Positions 1 through 64,000 of a DNA stretch of 64,000 nt are shown one piece after another. The notes under the pieces are model-generated. The model ran no database searches. It was not told the DNA's origin and saw nothing but the letters and a program-made list of their open reading frames with translations. How positions within the stretch are numbered: the first letter of the stretch is position 1; the number at the start of each line of letters is the position of its first letter. The stretch is from positions 6,133 through 70,132 of the forward strand of contig NW_021833740.1 in assembly GCF_006345805.1 (NCBI RefSeq), given 5' to 3'. Source of the stretch: Octopus sinensis. Its lineage: Eukaryota. A program made the translations under genes and the position numbers.

Positions 1-718
1 AAATGAAATCAAAAGTTACATTTTTATTCAATCGTTATTTTAGAAACGGTAATTGATGTTTCTACAGAATTCGAAATACTTCAATTGTGTTCAGCCCAAC
101 ACGGTTCATTGGCAACGTATTTCTTCATTGTTAGAGGAACAAGTGAATCAGAAATATGAAACAGTGGGATGCTTGGAAGAAAGGCCTTTAAACTGAAACC
201 GCCATATTGATTAAAGAAGGTTTTATTAACACGAAATTTTATTATTACTTTCGTTGTTTTTGATATTGAGGAAAATAATGGAAGATGTATTTCCATTAAA
301 ATATTAATAATGTATTCATTTATTAACAATACAAAGCTTCCAGAATGGGTTCTGCCTTTGTCTTTAGAGAAATTCTCAATGTATTGTTGAGAAGAAGCCC
401 CCAAACACCCACCCATCTCCATCCCACAGAAACAAATTAAATATCGAAGGAAAATTTTTGGTTCGATTATGATTTCGAATCAATTGGATATGTCGATGAG
501 GATGTATTACAATAGGTGAGACGGTTGGGGAGCGGGAAAGGTAGATTTCCGGTTCAAATAGATTGAGATATCAATAGGAATCTTTACATGTTCTACCAAT
601 AGGTCTGACTATAACTGACTACGCATTTCGAGATCGAAAATCTATACGTTATGGTTGAATTAGGAAATACAAATGGAAGGCGCGTGGCTTAACGGGTAAG
701 TTATTCGGACCACGATAC

Positions 719-806
<88 letters not shown>

Positions 807-820
807 TTATATATATATAT

Positions 821-853
<33 letters not shown>

Positions 854-952
854 AAGTTAATCCAAACAATAAAGCACAAAAAACACAACAACGCGAGGAC
901 GTGGAGCAAATATAGTATTATTGGACGCTCAGGAAAGAAGGAAAGAAGGAAG

Positions 953-987
953 GTTTAACGTTTCGAGCGGAGCTCTTCGTCGGAAAC
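953..987 (-). ncRNA. Hammerhead-like motif with CCGACGA core (family B); second copy 33392-33426 (+)
   Basis: GTTT-CCGACGA-aGAGC(tcc)GCTC-GAAA-CG-TT|AAAC; U4 is replaced by C. Confidence 0.5.
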
Positions 988-1504
988 ATAGGAGAAGGAA
1001 AGATCCAGAGAAGGGAAGACAGAGGGAAAAAAATCGCCAATGATACACACGCGGTAGGTCTCCCTCATCGTTAAACGATGTAATGAAGTTTCGGCAGTTT
1101 CTGGCAGAACAATCACACAAATTATTTCTTTATAGTGATCATATGTTTGTGTAGACATAAGCTTACTCTCTCCATGAAATCCATGTTACCTGTACAGCTG
1201 CCCCGTGTGCCACATGTCAGATGACGAAATGATCGCAAAGCAGCCTGAAGCGAAGAGCTTCGCTCAAGAACACAACCCAACTCCCGGTCTGCGAATGGAG
1301 TCTACGATCTCGCAACCGTGAATGCAATACCGTAGCTACCAAATGAAGGTTATCTGATAATATCCTATGATATGTACATATAAATATATATATATTTATA
1401 CCTATCCACCTATCCATCTATCTACTTATCTATCTATCTATCAATCTATCTACTTATCTATTTGTGTATTTACCTCTCTCTCACTCTATATATCTATCTA
1501 TCTA

Positions 1505-1541
<37 letters not shown>

Positions 1542-1823
1542 AGGCGCAATAGCCAAGTGGTTAGGGCAGCAGGATCGCGGTTTCGATTCCCAGACCGGGC
1601 GTTGTGAGTGTTTCTAGAGCGAAAACACCTAAAATCTCCACGACGCTCCGGCAGGGGGTGGTGATCCCTGCTGTACTCTTTCACCACAACTTTCTGCCAC
1701 TCTTTCTTCTGTTGGCCTGCTCGCTTAGCCAGCGGGGTGGCGTCATTCGAAGGCTAAAACAATGCGAACGCATTGTGACCAGCGATGTGTAACAACATCT
1801 GACGGTCTGTTCGGTCACGTGAT

Positions 1824-1861
<38 letters not shown>

Positions 1862-2015
1862 TATAATAAATATTAGGGAATGAATCCAAAATTACAGGGA
1901 AAAATCAGATTTAGGGTTAAATCCAATTTTATAGTAAAATATTATATAATATAATTCGAGACAAAACCACTATTTTAAAATCAAACAATTTGATACTGAT
2001 TAGAAGATCGAAAAT

Positions 2016-2061
2016 CCACCTGAAGAATGTCAGTAGCAGACATGAAACAATTGTAGTGCGG
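2016..2061 (+). ncRNA. Minimal type I hammerhead ribozyme motif (family A)
   Basis: CAC-CTGAAGA-ATGTC(agtagca)GACAT-GAAA-C(aatt)G-TA|GTG: intact core, stems I/II/III, GUA cleavage triplet. Confidence 0.75.
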
Positions 2062-2139
2062 TTTATTTAATTTATATTAAAATTTTATGTATTGATTAAG
2101 TCTTTCCTTGTTTGATTTTAAAATAGTGGTTTTGTCTCG

Positions 2140-2227
<88 letters not shown>

Positions 2228-3844
2228 CATACATAAATATCTACCCCTACATCCTTTTATGCATGAATCTCTCTTTGTAGGTTTATAAACACGGTTTTTA
2301 ATCATTCTTTAAAAGGAACTGATCATAATTTCCGAAATTAGTTTTACTGACTTTTAATCTTTGATATTTCAATACATGGAAACACGAAGAAGGTTTAAAT
2401 TACGAACGTATATAAAAGGAGAATGCAATATAAAGTCTGAACGTGTAGAATGAGAAAAACAAAATGGAATGTTAAAGGAAATTTTCTTTTAGCAATTTCC
2501 TATTTTATGGCATGCTAATCAGAAACTATAATCGAAGGAATATTGAAAATAGATTTACCTCAGGAAGATCATTTCCCAGAAAATTGAACAGGAATTTTTT
2601 TGACGTGACACGAAATATTAAACAGCATACGATTCTTCAGGAAATAAAACACAGAGAGAAATAAAACGATATATACGTAGCAGCATGCTTCCCTTCTGAC
2701 ACTCCACAATAGGAGAATCGTATACGATGTATCCCTCTTAATATAAATGTGAATTCACTTGAAGAACATAATTTGCCTCGAGCGAATATTTTGCGTTGGA
2801 CAATTTATGAGCGATGTCGTTGGTTGAAATTTGATGCATTTTAATCGACAAGACAGCATAGATAAAACAAAACAGAGAAGCCCCTGTTTTTTGCATGTGA
2901 ACTTTTAATATTCTAATTAGGAAAATGAAAAGGAATTAATGAAAAGAAACTGCACAATGAAAGGTCTATAATGGGCGGAAAAAGATACAGCATTTAATAA
3001 AAATGTTGTAAATTCGCAAAAAAGGCGGCCATCCTTATCGGAAATATGTAAATCTTAACGCAAAATCTCTCAGCATGTATTGGGAATTTATTTGCGTGAG
3101 GTTGATTATGGGATAAGATTACAGGAAAGTGTATACGGATATATAAAGATTGAAATAGATATGAGAAAAATTAAATTTTCTCTCACGTACTGGATTTAGC
3201 GGTGGTTTGGGTACATGTTACATTGTTAGAATTAAACAGAAGTGGAAATGACTAAGGTTGGGACGATTGGCGAGAAATTATCTCAAGTGTTACGAAATGC
3301 AGACTATATATATATAATGATAAATCTCAGAGCGAGTTATAAACAGTAGCGGTAACACATCGTGACGCATATTTGCCATTTGAGTATGGCTAACCCCTAA
3401 GGGTGGATGCTACTGTAGTTTGTAGTCCCAGGAAGATATCTCCTCCAGCTGGCTATAGACACACTATCTGTGTCCTCTCAGTATTTGTGAAGGGAAGTCA
3501 TCCTCCCCGTCTTCAACTCATGATACACACGGACCCGAGTTTCAAGGTGTTTACCTTTCATCAGCGCGTGACAATCATGGTTGTCGACGAGAAGGCAGCT
3601 CCCTTCACAAATACATATACTTTTTCCAGTGTCGATTGACACTGATATTGAAAAAGTGAAATCAAACAATGATAAATCTCAGAGCGAGTTATAAACAGTA
3701 GCGGTAACACATCGTGACGCATATTTGCCATTTGAATATGGCTAACCCCTAAGGGTGGATGTTACTGTAGTTTGTAGCCCCAGGAAGATATTCCTCCAGC
3801 TGGCTATAGACACACTATAGAATACATATACTATACATACATAC

Positions 3845-3892
<48 letters not shown>

Positions 3893-4236
3893 GTATGTAT
3901 AGTATATGTATTCTTTTATTCTTACTTGTTTCAGTCATTTCACTGCGCCCATGCTGGAGCAACGCCTCTTAGTTGAAAAAAATCGACACCCACGACTTAT
4001 GCTTTGTAAGCCTGGTACTTATTGTATCGGTCTCTTTTGTCTAAACACTAAGTTACGGGAACGTAAGCCTCCGACATTGGTTGTCAAGCGATCGTGTGCG
4101 GGGAGGACAAATACAAACACAAAGACGCACGCACACACACACACACATAGATATATACACAACAGGCTTCTTTCAGTTTCCGTCTACCAATTCCGCTCAC
4201 AAGGCTTTGGTACAATATACATATATATATATATAA

Positions 4237-4284
<48 letters not shown>

Positions 4285-4481
4285 ATATATATATATACAC
4301 ATATATATATAGATATATACATATATAGGGAAAATTCACAAAAAGCAAAAGACGAAAACATGGGGTGTAGACAACAAACAGATGTATTAGTATAACGCTC
4401 GGGAATTGAAAAAGTTTTTAACGTTTCGAGCCTACGCTCTTCCACAGAAAGAAACACAGAAGGAAACAAGGAGAGAAAGAA

Positions 4482-4524
<43 letters not shown>

Positions 4525-4711
4525 ATATACATATATATATAGATATATACATATATAGGGAAAATTCACAAAAAGCAAAAGACGAAAACATGGGGTGTAG
4601 ACAACAAACAGATGTATTAGTATAACGCTCGGGAATTGAAAAAGTTTTTAACGTTTCGAGCCTACGCTCTTCCACAGAAAGAAACACAGAAGGAAACAAG
4701 GAGAGAAAGAA

Positions 4712-4784
<73 letters not shown>

Positions 4785-6192
4785 TAGAAAGATACATAGA
4801 TAGATAGAGATATAGATATATACATGTATGTATGTATGTATGTATGTATGTATGTATGTATGTATGTATGTATGTATGTATGTATGTATGTGTATATGTA
4901 TTTATAGATGTACGTTTGCATAATGTGTGTGAGAGTTTCAAAATATATAGTATGCTGTCTTAGACGTCAACTCTTGTGATGTTTGAACATACATAAAACG
5001 AAGACAATCATGGAATACGGTTACATATTAATGGAAAATAATCTTTTCTGTATCTACCATCATTCATTTACAAAATGGCATTGTCCATTAAACAACTATA
5101 AAAATGCCAAAATATGACTCTTTGATAAATGCTAAAATAATTTCAAAGTGGTTTCTTGTTGGCGAATATTGTGTGAATAGTATTCGTATCGAAATATAAT
5201 TCAATTTAAAATAGTTTAGTATATTTCATTTCAGACAATGTCTTTCCTCTCTTATCCTCTCTTATTCTCTCTCTGCCTACCTATCTCCTTTCTCTTACTC
5301 TCTTTCTCTCTCTGCGCTTCTTTCTCTCCTGGTTTTCTCTGTCTCTACCTCATTCTCTCACTTCGAATTAGTATTTCTTGCATTGAAAATGTCAGCCATA
5401 TATCTTACTAAAACCAATAACATTCTATTTCTTTCCACTCTGTCTCTCATTTATTTCATTTAACAATTTTCTCACCGGACAGGTTCTAAGTAGTTGTCGT
5501 GAAAAGAATGCTTCTATGTTACTTAATACGTGGAAAACTTTTAATATATATCATTTACAAAGCAATTGTATTTCATTAGTAACGTGAGCCGAAAGAGGCT
5601 GTCACGTTTCGTATTAATTGGTGAATTCACTGTAATCTGTGTGGATAATATGTCGGACTATCTGCCGAAGGTCTTTGTTCTAAATAGGCAATGCCTTATA
5701 TCTATGACGAAGATATGCCGGTGTGTTTATACTCCTCAACATAACATTAGCGGTAGAAAGGGTAGATATTTATAATCGAAAACTGAAAGAGCGTCCGACA
5801 CGCATTAATCCAAATGCTTAATCATAGACTGAAGTGGATCACGTAACTGACACGTGTTTCATTAATTCGTTCCAAATACTACCAAGACTGTGAACCAGAA
5901 TTCTAGCTTTGAGAGTGCATTCCTATTAAGCTAGGTCCTAATTACTCAGTCATATGACCAACTCGACATGTAGCGTGTGATACACCGTGTATGTTTACAT
6001 GTAATGTTGAAATAATGGACGGAGAGTGAGATAATGTAGATTACAAATATTGGATTGTCAGGTGATTCTTTATTACCCACTAGGGGCGACACAGAGGGGG
6101 ACACCAAAAGACATGGGGACATAGAACATTATAATTAAAATTTATGAAAAATGAATTGTTAAGTGAAAGAAAATGATAATATGAAAGCGATA

Positions 6193-7631
6193 CTAACGGC
6201 CCCATCCGTTAGCATCACTTACCTGTCCTTTGTTTTTCATCGTCACTTGAATGTTCTTGCCAATACGAATAAATTCCATATCCATTCTTACTCCGAATAC
6301 TCATCCATATTTTCCACGAATTCATCGCTCATTCTTATATCTTTCACCTCCCAATTCTCCCTTTCACACCTCACCATAAACTCATGTATGTTCTTCTTTT
6401 CAATCACAGCATACCTAGTCTCACCAACTTCATACATTTATACTCTTCCATTAGACTTTTAACTTCTATCTGTTCAGTCATAGTACAAATGTACGGCCTG
6501 ATATCGATTTCAATCTCTTGTCTGTGTGTATTATTTTTTTCTTTTGTTTGTTTTCTTGTTGGGGGGGAGCGGGTGGGTTCACTGTCTGCAGAATAGGGTG
6601 GGACTCAGAGGGTGTGGGTGGTTTTGGGGTAGATTGGTGTTCCATGTTATTTTCTTTTCCTCGTATTCTTCTCTTCCTCTTATTTCCAGCTTCCTTCCAT
6701 TTCTGTGTATTCTGTTCCTCTTCTACTGTCTCCTTCTCCTCTGGTTCTGCTTCTCTCTCTGTGGTTCGGAATCCATTTCTTTCCCTGGGGGAGGGCAGAA
6801 GGCTCTTATGTGACCCCTCAGGCCACACTTGTAACAACGTGGAGCCCTGCCCTCCACCCACACTCTCATGATCACGTCTCCCAATCTGATGCTTTCCGCC
6901 AGGTCCACCAGTACCTCGTTCTCTGCCGTACGTTCAGCTCCACTGTTACGCCTCTCCAGCCCTCGGACTTAACCGAGCATGGAGAATATCCACTTTCTCC
7001 TCGTGGCCGCTGATCACAGCCGCCACAATCCACTCTGCCTCCACGTTGGTGGCACTCCCTCCACCCTTATTCGTGTAATCCTTCTGTTTAAATACGTAGG
7101 CAACAGTGTTACCTTTTCTGACTTCACCGCCTTCGCCGCCATCTTCCTCGCTGCAGATTCACTTTCAAAATGTACCACTACGGTACCATACTTGGATCCT
7201 CGAGTCAGAAAATTAATTTCCTCCTCCGATCTTCTCAGGGCCTCCTCTATCCACTCCATGGTTACAACTTCTACCCTCTTCCTTTCGTTTGCGAACACCC
7301 TGTAAATAATGGTCCTCTTATCATACCATTCTTTTCTCCTGGGTGTCGGTGCCAATTCCACCTCACCGCTTTCCTTTTTCATGTATTTCTGGTAACTTGG
7401 TAGCTTGGCCAAGTCGACCCCTTTCTCTTCCGCTTTCTTGGTTACACCGGCATAGGTATAACCCAGCTTCTCGTCCAATTTCCTTGCTGCCATTTCTAGC
7501 TCCTTCTCAGACGTAGACAAGTCTGATAAAGACTCGAAAACTCCAGCCTTTTCTTCCATCAGCTTCATTGTAATTGCCTGTTCCAGTTCCTCATCTGTCG
7601 TGGACAAGTCTGTTAGAGACTCATAGTCCAT
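6193..7631 (-). pseudogene. ORF1 copy 1, frameshifted
   Basis: ORF-track fragments 7014-7631, 6723-6908 and 6478-6861 match copy 2; indels may be sequencing error. Confidence 0.8.
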
Positions 7632-7948
7632 TTCCTTCTGTCTGACAGACCGAAAACGGCCGCCAAAACAGAAAAAAGTTTAACGCGCCGAACCAGCGAA
7701 ACGCGAAACCGCATCAACGCCGTTCAGAATTTCCACAACAACAACAACGCTTTTTGTTCTTTTTTACCGAATTTTCAGCAGCCGAAACAAACACAACCGA
7801 CCAAATGGGTAGGATTTGTGATTCTTTATTAGCCACCAGGGGGCGACACAGAGGGGGACACCACAAGACATGGGGACATAGAACATTATAATTAAAATTT
7901 ATGAAAAATGAATGTTAAGTGAAAGAAAATGATAATATGAAAGCGATA

Positions 7949-9391
7949 CTAACGGCCCCGTCCGTTAGCATCACTTACCTGTCCTTTGTTTTTCATCGTC
8001 ACTTGAATGTTCTTTGCCAATACGAATAAATTCCATATCCATTTTTACTCCGAAATACTCATCCATATTTTCCACGAATTCATCGCTCATTCTTAATCTT
8101 TCACCTCCCAATTCTCCCTTTCACACCTCACCATAAACTCATCTATGTTCTTCTTTTCAATCACAGCATACCTAGTCTCACCAACTTCATACCATTTATA
8201 CTCTTCCATTAGACTTTTAACTTCTTTCTGTTCAGTCATAGTACAAATGTACGGCCTGATATCGATTTCAATCTCTTGTCTGTGTGTATTATTTTTTTTC
8301 TTTTGTTTTCTTGTTGGGGGGGAGCGGGTGGGTTCAATGTCTGCATGGATAGGGTGGGACTCAGAGGGTGTGGGTGGTTTTGGGGTAGATTGGTGTTCCA
8401 TATTATTTTCTTTTCCACGTATTCTTCTCTTCCTCTTATTTCCAGCTTCCTTCCATTTCTGTGTATTTTCTTCCTCTTCTACTGTCTCCTTCTCCTCTGG
8501 TTTCTGCTTCTCTCTCTGTGGTTCGGAATCCATTTCTTTCCCTGGGGGAGGGCAGAAGGCTCTTATGTGACCCCTCAGGCCACACTTGTAACAACGTGGA
8601 GCTCTGCCCTCCACCCACACTCTCATGATCACGTCTCCCAATCTGATGCTTTCCGCCAGGTCCACCAGTACCTCGTTCTCTGCCTGTACGTTCAGCTCCA
8701 CTGTTACGCCTCTCCAGCCCTCGGACTTAACCGAGGCATGGAGAATATCCACTTTCTCCTCGTGGCCGCTGATCACAGCCGCCACAATCCACTCTGCCTC
8801 CACGTTTGGTGGCACTCCCTCCACCCTTATTCGTGTAATCCTTCTGTTTAAATACGTAGGCAACAGTGTTACCTTTTCTGACTTCACCGCCTTCGCCGCC
8901 ATCTTCCTCGCTGCAGATTCACTTTTAAAATGTACCACTACGGTACCATACTTGGATCCTCGAGTCAGAAAATTAATTTCCTCCTCCGATCTTCTCAGCG
9001 CTTCCTCTATCCACTCCATGGTTACAACTTCTACCCTCTTCCTTTCGTTTGCGAACACCCTGTAAATAATGGTCCTCTTATCATACCATTCTTTTCTCCT
9101 GGGTGTCGGTGATAGTTCCACCTCACCGCTTTCCTTTTTCATGTATTTCTGGTAACTTGGTAGCTTGGCCAAGTCGACCCCTTTCTCTTCCGCCTTCTTG
9201 GTTACACCGGCATAAGTATAACCCAGCTTCTCGTCCAATTTCCTCGCTGCCATTTCTAGCTCCTTCTCAGACGTAGAAAAGTCTGATAAAGACTCGAAAA
9301 CTCCAGCCTTTTCTTCCATCAGCTTCATTGTAATTGCCTGTTCCAGTTCCTCATCTGTCGTGGACAAGTCTGTTAGAGACTCATAGTCCAT
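7949..9391 (-). CDS. ORF1/gag-like nucleic-acid-binding protein with RRM-like regions and one CCHC zinc knuckle (copy 2)
   Basis: 432-aa ORF 8093-9391 containing CYKCGLRGHIRAFC (C-X2-C-X4-H-X4-C, 8552-8593). Copy 3 shows the frame should continue about 48 aa to TAG at 7949-7951 (consensus about 480 aa); a 1-bp deletion near 8095 truncates this copy. Confidence 0.85.
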
Positions 9392-9862
9392 TTCCTTCTG
9401 TCTGACAGACCGAAAACGGCCGCCAAAACAGAAAAAGTGTAACGCGCAGAACGAGCGAAACGCGAAACCGCATCAACGCCGTTCAGAATTTCCACAACAA
9501 CAACAACGCTTTTTCTTCTTTTTTACCGAATTTTCAGCAGCCGAAAAAAACACAACCGACCAAATGGGTAGGATTTGGTGATTCTTTATACCCACTAGGG
9601 GCGACACAGAGGGGGACACCAAAAGACATGGGGACATAGAACATATAATTAAAATTTATGAAAAATGAATTGTTAAGTGAAAGAAAATGATAGTATGAAA
9701 GCGATACCAACGGCCCCAAATGGGTAGGATTCGATTCTTTATTACCCACCAGGGGGCGACACAGAGGGGGACACCAAAAGACATGGCGACATAGAACATT
9801 ATAATTAAAATTTATGAAAAATGAATTGTTAAGTGAAAGAAAATGATAATATGAAAGCGATA

Positions 9863-11297
9863 CTAACGGCCCCGTCCGTTAGCATCACTTACCTGTCCTT
9901 TGTTTTTCATCGTCACTTGAATGTTCTTGCCAATACGAATAAATTCCATATCCATTTTTACTCCGAAATACTCATCCATATTTTCCACGAATTCATCGCT
10001 CATTCTTATATCTTTCACCTCCCAATTCTCCCTTTCACACCTCACCATAAACTCATCTATGTTCTTCTTTTCAATCACAGCATACCTAGTCTCACCAACT
10101 TCATACCATTTATACTCTTCCATTAGACTTTTAACTTCTTTCTGTTCAGTCATAGTACAAATGTACGGCCTGATATCGATTTCAATCTCTTGTCTGTGTG
10201 TATTATTTTTTTCTTTTGTTTTCTTGTTGGGGGGGAGCGGGTGGGTTCAATGTCTGCATGGATAGGGTGGGACTCAGAGGGTGTGGGTGGTTTTGGGGTA
10301 GATTGGTGTTCCATGTTATTTTCTTTTCCTCGTATTCTTCTCTTCCTCTTATTTCCAGCTTCCTTCCATTTCTGTGTATTCTCTTCCTCTTCTACTGTCT
10401 CCTTCTCCTCTGGTTTCTGCTTCTCTCTCTGTGGTTCGGAATCCATTTCTTTCCCTGGGGGAGGGCAGAAGGCTCTTATGTGACCCCTCAGGCCACACTT
10501 GTAACAACGTGGAGCTCTGCCCTCCACCCACACTCTCATGATCACGTCTCCCAATCTGATGCTTTCCGCCAGGTCCACCAGTACCTCGTTCTCTGCCTGT
10601 ACGTTCAGCTCCACTGTTACGCCTCTCCAGCCCTCGGACTTAACCGAGGCATGGAGAATATCTACTTCCTCCTCGTGGCCGCTGATCACAGCCGCCACAA
10701 TCCACTCTGCCTCCACGTTTGGTGGCACTCCCTCCACCCTTATTCGTGTAATCCTCTGTTTAAATACGTAGGTAACAGTGTTACCTTTTCTGACTTCACC
10801 GCCTTCGCCGCCATCTCCTCGCTGCAGATTCACTTTTAAAATGCACAACTACGGTACCGTACTTGGATCCTCGAGTCAGAAAATTAATTTCCTCCTCAGT
10901 TCTTCGCAGGCCTTCTCTATCCACTCCATGGTTACAACTTCTACCCTCTTCCTTTCGTTTGCGAACACCCTGTAAATAATGGTCCTCTTATCATACCATT
11001 TTTTCTCCTGGGTGTCGGTGCTAGTTCCACCTCACCGCTTTCCTTTTTCATGTATTTCTGGTAACTGGTAGCTTGGCCAAGTCGACCCCTTTCTCTTCCG
11101 CCTTCTTGGTTACACCGGCATAAGTATAACCCAGCTTCTCGTCCAATTCCTCGCTGCCATTTCTAGCTCCTTCTCAGACGTAGACAAGTCTGATAAAGAC
11201 TCGAAAACTCCAGCTTTTCTTCCATCAGCTTCATTGTAATTGCCTGTTCCAGTTCCTCATCTGTCGTGGACAAGTCTGTTAGAGACTCATAGTCCAT
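9863..11297 (-). pseudogene. ORF1 copy 3, frameshifted
   Basis: Fragments 11163-11381, 10150-10848 and 9863-10153 match copy 2 and supply the intact C-terminus. Confidence 0.8.
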
Positions 11298-12010
11298 TTC
11301 TTCTGTCTGACAGACCGAAAACGGCCGCCAAAACAGAAAAAGTGTAACGCGCAGAACGAGCGAAACGCAAAACCGCATCAACGCCGTTCAGAATTTCCAC
11401 AACAACAACAACGCTTTTTCTTCTTTTTTACCGAATTTTCAGCAGCCGAAAAAAACACAACCGACCAAATGGGTAGGATTTGGTGATTCTTTATTACCCA
11501 CTAGGGGCGACACAGAGGGGGACACCAAAAGACATGGGGACATAGAACATTATAATTAAAATTTATGAAAAATGAATTGTTAAGTGAAAGAAAATGATAG
11601 TATGAAAGCGATACCAACGGCCCCAAATGGGTAGGATTTTGATTAAAAATGTAATGTCGAGTATTTATTGACCTATTTCTTTCCTTTAAAAATCGGCATG
11701 AACTTCCCGGACAACCCAAATTTGAGCATTACATGCAAATCATCTTTGCAGCTTGGTTAGCAAGAAATTGCAGAACAGTCCTCCATGAATTTTCCCGATA
11801 GAGACCACCGTTACCGTATAATTACTGGCGGAGAGTGACAAAGTGTCCAGACGGAAATATTTTGATGCGTTATTTAAATAGTCAACGTGTTTGAAGGAAC
11901 GTACATTGAAGACGATCAATTCACGCATGCGTAAACGTGGTCAGCATTGTTTTCCCTTTTTCCCTTTTTATTTTTCGGATGGTCTTATAAATAAAACTAG
12001 CGTTGTTGTT

Positions 12011-12426
12011 TACTCTTTTTACTCTCTTTTACTTGTTTCAGTCATTTGACTGCGGCCATGCTGGAGCACCGCCTTTAGTCGAGCAAATCGACCCCGGGAT
12101 TGACTTATTCTTTGTAAGCCCAGCACTTATTCTATCGGTCTCTTTTGCCGAACCGCTAAGTGACGAGGACGTAAACACACCAGCATCGGTTGTCAAGCAA
12201 TGCTAGAGGGACAAACACAGAACACAAACACACACACACATATACATATATATACATATATACGACAGGCTTCTTTCAGTTTCCGTCTACCAAATTCATT
12301 CACAAGGCTTTGGTCGGCCCAAGGCTATAGCAGAAGACACTCGCCCAAGATGCCACGCAGTGGGACTGAACCCGGAACCATGTGGTTGGTTAGCAAGCTA
12401 CTTACCACACAGCCACTCCTGCGCCT
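12011..12426 (-). mobile_element. SINE family S1 (tRNA-like head, central microsatellite, CR1-like tail), representative copy
   Basis: Other copies, approximate: 3930-4210(-), 16859-17264(+), 18554-18968(+), 21005-21630(-, split), 36995-37133(-), 38540-38795(+), 54215-54580(-), 55140-55390(-), 55745-56105(+), 56160-56410(-), 57540-57945(-), 58175-58570(-), 60140-60525(-), 60550-60965(-), 61200-61598(-). Confidence 0.88.
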
Positions 12427-12482
12427 ATTTAGTTTATTTAGTTATTTATTTATTTATTTGACTCAGGAATACTTGTTTACGT

Positions 12483-12790
12483 GAAGGCGCGTGGCTTAGT
12501 GGTAGGGGAATTCGGCCCATGATCGTAAGGTCGTGAGTTCAATTCCCGGCGGCACGTTGTGTCCTTGAGCAAGACACTTTATTTCACGTTGCTTATGTCT
12601 ACTCAGCTGGCAAAAATTGAGTAGTACCTGTATTTCAAAGGGCCAGCCTTGTCACACTCTTTGTCACGCTGAATCTCCCCGAGAACTACGTTAAGGGTAC
12701 ACGTGTCTGTGGAGTGCTCAGCCACTTACACGCTAATTTCACGAGCAGGCTGTTCCGTTGATTCGGATCAACCGGAACCCTCGTCGTCGT
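12483..12790 (+). mobile_element. tRNA-headed SINE with TGTGTCCTTGAGCAAGACAC core (S4)
   Basis: A/B-box-like head; tail shared with the S2 copies at 17630 and 28074. A related head with another tail is at 19905-20237. Confidence 0.75.
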
Positions 12791-13417
12791 AACCGACGGA
12801 GTGCTTCCCCATACTATTACCGCTATGTTCTCGATTTTATTATTACCGCACTAACGGTTCATTCAGAGGGTTATACGTAGAGTTCTACACCAGGTTATTA
12901 GTATCACCTACAAACTGTGGAGTGCTCAACCACTTGCACGTTAATTACACGAGCAAGCTGTTCCGTTGATCGTATCAGCGGGGATCCTCGTCGACGAAAC
13001 CGACGGAGTGCTCTTACCTACTTGTTCACTACAGGTCTATCTATTTACTTTTACTCCGCAGTCCTCGAACGCATAAATAATCAAGCAAATAATATATCGA
13101 ATTATTTAAAGAGTAGAGTGACCGTATACCAAAAAAAAAACACGCGACAGGCAGTAAAGGAACGCACGAAATAAAATCTAGCAGTGTCTTCTTAATAACA
13201 GTAACTCGTATGGGAAGATGATACTGTAAGAAGTTATTAGTGTGTTTGTGCTGTGTATGGTGAAATAAATCACGGATATAATTTCCCCCTCGATCTAATG
13301 CACACTTGCAATTGAGAACCCATAATAATTGTGATGATGTTGAATAACATTTCTGTAGAGTAAAAGAGATTCAATTACAACCACGTGAATCCGCATTTCA
13401 TCTCACACACACACACA

Positions 13418-13477
<60 letters not shown>

Positions 13478-13633
13478 CTTTATTTTAAGCAGCAGAAAAT
13501 TCAACAAAATCTGTTAGTCTGAGTTTCTCGTTGCCGTTCATCAGACAGTTTTTGCTAGAATGGAACCGATATATCAATTCCTACCACTGAGTACTCTTTT
13601 TTCCACCTTGTTTCACATTTATGTGTTTACTCC

Positions 13634-13678
<45 letters not shown>

Positions 13679-13755
13679 ATGTGTGTGTTTGTGTGTGTGT
13701 GTGTGTACAGAAACAGAGAGATATGTAGATAAATAGATAGATACATAGATATATC

Positions 13756-13793
<38 letters not shown>

Positions 13794-13824
13794 CAGACAG
13801 GCAGACAGTTAGATAGATAGATAA

Positions 13825-13909
<85 letters not shown>

Positions 13910-14394
13910 CATTGGTATACCTATTGCAATTGAATATTTAATCTCTATGAATTCCCACTTACAGGCAATTGAACAACAAACCGCTATATGATACGTCCCT
14001 TGTAGCATAACCCTTACAACTATGGCGACCAGTTACATCCAACTCTTTAACAAGTGGGTGCGAAATGATCTCATAAACAAATCTACCATTCCTGCAAGAC
14101 AGCTGGTGCTTCGCCGTTCACATCATAAATGCGTGCAAATGATGTATGCGTCCATATATAATTTACAAATTGACTAACTATAAGCTGTCAGCCATTCATT
14201 GTTCTACCACACTATTAGCCGACATATTGTGCTCCGATAATCTATAATTAAAAGTGAAAATTTAATACCAAAAAATAAATTATTGGATAAACATGGTGGT
14301 CCTTGATTTTTAATCTTTATCACATACTTATTATCGATCTGTCACGTTGCTCATGACTTCTTTTTTCCGACACTTTCAACTCTTTGAAACGTCT

Positions 14395-14639
14395 TATCAT
14401 CATCATCATCATCATCATCATCATGGACGTCGTCGTCGCCATCATTATTGTTGTTATTATTTTCAACGTCATTCTTCTTCTTCTTCTTCTTCTTCTTCTT
14501 CTTCTTCTTCTTCTTCTTCTTCTTCTTCTTCTTCTTTTTCTTCTCCTCCTCCTTCTTCTTCTTCGTCTTCTTTTTCTTCTCCTCCTTCTTCTTCTTCTTC
14601 TAATTGTTATTATTATTATCATTATTATTATTATTGGTG

Positions 14640-14674
<35 letters not shown>

Positions 14675-14678
14675 GGTG

Positions 14679-14722
<44 letters not shown>

Positions 14723-14982
14723 TGTGTTGTTATTATTATTATTAATATTATTATTATTGGTGTTGTTATTATTATTATTATTGGTGTTATTATTACTATT
14801 ATTATTATTATTATTATTATTATTGTTGTTGTTGTTGTTGTTGTTTTTGTTGTTACGTCATTATTGATTCATCTCACATACAACAAAAAATCCTATATAA
14901 ATTCCCCACGATGCTATGTTCACTGTCTTGTCGATATAATTTATTTTTATTATTATTACTGTTGTTGTTATTGTTGTCTTCT

Positions 14983-15021
<39 letters not shown>

Positions 15022-15050
15022 TTGTTGTTGCTGTTGTTGCTGTTGTTATT
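14395..15050. repeat. Compound trinucleotide microsatellite (CAT/CTT/ATT/GTT/GCT)
   Basis: Direct inspection. Confidence 0.95.
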
Positions 15051-15605
15051 GAGGTAGATATTGCAATCGATACTAGTGTTCGCTTTGATTTTCATATATT
15101 GCCGTTGTGTAATAGATTTAAAATAACGCAGAGCAAATTTAAAAAGAAAATAAATAAATAAAAATAAATAAATAAATCTATTTTCAATTTGTTCTCAGAA
15201 ATACTATTAAGAGGTACGATGACTTATAGTTTTACAATGAATATAAAATCCACATCCGGCTTGCATACATACATACAGACAGACAGACATATATACACAC
15301 GTATCCGTATATATGAGAGAATGTATACATATTTACATACATTCCTATTTATTCGCATATAAGGAACACTCAATGTATTAGGATGTAAAGATGTATGTGT
15401 CGATTTTGGCCCCGAAGAGATTTCTGCTTTCGGAACTCATAATGCAATTAGTAATTATATAATGAGTGAAGGTGGATATTGAAACGATCGTAGGTATTAC
15501 GTAATTGACAGCTATATAAATAAATTGATTTTGCTGTATTCAAACTCTTCATTTCCAAGTTCCTATTCAGAGTTCGATTCCAGGAGTGGACCTGAAAAAT
15601 AATAC

Positions 15606-15654
<49 letters not shown>

Positions 15655-15751
15655 CGTTTAATAATAATAATAATATAATAATAAAAATAATAAAATTAAT
15701 ATCATAGAAAAATATCTTAGGAATGATTATCCAGGTTCGGAATTTCGCCAA

Positions 15752-15797
15752 GACACCTGATGAAGGCTGGAGGGTATATCAGCCGAAATGTTGTGTT
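15752..15797 (+). ncRNA. Degenerate hammerhead motif (family E)
   Basis: GACAC-CTGATGA-aGGCTG(10 nt)CAGCC-GAAA-TG-TT|GTGTT; the stem III C is T here. Confidence 0.55.
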
Positions 15798-15864
15798 AAC
15801 CAGAAACAAGATGAGGACAAATAACCGTTAAATGTAAAGAATGTAAATGATGTAAATAATGTGC

Positions 15865-15924
<60 letters not shown>

Positions 15925-18900
15925 GCGTACACACACATTGACTCATCCATGCATACATACATACATTTGTTGGTGTAAATATGTAAAAGTGATATTGTGC
16001 TCAGGAAATTATTGTTTTCGCCCTAGGACATAAGTATTGCATTTATATGGTCAGATAAGGTTCGTAAACCTATCCCGGACTTGTGCCCTAACTTTTTAGC
16101 TGCAATCCTATGGTCATTCATGACCGAAGGGTGTTTTTATCCTTTACCCTATGTACCAATAATGGTGTGGAGAGGAGAGGTTAGTATGCATGCGCTACTG
16201 CTGGTGTTCTGTACACAACTTTCCTTGGACTTGCACTTACCATGTGATTGGTAAACAAGCTACTTACCACACAGCCAATTCTCATGGCAATTCATGAGGG
16301 GTTTTTACCGTTTTACCCTTTAAATTTAAAAATCGATGGTTGAGCTAATTGTCATGTGTCTTCTTTGTGTGTGATGCCAGTCATTTAATGTATAACTGAA
16401 CCAGCGCGAAAACGCTGCATGAATTTGTTTCCCAAACTGTAATTTTTATACGATTCAATATATTTGTAAACAAGGTCAAATCGCCCTCGAAATAGTAAAC
16501 TTCTTCAATATTAAACCTACCATAGAAACGTTCTAACAGTTGCGTAAATAATATATTATTAAGAATGTCGTTTATGTTCGTTTAATTAAAAAACATTTAA
16601 AGAGAATTCTCTATCTCATAACAAAGTTCTGACAAAGTGACACAACATATCTGCGGCTAGAATGAAGAATCCTCTGGCTTCAAGTGCGAAAAATCCATGA
16701 ATTGGTACAACCCGTCATACATATGAAAATATTCCTTTCCATCCTTACGTAAATAATATGCAATTTTAAAACCACATCTTTATCAAAACATTTCTTTTTT
16801 TTTCATCATTAGCAATATTCACCACTTACCGTCATCTCTGATCAGATTAAATTATTTTAGGAGTGGCTCTGTGGTAAGTAGCTTGCTTACCAACCACATC
16901 GTTCCGGGTTCAGTCCCACTGCATGGCACCCACCTTGGGCAAGTGTCTTTTACTATAGCCTCGGGCCGACCAAAGCCTTATGAGTGGATTTGGTAGACGG
17001 AAACTAAAAGAAGCCCGTTTTATATATGTATATATATATATATGTGTGTGTGTGCGTGTATGTTTGTGTGTCTTTGTTTGTCCCCCTAGCATTGCTTGAC
17101 AACCGATGCTGGTGTGTTTATGTCCCCGTCACTTAGCGGTTCGGCAAAAGAGACCGATAGAATAAGTACTAGGCTTACAAAGAATAAGTCCTGGGGTCGA
17201 GTTGCTCGACTAAAGGCGGTGCTCCAGCATGGCCGCAGTCAAATGACTGAAACAAGTAAAAGAGTGTAATTGATTTATTAAAAAATGTAACCGTTTTCTC
17301 TTCCTCGCAAAGGACACTTAGAGTTTGGCACTGAAATTAGATTAATCTGCTTAAGCTAATTTGTCTTGAGACAAGTAGCTATTCAATTTTTTTGATGAGG
17401 TGTAAGAAAGCCAGAAACTAGTCATGGAATGCGCTTGTCTGTGCCTGGGAAGGATGTGAGAACCGTGGTGTAAACATTTTGTTGTTATTCACACTGAAAT
17501 GAAAATTTCAATAGAGAAACGGAAAAAGATAATTCTCATTTCTATAAGAATGTAAACAAAAAACTCTTCCACATTATACGGTATCAACAATTTTAATATC
17601 TTCTTTACGATCAGTATGCGTCATTCTGGATGTTGGAAGCACTTCGTCGGTTACGACGATGAGGGTTCCGGTTGATCCGAATCAACGGAACAGCCAGCTC
17701 GTGAAATTAACGTGTAAGTGGCTGAGCACTCCACCGACACGTGTACCCTTAGCGTAGTTCTCGGGGATATTCAGCGTGACACGGAGAGTGACAAGGCCGG
17801 CCCTTTGAAATACAGGTACAACAGAAACAGGAAGTAAGAGTGAAAGAAAGTTCAGCAGGGATCACCACCATCCCCTGTCGGAGCCTCGTGGAGCTTTAGG
17901 TGTTTTCGCTCAATAAACACTCACAAAGCCCGGTCTGGGAATCGAAACCGCGATCCTATGACTGCGAGTCCGCTGCCCTAACTACTGAGCCATTGCGCCT
18001 CCACGCGTCATTCTACAGGATTATCTTATCGTGTTAATATATCTGTTTTAGTGACGAAGGGAAAGAAACGAGAGCTATGCCTTCAGAAAAAGATTCTCGC
18101 AACATATGTATGCATTTGGAAACTTAAAAGAAGACAGCTCATTATTTCATTATCCAAAGGCAACTGAACTTCAAAGTACGACAATATTGAAAATTACAAG
18201 ATTACATTTGCCCCTACATTGTGTGTAGAACATCGTCGGAGAATTATGGAATGTGTCTAACCTATAAGAAAACATAATTAGTTTGAGATTGCCATACACT
18301 TCGAAAATGTTTATATATTTCGCAAAATTTTCATTTTTCAACGATAAAAAAGACATGAAAAGGTTTTGATTCAAAAATGCGTGTTTTTTTTCTTCTTTTT
18401 TTTTCTTTTTTTTTTGCTTCATACATGGTTCAGAGGAAATGAAAATATCACGTGATGTCGTCCAAGAACAAATGCAAATACCTGATCATATCATAGTTAA
18501 GAACAGAGAAATATATAACACATGTTCTATTTTTTGTTTTTTCATAATTATATGAAGGCGTAGGAGTAGCTGTGTGGTAAGTAGCTTGCTTACCAGCCAC
18601 ATGGTTCCGGGTTCAGTCACACTGCGTGGCACCTTGGGCAAGTGTCTTCTACTATAACCACGGGCCGATCAAATCCTTGTAATGGATATGGTAGACGGAA
18701 ACTGAAAGAAGCCCCTCGTATGTGTGTATATATATATGTGTGTGTGTGTGCGCGCGTGTGTGTCTGTGTTCGTTCCCCACAACATCGCTTGACAATCGTT
18801 GCTGGTGTGTTTACGTTCCCGTAACTTATTTCGGCAAAAGGGACCAATAGAATAAGTACTAGGCTTACAAAGTATAAGTCCTGGGGTCGATTTGCTCGAC

Positions 18901-20252
18901 TAAAGGCGGTGCTCCAGCATGGCCGCAGTCAAATGACTGAAACAAGTAAAAGAGTAAAAAGAGAGAGTAAGTATATATTAGACAAAATGAGATGACAAAG
19001 ACAAGGCCTCGTCTAATATATATATATATATATATATGCATGCTAATACAATGCATCTATGCACTGAAAACCACAAGCATATTCGTTCGTGTTACTTGCT
19101 ACTTTCATTCACATTTCGTTATTCTTCGTTTTTTTTTACAGCCATTTGAGCAAAAGGAAATGTGAATCACGTAGTTAAAATGTGATGTGTCGCTTGTCAT
19201 TTCACATGTGAGTGTGTGTCTTTGTTTGTGTATGTGTGTGCGTGCGTGTTTATGTCTGTGTGTTTGCGTGTGGCTCTTTGTATGAACATATGTAGATGAT
19301 GAATTACATGTAGATTGACTACTTTTGTCAAGCAATCTTGCGGATTTCATTGATATTCTTTCAATTTTAGAAAACATTCGAACTGCGTCAATATAATACT
19401 TTACTCTAAATTCAACAACATTATACCAAACATAGAAATTAATTCTTTTTATCTCGGAGAGTTGGCAGAATGGTTAGCACTCCGGACAAAATGCTTAGGA
19501 GTGTTCGTTCCGTCTTTACATCTGAGTTCAAATTTCCTCGAGGTCAACTTTGACTTTTATCCTTTCAAGCCGGATTAAATAACTACCTGTGGTCGAAGTA
19601 AACTGTGGTCGAAGTAAACAACTCAAAACCCCCATCCGCCTCGAAATAGCAGGCATTGTGCCAAAATTTGAACCCGATATTAGATCCGGTTTTGAAAGGT
19701 TTGAGTAAATGAGCTCATCTCAAATCAAGGAAGTGAATGGGATTTAGTTAGACTGCTGAGCATTTATATTTAAACTACGATTCATCATCAATTTCATTCA
19801 CTGCAAAAATTTAAGTAGAAAATTAACGTGGCTGTGTGGTAAGAAGATTTCTTACCTACCACATTGTTCCGGGTTCAGTCCCACCACGTGTATATATACA
19901 GTGAAGACGAGTGGCTCAGTGGTTAGAGTGTCGAGCTTACGATCGTGAGGTTGTGAGCTCGAGTCCCGGACCGGGCTGCATGTTGTGTTCTTGAGCAAGA
20001 CAATTTATTTCACGTTGCTCCAGTTCACTCAGCTGTAGAAATGAGTTGCGACGTCACAGGTGCCAAGCTGTATCGGCCCCTTTGCCTTTCCCTTGGACAA
20101 CATCGGTGACGTGGAGAGGGGAGGCTGGTATGCATGGGCGACTGCTGGTCTTCCATAAAACAACCTTGCCCAGACTTGTGCCTCAGAGGGTAACTCTCTA
20201 GGTGCAAACCCATGGTCAGTGTCTGACCGAAGGCGGTCATCATCATATATAT

Positions 20253-20305
<53 letters not shown>

Positions 20306-20306
20306 A

Positions 20307-20384
<78 letters not shown>

Positions 20385-20452
20385 ATATATATGTATGCAT
20401 ATATATATAACTTTCTTGGAGTATATATACATATATATACACATACATACAG

Positions 20453-20497
<45 letters not shown>

Positions 20498-20924
20498 CAA
20501 AATGAGAAAATGGAGAAACATACCTAAATCAATCATCAACCATCAGATAATACCCAATCAATACTTTATTAAACCATTACACAACAGCAATGACATTATA
20601 CATAATATATTGCAAATATAACTATACATAAATATATATTTATATATATGCATGTATATGTATATATATATATATATATACACATTATAAACATATATTA
20701 TTTTTGTAATTTACTTAATCTTTACTTTTTAATTGTTATTTTAATTTTAACTTTTCTATTATATGTAATTTTCTAGATGGTATAATTTAATTATTCATTT
20801 TGAATTGATAAAAGATGGTTTTTTTCTAATATTTTATATATATATTATATTGAGTGGAATTTAATTTAGTTTTTCTAAATTGAATTCTTTTTCCTTGTAA
20901 GTTTGGATTTTATTCCTTCAAATA

Positions 20925-20955
<31 letters not shown>

Positions 20956-21239
20956 CATATATATGCGTGTGTGTATGTTTGTGTGTCAGTGTATATAGCT
21001 TTTGTATTTTATCTTTTACTTGTTTCAGTCATTAGACAGCGGCCAAGCTGGAGCACCATCTTGAAGAATTTATAGTCGAATGTATCGACTCCAGGACTTT
21101 TTGGGTTGAAGCCCGTTACTTATTTTATCGATCGCTTTGCCGAACCGCTATGATACGGGGGACATAAATACACCAACATCGTTTGTCAAGCCTTGGAACG
21201 GGAAGACAAACACGGACACACATATGTAGATATATACGA

Positions 21240-21471
21240 GAGGCGGCGAGCTGGCAGAAGCGTTAGCGCGCTGGGCGAAATGCTTAGCGGTATTTCGTCT
21301 TTCGTTACGTTCTGAGTTCAAATTCCGCCGAGGTCGACTTTGCCTTTCATCCTTTCGGGGTCGATAAATTAAGTACCAATTACGCACTGGGGTTGATGTA
21401 ATCAACTTAATCCCTTTGTCTGTCCTTGTTTGTCCCCTCTATGTTTAGCCCCGTGTGGGCAGTAAAGAAAT
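21240..21471 (+). mobile_element. SINE family S3 (core GCCTTTCATCCTTTCGGGGTCGATAAA, recalled as Meta-type), representative copy nested in an S1
   Basis: 10-bp TSD ATATATACGA. Other copies, approximate: 19455-19620, 27548-27958, 30095-30265, 42655-42840, 47200-47410, 47445-47660, 50995-51170, 56685-56915, 59085-59210, 61715-61915. Confidence 0.82.
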
Positions 21472-22299
21472 ATATATACGACAGGCTTCTTTCAGTTTCC
21501 ATCTACCAAATCCATTCACAAGGCTTTGGTCGGCCCGAAGCTATAGTAGAAGACACTTGCCCAAGGTGCCACGCAGTGCGACTGAAATCGGAACCATGTG
21601 GTTCGTAAGCAAGCTACTTACCACATAGCCGTACACCAACATATAATCGTGCAGTTACTCTCCCAATCAGAAACCTCAGAAACTGTTTTGACTGGGAAAA
21701 TCTTGTTAAGTTTCAGGGGATTGACTTGAATTTTGCAAAGAACTAAACCTGCATACAACTCCAGACACACCTACATAATACAGAAAGCCAAACGTAAATA
21801 CACACATGCAATTAGAGAACATTACAAGCTGTAAATAACGAACATAAGACGAACATAAGACGGAACTGGCAGCTGTTACATAATTTAGCATTACTCAAAT
21901 CGGTGTATATAAACACCAACACACTCCAGCCTGTTGCCCAAGCCATTGTGTTTGTATAGCAATGTGCGTGTGCACGCATGCGATATATCTACGTGGGAAT
22001 ACTTATATAAGTGTTTCGTGTGAACGTGTGTGAGTTTCCGTGCGTGTTTATTTGGTTGTATGTCTGTCTTTTTCCTGCCTTTTTTTATGTTTACATATCC
22101 GCTCACGCAACTCTTGTTTGTATTATGACCTTTTATGCCCATTAACTGGAGATTAGAAACAATGGAACGAGAGAAATAATGATCAGTATTGAATGCTGGA
22201 AATACATGCAGCGAGGTCGCCTGAATCCACGAGCGCTGTGTGGCACAGCGTGACAGCGGCATAATGACAAACGTCCAATTACTGAGTCTAGTAAAAGTG

Positions 22300-22353
<54 letters not shown>

Positions 22354-22624
22354 TATTATATTATATATATATATATATAATATATATATATATATTATAT
22401 ATATATATATGTGTATATATAGACAGAAGAGAGAGAGAGATACATACATATATATATGTATATAATATAAATAGTATATAATTAATAATGTAATATATAT
22501 AGTTAATGATATATATATATATATATTATTAATTGTACGTTATTTATAATATATGTGTGTGTATATATATATGCATATGTAATTGTATATATGCATATAA
22601 CATATATGTATATGTATTTATATA

Positions 22625-22669
<45 letters not shown>

Positions 22670-23150
22670 ATATATAGGTATGTATTTTTTATGTATGTGT
22701 CATTGTTCAGTTTTATGATTGTATGTGTGTATGTGTGTATGTGTGTATGTATCTATGTATGCATGCATGTATGTATGTATGTATGTATATATGTATGCAT
22801 GTATGCATGTATGTATGTATGTACGTATGTGTGTATATTTGTATGTATGTATGTATGTATGCATATGCATGGACGTATGTATTCATTCACCAATGGCATT
22901 ATCTTTTTTTTTGTCGTGGTTTTACGAAATATATTCACACATACACCAACATATAGATTGTTTGTTATCAGCTAAAAGTCTTGCCGCGTTTTTTGAAGTA
23001 ATGAAAACTCGAGAGACGCTAGAAATAAGGTATTATGTTTTGATTGGATAATGTAAATATGCTTCTTTTAAGTTCCACACATCGTATGTTCGTTGCTGTC
23101 CCTTCATTAATGATGTAAATACGTGGATATGCACGTATATATATATATGT

Positions 23151-25656
23151 ACACCCTGTACATGGAGCAAGTAATACTCCAACCAACCAGAGCGGGTAAC
23201 ACACTGGATCTCTGCTTCACAAATAATATGGATCTCATCCATAATGTGAAAGTGACACCGACACTACTCTCGGATCACAACATGGTAGAGCTGACCATGT
23301 ACGGGCCAAAAGAGAGCACGGACATGCAGCCTACAAGAAACCCTCAGAATCTTTCCAGCTTGAACTTCAATAAGGCAAACTGGAAACAAATTGAGAAAGA
23401 GATCCTATGTCTCTCCTCGCCGGACATCGACATGATACTTCAACAATTCATGTCTGTAATGCAAGCCATATGCTACAAATGTGTCCCAGAGAGAAAGGCC
23501 ACTGTACACAAGAACAAAATCCCCAGAGAGAGAAAAATTTAATGAGACGGCGCACAAAAATCTCAATCGCCTAAACAAACAAATTGAAAGCAGTGAAAAG
23601 TCCCGCCTGAAAATAAAACTGTTGGAAATTGAAAATTGTCTGCAACTCTCCCATGAGAAGGAAAGAGCAGACAAAGAAGCCTGGGCTATAGACCATAAAA
23701 ACTAACCCCAGAGCTTTCTACAGGTATGCCAAAGAAACAGCTACGGTGCACTGTAGGATAGGGCCACTCCTTGAAAAGGATGGCACACTCACAGGAAAAC
23801 CAATGAGGGTAAGTGAAATACTGAATGAACAATTCAAGAGTGTTTTCACTCCACCCCTTGGGCATTTCCAAATCAGCAATCCAACTGACTTTTTTACCAC
23901 TGCAGATATAGAATCAGAGGCGGCGACGTTAACTTACATCGATATAAAGGAAGATGATGTAATAAAGGCTATAGATGAAATGAAAATAGACTCAGCTATT
24001 GGCCCCGATGGATTCCCGGCAATCCTCCTAAAAGTATGTAAGAGAGTCTTAGCAAGACCACTGCAGTTCCTCTTTCAGAGCTTCCTTGCAGCTGGCAAAC
24101 TTCCAAGAAAACTGAAGGAAGGTAAAATATGCCCTATTCATAAAGGAGGTAGCAGAGCGGAGGCCAAGAACTACAGACCTATCTCTCTGACCTCACACAT
24201 CAGCAAGGTCATGGAACGAATAGTCAGAAGGAAACTAATCACCTTCCTTGAAGAAAATGACTTGCTGCCTGACGCTCAACATGGTTTCCGACCAGGAAGA
24301 AGCTGCTTAACTCAGCTCCTGCAGCACTATGACTGGGTGCTGAAACAACTGCTCAACCACTCAAATGTGGAAGTCATATATCTCGACTTCGCAAAGGCCT
24401 TCGATAAAGTCGATCATGGAATGATATGTCACAAACTGCGTGATCTTGGCATAGTTGGAAAACTAGGAGAATGGCTTCACGACTTTCTGAAGAATAGAAG
24501 TCAGGTGGTAGTAGCCAATGGGGCCACTTCCATTAGCACGCAAATAGTGAGCGGTGTTCCACAGGGCACTGTTTTGGGACCACTACTGTTCATAATGGCC
24601 CTCTCAGACATGCCCTCAGCCACGCGGAGAGCCACGATCACAAGTTATGCAGATGATACAAAAGTTTCACAGGCAATACAGAACCCTGAAGACACTAGGC
24701 ACCTGCAATATGAGCTGGACGAAATATACAAGTGGGCTGAAAAGAATAGCATGCAGTTCAATGCTGAAAAGTTTCAAGCTTTATACTATCAGCATGCAAA
24801 ACTGAATGCAATACCCAAGGAATACACTGGACCCGGAGGGATTGCAATCCCAGAGGCACAATCAGTGCGTGACCTGGGTATTCACATGAGTGATGACGCG
24901 ACTTTCATGTACATGTTGCTAAACTGACAATGAAATGCAGACGGCTGGCTGGATGGATTCTTAGAACCTTTAGAACAAGAGAACAAGAAACCATGATGGT
25001 CCTCTGGAAGACACTTGTCCTAAGTCACTTTGACTATTGCTCTCAGCTATGGTCACCATCCAGTGTCAAGTTGATCACAGAACTTGAGGCGATCCAACGA
25101 AGCTACACGAAGAAGATAGCCTCTATGCAGAATGTAAGCTACTGGGAAAGACTCAAGAGATTAAAATTATATTCCCTGGAGCGTAGGCGGGAAAGATATG
25201 CCATAATATACATCTGGAAGATCCTTGAGGAAGTGTCCTGAACTTTGGCATCGAGAGTTACGCAAACGCCAGAACTGGGCGCCACTGCGTGGTGCCTAGG
25301 ACTCCAAACTTGCCATCAAGATGTAGGACAAGATTCTGTGATAGCCTGGGCTTCCGAGGCCCACAGCTCTTCAATATCCTCCCGATGAACCTGAGAGACC
25401 TGCATGGGGTGGATACAGATGTCTTTAAAATGGAGCTGGATCTCTTCCTGTCAGGTGTCCCAGATGAACCAACTTCACGCACGGCAGGAGGGGCAGATGA
25501 GGGCAGCTGCATCGAACTCTCTCATGCACCAAATAGCAGTTGCTAGAAAGCCTCCATGAAGTGAAACCAAGTAGCAACACCAAATGGCGGTGCCCCAAGC
25601 ATGGCCACAGCTCATAAGCTGAAACTGGAATCAATCAATCAATCAATCAATCAATC
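23151..25656 (+). mobile_element. 5'-truncated CR1-like LINE (end of APE endonuclease, reverse transcriptase, 3' tail, (AATC)n end)
   Basis: LDLCFTNN…LSDHNMV (APE end). RT motifs QHGFRPGRSC, YLDFAKAFDKVDH, GVPQGTVLGPLLF and YADDTK. Several frameshifts and stops. Confidence 0.92.
23746..24927 (+). pseudogene. Reverse transcriptase segment of the CR1-like LINE
   Basis: 393-aa open stretch with all core RT motifs, flanked by disrupted frames. Confidence 0.9.
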
Positions 25657-25714
25657 ATATATATATATATATATATGTGTGTATGTATATATAATATATG
25701 TATATGTATATATG

Positions 25715-25774
<60 letters not shown>

Positions 25775-25923
25775 CATATATACATACATATATACATACA
25801 TACATACATATACATACATTATACATGCACACAGACACACATATAGATATTGTATATTTGTATTAATGATGTAAATACGTTGATATTTACGTATATATAT
25901 ATACATATACACAAAATGTATAT

Positions 25924-26002
<79 letters not shown>

Positions 26003-28073
26003 CATATATATCATATATATATACATTATATATATATACATATATATATATATATAATATATATAATATATAATATATATATATAATATATATATAACAT
26101 ACATTCATATACATATCAGACATCAAGAAAGTCCTAAATATTTGAGTGTGTGCATGAGCGTCTCTGCATATGTACGTGCTTGTACATACGTGTATAAATT
26201 CATCTCTGTGTGTGTACGTATTTGTGTCTGTACGTGTTTTTGTGTGTACGTGTTTGTGTTTGTATGCGATTTCAAATTAACTTAGTTGATGTGGTGATAT
26301 ATATACTTAAATAATATCTCCTGTGTTACATCATATGCGTCCATATGCGATGATGCGATACACTCATAGTTAATTTTTAATGACGTTCGCCGCGGTGCGT
26401 ACAGATTCCCGTGTTATGCTTATCGGTTGATGTGACTAACCATTTTGTGTAATAGATTTGTATTTTACGTGCTATGTGAATATATATTGGATGTAAGGTG
26501 CTTTAATTGGTAGTTTCTCTAATGGCTTATGGCCAGATTACATATTGGAAGTTTTGTAATATATTCGATAATATACGTAAATATATAAATATCGAAATTG
26601 GTTATTCAGAATATAATTCTATACTTCGTTGAAAAGGTCAAATAAAAGCAAACGTGTGCAAACGTATGTAATCTTGTGGCCCGTATTTGTCTAGAAGTTT
26701 ACAGTATTTCCGGCACGCAGGTCGAATATTTCGGATCAAACTTTACATCCCAAATATGTAGGGTAGCTTAGACTGTAAGGCCACTCAGGATGACAAGAAA
26801 TTCCATGTGAAATACAGCTGGATTTTGGTAGATAATGATGACAATTGAGTGCTGACACTACATGTTTACATAATATATTATATTGATTTGTATGTCGTAA
26901 AATAGTACATGTGTCATAATAATCGGAGGCGCAATGGCCCAGTGGTTAGGGCAGCGGACTCGCGGTCAGAGGATTGCGGTGTGTGTTTATTGAGCGAAAA
27001 CACCTAAAGCTCCACGAGGATCCGGCAGTGGGTACTGGCGACCCCTGTTGTACTCTTTTGCCCCAACTTTCTCTCACTCTTTCTTGCTGTTTCTTGAGTA
27101 ACGCTGCGACGGACTGGCGTCCCGTCCTGCCGGAAGAAACACATACACCACAGAAACCAGGAAACCGGGCCCATGAACCTGACTACGCTTTAAAAGGGCG
27201 CATAAAAAAATCATAATTTTCATTTAACTTCTGTTTTTCCATGCTGGCATGGGTTGGACAGCTTGGCAGGAGCGGACAAGACACACCAAGTTCCATGTTC
27301 TATATAGGAACTAATAAAGTAAGCCATTTCACATTTGCTAGAGCTGTTAGAAATAGCAGACAAATTTCCCTCAAACTACATCATTCATTCTTTTATGGAC
27401 ATACATATCATACATTCTGATATACAAGTCGACTATTTCAGACCGAAATTTACAACAAATAAATGTAGGTTGTCTTATACGCCTAGACGACAGAAAGAGC
27501 CGATATTTGAACGTTTACGCTATGTGTCTACCATATATATATATATATTTCTTTACTACCCACAAGGGTCTAAACATAGAGGGGACAAACAAGGACAGAC
27601 AAAGGTATTAAGTCGATTACATCGACCCCAGTGCGAAACTGGTACTTTATTTATCGACCCCGAAAGGATGAAAGGTAAAGTCGACCTCGGCGGAATTTGA
27701 ACTCAGAACGTAACGACAGACGAAATACCTATTTCTTTATTACCCACAAGTGGCTAAACACAGAGAGGACAAACAAGGACAGACATACGGATTAAGTCGA
27801 TTACATCGACACCAGTGCGTAACTGGTACTTAATTTATCGACCCTGAAAGGATGAAAGGCAAAGTCAACCTCGGCGGAATTTGAATTCAGAACGTAACGT
27901 CAGACGAAATACGGCTACGCATTTCGCCCGGCGCGCTAACGTTTGTGCCAGCTCGCCGTATGTCTACCATATATATATATATGACGTCGAATTTATGACG
28001 GAGAATAGGGTAATATAATATTATTTACTGAGCTAATATTCTGCTCTCGTTACACTGGTACTTTTCTAACAGT

Positions 28074-28455
28074 AGAGGCGCAATGGCCCAGTGGTTAGGG
28101 CAGCGGACTCGCGGTCATAGGATCGCGGTTTCGATTTCCAGACCGGGCGTTGTGAGTGTTTATTGAGCGAAAACACCTAAAGCTCCACGAGGCTCCGGCA
28201 GGGGAAGGTGGTGATCCCTGCTGTACTCTTTCACTACAACTTTCTCTAACTCTTACTTCCTGTTTCTGTTGTACCTGTATTTCAAAGGGCCGGCCTTGAC
28301 ACTCTCTGTGTCACGCTGAATATCCCCGAGAACTACGTTAAGGGTACACGTGTCTGTGGAGTGCTCAGCCACTTACACGTTAATTTCACGAGCAGGCTGT
28401 TCCGTTGATCGGATCAACTGGAACCCTCGTCGTCGTAACCGACGGAGTGCTTCCA
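28074..28455 (+). mobile_element. SINE family S2 (head GGAGGCGCAATGGCCCAGTGGTTAGGGCAGC), representative copy
   Basis: The same head occurs at 1539-1828(+), 17630-18003(-) and 26925-27210(+), with differing tails. Confidence 0.82.
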
Positions 28456-29059
28456 TCCAATATTCTGCTCTCGTTACACTGGTACTTTTCTAACATGAAT
28501 CACAATGATCTGCATTGAAGCATTGGATATGTTGAATGACTTTTAACATGGATGACGTCTCCGTCTAATTAACTCCAGAGCGTTGATTCTTTTTTCTTCT
28601 GAATATGCCTATTTTCAACAATTACGTGCTTTGAAACTCTCTACTGCATGTAAATGATTCTTTTATCGATATTTCAGCCAAAAAAAAGGAAGTTAATCCT
28701 TCCCTGGAGAGATCTTATATCATAAGAAATATGTCCTGCCTGGTCTTCCATATTTGCTGACAGCAATAAAATAATATTTGTCTTTGAAATAACGTTCTTT
28801 TCTCCATGCCGTATTAGCAATTATATTTTTGATGATATGATCATCTGTATTAAATATGTTCTTGTTCTTCCTTACTTCACTAAACAGATATTGATTAAAA
28901 TATTACATTTCTTTGGCCTCAGGACATCTCTGACTGAGCAGACGTATCTGTTGCGTTGTTCCCATTACTTCAAACGCTCTCACAATCTACTTTACATATT
29001 CAAACATTTGCTCTCCGCCATATTTTTATTCCGAAACAGAGACGTCAGACATATTGACA

Positions 29060-29580
29060 CTCACTTTCTCTCTCACTCTCTGTCTTTCTTTAATTCTTTT
29101 TTCTTTCTCTTTTTTCTCCCTCTCCCTCTCCGTCTTTCTTTTTTACATATTTCTTTCTTCCTTTCTCTCTCACACTCTTTCTTTCTTCCTTCCTCCCCTT
29201 CTTTCTTTCTTTATCTCTCTTTCTTTCTTTCTTTCTTTCTCTATCTCTCATTTCTCCTCTCTCTCCCCGTCTTTCTTATGTATTTATTTCTTCCTTTCTC
29301 TCCTTCTCTCTCTTTCTTCTCCTTCTCTCACTATTTTTCTTTCTTTATCTCTCTTTCTTTCTTTCTCTCCTTTCTCCTTCTCCCTCTCCGTCTTTCTTTT
29401 TTACTTATTTCTTTCTTCCTTTCTTTCCCACTCTCTTTCCTTCTTTCTTTCTTTATCTCTCATTCTTTATCTCTCTATCTCTCTTTTCTCCCTCTCTCTC
29501 CCGTCTTTCTTATTTATTTATTTCTTCCTTTCCCTCTTCCTCTCTCTCTCTTCTCCTTCTCTCGCTCTTTTTCTCTACCT
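29060..29580. repeat. CT-rich low-complexity tract
   Basis: Direct inspection; explains the F/L/S-rich ORFs 28837-29797. Confidence 0.9.
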
Positions 29581-31635
29581 CCCCCAAACACATTTCCCTC
29601 CCACATCACTCATTTATTTCAGTTCCTTCCTACTTCGTATCCTGCAACCCCTCACAACACTACCGTACTATTCGTTCACACTTTCCGATGGAATGCAACA
29701 AATGAAACATACGATCCCTCCCTCTATATATCAATCAAATCTACCAAAATTCCCCGTGAGATCCTTTCATGATGAAGGGAATTTCAGCTGTAGTTGATCT
29801 GTATGTTCCCTTCAAATGCGTTCCTCACATTTTCAAAGGCATCATCTCACCAAACCCATTTAAGACAAACTTATTATAATAAAGACGTCTCTCTCTATTC
29901 TCCCCTCGAGTAGAACTCACACCCTTAAAACTTCTAAACGATTCATATGTAGCTGTACTGTAAAATACAAGAAAATAACACAGTCTCCCTTATCAAAGGG
30001 GGCGAAATTACTGACTTTTTCTAACTTTCTGCTTCTTTTTTTGTTCTATTTTTTTCTTTACCTTTCTGCTATAAGCAGGCCTGAAATTCTAGCGGAAGGA
30101 ATAATCAAATACAATGACCCCAGTACTCAAGCCTGTGCTCGATCTTGAAAGGATGGAAGGCAAAGTCGAAGCCTAAGGCACTTGAATTCAGGACGGAAAG
30201 ACGACTGAAATGCCACTGACCGTTTTGTCCGGCGTGCTATAGATTCTTCCAGCTCACCGCCTCTAGCTATCATAACTGCAACACGACCATCCAAAGACTG
30301 AAAGATATTTTCATAAATCACAAAACCCAATTCTAAAACTGCTGTGGTATATATTGGTCCTTTGCCAAAAAAGTTCAACCAATTTTGCAGTATTCCTTTA
30401 ATCACAACTCCTTGTCATGGGGGAAGAGTCTTACCTACGCTAATTTATGCAAAATCAGTAATGCATTACGTATAACTCGAAGGGGCAATCACTAAAAGGA
30501 TCGCTTTTGTGAATATACCTCCGCTCGCCGCAAATATATTTAGCTATCTGTAAATTTTTACAACAAGCGAACTATATATTATGTAGAAAATTCCGGAAGC
30601 CGTGGAAAATGGCGGCTGTCTGAGTCGGCATAGATTTAATCCGTGAGATTTAATGAGAATGATCTTTAGATTATTTTACACCTCTTGGCTAAACCATTCA
30701 CTGATTTGTGCGTTTCTGTGAGAGAAATGAATGCGTACGCATGTATATCATTACATATATATATATATAGTCAATAATAATAACGGGCAAAATTAATTAA
30801 TTAATTAGTAATTAACAATTTTACCAAGCAGTGTTCAGTATGTAAAAGGACAATTTACGGTAAATGTAAACATTACTTTATATAATTAGGGTTCAGCAAA
30901 AAAAATTGCTTTACCACATACCGAACTTTTAGAAATAGCAGCCAAAAAAATTAGGTATTTCTTCCACTGTAAGAAGAGTCTCCCAGACAATGTATACTCA
31001 AAAACAATTCACGCAGGCACAGAGGGAAAAATAACGAAAGTTCACTCGAAATTAGATTACTTGTGAACGCCTTTTCTGGGTTAGTCAGATATAGCGATGC
31101 TAGAAATACATCCCTATGCTAACATTCACGTCATCAGCACAGAGATTTCATTAAACTTAAATTTGAGAGCACTAAAAAAAGAACATACCCATCTGATTTG
31201 AGTAACCTCATACAAACCATATCCGACATCCAGTACTAACGGATTCAAAACATAGGAATGAGGCTCCGCATCTTCCCCTGTCCACCCACGTGAGTTATAG
31301 AGCAACAAATTACTACGCAAGAATCTGTAGTTTATTATCAGAGAGAGAATTATATTGTCAATGATAATAAAGGGCAAAATTAATTAATTAGTAATTAATA
31401 ATCTTACCAAGCAGTGTTCAGTATGTAATAGGACCATTTACGGTAAATTTAAACATTACTTTATATAATTAGGTTTCAGCAAAAAAAAAAAATTGCTTTA
31501 CCACATACCGAACTTATATATATATATATATATATACAGAGAGAGAAAGAGAGAGAGTGAGAGAGAGAGGCAAACACACACAGATGCATATAGGCGGAAA
31601 ACTTCCTCTTCTGACCAAGCCATTATGTATGTATA

Positions 31636-32386
31636 TCTCTCTCTATATAGACGGCAGGTTGTCTGTGTGTCTGTCAGGTTGTACCCTGACCCTGACCACG
31701 GCTTTCAACCGATTCTGATGAAACTTGACACACACATAGCCCAATGTCATAATTCAAAACTAACGCAGTGAAAATTTTGAAAAGTTCCCCCAGTTCTGAA
31801 AATAATTGATAAATTCGACATGGGGTCGAGAATCTAAGCTTTTTATATGCAACACATTTTCTGTTGTAGTTTTCGCAACTTGCAATCGATTTTCACCAAA
31901 CTCATAGTGAAGCTTAATGTTACCCTAAGAAACTTAATTCTGACGTTAGTTTTCCATGCAATACCTTACCATCAGAAAAAATCGATAAAATCATGCCATT
32001 TTGGGAAATCGCGTTCACATTCAAGATGACATATTTTCGACAATATCTTTCACAAATTGGCAGGAATTTTTTTTTTAATTCACAGCTATATGGCCCTTTT
32101 TAATTCTAATATGATACTTTATTACTGGAAAAAATCGGTTAATTAAATCATATGTGGCTCACATAGCAAACCGATTTGTGTATTAAACACAAACCAGACT
32201 GTCTAGGGGACGCAATTGGTTGGGTTGAATTATCGATAGCTGTTTGATAGTTATTTGGGAGTGAAGAGAAGACATTGCAACCTACACATGCGCCTTCGTT
32301 CCCTAGAGGGAAAGGACTAGATTGGGATTAGTCGTTGCCTACTAGGGGCTCTTACATATCCGGGCAACGCTGGGCTATGCTGCTAG
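31636..32386 (+). mobile_element. Non-autonomous Helitron-like element
   Basis: 5' TCT…TATA, subterminal hairpin CCGGGCAACGCTGGG and CTAG 3' end; related to 32821-33186. Confidence 0.75.
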
Positions 32387-32767
32387 TGTATGTATATTTT
32401 GTATATGCATAATATGTGAATATATGTCTAAACGATGCGATCAAGCATGGAGCATTTCCTTATGTGTTTACGGAAGGTTGAATTTTGTGTGTGTGTGTGT
32501 GTGTATACATATATGTGGGTGTGTGCGTATGTGTGTATATATAGCGGGGGAAGCATGTTCAGGCTTTTATATTACATGCAGCTTACGTCAGTTGTTCATG
32601 TATACAAAGTTGCATTAAACACACACATGTATGTATGCATGGAAAAATGTGTGTGTGTGAGTATGATATATATGTATGTGTGTGTGTATGGGTGTATATA
32701 TATATATATATATATATATTTCTTCTAATATTCATACGCATCTTTGAATATATGAATATATATCTAT

Positions 32768-32817
<50 letters not shown>

Positions 32818-32820
32818 CTA

Positions 32821-33185
32821 TCTATATATAAACGGCAGTTTGTCTGTGTGTGTTTCTGTGTGTCTGTTTGCTTGTACCCTCACCCTGACCACGGCTTTCA
32901 ACCGATTCTGATGAAACTTGACACACACATAGCCCAATGTCATAATTCAAAACTAACGCAGCGAAAATTTTGAAAAGTTCCCCCAGTTCTGAAAAAAATC
33001 GATAAATTCGACATGGGGTCGAGAATCAGAAACACAAACCACAGACTGTCTAGGGGACGCAACTCGACCTTTTTAACTCTCATAATTTTTTTCCATTTTT
33101 TTCTATTTTTTTTTGCTATAACTCTCTAAAAATGCTTTATAGTTATTTCCCTTACAAACCCGAGCAACGCCGGGCGATACTGCTA

Positions 33186-33186
<1 letters not shown>
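32821..33186 (+). mobile_element. Non-autonomous Helitron-like element
   Basis: A|TCTATATATAAA…CCCGAGCAACGCCGGG-CGATACTG-CTAG|T: TC start, hairpin, CTAG end, A/T insertion site. Confidence 0.85.
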
Positions 33187-33235
<49 letters not shown>

Positions 33236-33282
33236 TATCCATATCTCTCTCTCATATATATTTATGTGTGTGTGTGTGTTTG

Positions 33283-33313
<31 letters not shown>

Positions 33314-33523
33314 TATATCAAAATGTGACCTCGGGTGTACCGTTGGCGATTTTTTCCCTCTCTCTTACCTTCTCTGGATCTTTCCTTCTATGTTTCCGAC
33401 GAAGATCTCCGCTCGAAACGTTAAACCCTCCTTCTTTCCTTCTTTCCTAAGCGTCCAATAATACTATATTTGCTCCACGTCCTTGCGTTGTTGTGTTTTT
33501 TTGTGCTTTCCTGTTTGGATTAA

Positions 33524-33559
<36 letters not shown>

Positions 33560-33823
33560 TTACAGATATAGGGTGAAATATAATTACTTTAATAAAATCA
33601 ACAAATTTCACCTAGTAGTATTTCGGTATGGAAAAAGACCATATTATAATAATAAAGGTTTTTGCAACAAGTTGCTTCACCACATACCGAAAATTTTAGA
33701 AATAGCAGCCAAAGGACTACTATATAGTAGTAAGTTTGCCTTTTTATTGTCTTCAAAAGTTTGTGTTTGGATAATATTTTTTATGTAAAAGTTGTGCAAA
33801 AACTAATAAATACAAAATACATT

Positions 33824-36616
33824 CGAGGGAGGGAAAGAAGGGGAGGAGCGAGACAGGTGCAGGTGCGAGCATGGACGCCGACACACGAAGAATTGGAAGA
33901 ACCCAGACGACAGCTTCACAGTCAACGACTACTACGGACAACTCTGCCACGACCACCACCACCACCACCACCACCAGCATCACCACCACCACAACCACCA
34001 TCACCACCACCATCACCACCACCATCGCCGCCACCATCACCACCACCATCGCCGCCACCACCACCACCACCACCATCACCACCACCACCACCACCACCAC
34101 CATCACCACCACCACCACCATCACCACCACCATCACCACCACTATCACCACCAACATCGCCTCCACCATCACCACCACCATCGCCGCCACCACCATCACC
34201 ACCACCATCACCACCACCACCACCACCACCATCACAACCACCATCACCACCACCATCACCACCACCATCACCACCACCATCGCCGCCACCATCACCACCA
34301 TCATCGCCGCCACCACCATCACCACCACCATCACCACCACCATCGCCGCCACCACCACCACCACCATCATTACCACCATCACCACCACAATCGCCGCCAC
34401 CACCACCATCACCACCACCACCATCACCAACTCCACCACCAACACTATCACCAACTCCACCACCACCATCATCACCACCGCCACCACCACCACCATCATC
34501 ACCACCACCATCATCACCACCACCACCACCACCGCCATCACCACCACCACCACCACCACCACCAGAACCAACACCACCAATTTTCCGTGTGTCGGCGTCC
34601 AGGCTCACACATGCATCTGTGAAGCATTGTCAAGGAGACCACCGTTCTTCTCAAAAACATTTTAAACTTCCTATACTTGTAGAATGTGTCAAAATAAAAC
34701 ATTTTTTTCTCTTGGCTTTATTCAGAAAATTCTAGAGTTTGTAAGATATTTGCTGTTTTTTCTTCTGCAATTTCAACTAATCAATGACGTCTATTGAGCA
34801 ACAACTAATAAATACATTCGGTTGTGCAAATTCTTTGCACGGGAAACCTGCCTTTGTGTGGCGTGTTTCCCCATTTTGTAAATTCGTCTTCGGCTTTCCT
34901 AGCCATTTCTGCTTTGAGCATGGCGACTTCAAAGCCATGAAGTCTTCTTCGAGAAGAACGGTGGTCTCCTGACAACGCTTACGACGGTTGAATTCCCTCC
35001 CCTCCCCTCCCCACTGCTTCACGAGGGAGGGAAAGAAGGGGAGGAGCGAGACAGGTGCAGGTGCGAGCATGGACGCCGTCACACGAAGAATTGGAAGAAC
35101 CCAGACGACAACTTCACAGTCAACGACTACTACGGACAACTCTGCCACGACCACCACCACCAACACGACCACCACCATCACCACAACCACCACCACCATC
35201 ACCACCACCATCACAACCACCATCACAACCACCATCACCACCACCATCGCCGCCACCATCACCACCACCATCGCCGCCACCACCATCACCACCACCATCA
35301 CAACCACCATCACAACCACCATCACCACCACCATCGCCGCCACCATCACCACCACCATCACAACCACCATCGCCACCACCATCACCACCACCATCGCCGC
35401 CACCATCACCACCACCATCGCCGCCACCACCATCACCACCACCACCACCACCACCATCGCCGCCACCATCGCCCCACCATCGCGCTACAACTACCACCAT
35501 CACCACCACCATCACCACCAACATCGCCGCCGCCATCACCACCACCATCGCCGCCACCACCCCACCCACCAACACACCACCACCACCATCCCCACCATCA
35601 CCACCACCAACTCCACCACCACCACTCACCCCCACCGCCACCCCACCACCACCACCACCATCATCATCACCACCACCGCCACCACCACCACACACCCACC
35701 CCACCATCATCATCACCACACCACCGCCACCACACCATCACCACCATCAACACACCAACTCCACCACCACCATCACCAACTCCACCACCACATCATCACC
35801 ACCCCGCCACCACACCACCATCATCATCACCACCACCATAACCATCATCACCACCACAACCACCATCGCCGCCACCACCACACCATCACCAACCACCACC
35901 AACACCACCACTACCATCACCACCATCACCACCACCACTCCACCACACACCACCATCACCACCGCCACACCACCACACAACCACCACCATCATCATCACC
36001 ACCACCGCACCACCACCCAACCAACACCACCAATTTTCCGTGTGTCGGCGTCCAGGCTCACACATGCACCTGTGAAGCGTGTCAAGGAGACCACTGTTCT
36101 TCTCTCAAAAAAATTTTAAACTTCGTATACTGTAGAATGTGTCAAATAACAAATTTTTTCTCTTGGCTTTATTCAGAAAATTCTAGAGTTTGTAAGATAT
36201 TTGCTGTTTTTTCTTCTGCAATTTCAACTAATCAATGACGTCTATTGTGCAACAACTAATAAATACATTCGGTTGTGCAAATTCTTTGCACGGGAAACCT
36301 GCCTTTGTGTGGCGTGTTTCCCCATTTTGTAAATTCGTCTTCGGCTTTCCAAGCCATTTTGCTGCTTTGAGCATGGCGACTTCAAAGCCATGAAGTCGTT
36401 CTTCGAGAAGAACGGTGGTCTCCTTGACAACACTTACGACGTTGATTTCCCTACCCTCCCCTTCCCCACTGCTTCACGAGGGAGGGAAAGAAGGGGAGGA
36501 GCGAGACAGGTGCAGGTGCGAGCATGGACGCCGACACACGAAGAATTGGAAGAACCCAGACGACAGCTTCACAGTCAAAGACTACTACGGACAACTCTGC
36601 CACGACCACCACCAAC
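33824..36616 (+). repeat. Tandem triplication of a 1.2-1.45-kb unit containing expanded degenerate (ACC)n tracts
   Basis: Unit starts at 33824, 35022 and 36477; ACC-rich tracts about 33948-34580 and 35146-36030. The third unit is cut by the Tx1-like fragment. Confidence 0.9.
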
Positions 36617-36985
36617 TATGGCGAAAGAATGTATCTGGTGGACGCATCTGAAAGGATTGGAGACAAACACTTTCCTCTCTGGTCAACCTCTCATCAACTT
36701 CTTCAAGTATCACTTGAAGAGAAAAGTGAGAGTAAAGAGGCAAGTTTTGTCTAGCGAATGTTTTAAAAAAAAGATGGGTGAATGTAGCAAGGATGGCACG
36801 TATGAATGACGAAGCCACCTTGAGCATGATCCTATGAACGAAAAAAAAGAAAGGAAAAAGAGAGACATTTACTGTAATGTGCTTTTTGTATGACATTCTT
36901 GCCCAGGGTTACCGTGGTGTTTCCGTAGGCTTTTCTTTTCACGGATAAACCTGATCTGTTTTCCCTTTTTACATTGACATTTCTG
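36617..36985 (+). mobile_element. 3' fragment of a Tx1/L1-like ORF2 with its 3'UTR
   Basis: AKECIWWT…LINFFKYHLKRKVRVKRQVLSSECFKK-(frameshift)-RWVNVARM resembles the 'AK..IW…F…L..R…F…W' C-terminus of Tx1-type ORF2; a pyrimidine-rich UTR follows. Confidence 0.6.
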
Positions 36986-37155
36986 TGAATTTGGTTGGGT
37001 TCCGTTTACCAAATCCACTCACAAGGCTTTGGTCGGCCCGAGGCTATAGTAGAAGATACTATACGCCGTGGTACTGAACCCGGAACCTTGTGGTTGGTAA
37101 GCAAGCTACTTACCACACAGCCACTCCTGCACCTATATATATATATATATATATA

Positions 37156-38535
37156 CTAGCAGTATCGCCCGGCGTTGCTCGGGTTTGTAAGGGAAATAAC
37201 TATATAAGCATTTTTAGAGAGTTACTTCCCTTATAGATGCCAATTCGGGCTTTCTTAGCCATTTCTGTTTTGATGTCTTCAAGCCATGAAGTCGTTGTTC
37301 TAAAAGAACGCTGGTCTCCTTGACAACGCTTTACGACGTTGATTTCCTTACAGGGAAGAAGGGGGAGAAGCAAACACAGGTGCAGGTGTTTGAGCGTGGA
37401 CGCCAACTCCGCCGCCATCGACACACGAAAAATTATGCATTAAAATGGAATAAAAAATGATGTTAAATTATTTTTTAAATCGTAGACTCATCGTAGACGC
37501 GCGCTAATACTCAGACGGACTCGATATGAATCACGACTATAAGATACCCGAATTTGGTTAAACTGCACCGCAAAATGTGGGAGGAGTTAGGAATCTAAAT
37601 CGAAAGGGACAGACACTCACACAACTAGAGTTTTATATATATACTAGCAGTATCGCCCGGCGTTGCTCGGGTTTGTAAGGAAATAACTATATAAGCATTT
37701 TTAGAGAGTTACTTCCTTTATAGATGCCAATTCGGGCTTTCTTAGCCATTTCTGTTTTGGTGTTTTCAAGCCATGAAGTCGTTGTTCTAAAAGAACGCTG
37801 GTCTCCTTGACAACGCATTACGACGTTGATTTCCTTAAACTCCCTTCCCCACAGCTTCACGAGGGAGGGAAGAAGGGGGAGAAGCAAACACAGGTGCAGG
37901 TGTTTGAGCGTGGACGCCAACTCCGCCGCCATCGACACACGAAAAATTGTGCATTAAAATGGAATAAAAAATGATGTTAAATTATTTTAAAAATTAGACT
38001 CATCGTAGACGCGCGCTAATAGCCAGACGGGCTTGATATTAATCACGACTATAAGATACCCGAATTTGGTTAAACTGCACCGCAAAATTTGGGAGGAGTT
38101 AATCGTAGGAGACAGACACTCACACAACTACAGTTTTATATATATAGATATATATAAAGCTGAAGTTGTCTGTGTATGGCAGGTTTGGTAGCCTTCAACA
38201 AACACTATCTCCTCCGAGACCCTGCGGCACAAGTTGACCAAAATTGAGAGTATGATAGAAGACAGCTTGCTCTTCCTTCCGTAGAAGAAAAAATTCAAAT
38301 CGGACCATATTAACACCAACAATTATTTACATCAAAAAGGTGCTTATTTTTCTATGAAAATCTCTATTTTTTACGAGTTTTTGACAGCTGTGTCGCCATT
38401 TTTCGGTGTATTTCAACCAGAAAAATGTTCACTTAAAAAGAATAACAAGCTACATAATGCAAAAGTTTTACTTTTCAAAAATTCCAATTCTAAAAGGTCG
38501 AAACAAACCCGAGCAACGCCGGGCGATACTGCTAG
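37156..38535. mobile_element. Cluster of three Helitron-like elements: 37156-37643 (-), 37644-38148 (-), 38149-38535 (+)
   Basis: All three carry the same CCCGAGCAACGCCGGGCGATACTGCTAG 3' end; two are head-to-tail and the third is head-to-head. Confidence 0.82.
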
Positions 38536-38588
<53 letters not shown>

Positions 38589-38830
38589 ATGTGTATATGT
38601 TTGTGTGTCTGTGTTTGTACCCCCCAACATCGCTTGACAACCGATGGTGGTGTGTTTACGTCACCGTCACTTAGCGGTTCGGCAAAAAGAGACCGATAGA
38701 ATAAGTACTAGGCTTCCAAAGAATAAGTCCTGGGGTCGATCTGCTCCAGCATGGCCACAGTCAAAATGACTGAAACCCGTAAAAGAATAAAGAGTAAAAG
38801 GAAAAAAAAAAAAAAAATCAAAAAATTAGC

Positions 38831-38903
38831 AGGTTTCGGCGAGGCTCGAACTCGCGGCCTTCTGCGTGTGAAGCAGACGTGATAACCACTACACCACGAA
38901 ACC
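38831..38903 (-). tRNA. tRNA-Val(CAC)
   Basis: 73-nt cloverleaf: acceptor stem GGTTTCG/CGAAACC, anticodon stem TCTGC/GCAGA with loop TT-CAC-AC, T-arm GCGAG-TTCGAGC-CTCGC. Pol III T-run follows 5 nt later. Discriminator is U. Confidence 0.88.
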
Positions 38904-39299
38904 TGACATATAACAGCTTTCAAAAACAAATATTTATACTCTTTAATTATCTATTTTTCTTTCTTTGTGTTTATTAGATGTAATTGTTTCTATCGTTTAG
39001 TTTTAGAGCAACCTTCGTTGAACTGACTTATGAACACGTTCCGATCGTGACCATCTCGTCTGTTATATTTATTTCTTCAAGGACTGCTTTATTCAATATG
39101 CATTTCTCGCTTTTTAAGCTAATATTATAATAAGCACATAGAAATATTATTATAGTTGGTATGTAATAGAGAAAGCGAAAGGGTGTTAGGAAGTACCTTG
39201 GAGAATTACTTCGTTACTTCCTTTTTGCCATTGGACTTTCTAGGACAGTAACTGCAAACCAAATGTGTGTGTGTGTGTGTGTGTGTGAAAGATATGAGG

Positions 39300-39700
39300 G
39301 AAAAAAAAGTCGGATCGTGTGAATTTTCTGAAACTCCTCTCCCCTTCGGAAAATTCTTTCCCGTAAAACCCGATATATTCTGAATCATCAACATCTAAGC
39401 GGTATTTGTCCAAAATTTCGTTAAAAAATATCAAATTTTCTGGAAGTTATGAGGCAGCAAATTCGGTGAGGCACACATCTGTAGTTATGCTGAAAGTGTA
39501 TGTGTGTGAAAAAAAAAGTCGGATCGTATGAATTTTCTGAAACTCCTCTCCCCCTCGGAAAATTCTTTCCCGTAAAACCCGATATATTCTGAATCAACAA
39601 CATCTAAGCGGTATTTGTGCAAAATTTCGTTAAAAAATATCTATTTTTCTGGAAGTTATGAGGCAGCAAATTCGGTGAGGCACACATCTGTAGTTATGCC
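39300..39700. repeat. Two-copy tandem duplication (~209-bp period)
   Basis: AAAAAAAAAGTCGGATCGT…CACATCTGTAGTTATGC occurs twice. Confidence 0.85.
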
Positions 39701-39916
39701 TCTGCTATTGTTACCTCACAGTTTAGTCCTGTCTAAAAAAATACCATTTCGGTGGAGTTTAGTATCAGGATTATTATTCTTTTATTCTTTTACTGGTTTC
39801 ATTCATGGGCCGTGGCCATACTGGAGCACTGCTTTCAATAATCAGAGGCAATCTTTTACTTTAAACCACGTAAAAGAGAAACAATAAAATGGAATTTTAA
39901 AATATCTGTCTCTCAT

Positions 39917-40207
39917 GGCGATCTTTCGTCTCTAGTAGACCTTTCCGTCGATTTCCGTAAAAGACATTTTTTTTTTTACATATGGGCTTGCGGGAACTTT
40001 TGAAGTAATGAGAGCGAAAGAGACTAAGAGAAAGCGATTGTATGACGAGGGAAGTTCTTTTGAAGTTACCCTGCATGGGAAGCATTGATGTACATGTGTG
40101 TGTGTGTGTGTGAACTTCAAAAGTTCCCGCAAGCCCATATGTAAAAAAAAAAAAAATGTGTTTTTACGGAAATCGACGGAAAGGTCTACTAGAGACGAAA
40201 GATTGCC
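39917..40207. mobile_element. Mutator-like MITE
   Basis: ~90-bp terminal inverted repeats (39917-40006 and 40114-40207) starting GG, with identical 9-bp flanking direct repeat GTCTCTCAT (39908-39916 and 40208-40216). Confidence 0.85.
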
Positions 40208-40507
40208 GTCTCTCATTGATGAGTTATATTTGGACGAAATTGATTAAATACCGACATTTTGACGATCTAAAATTTTCCGTTTCGTATCGATCTCTATTGA
40301 AATAACAAAATCAATAATAGTGAAGGATGTGGTAGATTTGTAGAATCGTTGTAGATCCTTGCTGAATTTAGTTACATTCTGACTTTTTCTTCTCGTTTTG
40401 TCCTGTTAAATGCACGTAGAGTGTCTTCGTTGTAAATGGAATTATAATAGAACAAAAAAGGAGATAGTTCGTTGGTCATTGATAAATTAATAAATTACTA
40501 TCAATGT

Positions 40508-40508
40508 C

Positions 40509-40577
<69 letters not shown>

Positions 40578-41340
40578 AAACATACATACATACATACATG
40601 CATACATTCATACATGCATGCATACATACATACATTCATGCATACATACATACATACATGCATACATTCATGCATACATACATACATACATGCATACATT
40701 CATACATGCATGCATACATACATACATTCATGCATACATACATACATACATGCATACATACATACATAAATACATACATACATAAATACATACATACATA
40801 CATGCATGCATGCATAAATACATACATACATACATACATACATACATAAATACATACATGCATACATACATACATACATACATACATACATACATAAATA
40901 CATGCATACATACATAAATAAATACATACATACATACATACATACATACATACATACATACATACATACATACATACATACATACATACATACATACATA
41001 CATGCATACATACATACATACATACACACGCATACATACATACACACCTACATACATACATACATGTATACATACATACACACACACACACATACATACA
41101 CACATACATACATACATACACACATACATACATACATATATACACACATACATACATACATGCATACACACATACACACATACATACACACACACACATA
41201 CATACATACACACATACACACATACACACAAACACATACACACATACATACATACACACATACATACATACACACATAAACACACACATACATACATACA
41301 TACATGCATACATACATACTTACATACATACACACACTCG
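40508..41340. repeat. (GATA)n followed by a long degenerate (TACA)n tract
   Basis: Direct inspection. Confidence 0.95.
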
Positions 41341-42867
41341 TATATGATTGCGTGTGTGTGTGTGTGTGTGTATCTCCGTTGGTTTTGACGATAAATATTC
41401 AACTGTTTGATCAATTTAATTACTTGTTCTTAAAGCAGATGAGGAGGTCATGGATATCTGAAGGTATTGTGGCGTGTATCAGTGTGGAATGCAAAGTAAC
41501 TACTGCAGCAAGGATATTAGGCCTACTGTCCCTTTTACAAAGTGATCTGATTAAAAAAAGAAAAAAAAAGATCAGTCCACTGCGTGACCCTTGGGAGAAC
41601 ATTTTCTACTTCAGCCCAGTGAATTTAGAGGACGAAAGCTATGTTGAAGTCCGTCTATTTATAACTTTTTATCAAGGCGGTGCCCCAGCATGGCTGAAAC
41701 ATGCAAAAGAATATGTGCGCGTGTGTGAGAGCGTATGGCCTAGTGGTTAGAATGTTGCATTCACGATCACAAGATTGTGGTTTCAATTTCTAGTGACATA
41801 TAATGTTTTCAAATATACTGACTTTCACTGTGGAATTTCCAAAGGTCCTGCTAGTCGTTATTATTATTCCAGGCACTCGTTGGCTTTTATGGATTTTTCC
41901 ACCAGGAAACTTTCGTAACGCCTCCCCCTTTTGGGAGTTTTTCGTTGTTATAATTTTTCCTTGTTACACTGTTTTTACACGTTTTTCTTTTTTACAAACG
42001 GACAAAACCCTTTGTAACTTTTCGTCCTGTTTTGTCCCTTTATGTTTTGATTAATTTTTGTCAGCCCTTGTGGCCAATAAAAGAATTAATTATTATTATG
42101 ATTATTATTATTGAATGAGAGAGCAGTGCACACCATCAAAGTGACACTGGGGTAAAATATACAAAGTCCAGTATACCAATCATGACTACCCGTCTGATAA
42201 GGGTACACTAGGCACATGCATCACAACCGTATGTGCACGATATTGTGATCTCATATCAAGATAAACAGCGCATGACCTTGCAGGTGGGGCCCAGTTAAAA
42301 TTTTCTTCAGGATGAATAGCCCACCCCACATAAAAGGTCCCTGAATAAGGTTTGTTTAAAGATGTTGAACAAAACACCCATGTTTCTAAAGGTGAATTAT
42401 CCAAACCTTAAAGAATTCCTCTCGACAAATGGCTATGATGCTCCCCCACTACTTCTGCTCGTGATCAGAGATGCACATATCATCAGCAACTAAGGGACAT
42501 GCTCAACTGGTTAAGGTCAAACAACTGACAAGAAAATCTGTGGTATTGAGCAGAATATTTGCTGTAGCCCATCATTTATACCAAGACAAAACAATGTACA
42601 TGATAACACTTCCAATCAGTTAAGATCAAAATATTATTTATTAGTACAGCAGGTAAAATGCTTAGTGACACTTTTTCCATCTTTATGCTCTGAGTTTAAA
42701 TTCTATTGAGGTCAACTTTGCCTTTCATCTTTTGAGGGTCGATAAATGAAATACCAGCGAAACACTGGGGTTGATGTTATTAACTAGTTCCCTTCCCCAA
42801 AATTTCAGACCTTGTACCTTTAGTAGAAAAGACTATTACTATTATTATTGTTATTATTATTATTATT

Positions 42868-43822
42868 GCCTTTGCACAGCTTCAAACACTGGAGGTGTGT
42901 TTCAGTGTCAGCTGTTCACTACCAGTGAACTAAGGTAACACCTCTTATTTTTTGAGCACCTTCTGGAGTATTCAAGCAGTGCTGTTTTCTGCAAGTGCTC
43001 CACCCTTATTGCAGCCCTTGTTTGTTCCACGTACTTCTTGAGATTTTTGCTCACTGTTCTCAGGGCTCCGACAATTATTGGTACTACTGCTACCTTTTTC
43101 ATCGACCATAACTGCTTAACTTCCCAAGCTAACCTATCATATCTCTCGACTTTTCTTTCTTCTTTATCGCATACCTTGTTGTCAGCTGGGGATGCTATAT
43201 CTATGATCCAACATAGTTTGTTTTCTTTCTCAATTAAGACTATGTCCAGCTTCCTATTCACAATCTCATGGTTGCACTGAATCATAAAATTCCATAGGAT
43301 CTTTGCATTTCTATTTTCAACAATGCCTTCAGGTCTGTGGTTGTACCAATATTTTGCTCTGTCAAGTCCATACTTGTGGCAAAGTGTCCAATGGACAAGC
43401 CTGGCTATATTGTCGTGGTGCCTATTATATTCCTTCTGGGCTAGAGGTGTACACTGACTGGTAATATGCCATTCGGTTTCACCATTTTGTCCACAGATTC
43501 TTCACTTATCATCTTCTGCTGTGTTATCTATTCTGTATTTTATGTAGTTTGTTCTTAGTGCTTGATCTTGGGCAGCACAGATTAGAGGCTCCATTACTGG
43601 TTTTACATCACTTTTAGTCATCCACAGCCATCTTTTTTCTCTGTCTGTCTTATCTTCAACATCCCTATGAAATTGACCATGCATTCTTTTCTTTACCCAC
43701 CTATTTTCAATTTCATTCGTTTTCAATTTTCTATTTCTTGTACAGTGCTTTACCTTCGATTATTTTTGCCTATTTTCTGTTTCATTCATTTTCAATTTTT
43801 TGTATAGCACTTTATCTTTGAT
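42868..43822 (-). mobile_element. 5'-truncated restriction-like-endonuclease (R4/Dong- or NeSL-like) non-LTR retrotransposon
   Basis: MHGQF…ICAAQDQALRTN, CCHC-like knuckle remnant, then LDIVLIEK…IIDIASP…KVERY…LW…VPIIVGAL (RLE domain). (TAA)n on both sides. Confidence 0.82.
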
Positions 43823-45017
43823 TCTTCTTCTTCTTATTATTATTATTATCTATAATTTGTCCCTAGAATGTCTCCCCATTCACTGTTCTGGAAAATAGGA
43901 AAAAGAAAAACAATTTTTTTTATTATTTAACTCCTTCAGTTTTATACAACCACCTGATTTACGGGACCTTATTTAGTTGCTTACATTTCAGTCAGGTGTC
44001 CACTTTCAAGATAACTTCCTCTGTCCCACTTGTCTCAAATACTCTGAAAAAAATGGCCTTTCCACCTCCAACTTAGAAAAACAAATCAAACAGAATTTAC
44101 AGTATTCACTTTTATTATAATTTTTATTATTATAATTTTTATTATTATTATTATCATCATCTTCATCATCTTCATCATCCTCATTATTATTATTATTATT
44201 ATTATCTTTTTTGTGTGTGTTGTATTTCATACTTTTATATTGTCCTCAAGGGACCTTGTGGCCAATAAAAGAAATCATCATCAACATCATATCATCATCA
44301 GCATCATCAGCATCCTCAAAATCATCATCATCATCATTAACATCATCATCGTTGTCATTAAATTTATTGTTATAATTATATTAAAATGCACCATCATGAC
44401 ACTGTGTCTTTGGATTCCCTGGTGCCAGATTTCAGGAAAGTCTCAGCAGCTAATTTCATTCCTTTAATTGACTAATAAACAGAGCAATAGGTCCTTTTTT
44501 ATATATATAGATAGTTTAGGACTATTTTTTGTTGTTGCATTTCTTGAATGTCGAATATAAAGTACATACTGCAAGTGAGAGAGAGATTCAATTGTCCAGT
44601 TCTCTCATTGAAATAAAACAACTAAAAATTGATATTATTTTTATTTTTTCATTGATATACACATTCTTATATAAAATAGACATACACATACTCACATATA
44701 CATCTGCACACATGTACATATACATTCACAAACACGCATGCATGTATACACACATACATATAAACAAACATGCACACACATAATACAAAAATTTCAATTT
44801 ATTATTACTTCTAAATTTTCAGTTACTTTTTAAAGTTAGGAATCTCTGTATTTCAGGTTATCCAGGGTCATTCACACACTAATGATCTCTTTCATACCTT
44901 GACAATTTAATAAATCTTTTTTTCTGGAGGGAAGAATTCTGAGATGGTTTAACTATATATGCCTCTTACTTAATTATTTAACTATCAATCTTACCTGTAC
45001 ATTTGTTTGTATATAAG

Positions 45018-45250
45018 ACAGTGCATCTAAATTGGCTAGCCATGTATGGAATTTGAAAAGCAGCTTCACAGCACATGCAATTAAGTGGAGAATAGTGAAG
45101 AAATTCAAGCCATATGTTAATGGATCTCAGAAATGCAACTTATGTATAGCAGAAAGATCTCATATTATTCTTAGATCCAGCAATTTCAACACACTGCTTA
45201 ATTTAAGATCTGAAATTTTTAGCAAGTGTAAACACATGGACAGGTTTTTT
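45018..45250 (+). mobile_element. Penelope-like element GIY-YIG endonuclease C-terminal fragment
   Basis: LASHVWNLK…IKWRIV…KCNLCIAE…LLNLRSEIFSKCKH pattern. Confidence 0.7.
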
Positions 45251-45264
45251 GTTTTTTTAATCAA

Positions 45265-45735
45265 ATTGAAGGGCACCACCCACTCTGGATTGAGCTGCTG
45301 TCATGCAAACATTGACAAAATTATTAACCATCTTACAAACAATAACTCTGAGCACCTTTTCAAACTCCACCCGTCTAACACCCGTGGACATATTTACAAA
45401 GTCAGAAAACAGCACAGCTCCCATGACTTTAGGAAACATTTTTTCACGCTAAGAGTTGCTGAAGCATGGAACAAGCTACCGGCATCAGTTGTTAGTTGTC
45501 GGAGCACTGCATCCTTCAAAACTTCCATGCTTTCTGAGATTCGCCAACACTACACCTGATTTTCTCCCCTCCATACACACACAAGCATGTATCTGACTCA
45601 TACATTGTTCGCTTTCCAGACATTTGTACATTACTGCATATACTTTATACGCACTTTCTGACAAGTTGTGGTGCACCTGAGCACTGTATACAATAATTTC
45701 ATTATATTATATTATATTATATTATATTATATTAT
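45265..45735 (+). mobile_element. 3' end of a second CR1-like LINE, ending in (ATTAT)n
   Basis: TRGH…RKHFFTLRVAEAWNKLPASVV…FK is the typical CR1 ORF2 terminus; UTR and pentanucleotide tail follow. Confidence 0.82.
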
Positions 45736-46109
45736 ATTTTCCGTTATCTTGTTCTAAACTAATTCTGCAATCAGAGAGGATGAGGATCTTAGTTTTCTTG
45801 ATTTCATTTCTTGTTTCTCGTTCCGTTTTCTGCACCAACCTTCTTCACATTTCTCCCATGTCTATTTTTATTTTCTTATTGCCTAGACATCCTTGTTTTT
45901 AAAATATATATATATAATGCACAGACAGAGCCTGAAAGATTGCTTTAAGGTACATGGCATATTTTATGAATATGCCTGCTCAAGTATCATAAAAGCATGA
46001 AACTATTAGTAGCTCTTTCGGTTGTGTATTTAAATTGATATATATGTATGTACATATGTATGTATAGATGTGTCAAATCTAATTTTGTTTACCAAAATTT
46101 CTACCTCTC

Positions 46110-46257
<148 letters not shown>

Positions 46258-46321
46258 GGTCCCGGTTGAGTCGGGGTTAACCACAGTAAATAAGGTACTC
46301 AATACATAGCAGAGTAAATTA

Positions 46322-46533
46322 ATTTATTTTATAGAAGGAGCTTCTACAGAACTAGAACTGTTTCATTCAAATGAAATCATCAGGAAGCTTGCTGTCAAAA
46401 TAAGTCTTGGCATTTATACATTTGTATGCATTTGTACAAATGTATAAATGCCAAGACTTATTTTGACAGCAAGCTTCCTGATGATTTCATTTGAATGAAA
46501 CAGTTCTAGTTCTGTAGAAGCTCCTTCTATAAA

Positions 46534-46539
<6 letters not shown>
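46322..46539. repeat. Perfect 105-bp inverted repeat with 8-nt loop
   Basis: 46322-46426 is the exact reverse complement of 46435-46539; (TA)n lies just beyond the right arm and ~70 bp beyond the left arm. Confidence 0.95.
46473..46521 (+). ncRNA. Type I hammerhead ribozyme motif (family F); inverted copy on the minus strand at 46340-46388
   Basis: GCTTC-CTGATGA-tTTC(attt)GAAt-GAAA-CAG(ttctagtt)CTG-TA|GAAGC. Confidence 0.75.
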
Positions 46540-46575
<36 letters not shown>

Positions 46576-46820
46576 GTCAGTGTATCTATTCATTTGGCAA
46601 TATAGTTGTCTATATATCTGCTAAAATATGTATGTATGTTTGTATGCTATGTGTCTCTTCATCCATCCATGCACCTACACTGACATCCAACTATACACCA
46701 CCATCCACCTACCCACCTATTTATTTACTCACTTAACACAATTCATCCATCCATTCAACTTACCCACCCTTCTACCCATCTACCCATTCAGTCATCTACC
46801 CCATTCATTCACTCATCCGT

Positions 46821-47125
46821 TTATTTAGTCAGTTCAAGATCCCACCCGTTATCATCTTTATCTTCAAAAGGTTGCCGTATGTGTGGTATTTCATTACAGC
46901 CAAACCACCAATATGCTGTATCCCTCGGTCCATTCAGTACATATCGTCTCCTCTGTGCTGGCAAGTCAGCTCTGTAATACTCATTGCCAGTGAAGAAATA
47001 GGTATTCCTGTTGATCCATTGTACTGCAGCCTGGAAGTCTGGCAGCTGGTTGAACAGTTTAATTCGCTTCTTCTCATACTTCCGTTGACGAGATTTCTTG
47101 CCTTTCAACAACCAGATTCGATTGT
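46821..47125 (-). CDS. MMP terminal exon: hemopexin blades 3-4 (NRIWLL…TYFFTGNEYYR…WWFGCNEIPH…LELTK*)
   Basis: Acceptor gatcttag; YFFxG and terminal WFGC; stop TAA at 46821-46823. No transmembrane or GPI signal follows, implying a soluble protein. Confidence 0.93.
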
Positions 47126-48122
47126 CTAAGATCGGAGAAAATGAAGAGAACGTTAATTATAAATCATTGTTGGAATAACTTATTATTGATTTAAAATTTT
47201 AGCACAAGGCCATCGATTTTAGGGGAGGGGATAGGCCAATTACATTGACCCCAGCGCTTGACTGATATTTATTTTATCAACCCCAAAAGGATGAAGGACA
47301 AATTCAACCCCAGAGGAATTTGAACTCAGAATGTAAAGACAGACAAAATACTGCCAAGCATTTTGCCCGGTGTGCTAATGACTCAGCCAGCTTACCGCCT
47401 TAGCAATAACTTAATAGTATTGTCTTTATTATAAATAGTTTGAAAGGCAGTGGAGCTAGCAGAAATATTAGTGTACCAGACAAAATGCCAAGTAGTATTT
47501 CTTCTAACACCCTAGATACTGAGTTCAAATCCTGCCACAGTCAACTTTGCCTTTCAGTCCCCTGAAAAGGAAAGATTTGGCTGCTATTTCATGCATGCTC
47601 AAGATAAAATAAGTATCATCTGAGTACAGGAGGTTGATGCAACTTACTTCCCCACACCTCAAAATTGTTGGTCTTGAGCCAAAATTTTAAATAATTATTA
47701 ATGATTTCAGAAATATACCATGTGTTTCTTGAAATAAAGAATTAAGTACATCTGGGAGAAAATATATAAAAATAGTTGTGGTTAACATATCATAATAATA
47801 CTAAAACTTTAGAGATGTTTGTGTGTAACCAAAATATCTCAGAAATAGTATATTTTATCTTAATTTTTTTAATATTTATTTTCATACTTACCTTCAGCAT
47901 TGCAGTACAAATTTTTGTGATATTTGGATCTCTATTTATTAATGCAAACAATTAAACACAGTTTTCGTTTGTTAATCTTGACAAAACATGGCTTCCATGA
48001 TGTCAACACACATACACACATACAGAATATACACACATATAATGAATGTCATGGCATGTCAATGAACACAAACACACATCTGCTATCTGTGACATATACA
48101 CACACATGCAAAAATTACTCAC

Positions 48123-48270
48123 CAATTAACAGGTAGATTTTCCGGCCTAATTTAAAGGCTGATTCAATTTTGGTACCAGTTACATCCCATTCTTTGGCCC
48201 AGGGTTTTGGATAGAAGTGTTCCAGTTGGAAACCGTCCTCTGTGTGTCTGTAGCGCCAAACTAGGTTGCC
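48123..48270 (-). CDS. MMP exon H: hemopexin blades 2-3 (GNLVWRY…YPKPWAKEW…IESAFKLGRKIYLLI)
   Basis: Acceptor ccttttaag and donor GTGAGT; WRY and YPK motifs. Confidence 0.92.
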
Positions 48271-49428
48271 CTTAAAAGGAAAGCGATAAAAAAAAAAGTA
48301 AAAAAAGCTTATATAACAACTCAATATGCATTTTTTATAGAGCTCAGTAGTTAAAAAGTTTGCTTTGTAATCATGGACAATCTGAGTTCAATTCTGCAGG
48401 AAGTTGTGACTAGTACCGGTGACATGTAAAAGGCATTCATGCCAGTGACACATGAAAAGCACCCAATACACTCCATAGAGCAGCTGTAGAAACCAAGCCA
48501 AAACAGGCTGGAGCCTGATGCGGCTCTGTGGCTTATCATCTCCAGTCAAACCATCTAACTCATGCTAGCTTGGAAAACAGACAATGATGATGATGATAAT
48601 GATGATGATGATGACAATGATGAGTTGAACACTTTCAATAGGTGTCTTTGACCATGGTTTTAAGTTGACCCAAAACTTGTAAGATTAAGTAGACAGAGAC
48701 TATTTAGGAAACTGCCAAATAGTCTGCATAGGGGGCATACTGATGTTAATTTATTACTTGATGTAACACCATCACCTGACCCTTGGATGAATTTAGCAGA
48801 GTTTGCTCCTTTGTAAGCATTTTGAACAGGTGTCCAGTGTAATGATGTCACAATCTTCCTTCTTTCTCCTCCAAGTTTTGATAGTCATAAAAAAACAGTA
48901 TAAATGGGTGTAGGATAACGTCAGCAACTGGGTGCGTTGACCAGAAGCTGGGGCAACCAGAAGGGGTAGCCGTGAGACGTGCGCAGGCAGCGGGGATTCG
49001 GCCTTTCGAATCAGGGTCATCGAGGTGTGAGGACGTGGGAAGACGTCGCTAGGTTGGGTGCAGCAGCTGCTATCATTAGTGTTCGGGTTGGGGCTGTGTC
49101 GAAGGATCCGTTACCACCGAAGGGTCTCCATCACTAGGAAGAGAAGGTAAGTGCCTTTATATTTGTATCGCGCACACACTACAATGGGGACTGCCCTTTC
49201 TTCACTTACTAAACCCTAAATAAAGAAGATGTCACTAAATTTAGGAAAAAATTTAGTATAATGCACTGCATTCCACCCTGATTTTATTCAACATCTTTCC
49301 CTCTCAGATTCACACACTTATTGCAGTGGTCCTTCAGTTTTTCTAAGCCCTGTAAAAAACTCAAAAGGTTGGACATCCAGCCAGGCCTTTCTCAATACCC
49401 ATAAAGCAAGGAAATTTTCAGCACCTTC

Positions 49429-49462
<34 letters not shown>

Positions 49463-50038
49463 TGTTATTGTTATGGGACCAGAAAATTCATAAGTTAAAC
49501 GAATACTTCCTAACCTGTTGGATAGGATGGATCAGCCTGGTCTGTTTTAGCTGGTCTTGTGAAAACTGCCATATATGTGTGTGTGTGTGTGTGTGTGTGT
49601 ACATTCAATATAGCCCACCATTCAAACATACCTGCCGGAAAGTTCCTGGCTTTGGATAAAAGAAAATACAAGAGGATCGGTTAATTATGATTTTAGTCAA
49701 CATATTGAGCTCTCATATTCACACATATTGCAGTGGACCTTCAGTTTTTCTAAGCCCTGTAAAAGAGCTCAAGGTTGGGCCTCCAATCAGGCGTTTCACG
49801 ATACCCTTAAAGCCAGGAACTTTTCAGTGTCCCCTCACATGTGTTGCTCTGTACTTACAACAGAACACATTGTGTGTCAGTCCATTTTAACGTGTCCTTT
49901 GAATTGCTGTTAGTTGTTTGACCAATGACCAAAATGCCGTAAGGAATCTGGATCACTTTTGGCTAGACATCAACAAAAAAAAAAAACAATAGTAAAAAAA
50001 TAAACAAACAAAAGAAAACAATAAATAGGCCAACTCAC

Positions 50039-50196
50039 TTTTATTAGGTATGTGCTACCAAGGGCTGCTTTCTTTCGATTTTTACTGAAGGTCACTGCAG
50101 CATCTACAGACAAAGGACCCCTGGGGAAGACTTCTTGAATTTTCTTTGGAAATGTGTAATCAACATTGATCTGGTTGAACCTGAACACCAGTTCAT
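50039..50196 (-). CDS. MMP exon G: hemopexin blades 1-2 (ELVFRFNQINVDYTFPKKIQEVFPRGPLSVDAAV…TYLIK)
   Basis: Acceptor ttatttcag and donor GTGAGT; 'PKxIxxxF...VDAA' hemopexin pattern. Confidence 0.92.
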
Positions 50197-50420
50197 CTGA
50201 AATAAAACATTGATCACTACTTAACTTGCTAACACCTTGATTTCTTTTATTTTATTCTTTACCATCTCCACTTTCAGAAAGTAGATATCTACTCAACTTT
50301 TCTAACACCACATTTCAGTCATTATATTTCTCTGACCAATTCCACTGTACAACACCATGGGCAACTGCCTTCTAACAAAGACCTAAGTTGACCAATAACT
50401 TGCAAGTGAATTTACAGAAG

Positions 50421-50440
<20 letters not shown>

Positions 50441-50451
<11 letters not shown>

Positions 50452-50905
50452 CATCATCGTTTAGCGTCCGCTTTCCATGCTAGTAGGGGTTGGACGATTC
50501 AACTGAGGACTGGCGAACCAGATGGCTGCACCAGGCTCCAATCTTGATCTGGCAGAGTTTCTACGGCTGGATGCCCTTCCTAACACCAACCACTCCAAGA
50601 GTGTAGTGGGTGCCTTTACGTGCCACCGGCACGAGGGCCAGTCAGGTGGTACTGGCAACAGCCACGCTCAAAATGGTGCTTTTTATGTGCCACCTGCACA
50701 GGAGCCAGTCCAGTGGCACTGGCAACGACCTCACTCAAATGTTTTTTTCAGGTGCCACCTACACAAATGCTAGTAGCTCGAATGGTGTTTTTAATGTACC
50801 ATTGGCATGGAAGCCAGCTTGTTGCTCTGGCAATGATCTCACTTGTATGGTACTCTTAATGCTCTACTATCATGGATGCCAGTCATCGAATTTGATGACA
50901 GAAAC
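50441..50905 (-). mobile_element. Dispersed retroposon fragment with (ATG)n tail, probably RTE-associated
   Basis: The same CATGCTAGCATGGAAAGCGGAC…(GAT)n-type end occurs in degenerate form near 27230, 48560 and 61100. Confidence 0.5.
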
Positions 50906-51629
50906 TGAGCAGAAGCTCATCTAGTACATATAGTGGACTCTCCTGCTGACTCCAGTACTTGAAGATCTAACAGTTAAAATTGTAGCTGTTAGAAGGCAGT
51001 GAGATGGCTGAATTGTTAGCATACCAGACAAAATGCTTAGTGGCATTTCAACCATCTTTACATTCTGAGTTCAAATTCCACCAAAGTCAACTTTGCCTTT
51101 CATTCTTTCAAGGTTGATAAAATAAGTACCAGTTGAGCACTGGGGTTGGTGTAATTGACTTACACCCTACCCCAAAAGCAACCTACACATTCACCTTGTT
51201 AATCTCTGCTGTGGTTACCACCAGAATCTATAGACATACAGAAGTAGATTGGACAGTGGTGGAGATTGTTACACCATGATCTCCGATCTATCGGCCTTTA
51301 ACTAATCCCATAGTCTTTACTTAATGACCTCTTTCTTTGACCTATTCACTTTTTGACTGCTGTAGAACCTCATTCTATGACCTCTTCTCTTTATGAACTC
51401 TTGCTATGATAATACTCTATGACCTCCCTCTCTCACATAACCCCTGACCTTATCTTATAACCTTTACATTATGACAACCATTCTTAAAAACAACAATAAA
51501 AAATTAAAGCATAATAATATTCTGAATCATGAGTATGATTTGAACTGATCACTCTAACGTTACGCTCAGCCACAAAACCACTAATCCATCTTTTGAAAAA
51601 GAAAAAGAAATTTTTTTTTAAAATCCAAC

Positions 51630-51986
51630 CTCTAAATCCATAGGTCAGGTGATCTGTTGCAACAGTGATAGCATCCAATCTGCCATCACAGTACTTTGGC
51701 CTAACTGTAGTTTGAGCTGATGTCAGTAAGGCCGAGGGTGAGGTCGTTGATGGCCCCAGTCTGGAGAAGCGGTACCAATATGGATAGGTTTGTCGTTCTG
51801 TCTGTGTGTCTTGGCTGTGTGTCCACCAGAATCTGTCCCCAGCTGACATCGATGGGCTGGTCAAGTGGGAGCTGCTGACTGTTGTAGAACTTGAACCCTG
51901 TGACCCTGAATGGTCATCTTCAAAGTTCTCATCCTTGTTGGTTGACATATTACTAGAAACTGCAGTTTGGATGCCCTCAGAGGGAC
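51630..51986 (-). CDS. MMP exon F: Ser/Thr-rich hinge and start of hemopexin blade 1 (…KYCDGRLDAITV…YGFR)
   Basis: Acceptor tcaacag and donor GTTGGA; phase matches both neighbours; C-x-x-x-x-DAI hemopexin start. Confidence 0.9.
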
Positions 51987-52009
51987 CTGTTGATTGAAAA
52001 TATAACATA

Positions 52010-52392
52010 CTAGCAGTATCGCCCGGCGTTGCTCAGGTTTGTAAGGGAAATAACTATAAAGCATTTTTAGAGAGTTATAGCCAAAAAATAGCAAAAAAAT
52101 GGGAAAAAAATGATGGTAAATTTTTTTTGAGAGTTAAAAAAGGTGGAGTTGCGTCCCCTAGACGGTCTGTGGTTTGGGTTCTGATTCTCGACCCCATGTC
52201 GAATTTATCGATTTTTTTCAGAACTGGGGGAACTTTTCAAAACTTTAGCTGCGTTAGTTTTGAATTATGACATTGGGCTATGTGTGTGTCAAGTTTCATC
52301 AGAATCGGTTGAAAGCCGTGGTCAGAGTGAGGGTACGAGAAAACAGACACACAGAAAACGCACAGACAAACTGCCGTTTATATAGAGAGAGA
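52010..52392 (-). mobile_element. Helitron-like element in an MMP intron
   Basis: Reverse complement of the 32821-33186 family; CTAG end at 52010-52013. Confidence 0.85.
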
Positions 52393-52754
52393 TTTAAAAT
52401 TACGAATTAGCTTTGAAGCATTTATTGCAAATGTTATAAAAATTTTAACACAAATTAGAACAAAAAATGCAGCAGGTCTTCTAATGGGATAAAACCCTGT
52501 ATCTATTGTTTATCAAATATAATTATTGCCACAAGAGAGTGTTTTTCACTCCTTCTTCTCAAATGAAGTTTTATGGAAACATTTCTGATAAAAATTTATC
52601 TCCATGAAACAAATCATCAGCTATTTAACACCAACAACACAGGATGTTACAACTCATGTCCAACATAGCAAAGAGTTTATTGCAAATATTATTAAGATTT
52701 TAAAAACACCAAATTGAGACAGAAAAAAGCAACAGTTCTTCTAATGGGACTTAA

Positions 52755-52976
52755 TTCTTTAGCATTTAAACCAGCCATAGATCCGGCCAAAATATTCCAC
52801 CTGTTTTATGTTCAAACTGGCCTGTTCTGGCATCTTATATCAACCCTACAATATCATTCTAAAAGTTAACAGCTACCTCATCAAAATCTCTAAGCTATGA
52901 GATAAGGCATGATTAATTCAAAAGAATATGAATAAATTAGCATTAATTTTGATAGAATAATGAGAATGCTAAAGGA
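52755..52976. mobile_element. piggyBac-type MITE
   Basis: TTAA on both sides; degenerate TIR (T/C)CTTTAGCATT / AATGCTAAAGGA. Confidence 0.7.
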
Positions 52977-53065
52977 TTAAACTCTGTATCTATTGTTTAT
53001 CAGATTATTGTTACCAATTAATACACTACAGAGTGTTTTCCACTCCTTCTCAAATTAAGTCTTAA

Positions 53066-53286
53066 CCCTTTTCGATACCAACCTGGCTGAAACTGGCTCT
53101 GGCTCTGAGTACAAATGCCTTGTTTTCATAAGTTTTGAATTAAAATCTTCCACCAAACCTTAGACACAATTTATGTTCCTAGCACTAGCTGAATGATAAC
53201 CAAGTAATTTTACTAAATTCTTTGTTATATTTAAAGTAATTGAAAGAAACACAGAGCATCTCAAAATAAATTCAGTAACGAAAGGG
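53066..53286. mobile_element. piggyBac-type MITE
   Basis: TTAA|CCCTTTTCGATAC … GTAACGAAAGGG|TTAA. Confidence 0.8.
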
Positions 53287-53415
53287 TTAAGGGAAATGTT
53301 TCTCATAAAATGTTATAATCATGAAACAAGTCATCAGTTATTTAACACCAACAAGATAGGCTGTTATGTCCAACATAGCAGAGGCTGTTGAATAAGAGGT
53401 AGGGGATACAGAGAG

Positions 53416-53505
53416 AATACCAAACGAGTTCCCTATGGATACCGTATTTATTACAAGCCACGAGTTGTAATAAATACGGTATCCATAGGGAATGAGTTTG
53501 GTATT
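53416..53505. repeat. 41-bp-arm hairpin with 8-nt loop
   Basis: AATACCAAAC(gag)TTCCCTATGGATACCGTATTTATTACAA pairs with its complement except for a 3-nt mismatch. Confidence 0.9.
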
Positions 53506-53788
53506 TTATTTATTACACACAAATAAACGACCATATTTTATTAACCCAATAACTAAATTCTTCACGTTTAGTTGTAACTTATGAATGACAAAAGTAGTGC
53601 CGTCACTGTGACCTCGGGTCATCACCATGAATTGACCAATCAGAAGCAGCGCTATCACCGTGACCTCAGGTCATCACCATGGATTGACCAATCAGAAGCA
53701 GCGCTCGCAGTATCTGACATATGTTAGATACCAAAAATATCTCAAAGTGTTCTCACTCACATGTGTGTAATAAAGATGCTATACTTAC

Positions 53789-53947
53789 TGTAGAGTGACT
53801 GTAGTGCTTGAATGTCATCAGCATGCACTGAAGTGCCATTGCATTCCATGATGTATGGCCACATTTGTGCTGAAATGCTCTCAGAGTGGAATAATCCTAA
53901 TGAGTGACCAATTTGGTGGATCGCTTGACACAGTAGACTGATCTGAC
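53789..53947 (-). CDS. MMP exon E: zinc-binding helix and Met-turn (QISLLCQAIHQIGHSLGLFHSESISAQMWPYIMEC...DDIQALQSLY)
   Basis: Acceptor ttttataaaag and donor GTAAGT; HxxGHxxGxxHS, Met-turn and DDIxxxQxLY motifs. Confidence 0.95.
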
Positions 53948-55465
53948 CTTTTATAAAAAAAAACAACAACAGGTTAATTAATCAATGTAACAATTAACAA
54001 TATTTTTAGTTGGACCTTTTGTTGTTTGGTGAATTGAGACAATTACAACATGAAAAAGTCATGACATCTATTTAAAAGACAGACATATGGCGGTGCCCCA
54101 GCAAATGGCGGTGCCCCAGCATGGCCACAGCTCGTGAGCTAAAACTATATAAAATAAATAAATAAAATAAATTTTATAAACCACTTTCACTTTCATTTTG
54201 TAATCTTCTTTCATCTTTTACTTGAGACCATGGAGGGCCACCACTTTGAAGAACTTTTAGTCGAATGCAATGACCCCTAGTACTTATTTTTCAAAACCTG
54301 ATACTTATTCTGTCAGTCACTTTTGCCAAACTGCTAAGTCACGGGGATGTAAACACATGGACACTGGTTGTCAAGTGGTGGCAGGAGGACAAACACAGAC
54401 ACAAAAATTCACAAACATCGATACATATATATATATATATATAACAATATATATGTATATGTAGATATATATACACACACACACATATATGATGGCTTCT
54501 TTCAATTTCCATCTACCAAATCCCCTAACAAGGATTTGGTCAGCCCAAGGTTGTAGTAGAAGACAGTTGCCCAGTTCTGGCACTGTTAATCTATATTTCA
54601 TTAGCAGAGAGGTGAGTCGCTGCTATCTCTAGCAGTCAAACATCCTCATTGATTAGACCAAGGAAAGTCAAAATTATGTGATCTGGTAGTCTCAGCACTG
54701 GACTTGGTGGATCCAGATCACCCCGCAAGCAACATAAACAAGAGTGTGTTTTGCATCAAAAAGTCAATATGAGAACCTCTCTCATGGCATCTACCACAGT
54801 ATAGTTTGTTCTAACAGAACATCTGCATTTAAGGGGTATAAATATTACCTCTCATTATATTAAATGTTTATAGCAACTAGCCATGCTATGAGCACCAGAA
54901 GCAAAAGAATTGTCTGATTTTCAAAGAGAGTGTATCCTCACTACTACCAACCATTTCACTGTTATTCTGTTGCTCCCTTATATACTTCTTTCACTCCCAC
55001 CCCACTGTATTCCCTCTTTCCTTCCCTTCTTCCCCTTTGCACTCTTCTGAATTCTCTGCACATGCACCCTGTCCAATCCTTTATCCATTTATATTCACCT
55101 CCTTGTACCTCGAGGGTACACCTCGACACCGCATCACTATCTCTCTTTCTCTCTCTTTTGTCAAACTGCCTAGTTACAAGGATGTAAACACACCAACACC
55201 GGTCGTCAAGCAGCGGTGGGGAACAAACACAGACACAGTCACACACAAACACACACACACAGACATATATACACGATGGGCTTCTTTCAGTTTCCATTCT
55301 TGAACTCCACTCACAAGGCTTTGGTTGGGCCAAGGCTATAGTAGAAGATATTTGCCCAAGGGGTCACACATTGGAGCTGAACCTGTAACACCTGCCTATA
55401 CAATAATGGTTTTTAACTTTGGCACCATGAGGAAGGGATGAAATTTACCGAATCTACCCAAATAC

Positions 55466-55697
55466 CTGATTTTTGGTCAGCTTTGTTACTCAGCACCCAA
55501 TTTTCTTCAGCATCAAAATGAATATCTCCATCAAAGTCATCGTTGTTGCTGTTTGGGAAGAAAGCATGAGCTGTGATTCCATCTGGCCCATCGAATGGCA
55601 TCCCGTCACCATGGTTACCAGACAGGAACCGGATGTTGATGTCTACAATATCCCTTGGCTTCCACGTAAACTGTAGAAATGTTATGTTGCTCCAAAC
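55466..55697 (-). CDS. MMP exon D: structural Zn/Ca-binding region (VWSNIT...HGDGMPFDGPDGITAHAFFP...GDIHFDAEENW...)
   Basis: Acceptor ctttttcag and donor GTATTT; canonical HGD-x-PFDG, AHAF and GDxHFD motifs. Confidence 0.96.
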
Positions 55698-56961
55698 CTG
55701 AAAAAGTAAAGTAAGAAAAGAGTTAAAAATATATAATTCCTCTGGCTGTGTGGTAAGTAGCTTGCTAACCAACCACATGGTTCCAGGTTCAATCCCACTG
55801 CGTGGCACCTTGGGCAAGTGTCTTCTACTATAGCCTCGGGCCGACCAAAGCCTTGTGAGTGGATTTGGTAGACGGAAACTGAAAGAAGCCCGTTGTATAT
55901 ATATATATATGCGTGTGTGTGTTTGCGTGTTTGTCCCCCTAGCATTGCTTGACAACTGATGCTGGTGTGTTTATGTCCCCGTTACTTAGCGGTTCGGCAA
56001 AAGAGACCGATAGAATAAGTACTGGGCTTACAAAAGAATAAGTCCCGGGGTCGAGTTGCTCGATTAAAGGCGGTGCTCCAAATGACTGAAACAAGTAAAA
56101 GAGTAATTCCTCCACAGACACGTATACACACACACAGACACAGACACACACACACACTGCTAAGTTACAGGGACGTAAACACACCAGCATCGGTTGTCAA
56201 GCAATGTTAGGGGGACAAACACAGACACACAAACATACACATACATATATATAAGAAGGGATTCTTTCAGTTTCCATCTACCAAATTCACTCATAAGCCT
56301 TTGTTCAGCCCTAGGCTATAGTAGAAGACATTTGCTAAAGATGCCACGCAGTGGGACTGAACCTGGAACCATGTGGTTGGTAAGCAAGCTACTTACCACA
56401 CAGCCACTCCTTAAAACAAACCTTACTCAGGGACCTTTTGAGTGGGATGGACTATTCGACCTGAAGATAATTCTAACTGAACTCCACCTGCAAGGTCAAG
56501 TGCTGTTTATCTGGATATGAGATCACCATGTTGCGCACCTATGGTTGTGATGCATGTGCCTGGTGTACCCTTATCAGATGGGTAGTCATGATGGGTATAC
56601 TGGGCTTCGTATATTCTACCCCAGTGTCACTTTGATGGCATGCACTGCTCTCTCACTCGATAATAATAATAATAATAATAATTTGTTTCTTTACTACCCA
56701 CAAGGGGCTAAACACAGAGGGGACTAACAAGGACAGACAAACGGATTAAGTCGATTATATCGACCCCAGTGCGTAACTGGTACTTAATTTATCGACCCCG
56801 AAAGGATGAAAGGCAAAGTCTACCTCGGCGGAATTTGAACTCAGAATGTAACGGCAGACGAAATACGGCTACGCATTTCGCCTGGCGTGCTAACGTTTCT
56901 GCCAGCTCGCCGCCCTTCATCCGATACCCTCAGACCCCACCGGTCTTACGCTTTTCCAATT

Positions 56962-57035
<74 letters not shown>

Positions 57036-57044
57036 GTTTCTTAC

Positions 57045-57145
57045 CTTGAATGCAGCGTTTATGGTAGCATCCACATCATGGTGGGACAGGTTTTGGGGAT
57101 AGTCACTGACCTTGTATGTAATTTCACGATGCTTCCACTTTGACC
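57045..57145 (-). CDS. MMP exon C: start of catalytic domain (SKWKHREITYKVSDYPQNLSHHDVDATINAAFK)
   Basis: Acceptor ctttatag and donor GTAAGA; W..ITY..AF pattern. Absent from the ORF track. Confidence 0.92.
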
Positions 57146-58645
57146 CTATAAAGATTGAACAGACAAATATACAAATATATACACAAACTTATGTGCCACT
57201 GGCACAAAGTGTCAGTTATGTGGCTGTGGCATCAGTGTGTGTGTGTGTGTGTGTTGGTGTATATAAGGGACAGTCATCCAAGCTGTGTTCTGTGAAGCAC
57301 ATCTGCATATTCAGAGTGATCCAATGTATGTATGTAGATGTTCTGTTTTGAATGAGATATACACAACATTTGAAATTTCTGGTGATTTCTATTTGCAGTG
57401 AAATTACACATTCTCAATACTAAGACTTCATTGAGTAATGTAGTTATAGATGTACAATGTTCTCAAGATTTTTGCTCACTGCTTTGATGGTGAATGGTAA
57501 TGTTCTGGTTACTCTCTCTCTCTCTCTCTCTCTTTTACCCTTTTACTTGTTTCACAGTCATTTGACTGCAGCCATGCTGGAGCACCGCCTTTAGTCGAGC
57601 AAATCGACCCCGGGACTTATTCTTTTGTAAGCCCAGTACTTATTCTATCGGTCTCTTTTTTACCGAACCGCTAAGTTACAGGGGACGTAAACACACCAGC
57701 ATCGGTTGTCAAGTGATGTTGGGGGGACAAACGCAGACACAAACAAATACACACACACATACATATATATACATATATACGGCAGGCTTCTTTCAGTTTC
57801 CGTCTACCAAATCCACTCACAAGGCTTTGGTTGGCCCGAGGCTATAGTAGAAGACACTTGCCCAAGGTGCCATGCAGTGGGACTGAACCCGGAGCCGTGT
57901 GGTTGGTAAGCAAGCTACTTACCACACAGCCACTCCTGCACCTATATGGCATTTTTTAATATATTTTATTAACTGCTCAGGTATTCATATGGATGTGTTC
58001 TTTATTCTGGTGTGTAGATAGTGGAAAGTATCGCCATTATAAAACTTCCCAAATTTGTCTCACACCATGTGGTATATCATATAAGCCTGTAAACACATTT
58101 CCAATTTATTGGTGATGCTGTGATTATGATTTTGTGGCAGTGATATGGTGTCGTGAAATCTATTGCTCTCTCTCTTTTACTCTTTTACTTGTTTCAGTCA
58201 TTTGTCTGTGGCCATGCTGGAGCACCGCCTTTAATCGAGCAACTCGACCCCGGGACTTATTCTTTTGTAAGCCCACTACTTATTCTATCGGTCTCTTTTG
58301 CCGAACTGCTAAGTATCGGGGACATAAACACACCAGCATCGGTTGTCAAGCAATGCTAGGGGACAAACACAGACACACAAACACACACATGCATATATAT
58401 ATATATATATATACATATATACGACGGGCTTCTTTTCAGTTTCCGTCTACCAAATCCACTCACAAGGCTTTGGTCGGCCCGAGGCTATAGTAGAAGACAC
58501 TTGCCCAAGTTGCTACGCAGTGGGACTGAACCCGGAACCATGTGGTTGGTAGACAAGCTACTTACCACTTCCCAGAAGATCTTCTGATGATATGTGTATC
58601 TCTGATGAAGAGCAGAAGTAGTGGGTACATTCACTGACCACTTAC

Positions 58646-58777
58646 CTTGTAAAGCAAATCTTCGCTTGCGACGTGGAGAAATAGCTTCTCTCAGGCCTAA
58701 ACTTGGTGCATAATTCATATCTGGAACACCACATCGTTTTTTCCTCATCATTTTAAATGTATTTTCATCAAAGAAAC
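58646..58777 (-). CDS. MMP exon B: cysteine switch and furin site (FFDENTFKMMRKKRCGVPD...RRKRRFALQ-G)
   Basis: Acceptor tttatgcag and donor GTAAGT; phase matches both neighbours; RCGVPD motif. Confidence 0.95.
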
Positions 58778-58821
58778 CTGCATAAAATAGAACAAAATAT
58801 TATAAACCAAATCTTTCTTAA

Positions 58822-59025
58822 CCATTCTCATACTGACCCACCTGAAACTCCTTGGTTCTATGATAAAAATTCCTTGTTTAAAAGCAATCTAAATTTAAAC
58901 TTTTCATCAAAATTTCCAAACACCTGATTAATCATGAGAAATCTGTTTAATTAAATTCTTTATTATTTTCAAAATTATGTGAATCAAAGGCAGAGTATTT
59001 CAACATAAATGTGCCAACAAAAGGG
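58822..59025. mobile_element. piggyBac-type MITE (degenerate)
   Basis: TTAA|CCATTCTCATAC … CAAAAGGG|TTAA; size similar to 53066-53286. Confidence 0.6.
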
Positions 59026-59513
59026 TTAACTAACAAGTCCTTAAAAAAGGATACATTAGATATAGTCCTAGATACACTATGCCTGAATCACGCCGGGTGA
59101 AATGCTTAGCGGTGTTTCATCTGCTATTACGTTCTGAGTTCGAATTCTGCCGAGGTCGACTTTACCTTTCATCTTTTCGGGGTCAGTAAATTAAGTACCA
59201 GTTACACACCTTTATGAGGTGTTGGTGTTACTATAAATAGTCATATTTCCTTGTGACCTGAAGATTACCTCATCCAGTTATGTATTTATTGCTGGGTTTG
59301 GTCTTAAAGGGAGATAAGGTTCCTGTGGGTTCTTTAGTATTATATTCTAGCTTACCATTCTACTAATTTAAAAGAGTATTCTTATATTTTTTGGTGAGGT
59401 TTATTAGTTATATATATATAGGGAGAGTTTACGAAAAAAACAACAAAAGACAAAGACAGGTGGTGTACAAAACAAACAGATGTATTAGTATAACGCTCAG
59501 GAATAGAAAAAGT

Positions 59514-59549
59514 CTTTTACGTTTCGAGCCTACGCTCTTCTACAGAAAG
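59514..59549 (-). ncRNA. Hammerhead-like motif with CTGTAGA core (family C); related copies 4416-4451 and 4646-4681 (-)
   Basis: CTTT-CTGTAGA-aGAGC(gtag)GCTC-GAAA-CG-TA|AAAG; A6 is replaced by U. Confidence 0.45.
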
Positions 59550-60311
59550 GGACACAGAAAACAAGGAGAGAAAAAAATATGTGTAGTGGCTAACGATCTA
59601 TCATATATATATTATTTATATTATATATATATTTATGTGTATATATATACATATAGATATGATACATCCATACATATATACATATGCACAAGCATATATA
59701 ATATATATCCTTAACACATACACACAATATAACTAAGCTCCTAGATAGGGTAGAGAACAAGTGGAAGGCAAAAGGAGGTGGGTGTAAGATGTAGGAAAGG
59801 TCACACAGATCAAAGGTTACTTGGTGCATATTTATAAAAGGTCAAAGAGAGAGCAGGAAAACCCAATTGTTGGAAAAAAATTGCTTGAAGATGATAAACA
59901 GCAGACCAGCCACATTTCCACCGACCCCCACCAGCATCACCTCCTTTCCTCCTCCTCCTTTTTGCTCCCCATTTTTTTTTTTACATCAGTTAATTTTAAA
60001 TATATGATATGACAATTGTTGTTGTTATTATAATCATTTTTGCTATTTGTGTTGTTGTGTGTTTAACCCTAGGTCAAGCTTGATCCAGCAAACCATTTCA
60101 GCGATGGTTATCCTCTGCTTCAAAGTGAATCTATTTACTATTTACTATTTCACTTGTTTGTGGCCATGCTGGAGCACCGCCTTTAGTCGTGCAAATCGAC
60201 CCCAGGACTTATTCTATCGGTCGCTTTTGCCGAACCGCTAAGTTATGGTGACGTAAACACACCAGCATCGGTTGTCAAGAGATGTTGGGGAGGACAAACA
60301 CAGACACACAA

Positions 60312-60346
<35 letters not shown>

Positions 60347-60744
60347 TATATATACACATATACGACGGGCTTCTTTCAGTTTCCGTCTACCAAATCCACT
60401 CACAAGGTTTTGGTTGACCCGAGGCTATAGTAGAAGACAATTGCCCAAGGTGTCACGCAGTGGGACTGAACCCAGAACCATGTGGTTCATAAACAAGCTA
60501 CTTACCACACAGCCACTCCTACGCCTAATCTAATATCTTTTATTGCTTATCTTTTACTTGTTTCAATCATGTGACATTGGCCATGCTGCAGCACTGCCTT
60601 GAGGTAATTTAAGTCAAAACTAACCTATTTGCCAAACCGCTAAGTTATGGGGACATAAATACACCAACACCAGTTGTCAAGCGGTGGTGGGGGACAAACA
60701 GACACAAAGACATACACACACACTTATATGTGTGTGTGTGTATG

Positions 60745-60778
<34 letters not shown>

Positions 60779-61919
60779 TGTATGTATGTATGTATGTATG
60801 TATAGCAAGCTTCTTTCAGTTTCCATTTACCAAATCCACTCATACGGCTTTGGTCGACCCAAAGCTATAGTAGAAGACACTTGCCCAAGGTGGCATGCAG
60901 AGGGACAGAACCTGGAACCATGAGGTTGGGAAGCAAGCTTCTTACCACTCAGCCATGCCTGTGCCTGTATGTCCTGCCTTCTTTAAGAGGGTGGTAGTTT
61001 AGCTGATATTTCTAGCTGGTTGAGCAACCTTACTGAAACTGCTTTGTTAGCACATTTCATCATCATAACCAATGGCAGCAGCATCACTTTACATCCACTT
61101 TTCCATGCTGGCATGGGTTGGAGGGGTTTTTTCTGAGACAAAGTTTTACTGCCAAATGCACTTCGTGAGTTTAATTACTTCTTAAACATATATCTCTCTT
61201 TACAAATTTGTTTCAGTCATTTGACTGTGGCCATGCTTGAGCACCACCTTTAGTCGAGCAAATCGATCTCAGAACTTATCTTTGTAAGCATAGTACTTAT
61301 TCTATCGTTCTCTTTTGCCAAACCACTAAGTTATGGGGACGTAAACACACCAGCATCGGTTGTCAAGCGATGTTGGGGGAACAAACACAGACACACGAAC
61401 ACGCACACATATATATATACATATACATATATGCGACAGGCTTCTTTCAGTTTCCGTCTACCAAATCCACTCCCAAGGCTTTGGTTGGCCCAAGGCTATA
61501 GTAGAAGACACTTGCCCAAGGTGCCACACAGTGGAACTGAACCCAGAACCATGTGGTTGATAAACAAGCTACTTACCATGCAGCCACTCCTGCACCTTGG
61601 ATGTAATAATCAGGGTTGTTGTTGTTTAACTAGTGGTGGTGGTTGGTCGTGATGGTGGCAGTGACAGTAATGTGAAGAGATGTAATAATAATAATAATAA
61701 TCTTATCTACTATAGGAACAAGGCCTGAAATTTTGATGGAGGGGAATAGTCGATTACACCGACCCCAGTGTTTCGCTGGTACTTAATCTACTGACCTTGA
61801 AAAGCTGAAAGCAAAGTCGACCTTGGTGGAATTTGAACTCAGAACGTAATGGCAGACAAAATACCACTAAGCATTTCACTCGGTGAGCTAATGATTCTGC
61901 CAGCTCACCACCTTAATAG

Positions 61920-61921
61920 TA

Positions 61922-61966
<45 letters not shown>

Positions 61967-62222
61967 GTGATGATGAGGATGGTGATGATGAGGATGATGA
62001 CGATGATGATGATGATGATGAGGATGATGATGAGGATGATGATGAGGATGATGAGGAGGAGGAGGATGAGAATTATGATGATGATGATGATGATGATGGT
62101 GATGATGATGGTGGTGATGATGATGGTGATGATGATGGTGATCATGATGGTGATCATGATCATGATCCTGATGATGATGATGATGTTGGTCATGATAGTG
62201 ATGGTGATGATGATGATGACGA
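61920..62222. repeat. Degenerate (GAT)n microsatellite in an MMP intron
   Basis: Direct inspection. Confidence 0.95.
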
Positions 62223-62916
62223 GGAGGGGGCAGGGAGAGGAGGGAAAGGAGGATGCCTTTATTATTCACCGAAATAACCAGTGACATCCTCAATTAGCAG
62301 GTGGTGGGATTCAGGTTGTGCGTGTGTGTAAGTTTGCATATGGGTGTGTTGGATGAGTAGCGGGGAGAGAAAGAGAGAGAGAGAGAGAGAGGAAGAGGGA
62401 GAGAGCATGAGAGGAAGAGAGGGTGAGAGGAAGAGAGAATGAGAGGAAGAGAGAGTGAGAGGAAGAGAGAGAGGGGGGAAGAGAGAGTGTAATGTGGGTG
62501 TGGACAGTTTATCTCTTTCCTCCTCATTTCCGGCAGTTATTTACAACAATGTTAGAACAACTGAAATTTTCACAACAACAACGACAAGAACAAAAAGACT
62601 AATATCATTCAAATCCATTACCTTCCTATGCACACACCCTCGAAAGATCACAAAATGCACATGCTCCGATTCATAACACAAATTCAGATTACACCACTCG
62701 GCCACCAAGCTACTTGCAAAGCCTGTGAAGACACAGGATGGCTTGAATAATAATATAAAAAAAGCCCCACCTCCCACACACACACACACCATTCAATCAA
62801 CCACTGACATCAGCTTTCAATTCCATTCCAAATGATACTCAATACCTCCTTGAGAAAAAACACAAAATGTCGGTTAGTAAATGATGTGTTTGGAGGCCAA
62901 GCTTTTGTTGTATACA

Positions 62917-63299
62917 AGAACAACACTTTCAGAACAACACTTTCAGAACAACACTTTCAGAACAACACTTTTAGAACAACACTTTCAGAACAACACTTTC
63001 AGAACAACACTTTCAGAACAACATTTTCAGAACAACACTTTCAAAACAACACTTTCAGAGCAACACTTTCAGAGCAACACTTTCAGAAGAACACTTTCAG
63101 AACAACACTTTCAGAACAACACTTTCAGAACAACACTTTCAGAGCAACACTTTCAGAGCAACACTTTCAGAAAAACACTTTCCGAACAACACTTTCCGAA
63201 CAACACTTAACACTTTTAGAACAACACTTTCAGAACAACACTTTCAGAATGACACTTTCAGAACAACACTTTTGGAACAACACTTTCAGAACAACACTT
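62917..63299. repeat. 14-bp minisatellite (AGAACAACACTTTC), about 27 copies, in an MMP intron
   Basis: Direct inspection; explains ORFs 62832-63332 and 62881-63210. Confidence 0.95.
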
Positions 63300-63440
63300 A
63301 TAAGAAACCATAGCAACCAACAACATCAATAATAATGGACAAAAGTCAATAAAGATTCTTAAAATGTAAATAACTAATAAAAAAAAATCAACGACACTCA
63401 ATAAAAATCGGTAAAAATCAATAAAAAATACAAGTCTAAC

Positions 63441-63567
63441 CTGTAACTGTTATTCCTGCAACTCTTTGGTATCTCTGGAGAGCAGCTTGAAGTTCAATCT
63501 TGGCTTCAGTATTGCCAAGGAACCAACCATAACCAGGATGGAGGTAGCCATACCGTATTAGATAATT
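63441..63567 (-). CDS. MMP exon A: prodomain (NYLIRYGYLHPGYGWFLGNTEAKIELQAALQRYQRVAGITVT-G)
   Basis: Acceptor ttttattctag and donor GTTAGA; YGYL and 'ALxxYQxxxGLxVTG' are typical of MMP propeptides. Absent from the ORF track. Confidence 0.9.
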
Positions 63568-63791
63568 CTAGAATAAAAGAATAAAAAGGCAAATCAATGA
63601 AGGAAATAAACTTTGTGGTTTTATTGTCTTATGTTCCAGGGAACAATTGACCTATTTTAGGGAGATTCTTGACCTCATTCTGGGAAACAATGTGTTGACT
63701 TCTATCTGAGGGACTATTGAATTTTTTCTTGGGACTATATCTGCAGCAAAAGGTCTTATCATGTTCAAATATACCCAAGCATGCTAAATAT

Positions 63792-63824
<33 letters not shown>

Positions 63825-63929
63825 CCGGAGTAAACACATAAATGTGAAACAAGGTGGAAAAAAGAGTACTCAAATACCAGTGGTAGAGAAATATGCTTTA
63901 TTCAAAGCAGCAGAAAATTCAACAAAAGC

Positions 63930-63967
63930 CTGTTACTCTGAGTTTCCCGTTGCCGTTCGTCAGACAG
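63930..63967 (-). ncRNA. Minimal hammerhead motif (family D); degraded second copy at 13511-13548 (-)
   Basis: CTGT-CTGACGA-aCG(gcaa)CGg-GAAA-CTC(a)GAG-TA|ACAG. Confidence 0.65.
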
Positions 63968-64000
63968 TTTTTGCTAGAATGGAACCGATATGTGGATTCT

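What the first reader, a model, noticed from the sequence alone, without database searches (positions are those of the whole stretch)
53889..53921. MMP with catalytic Glu replaced by Gln: candidate natural pseudo-protease
Seen: the zinc motif is HQIGHSLGLFH (CAA at 53913-53915, one base from GAA). All three His ligands, the Met-turn, structural Zn/Ca motifs, cysteine switch, furin site and nine in-frame exons are intact, so the gene does not look decayed. Established: this Glu is the general base, and E-to-Q is a standard inactivating mutation (e.g. MMP-9 E402Q). A-to-I editing cannot convert CAA to GAA. Inference: a secreted, furin-processed, non-catalytic MMP acting as a substrate trap, TIMP decoy or matrix scaffold.
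Basis: partly seen in the sequence, partly recalled or inferred. Interest (0 to 1): 0.75.

Follow-up and report, generated by a model that had tools for sequence, protein, structure and literature searches.

The report
Conserved catalytically dead cephalopod metalloproteinase
Octopus, argonaut, cuttlefish and a second ten-armed lineage all keep an otherwise intact, expressed matrix metalloproteinase gene whose catalytic glutamate is a glutamine, so it is very probably an old non-cutting protease relative that now works by binding rather than a sequencing error or decaying gene.

Summary
On the minus strand, window 53918-53886 encodes HQIGHSLGLFH, and CAA (Gln) lies at 53915-53913. It sits in a nine-exon, GT-AG, in-frame matrix metalloproteinase (MMP) gene of Octopus sinensis; exon 1 lies beyond the scaffold end.

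- **Not an error or pseudogene.** A second assembled O. sinensis copy, O. bimaculoides, O. vulgaris, Argonauta hians, two cuttlefish and a second decapodiform lineage all have HQIGHSLGLFH. Their codons switch between CAA and CAG. The decapodiform sequences come from RNA-seq assemblies.
- **Selection.** dN/dS is about 0.04 overall.
- **Polarity.** The closest relatives keep Glu: Lottia, Haliotis and an O. bimaculoides paralogue. Gln is therefore derived on the coleoid stem.
- **Shifted constraint.** Other positions near-invariant in MMPs also drifted: the edge-strand Leu, the S1' wall Tyr, a helix-C Asp, and the Met-turn Met in one lineage. The hemopexin domain (83% identity octopus-cuttlefish) is far better conserved than the catalytic domain (52%). 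Eleven Glu-bearing MMP pairs show the reverse.

Best reading: a secreted, zinc-retaining pseudo-protease that acts mainly through its hemopexin domain. The substrate-trap and TIMP-decoy ideas are weakened because cleft residues vary within the clade. Residual slow proteolysis is not excluded. It is a new variant of a known kind; the analogues are ADAM7 and ACE3.

The parts
53913..53915 (-). CAA = Gln209 (numbering of the 572-aa window product) at the position of the catalytic general-base Glu of HExxH
   Evidence: Glu in 64/64 other MMPs. Gln in all 16 cephalopod orthologue sequences.
53886..53918 (-). Zinc-binding motif HQIGHSLGLFH with all three His ligands kept
   Evidence: Identical to the engineered MMP-12 E219Q chains in PDB.
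53789..53947 (-). Exon 5 of the window model (159 nt). It carries the active-site helix, the Met-turn AQMWPY (53853-53870), the extra Cys204 (TGT within 53928-53930) and Cys233 followed by an N-glycosylation sequon CNGT (53832-53843), and helix C DDIQALQSLY.
   Evidence: Cys-pair co-occurrence.
63441..63567 (-). Exon 1 of the window model (exon 2 of the full gene): start of the pro-domain (NYLIRYGYL..., PG_binding_1). The true first exon (Met and signal peptide) lies beyond the window and scaffold end.
58646..58777 (-). Exon with the cysteine switch RCGVPD (58719-58736) and the furin-type site RRKRR (58659-58673)
   Evidence: Conserved in the orthologues.
57045..57145 (-). Exon: start of the mature catalytic domain
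55466..55697 (-). Exon: core of the catalytic domain with the structural-zinc and calcium ligand block HGDGMPFDGPDGITAHAF (55560-55613) and GDIHFD (55512-55529). The substrate-binding edge strand is GITAHAF, with the family-invariant Leu replaced by Thr.
51630..51986 (-). Exon: long hinge predicted to be disordered, with a conserved aromatic motif TYPYWYRFSR (51760-51789) and the first hemopexin Cys (KYCDG 51682-51696)
50039..50196 (-). Exon: hemopexin blades I-II
48123..48270 (-). Exon: hemopexin blades II-III
46821..47125 (-). Last exon: hemopexin blades III-IV with the basic stretch KGKKSRQRKYEKKRIK (47058-47105), the closing Cys (WWFGC 46896-46910), the conserved acidic tail EIPHIRQPFEDKDDNGWDLELTK and the stop codon TAA

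Best explanation
The window carries most of an Octopus sinensis gene for a secreted, furin-processable matrix metalloproteinase homologue. The first exon is cut off by the scaffold end.

The catalytic general-base Glu was replaced by Gln in the common ancestor of octopods and decapodiform cephalopods, and the Gln has been kept by selection ever since. The protein still folds as a pro-domain, a zinc/calcium catalytic domain, a hinge and a four-bladed hemopexin domain.

It has most likely lost, or nearly lost, peptide-bond hydrolysis and works as a pseudo-protease. Its selected function is binding, carried mainly by the extremely conserved hemopexin domain. The zinc-containing 'catalytic' domain is kept as a structural or accessory module.

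- **Shown:** the substitution, its conservation, expression in cuttlefish, purifying selection, the ancestral state Glu, and the shifted pattern of constraint.
- **Inferred:** loss of activity, secretion, and binding as the function.
- **Unknown:** the partner.
For: 1. **Sequence and gene model.**
2. **Conservation.** HQIGHSLGLFH is present in O. sinensis (two assembled copies), O. bimaculoides, O. vulgaris, Argonauta hians, Acanthosepion pharaonis, Sepia esculenta-type transcripts and a second decapodiform cluster.
3. **Synonymous turnover of the Gln codon.** It is CAA in Octopus and the second decapodiform lineage, and CAG in Argonauta and the cuttlefish.
4. **Gene structure.** Ten exons of the same lengths, apart from exon 1 and the hinge exon, in O. 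bimaculoides and Argonauta.
5. **Transcripts.** Uninterrupted coding sequences sit on 2-3 kb RNA-seq contigs from many runs. One of these runs is Sepia esculenta juvenile RNA-seq (PMC9538352).
6. **Selection (Nei-Gojobori dN/dS).** O. sinensis vs O. bimaculoides: 0.044 overall, 0.080 catalytic, 0.026 hemopexin. The two cuttlefish: 0.038 overall, 0.125 catalytic, 0 hemopexin.
7. **Polarity.** The clade has 100% bootstrap support. It nests in a molluscan subfamily (75.5% support) whose other members carry Glu: Lottia, Haliotis and an O. bimaculoides paralogue.
8. **Erosion of catalysis-linked positions.** Four positions are 100% conserved in 64 other MMPs yet changed in this clade: E209 to Q in all four sequences; the edge-strand L162 to T or N in three of four; L238 to V or M; and D242 to H in the decapodiforms. 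Two further positions also changed: the 95%-conserved S1' wall Tyr230 to I or L, and the Met-turn Met to Leu in one lineage.
9. **Inverted domain constraint.** The catalytic-to-hemopexin identity ratio is 0.60-0.86 in five clade pairs. It is 0.99-1.94 in eleven Glu-bearing MMP pairs.
10. **Fold.** AlphaFold pLDDT is above 90 for both domains. The best full-length match is proMMP-1. The catalytic domain matches MMP-12, MMP-8 and MMP-13 at TM 0.9 and 1.7-2.0 Å.
11. **Engineered E-to-Q MMPs** are the standard inactive forms.
Against: - No activity measurement exists.
- From memory and not checked here (Cha and Auld, Biochemistry 1997): matrilysin E198Q kept measurable activity, with kcat/Km lowered by a few hundred-fold. 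Gln therefore need not mean zero turnover.
- The three zinc His, the cysteine switch and the furin site are all conserved, and the catalytic domain is still under purifying selection (omega about 0.1). This would be expected if exposing the zinc site still matters.
- No expression data for Octopus itself were seen here.
- The signal peptide and secretion are inferred from the N-terminal hydrophobic stretch of the full-length orthologues only.
- The binding partner of the hemopexin domain is unknown.
Confidence: 0.7

Rival explanations
1. Slow or specialised protease. The Gln variant still hydrolyses peptide bonds, at a low rate or on a special substrate, with zinc-bound water attacking without a carboxylate base. 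The gene would then be a functional enzyme with unusual kinetics.
For: All three zinc ligands, the structural Zn/Ca sites, the cysteine switch and the furin site are conserved across the clade. The catalytic domain has omega 0.08-0.125, well below 1. Residual activity of an E-to-Q MMP mutant has been reported (from memory, not verified here).
Against: The family-invariant substrate-binding positions are changed, and they vary between octopods and decapodiforms: the edge-strand Leu, the S1' wall Tyr, the helix-C Asp, and the Met-turn Met in one lineage. The catalytic domain is less conserved than the hemopexin domain, the opposite of all eleven Glu-bearing pairs tested. No conserved new acidic residue appears next to the motif.
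Confidence: 0.15
2. Cleft-based binder. After pro-domain removal the zinc cleft binds substrates without cutting them (substrate trap) or soaks up TIMPs (decoy).
For: Conservation of the zinc site, cysteine switch and furin motif suggests that unmasking the cleft matters. Engineered E-to-Q MMPs do bind substrates and inhibitors; that is why they are crystallised.
Against: The cleft-lining residues are not conserved within the clade. Position 161 is I/I/A/S, 162 is T/L/T/N, 163 is A/A/S/S, 205 is Q/Q/L/L and 230 is I/I/L/L. A conserved ligand geometry is therefore unlikely. The strongest constraint lies in the hemopexin domain.
Confidence: 0.12
3. Artefact or decaying gene. The CAA would be a sequencing or assembly error, or the locus a recent pseudogene.
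For: The window comes from an unplaced 70-kb scaffold, and the gene is truncated at its end.
Against: The chromosomal copy has the same CAA. Gln is present in at least seven further species or lineages, with synonymous codon changes. The reading frame and splice sites are intact. dN/dS is about 0.04. Transcripts exist.
Confidence: 0.01

Closest known systems
ADAM7 (M12 adamalysin pseudo-peptidase; motif HQLGHNLGMQHD, as listed in PMC11266112)
   Same: A metzincin in which only the general-base Glu is replaced by Gln, while the three zinc His and the Met-turn remain. It is a conserved, expressed protein with a non-proteolytic role.
   Different: It belongs to a different family (M12, membrane-anchored, with disintegrin and Cys-rich domains). 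Here the family is M10 matrixin with a hemopexin domain and no membrane anchor. The 2024 pseudo-peptidase review lists no M10/MMP member in the passages I retrieved.
ACE3 (mammalian ACE homologue, HQXXH) and Xenopus ADAM15 (HQXGH)
   Same: Natural E-to-Q replacements in the zincin motif, conserved across several species and interpreted as loss of catalysis (PMC1925091, PMC3055250).
   Different: Different zincin families and folds. ACE3 is a pseudogene in humans, whereas the cephalopod gene is under strong purifying selection in every lineage seen.
Engineered inactive MMPs: MMP-12 E219Q (e.g. PDB 5i2z), proMMP-2 E404Q (PDB 1eak), MMP-9 E402Q
   Same: The same residue change in the same family. 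The MMP-12 mutant chain reads AVHQIGHSLGL, identical over the motif. 1eak appears among the fold matches.
   Different: Those are laboratory mutants of otherwise normal enzymes with canonical cleft residues. The cephalopod protein also changed the edge-strand Leu, the S1' wall Tyr and other near-invariant positions.
Molluscan Cys-pair MMP subfamily: Lottia gigantea XP_009053959, Haliotis MMP-14-like, Octopus bimaculoides XP_014785209
   Same: These are the closest homologues. They share the N-terminal NYLxRYGYL, the extra Cys four residues before the first zinc His, a second Cys in the S1' loop, and the same hemopexin and C-terminal layout.
   Different: All of them keep HExxH. Their hemopexin domains are not more conserved than their catalytic domains.
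Non-proteolytic functions of vertebrate MMP hemopexin domains (MMP-14, MMP-9, MMP-2 PEX; hemopexin and vitronectin as stand-alone relatives)
   Same: The hemopexin propeller acts as a ligand-binding or dimerisation module independent of catalysis (established knowledge, not tested here).
   Different: In vertebrates this sits alongside an active protease domain. Here the protease domain appears to be disabled in the germ line.

Membership tests
Matrixin / MMP (MEROPS M10A, Pfam PF00413 + PF00045) | Peptidase_M10 catalytic-domain homology and fold | tested here: met
   Pfam Peptidase_M10 E = 3.4e-45 over 158 of 159 profile positions. The AlphaFold catalytic domain matches MMP-12, MMP-8 and MMP-13 at TM 0.9 and 1.7-2.0 Å.
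Matrixin / MMP (MEROPS M10A, Pfam PF00413 + PF00045) | Three zinc-binding His in HExxHxxGxxH | tested here: met
   H208, H212, H218 and G215 are present and invariant in the family alignment.
Matrixin / MMP (MEROPS M10A, Pfam PF00413 + PF00045) | Catalytic general-base Glu after the first His | tested here: not met
   Gln209 (CAA 53915-53913). Glu in 64/64 other aligned MMPs.
Matrixin / MMP (MEROPS M10A, Pfam PF00413 + PF00045) | Met-turn methionine | tested here: met
   AQMWPY in the window. The Met is replaced by Leu in the second decapodiform lineage.
Matrixin / MMP (MEROPS M10A, Pfam PF00413 + PF00045) | Cysteine-switch PRCGxPD in the pro-domain | tested here: met
   KKRCGVPD at 58736-58719. 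R57 and C58 are invariant columns.
Matrixin / MMP (MEROPS M10A, Pfam PF00413 + PF00045) | Structural zinc and calcium ligand block (HGD...FDG...H...GD.HFD) | tested here: met
   HGDGMPFDGPDGITAHAF...GDIHFD aligns with the conserved columns. Metal binding itself was not tested.
Matrixin / MMP (MEROPS M10A, Pfam PF00413 + PF00045) | C-terminal four-bladed hemopexin domain closed by a Cys-Cys pair | tested here: met
   Pfam Hemopexin E = 2.1e-15. The model shows four beta blades at pLDDT about 90. Cys350 and Cys548 are present.
Matrixin / MMP (MEROPS M10A, Pfam PF00413 + PF00045) | Zinc-dependent endopeptidase activity | not testable with these tools
   Needs recombinant protein and an assay.
Pseudo-peptidase (inactive homologue retained by selection) | Loss of a residue essential for catalysis | tested here: met
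   E-to-Q at the general base.
Pseudo-peptidase (inactive homologue retained by selection) | Retention under purifying selection across species, with an intact frame and expression | tested here: met
   dN/dS 0.04. At least seven species or lineages. Transcripts.
Pseudo-peptidase (inactive homologue retained by selection) | Demonstrated absence of catalysis | not testable with these tools
   Inferred only from engineered E-to-Q mutants and from drift of the cleft residues.
Collagenase 3 (MMP-13) orthologue, as the database name 'collagenase 3-like' suggests | Specific orthology to vertebrate MMP-13 | tested here: not met
   The PDB catalytic domains of MMP-8, MMP-12 and MMP-13 score alike. The tree places the gene in a mollusc-specific subfamily, away from the vertebrate sequences included. 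The name is an automatic label.
Furin-activated MMPs | R-X-K/R-R motif between the pro-domain and the catalytic domain | tested here: met
   RRKRR in Octopus and Argonauta, and RRQKR in the cuttlefish. The second decapodiform lineage has RTQKR, which lacks the P4 Arg. Cleavage itself was not tested.

The most novel reading that the evidence does not exclude
This may be the first natural, anciently conserved pseudo-enzyme lineage inside the matrix metalloproteinase family proper. It would be a coleoid-wide secreted protein that keeps zinc, the cysteine switch and furin processing, gave up hydrolysis, and moved its selected function to an ultra-conserved hemopexin propeller. Lophotrochozoans would have hit on the same E-to-Q route at least three separate times: cephalopods, the annelid Owenia, and a third lineage known only from transcripts.
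Probability: 0.5. Interest if true: 0.65.

Novelty: new variant of a known kind. Interest (0 to 1): 0.55.

Why it matters
**For the MMP field.** MMPs are usually treated as enzymes first. Non-proteolytic roles of their hemopexin domains are debated, mostly from engineered E-to-A or E-to-Q mutants. This is a natural case in which evolution made the same mutation, kept the protein under strong selection across both coleoid superorders, and tightened constraint on the hemopexin domain. It offers a clean system for asking what an MMP scaffold does without catalysis.

**For pseudo-enzyme surveys.** It would add the M10 family to the metallopeptidase families with known pseudo-enzymes. The 2024 review read here (PMC11266112) lists M1, M12, M13, M14 and M41 but no M10 member in the passages I retrieved.

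**For annotation.** These genes are currently labelled 'collagenase 3-like' or 'MMP14' and would be counted as active proteases in cephalopod degradome or regeneration studies.

Tried and rejected
1. **Sequencing error or haplotype-specific variant.** Rejected: the chromosomal copy and all orthologues carry Gln.
2. **Pseudogene.** Rejected on dN/dS, intact splice sites and transcripts.
3. **Orthology to vertebrate MMP-13.** Rejected.
4. **Control with the Glu-bearing Octopus paralogue.** I searched for its decapodiform orthologues to compare domain constraint. None were found; its best non-Octopus hit is the Gln clade itself. I used eleven other Glu-bearing MMP pairs instead.
5. **Distance between the two extra Cys in the AlphaFold model.** The tool returns no coordinates, so the proposed disulfide rests on co-occurrence only.
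6. **Chiton relative as a second 'dead' orthologue.** Its gene model lacks the zinc exon. The exon is present in the intron with HEFGH and an apparent frameshift, so an assembly error and a real loss cannot be told apart.
7. **Literature searches.** Searches for the accession numbers, for HQIGH or HQxxH in MMPs, and for the matrilysin E198Q kinetics found nothing on this gene and no open copy of the kinetics paper.
9. **Saturation.** dS between octopods and decapodiforms is saturated, so omega is quoted only for the close pairs.

Full report
**1. The observation**

Read on the minus strand, window 53918-53886 is CAC CAA ATT GGT CAC TCA TTA GGA TTA TTC CAC = HQIGHSLGLFH.

The motif lies in a 159-nt exon (53789-53947). 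With eight other exons it forms one open frame of 572 codons ending in TAA at 46821-46823. Every exon is bounded by AG and GT.

Pfam finds three domains:
- Peptidase_M10, E = 3.4e-45 over 158 of 159 profile positions
- Hemopexin
- the pro-domain PG_binding_1

The following features are all present:
- cysteine switch (RCGVPD)
- a furin-type RRKRR
- the structural zinc/calcium block
- the Met-turn (AQMWPY)
- the two Cys that close the hemopexin propeller

**2. Where the window comes from**

The translated product is identical to a partial Octopus sinensis protein, XP_029656442.2, and to residues 114-685 of XP_029650943.1, 'collagenase 3-like'.

The window is 100% identical to the end of the unplaced 70-kb scaffold VCDQ01003412.1. 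That explains why exon 1 (Met and signal peptide) is missing.

A chromosomal copy on CM016883.1 is 99.4% identical over 17.7 kb and has the same CAA. The two are most simply two haplotypes of one locus.

**3. Is the Gln real and conserved?**

Every orthologue found carries HQIGHSLGLFH:
- O. bimaculoides
- O. vulgaris
- Argonauta hians (76% identity)
- Acanthosepion pharaonis and matching transcripts
- a second cuttlefish cluster, seen in 119 blocks of RNA-seq assemblies
- a second decapodiform cluster (about 60% identity to Octopus)

One run holding the second cuttlefish sequence, SRR19578101, is Sepia esculenta juvenile RNA-seq (PMC9538352).

The decapodiform coding sequences are uninterrupted on 2-3 kb contigs, so they are spliced transcripts.

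| Lineage | Gln codon |
|---|---|
| O. sinensis, O. bimaculoides, second decapodiform lineage | CAA |
| Argonauta, both cuttlefish | CAG |

The codon changed synonymously while the residue stayed. O. bimaculoides and Argonauta have ten exons with the same lengths, except for exon 1 and the hinge exon.

**4. Selection**

Nei-Gojobori estimates for the two close pairs:

| Pair | dS | Whole gene | Catalytic | Hemopexin |
|---|---|---|---|---|
| O. sinensis vs O. bimaculoides | 0.12 | 0.044 | 0.080 | 0.026 |
| The two cuttlefish | 0.16 | 0.038 | 0.125 | 0 |

Between octopods and decapodiforms dS is saturated, so only amino-acid identities are meaningful there. Octopus versus cuttlefish gives:

| Region | Identity |
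|---|---|
| Pro-domain | 57% |
| Catalytic domain | 52% |
| Hinge | 35% |
| Hemopexin domain | 83% |

**5. Polarity and relatives**

A search of 1.84 billion representative proteins gave 7,311 MMP homologues. The cephalopod clade stands far apart: 814 bits for the clade representative against 337 bits for the next hit.

The closest full-length relatives are:
- Lottia gigantea, motif LLCVAIHEFGH
- Haliotis, motif FCVGVHEIGH
- an O. bimaculoides paralogue, motif LLCTALHELGH, which shares the N-terminal WPRNxF..NYLIRYGYL

All three carry Glu.

In a neighbour-joining tree the Gln clade has 100% bootstrap support. It nests with these molluscan sequences at 75.5% support. Gln is therefore derived. 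The change happened after the split from the other molluscan lineages sampled and before octopods and decapodiforms diverged. Published molecular clocks put that divergence at a few hundred million years ago; this date is from memory.

Two other MMPs with HQxxH lie elsewhere in the tree and are independent events:
- Owenia fusiformis, HQFGH
- a transcript-only cluster, HQLGH

**6. What else changed**

Ninety-seven positions are at least 80% conserved in 64 other MMPs. Of these, 68 are kept in all four representatives of the clade.

The changed ones include four positions that are 100% conserved elsewhere:
- E209 (Q in all four)
- L162 of the substrate-binding edge strand 'LAHA' (T/L/T/N)
- L238 (V or M)
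- D242 in helix C (H in the decapodiforms)

Three further changes stand out:
- Y230 of the S1' wall, 95% conserved elsewhere, is I or L.
- A163 is S in the decapodiforms.
- M226 of the Met-turn is L in one lineage.

These cleft positions also differ between octopods and decapodiforms.

The ratio of catalytic-domain to hemopexin-domain identity is 0.60-0.86 in five pairs within the clade. It is 0.99-1.94 in eleven pairs of Glu-bearing MMPs at similar divergence. Constraint has thus moved away from the active-site cleft and towards the hemopexin propeller.

The metal ligands, the cysteine switch and the furin site remain, and the catalytic domain as a whole is still under purifying selection.

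**7. Structure**

AlphaFold with 68 aligned sequences gives pLDDT above 90 for the pro-domain helices, the catalytic domain and the four hemopexin blades. It predicts a disordered hinge (residues 256-342) and a disordered tail.

Foldseek finds full-length proMMP-1 (1su3) first. It superposes the catalytic domain on MMP-12, MMP-8 and MMP-13 at TM about 0.9 and 1.7-2.0 Å.

PDB sequence search shows that engineered MMP-12 E219Q chains carry the same HQIGHSLGL. A proMMP-2 E404Q entry is among the fold matches.

**8. Interpretation**

The best-supported reading is a secreted, zinc-retaining pseudo-protease that is retained for binding, mainly through the hemopexin domain.

The specific cleft-based modes (substrate trap, TIMP decoy) are weakened, because the cleft residues are neither canonical nor conserved within the clade.

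Residual slow proteolysis cannot be excluded. From memory, an E-to-Q matrilysin mutant kept measurable activity. The conserved cysteine switch, furin site and zinc ligands are not fully explained by a purely hemopexin-based function. I record this as an open point.

**9. Comparison with what is known**

Natural E-to-Q replacements with intact His ligands are described in three other zincins:
- ADAM7, HQLGH (PMC11266112)
- ACE3, HQXXH (PMC1925091)
- Xenopus ADAM15, HQXGH (PMC3055250)

The pseudo-metallopeptidase review lists no M10/MMP member in the tables and passages I retrieved. Searches for the motif and for the accession numbers found no paper on this gene.

It is therefore a new variant of a known kind. 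The phenomenon is familiar. Its occurrence in the matrixin family is, as far as I could find, undescribed, and so are its age and the inverted domain constraint.

**10. Verdict**

- **Observation:** confirmed.
- **Interpretation:** partly supported.
- **Interest:** 0.55. This is a clear and testable natural experiment for non-catalytic MMP function and a useful annotation correction. It is not a surprise in kind, because pseudo-enzymes occur in most enzyme families.

Noticed in passing
window 53928-53930 (Cys204) and 53841-53843 (Cys233): There are two extra cysteines. One lies four residues before the first zinc His, at an S1' pocket wall position that is Leu in MMP-8. The other lies in the S1' loop and is followed by an N-glycosylation sequon. 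Among the motif instances in the 318 MMP sequences fetched, 23 have both Cys, 298 have neither and only 2 have one. This suggests a disulfide across the S1' pocket that defines a molluscan MMP subfamily (Lottia, Haliotis, Octopus paralogue, this clade). It predates the E-to-Q change. No coordinates were available to measure the distance.
   Followed up: partly
P0232 / P0098 (Octopus bimaculoides XP_014785209 / XP_014785210), not in the window: This is the closest Octopus paralogue. It keeps HELGH, has a degenerate hemopexin region and a long His/Lys-rich C-terminal tail. Its predicted isoform X2 skips exactly the zinc-motif exon (52 residues shorter in the product), which would be a splice route to a zinc-less product. 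No decapodiform orthologue was found.
   Followed up: partly
L014 about 6635-6830 (Liolophura sinensis, intron of XP_064613332): The chiton relative's gene model lacks the zinc-helix exon. The intron contains that exon (…[26 protein letters not shown]…) with an apparent frameshift before helix C (…LLAQDDIDGIQS…). This is either an assembly indel or a second, independent disabling of the catalytic domain.
   Followed up: partly
P0087 (Owenia fusiformis CAH1788450) and P0220/P0233-P0235 (RNA-seq contigs, organism unknown): These are two further MMP homologues with Gln in place of the catalytic Glu (HQFGH and HQLGH). They are unrelated to the cephalopod clade in the tree, so the same substitution seems to have arisen repeatedly.
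   Followed up: partly
window 46321-64000 vs L015/L016: The window is the end of unplaced scaffold VCDQ01003412.1 of assembly GCA_006345805.1. A 99.4%-identical copy sits on chromosome record CM016883.1 at 5.87 Mb. This is probably an unmerged haplotig, which makes the gene appear twice in the annotation, once as 'partial'.
   Followed up: yes
window 51760-51789, 47058-47105, 46824-46892: Three features are conserved across the clade and absent from ordinary MMPs: an aromatic hinge motif (PYWYR[FI]SR, plus D[RK][FY]WW upstream), a basic stretch in hemopexin blades III/IV (KGKKSRxxK...K.KIKLF), and an acidic C-terminal tail (PHIRQPFE..WDLEL[TN]K) after the last Cys. Their function is unknown.
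   Followed up: no
P0004, P0078-P0081 (second decapodiform lineage): The Met-turn Met is replaced by Leu (AYLWPF). In all decapodiform sequences the otherwise 100%-conserved helix-C Asp is His (TPDHIEAL).
   Followed up: partly
window 23692-24924 (+): A 411-codon open frame has a reverse-transcriptase domain (RVT_1, E = 3.7e-32). The adjoining open frames at 23114-23539 and 24897-25543 had no Pfam match where tested. It looks like a LINE-type retrotransposon copy in the intergenic region.
   Followed up: partly
window about 6100-11600, both strands: About three tandem copies of a roughly 1.8-kb unit. The longest open frame is 8096-9472 on the minus strand (459 codons) and contains a CCHC-like 'CYKCGLRGHIRAFC' knuckle. 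It has no Pfam match.
   Followed up: no
window about 12010-12430, 16860-17265, 18555-18970, 57520-57945, 58165-58570: Several copies of a roughly 400-bp interspersed repeat at 82-90% identity, on both strands and including introns of the MMP gene. It is probably a SINE-like element.
   Followed up: no
window 35120-36100, 40480-41430, 61890-62300: Long low-complexity tracts: a GGT/GGC-rich tract, a (TGTATG/TGCATG)-type tract and an AT-rich trinucleotide tract. They give long spurious open frames.
   Followed up: no
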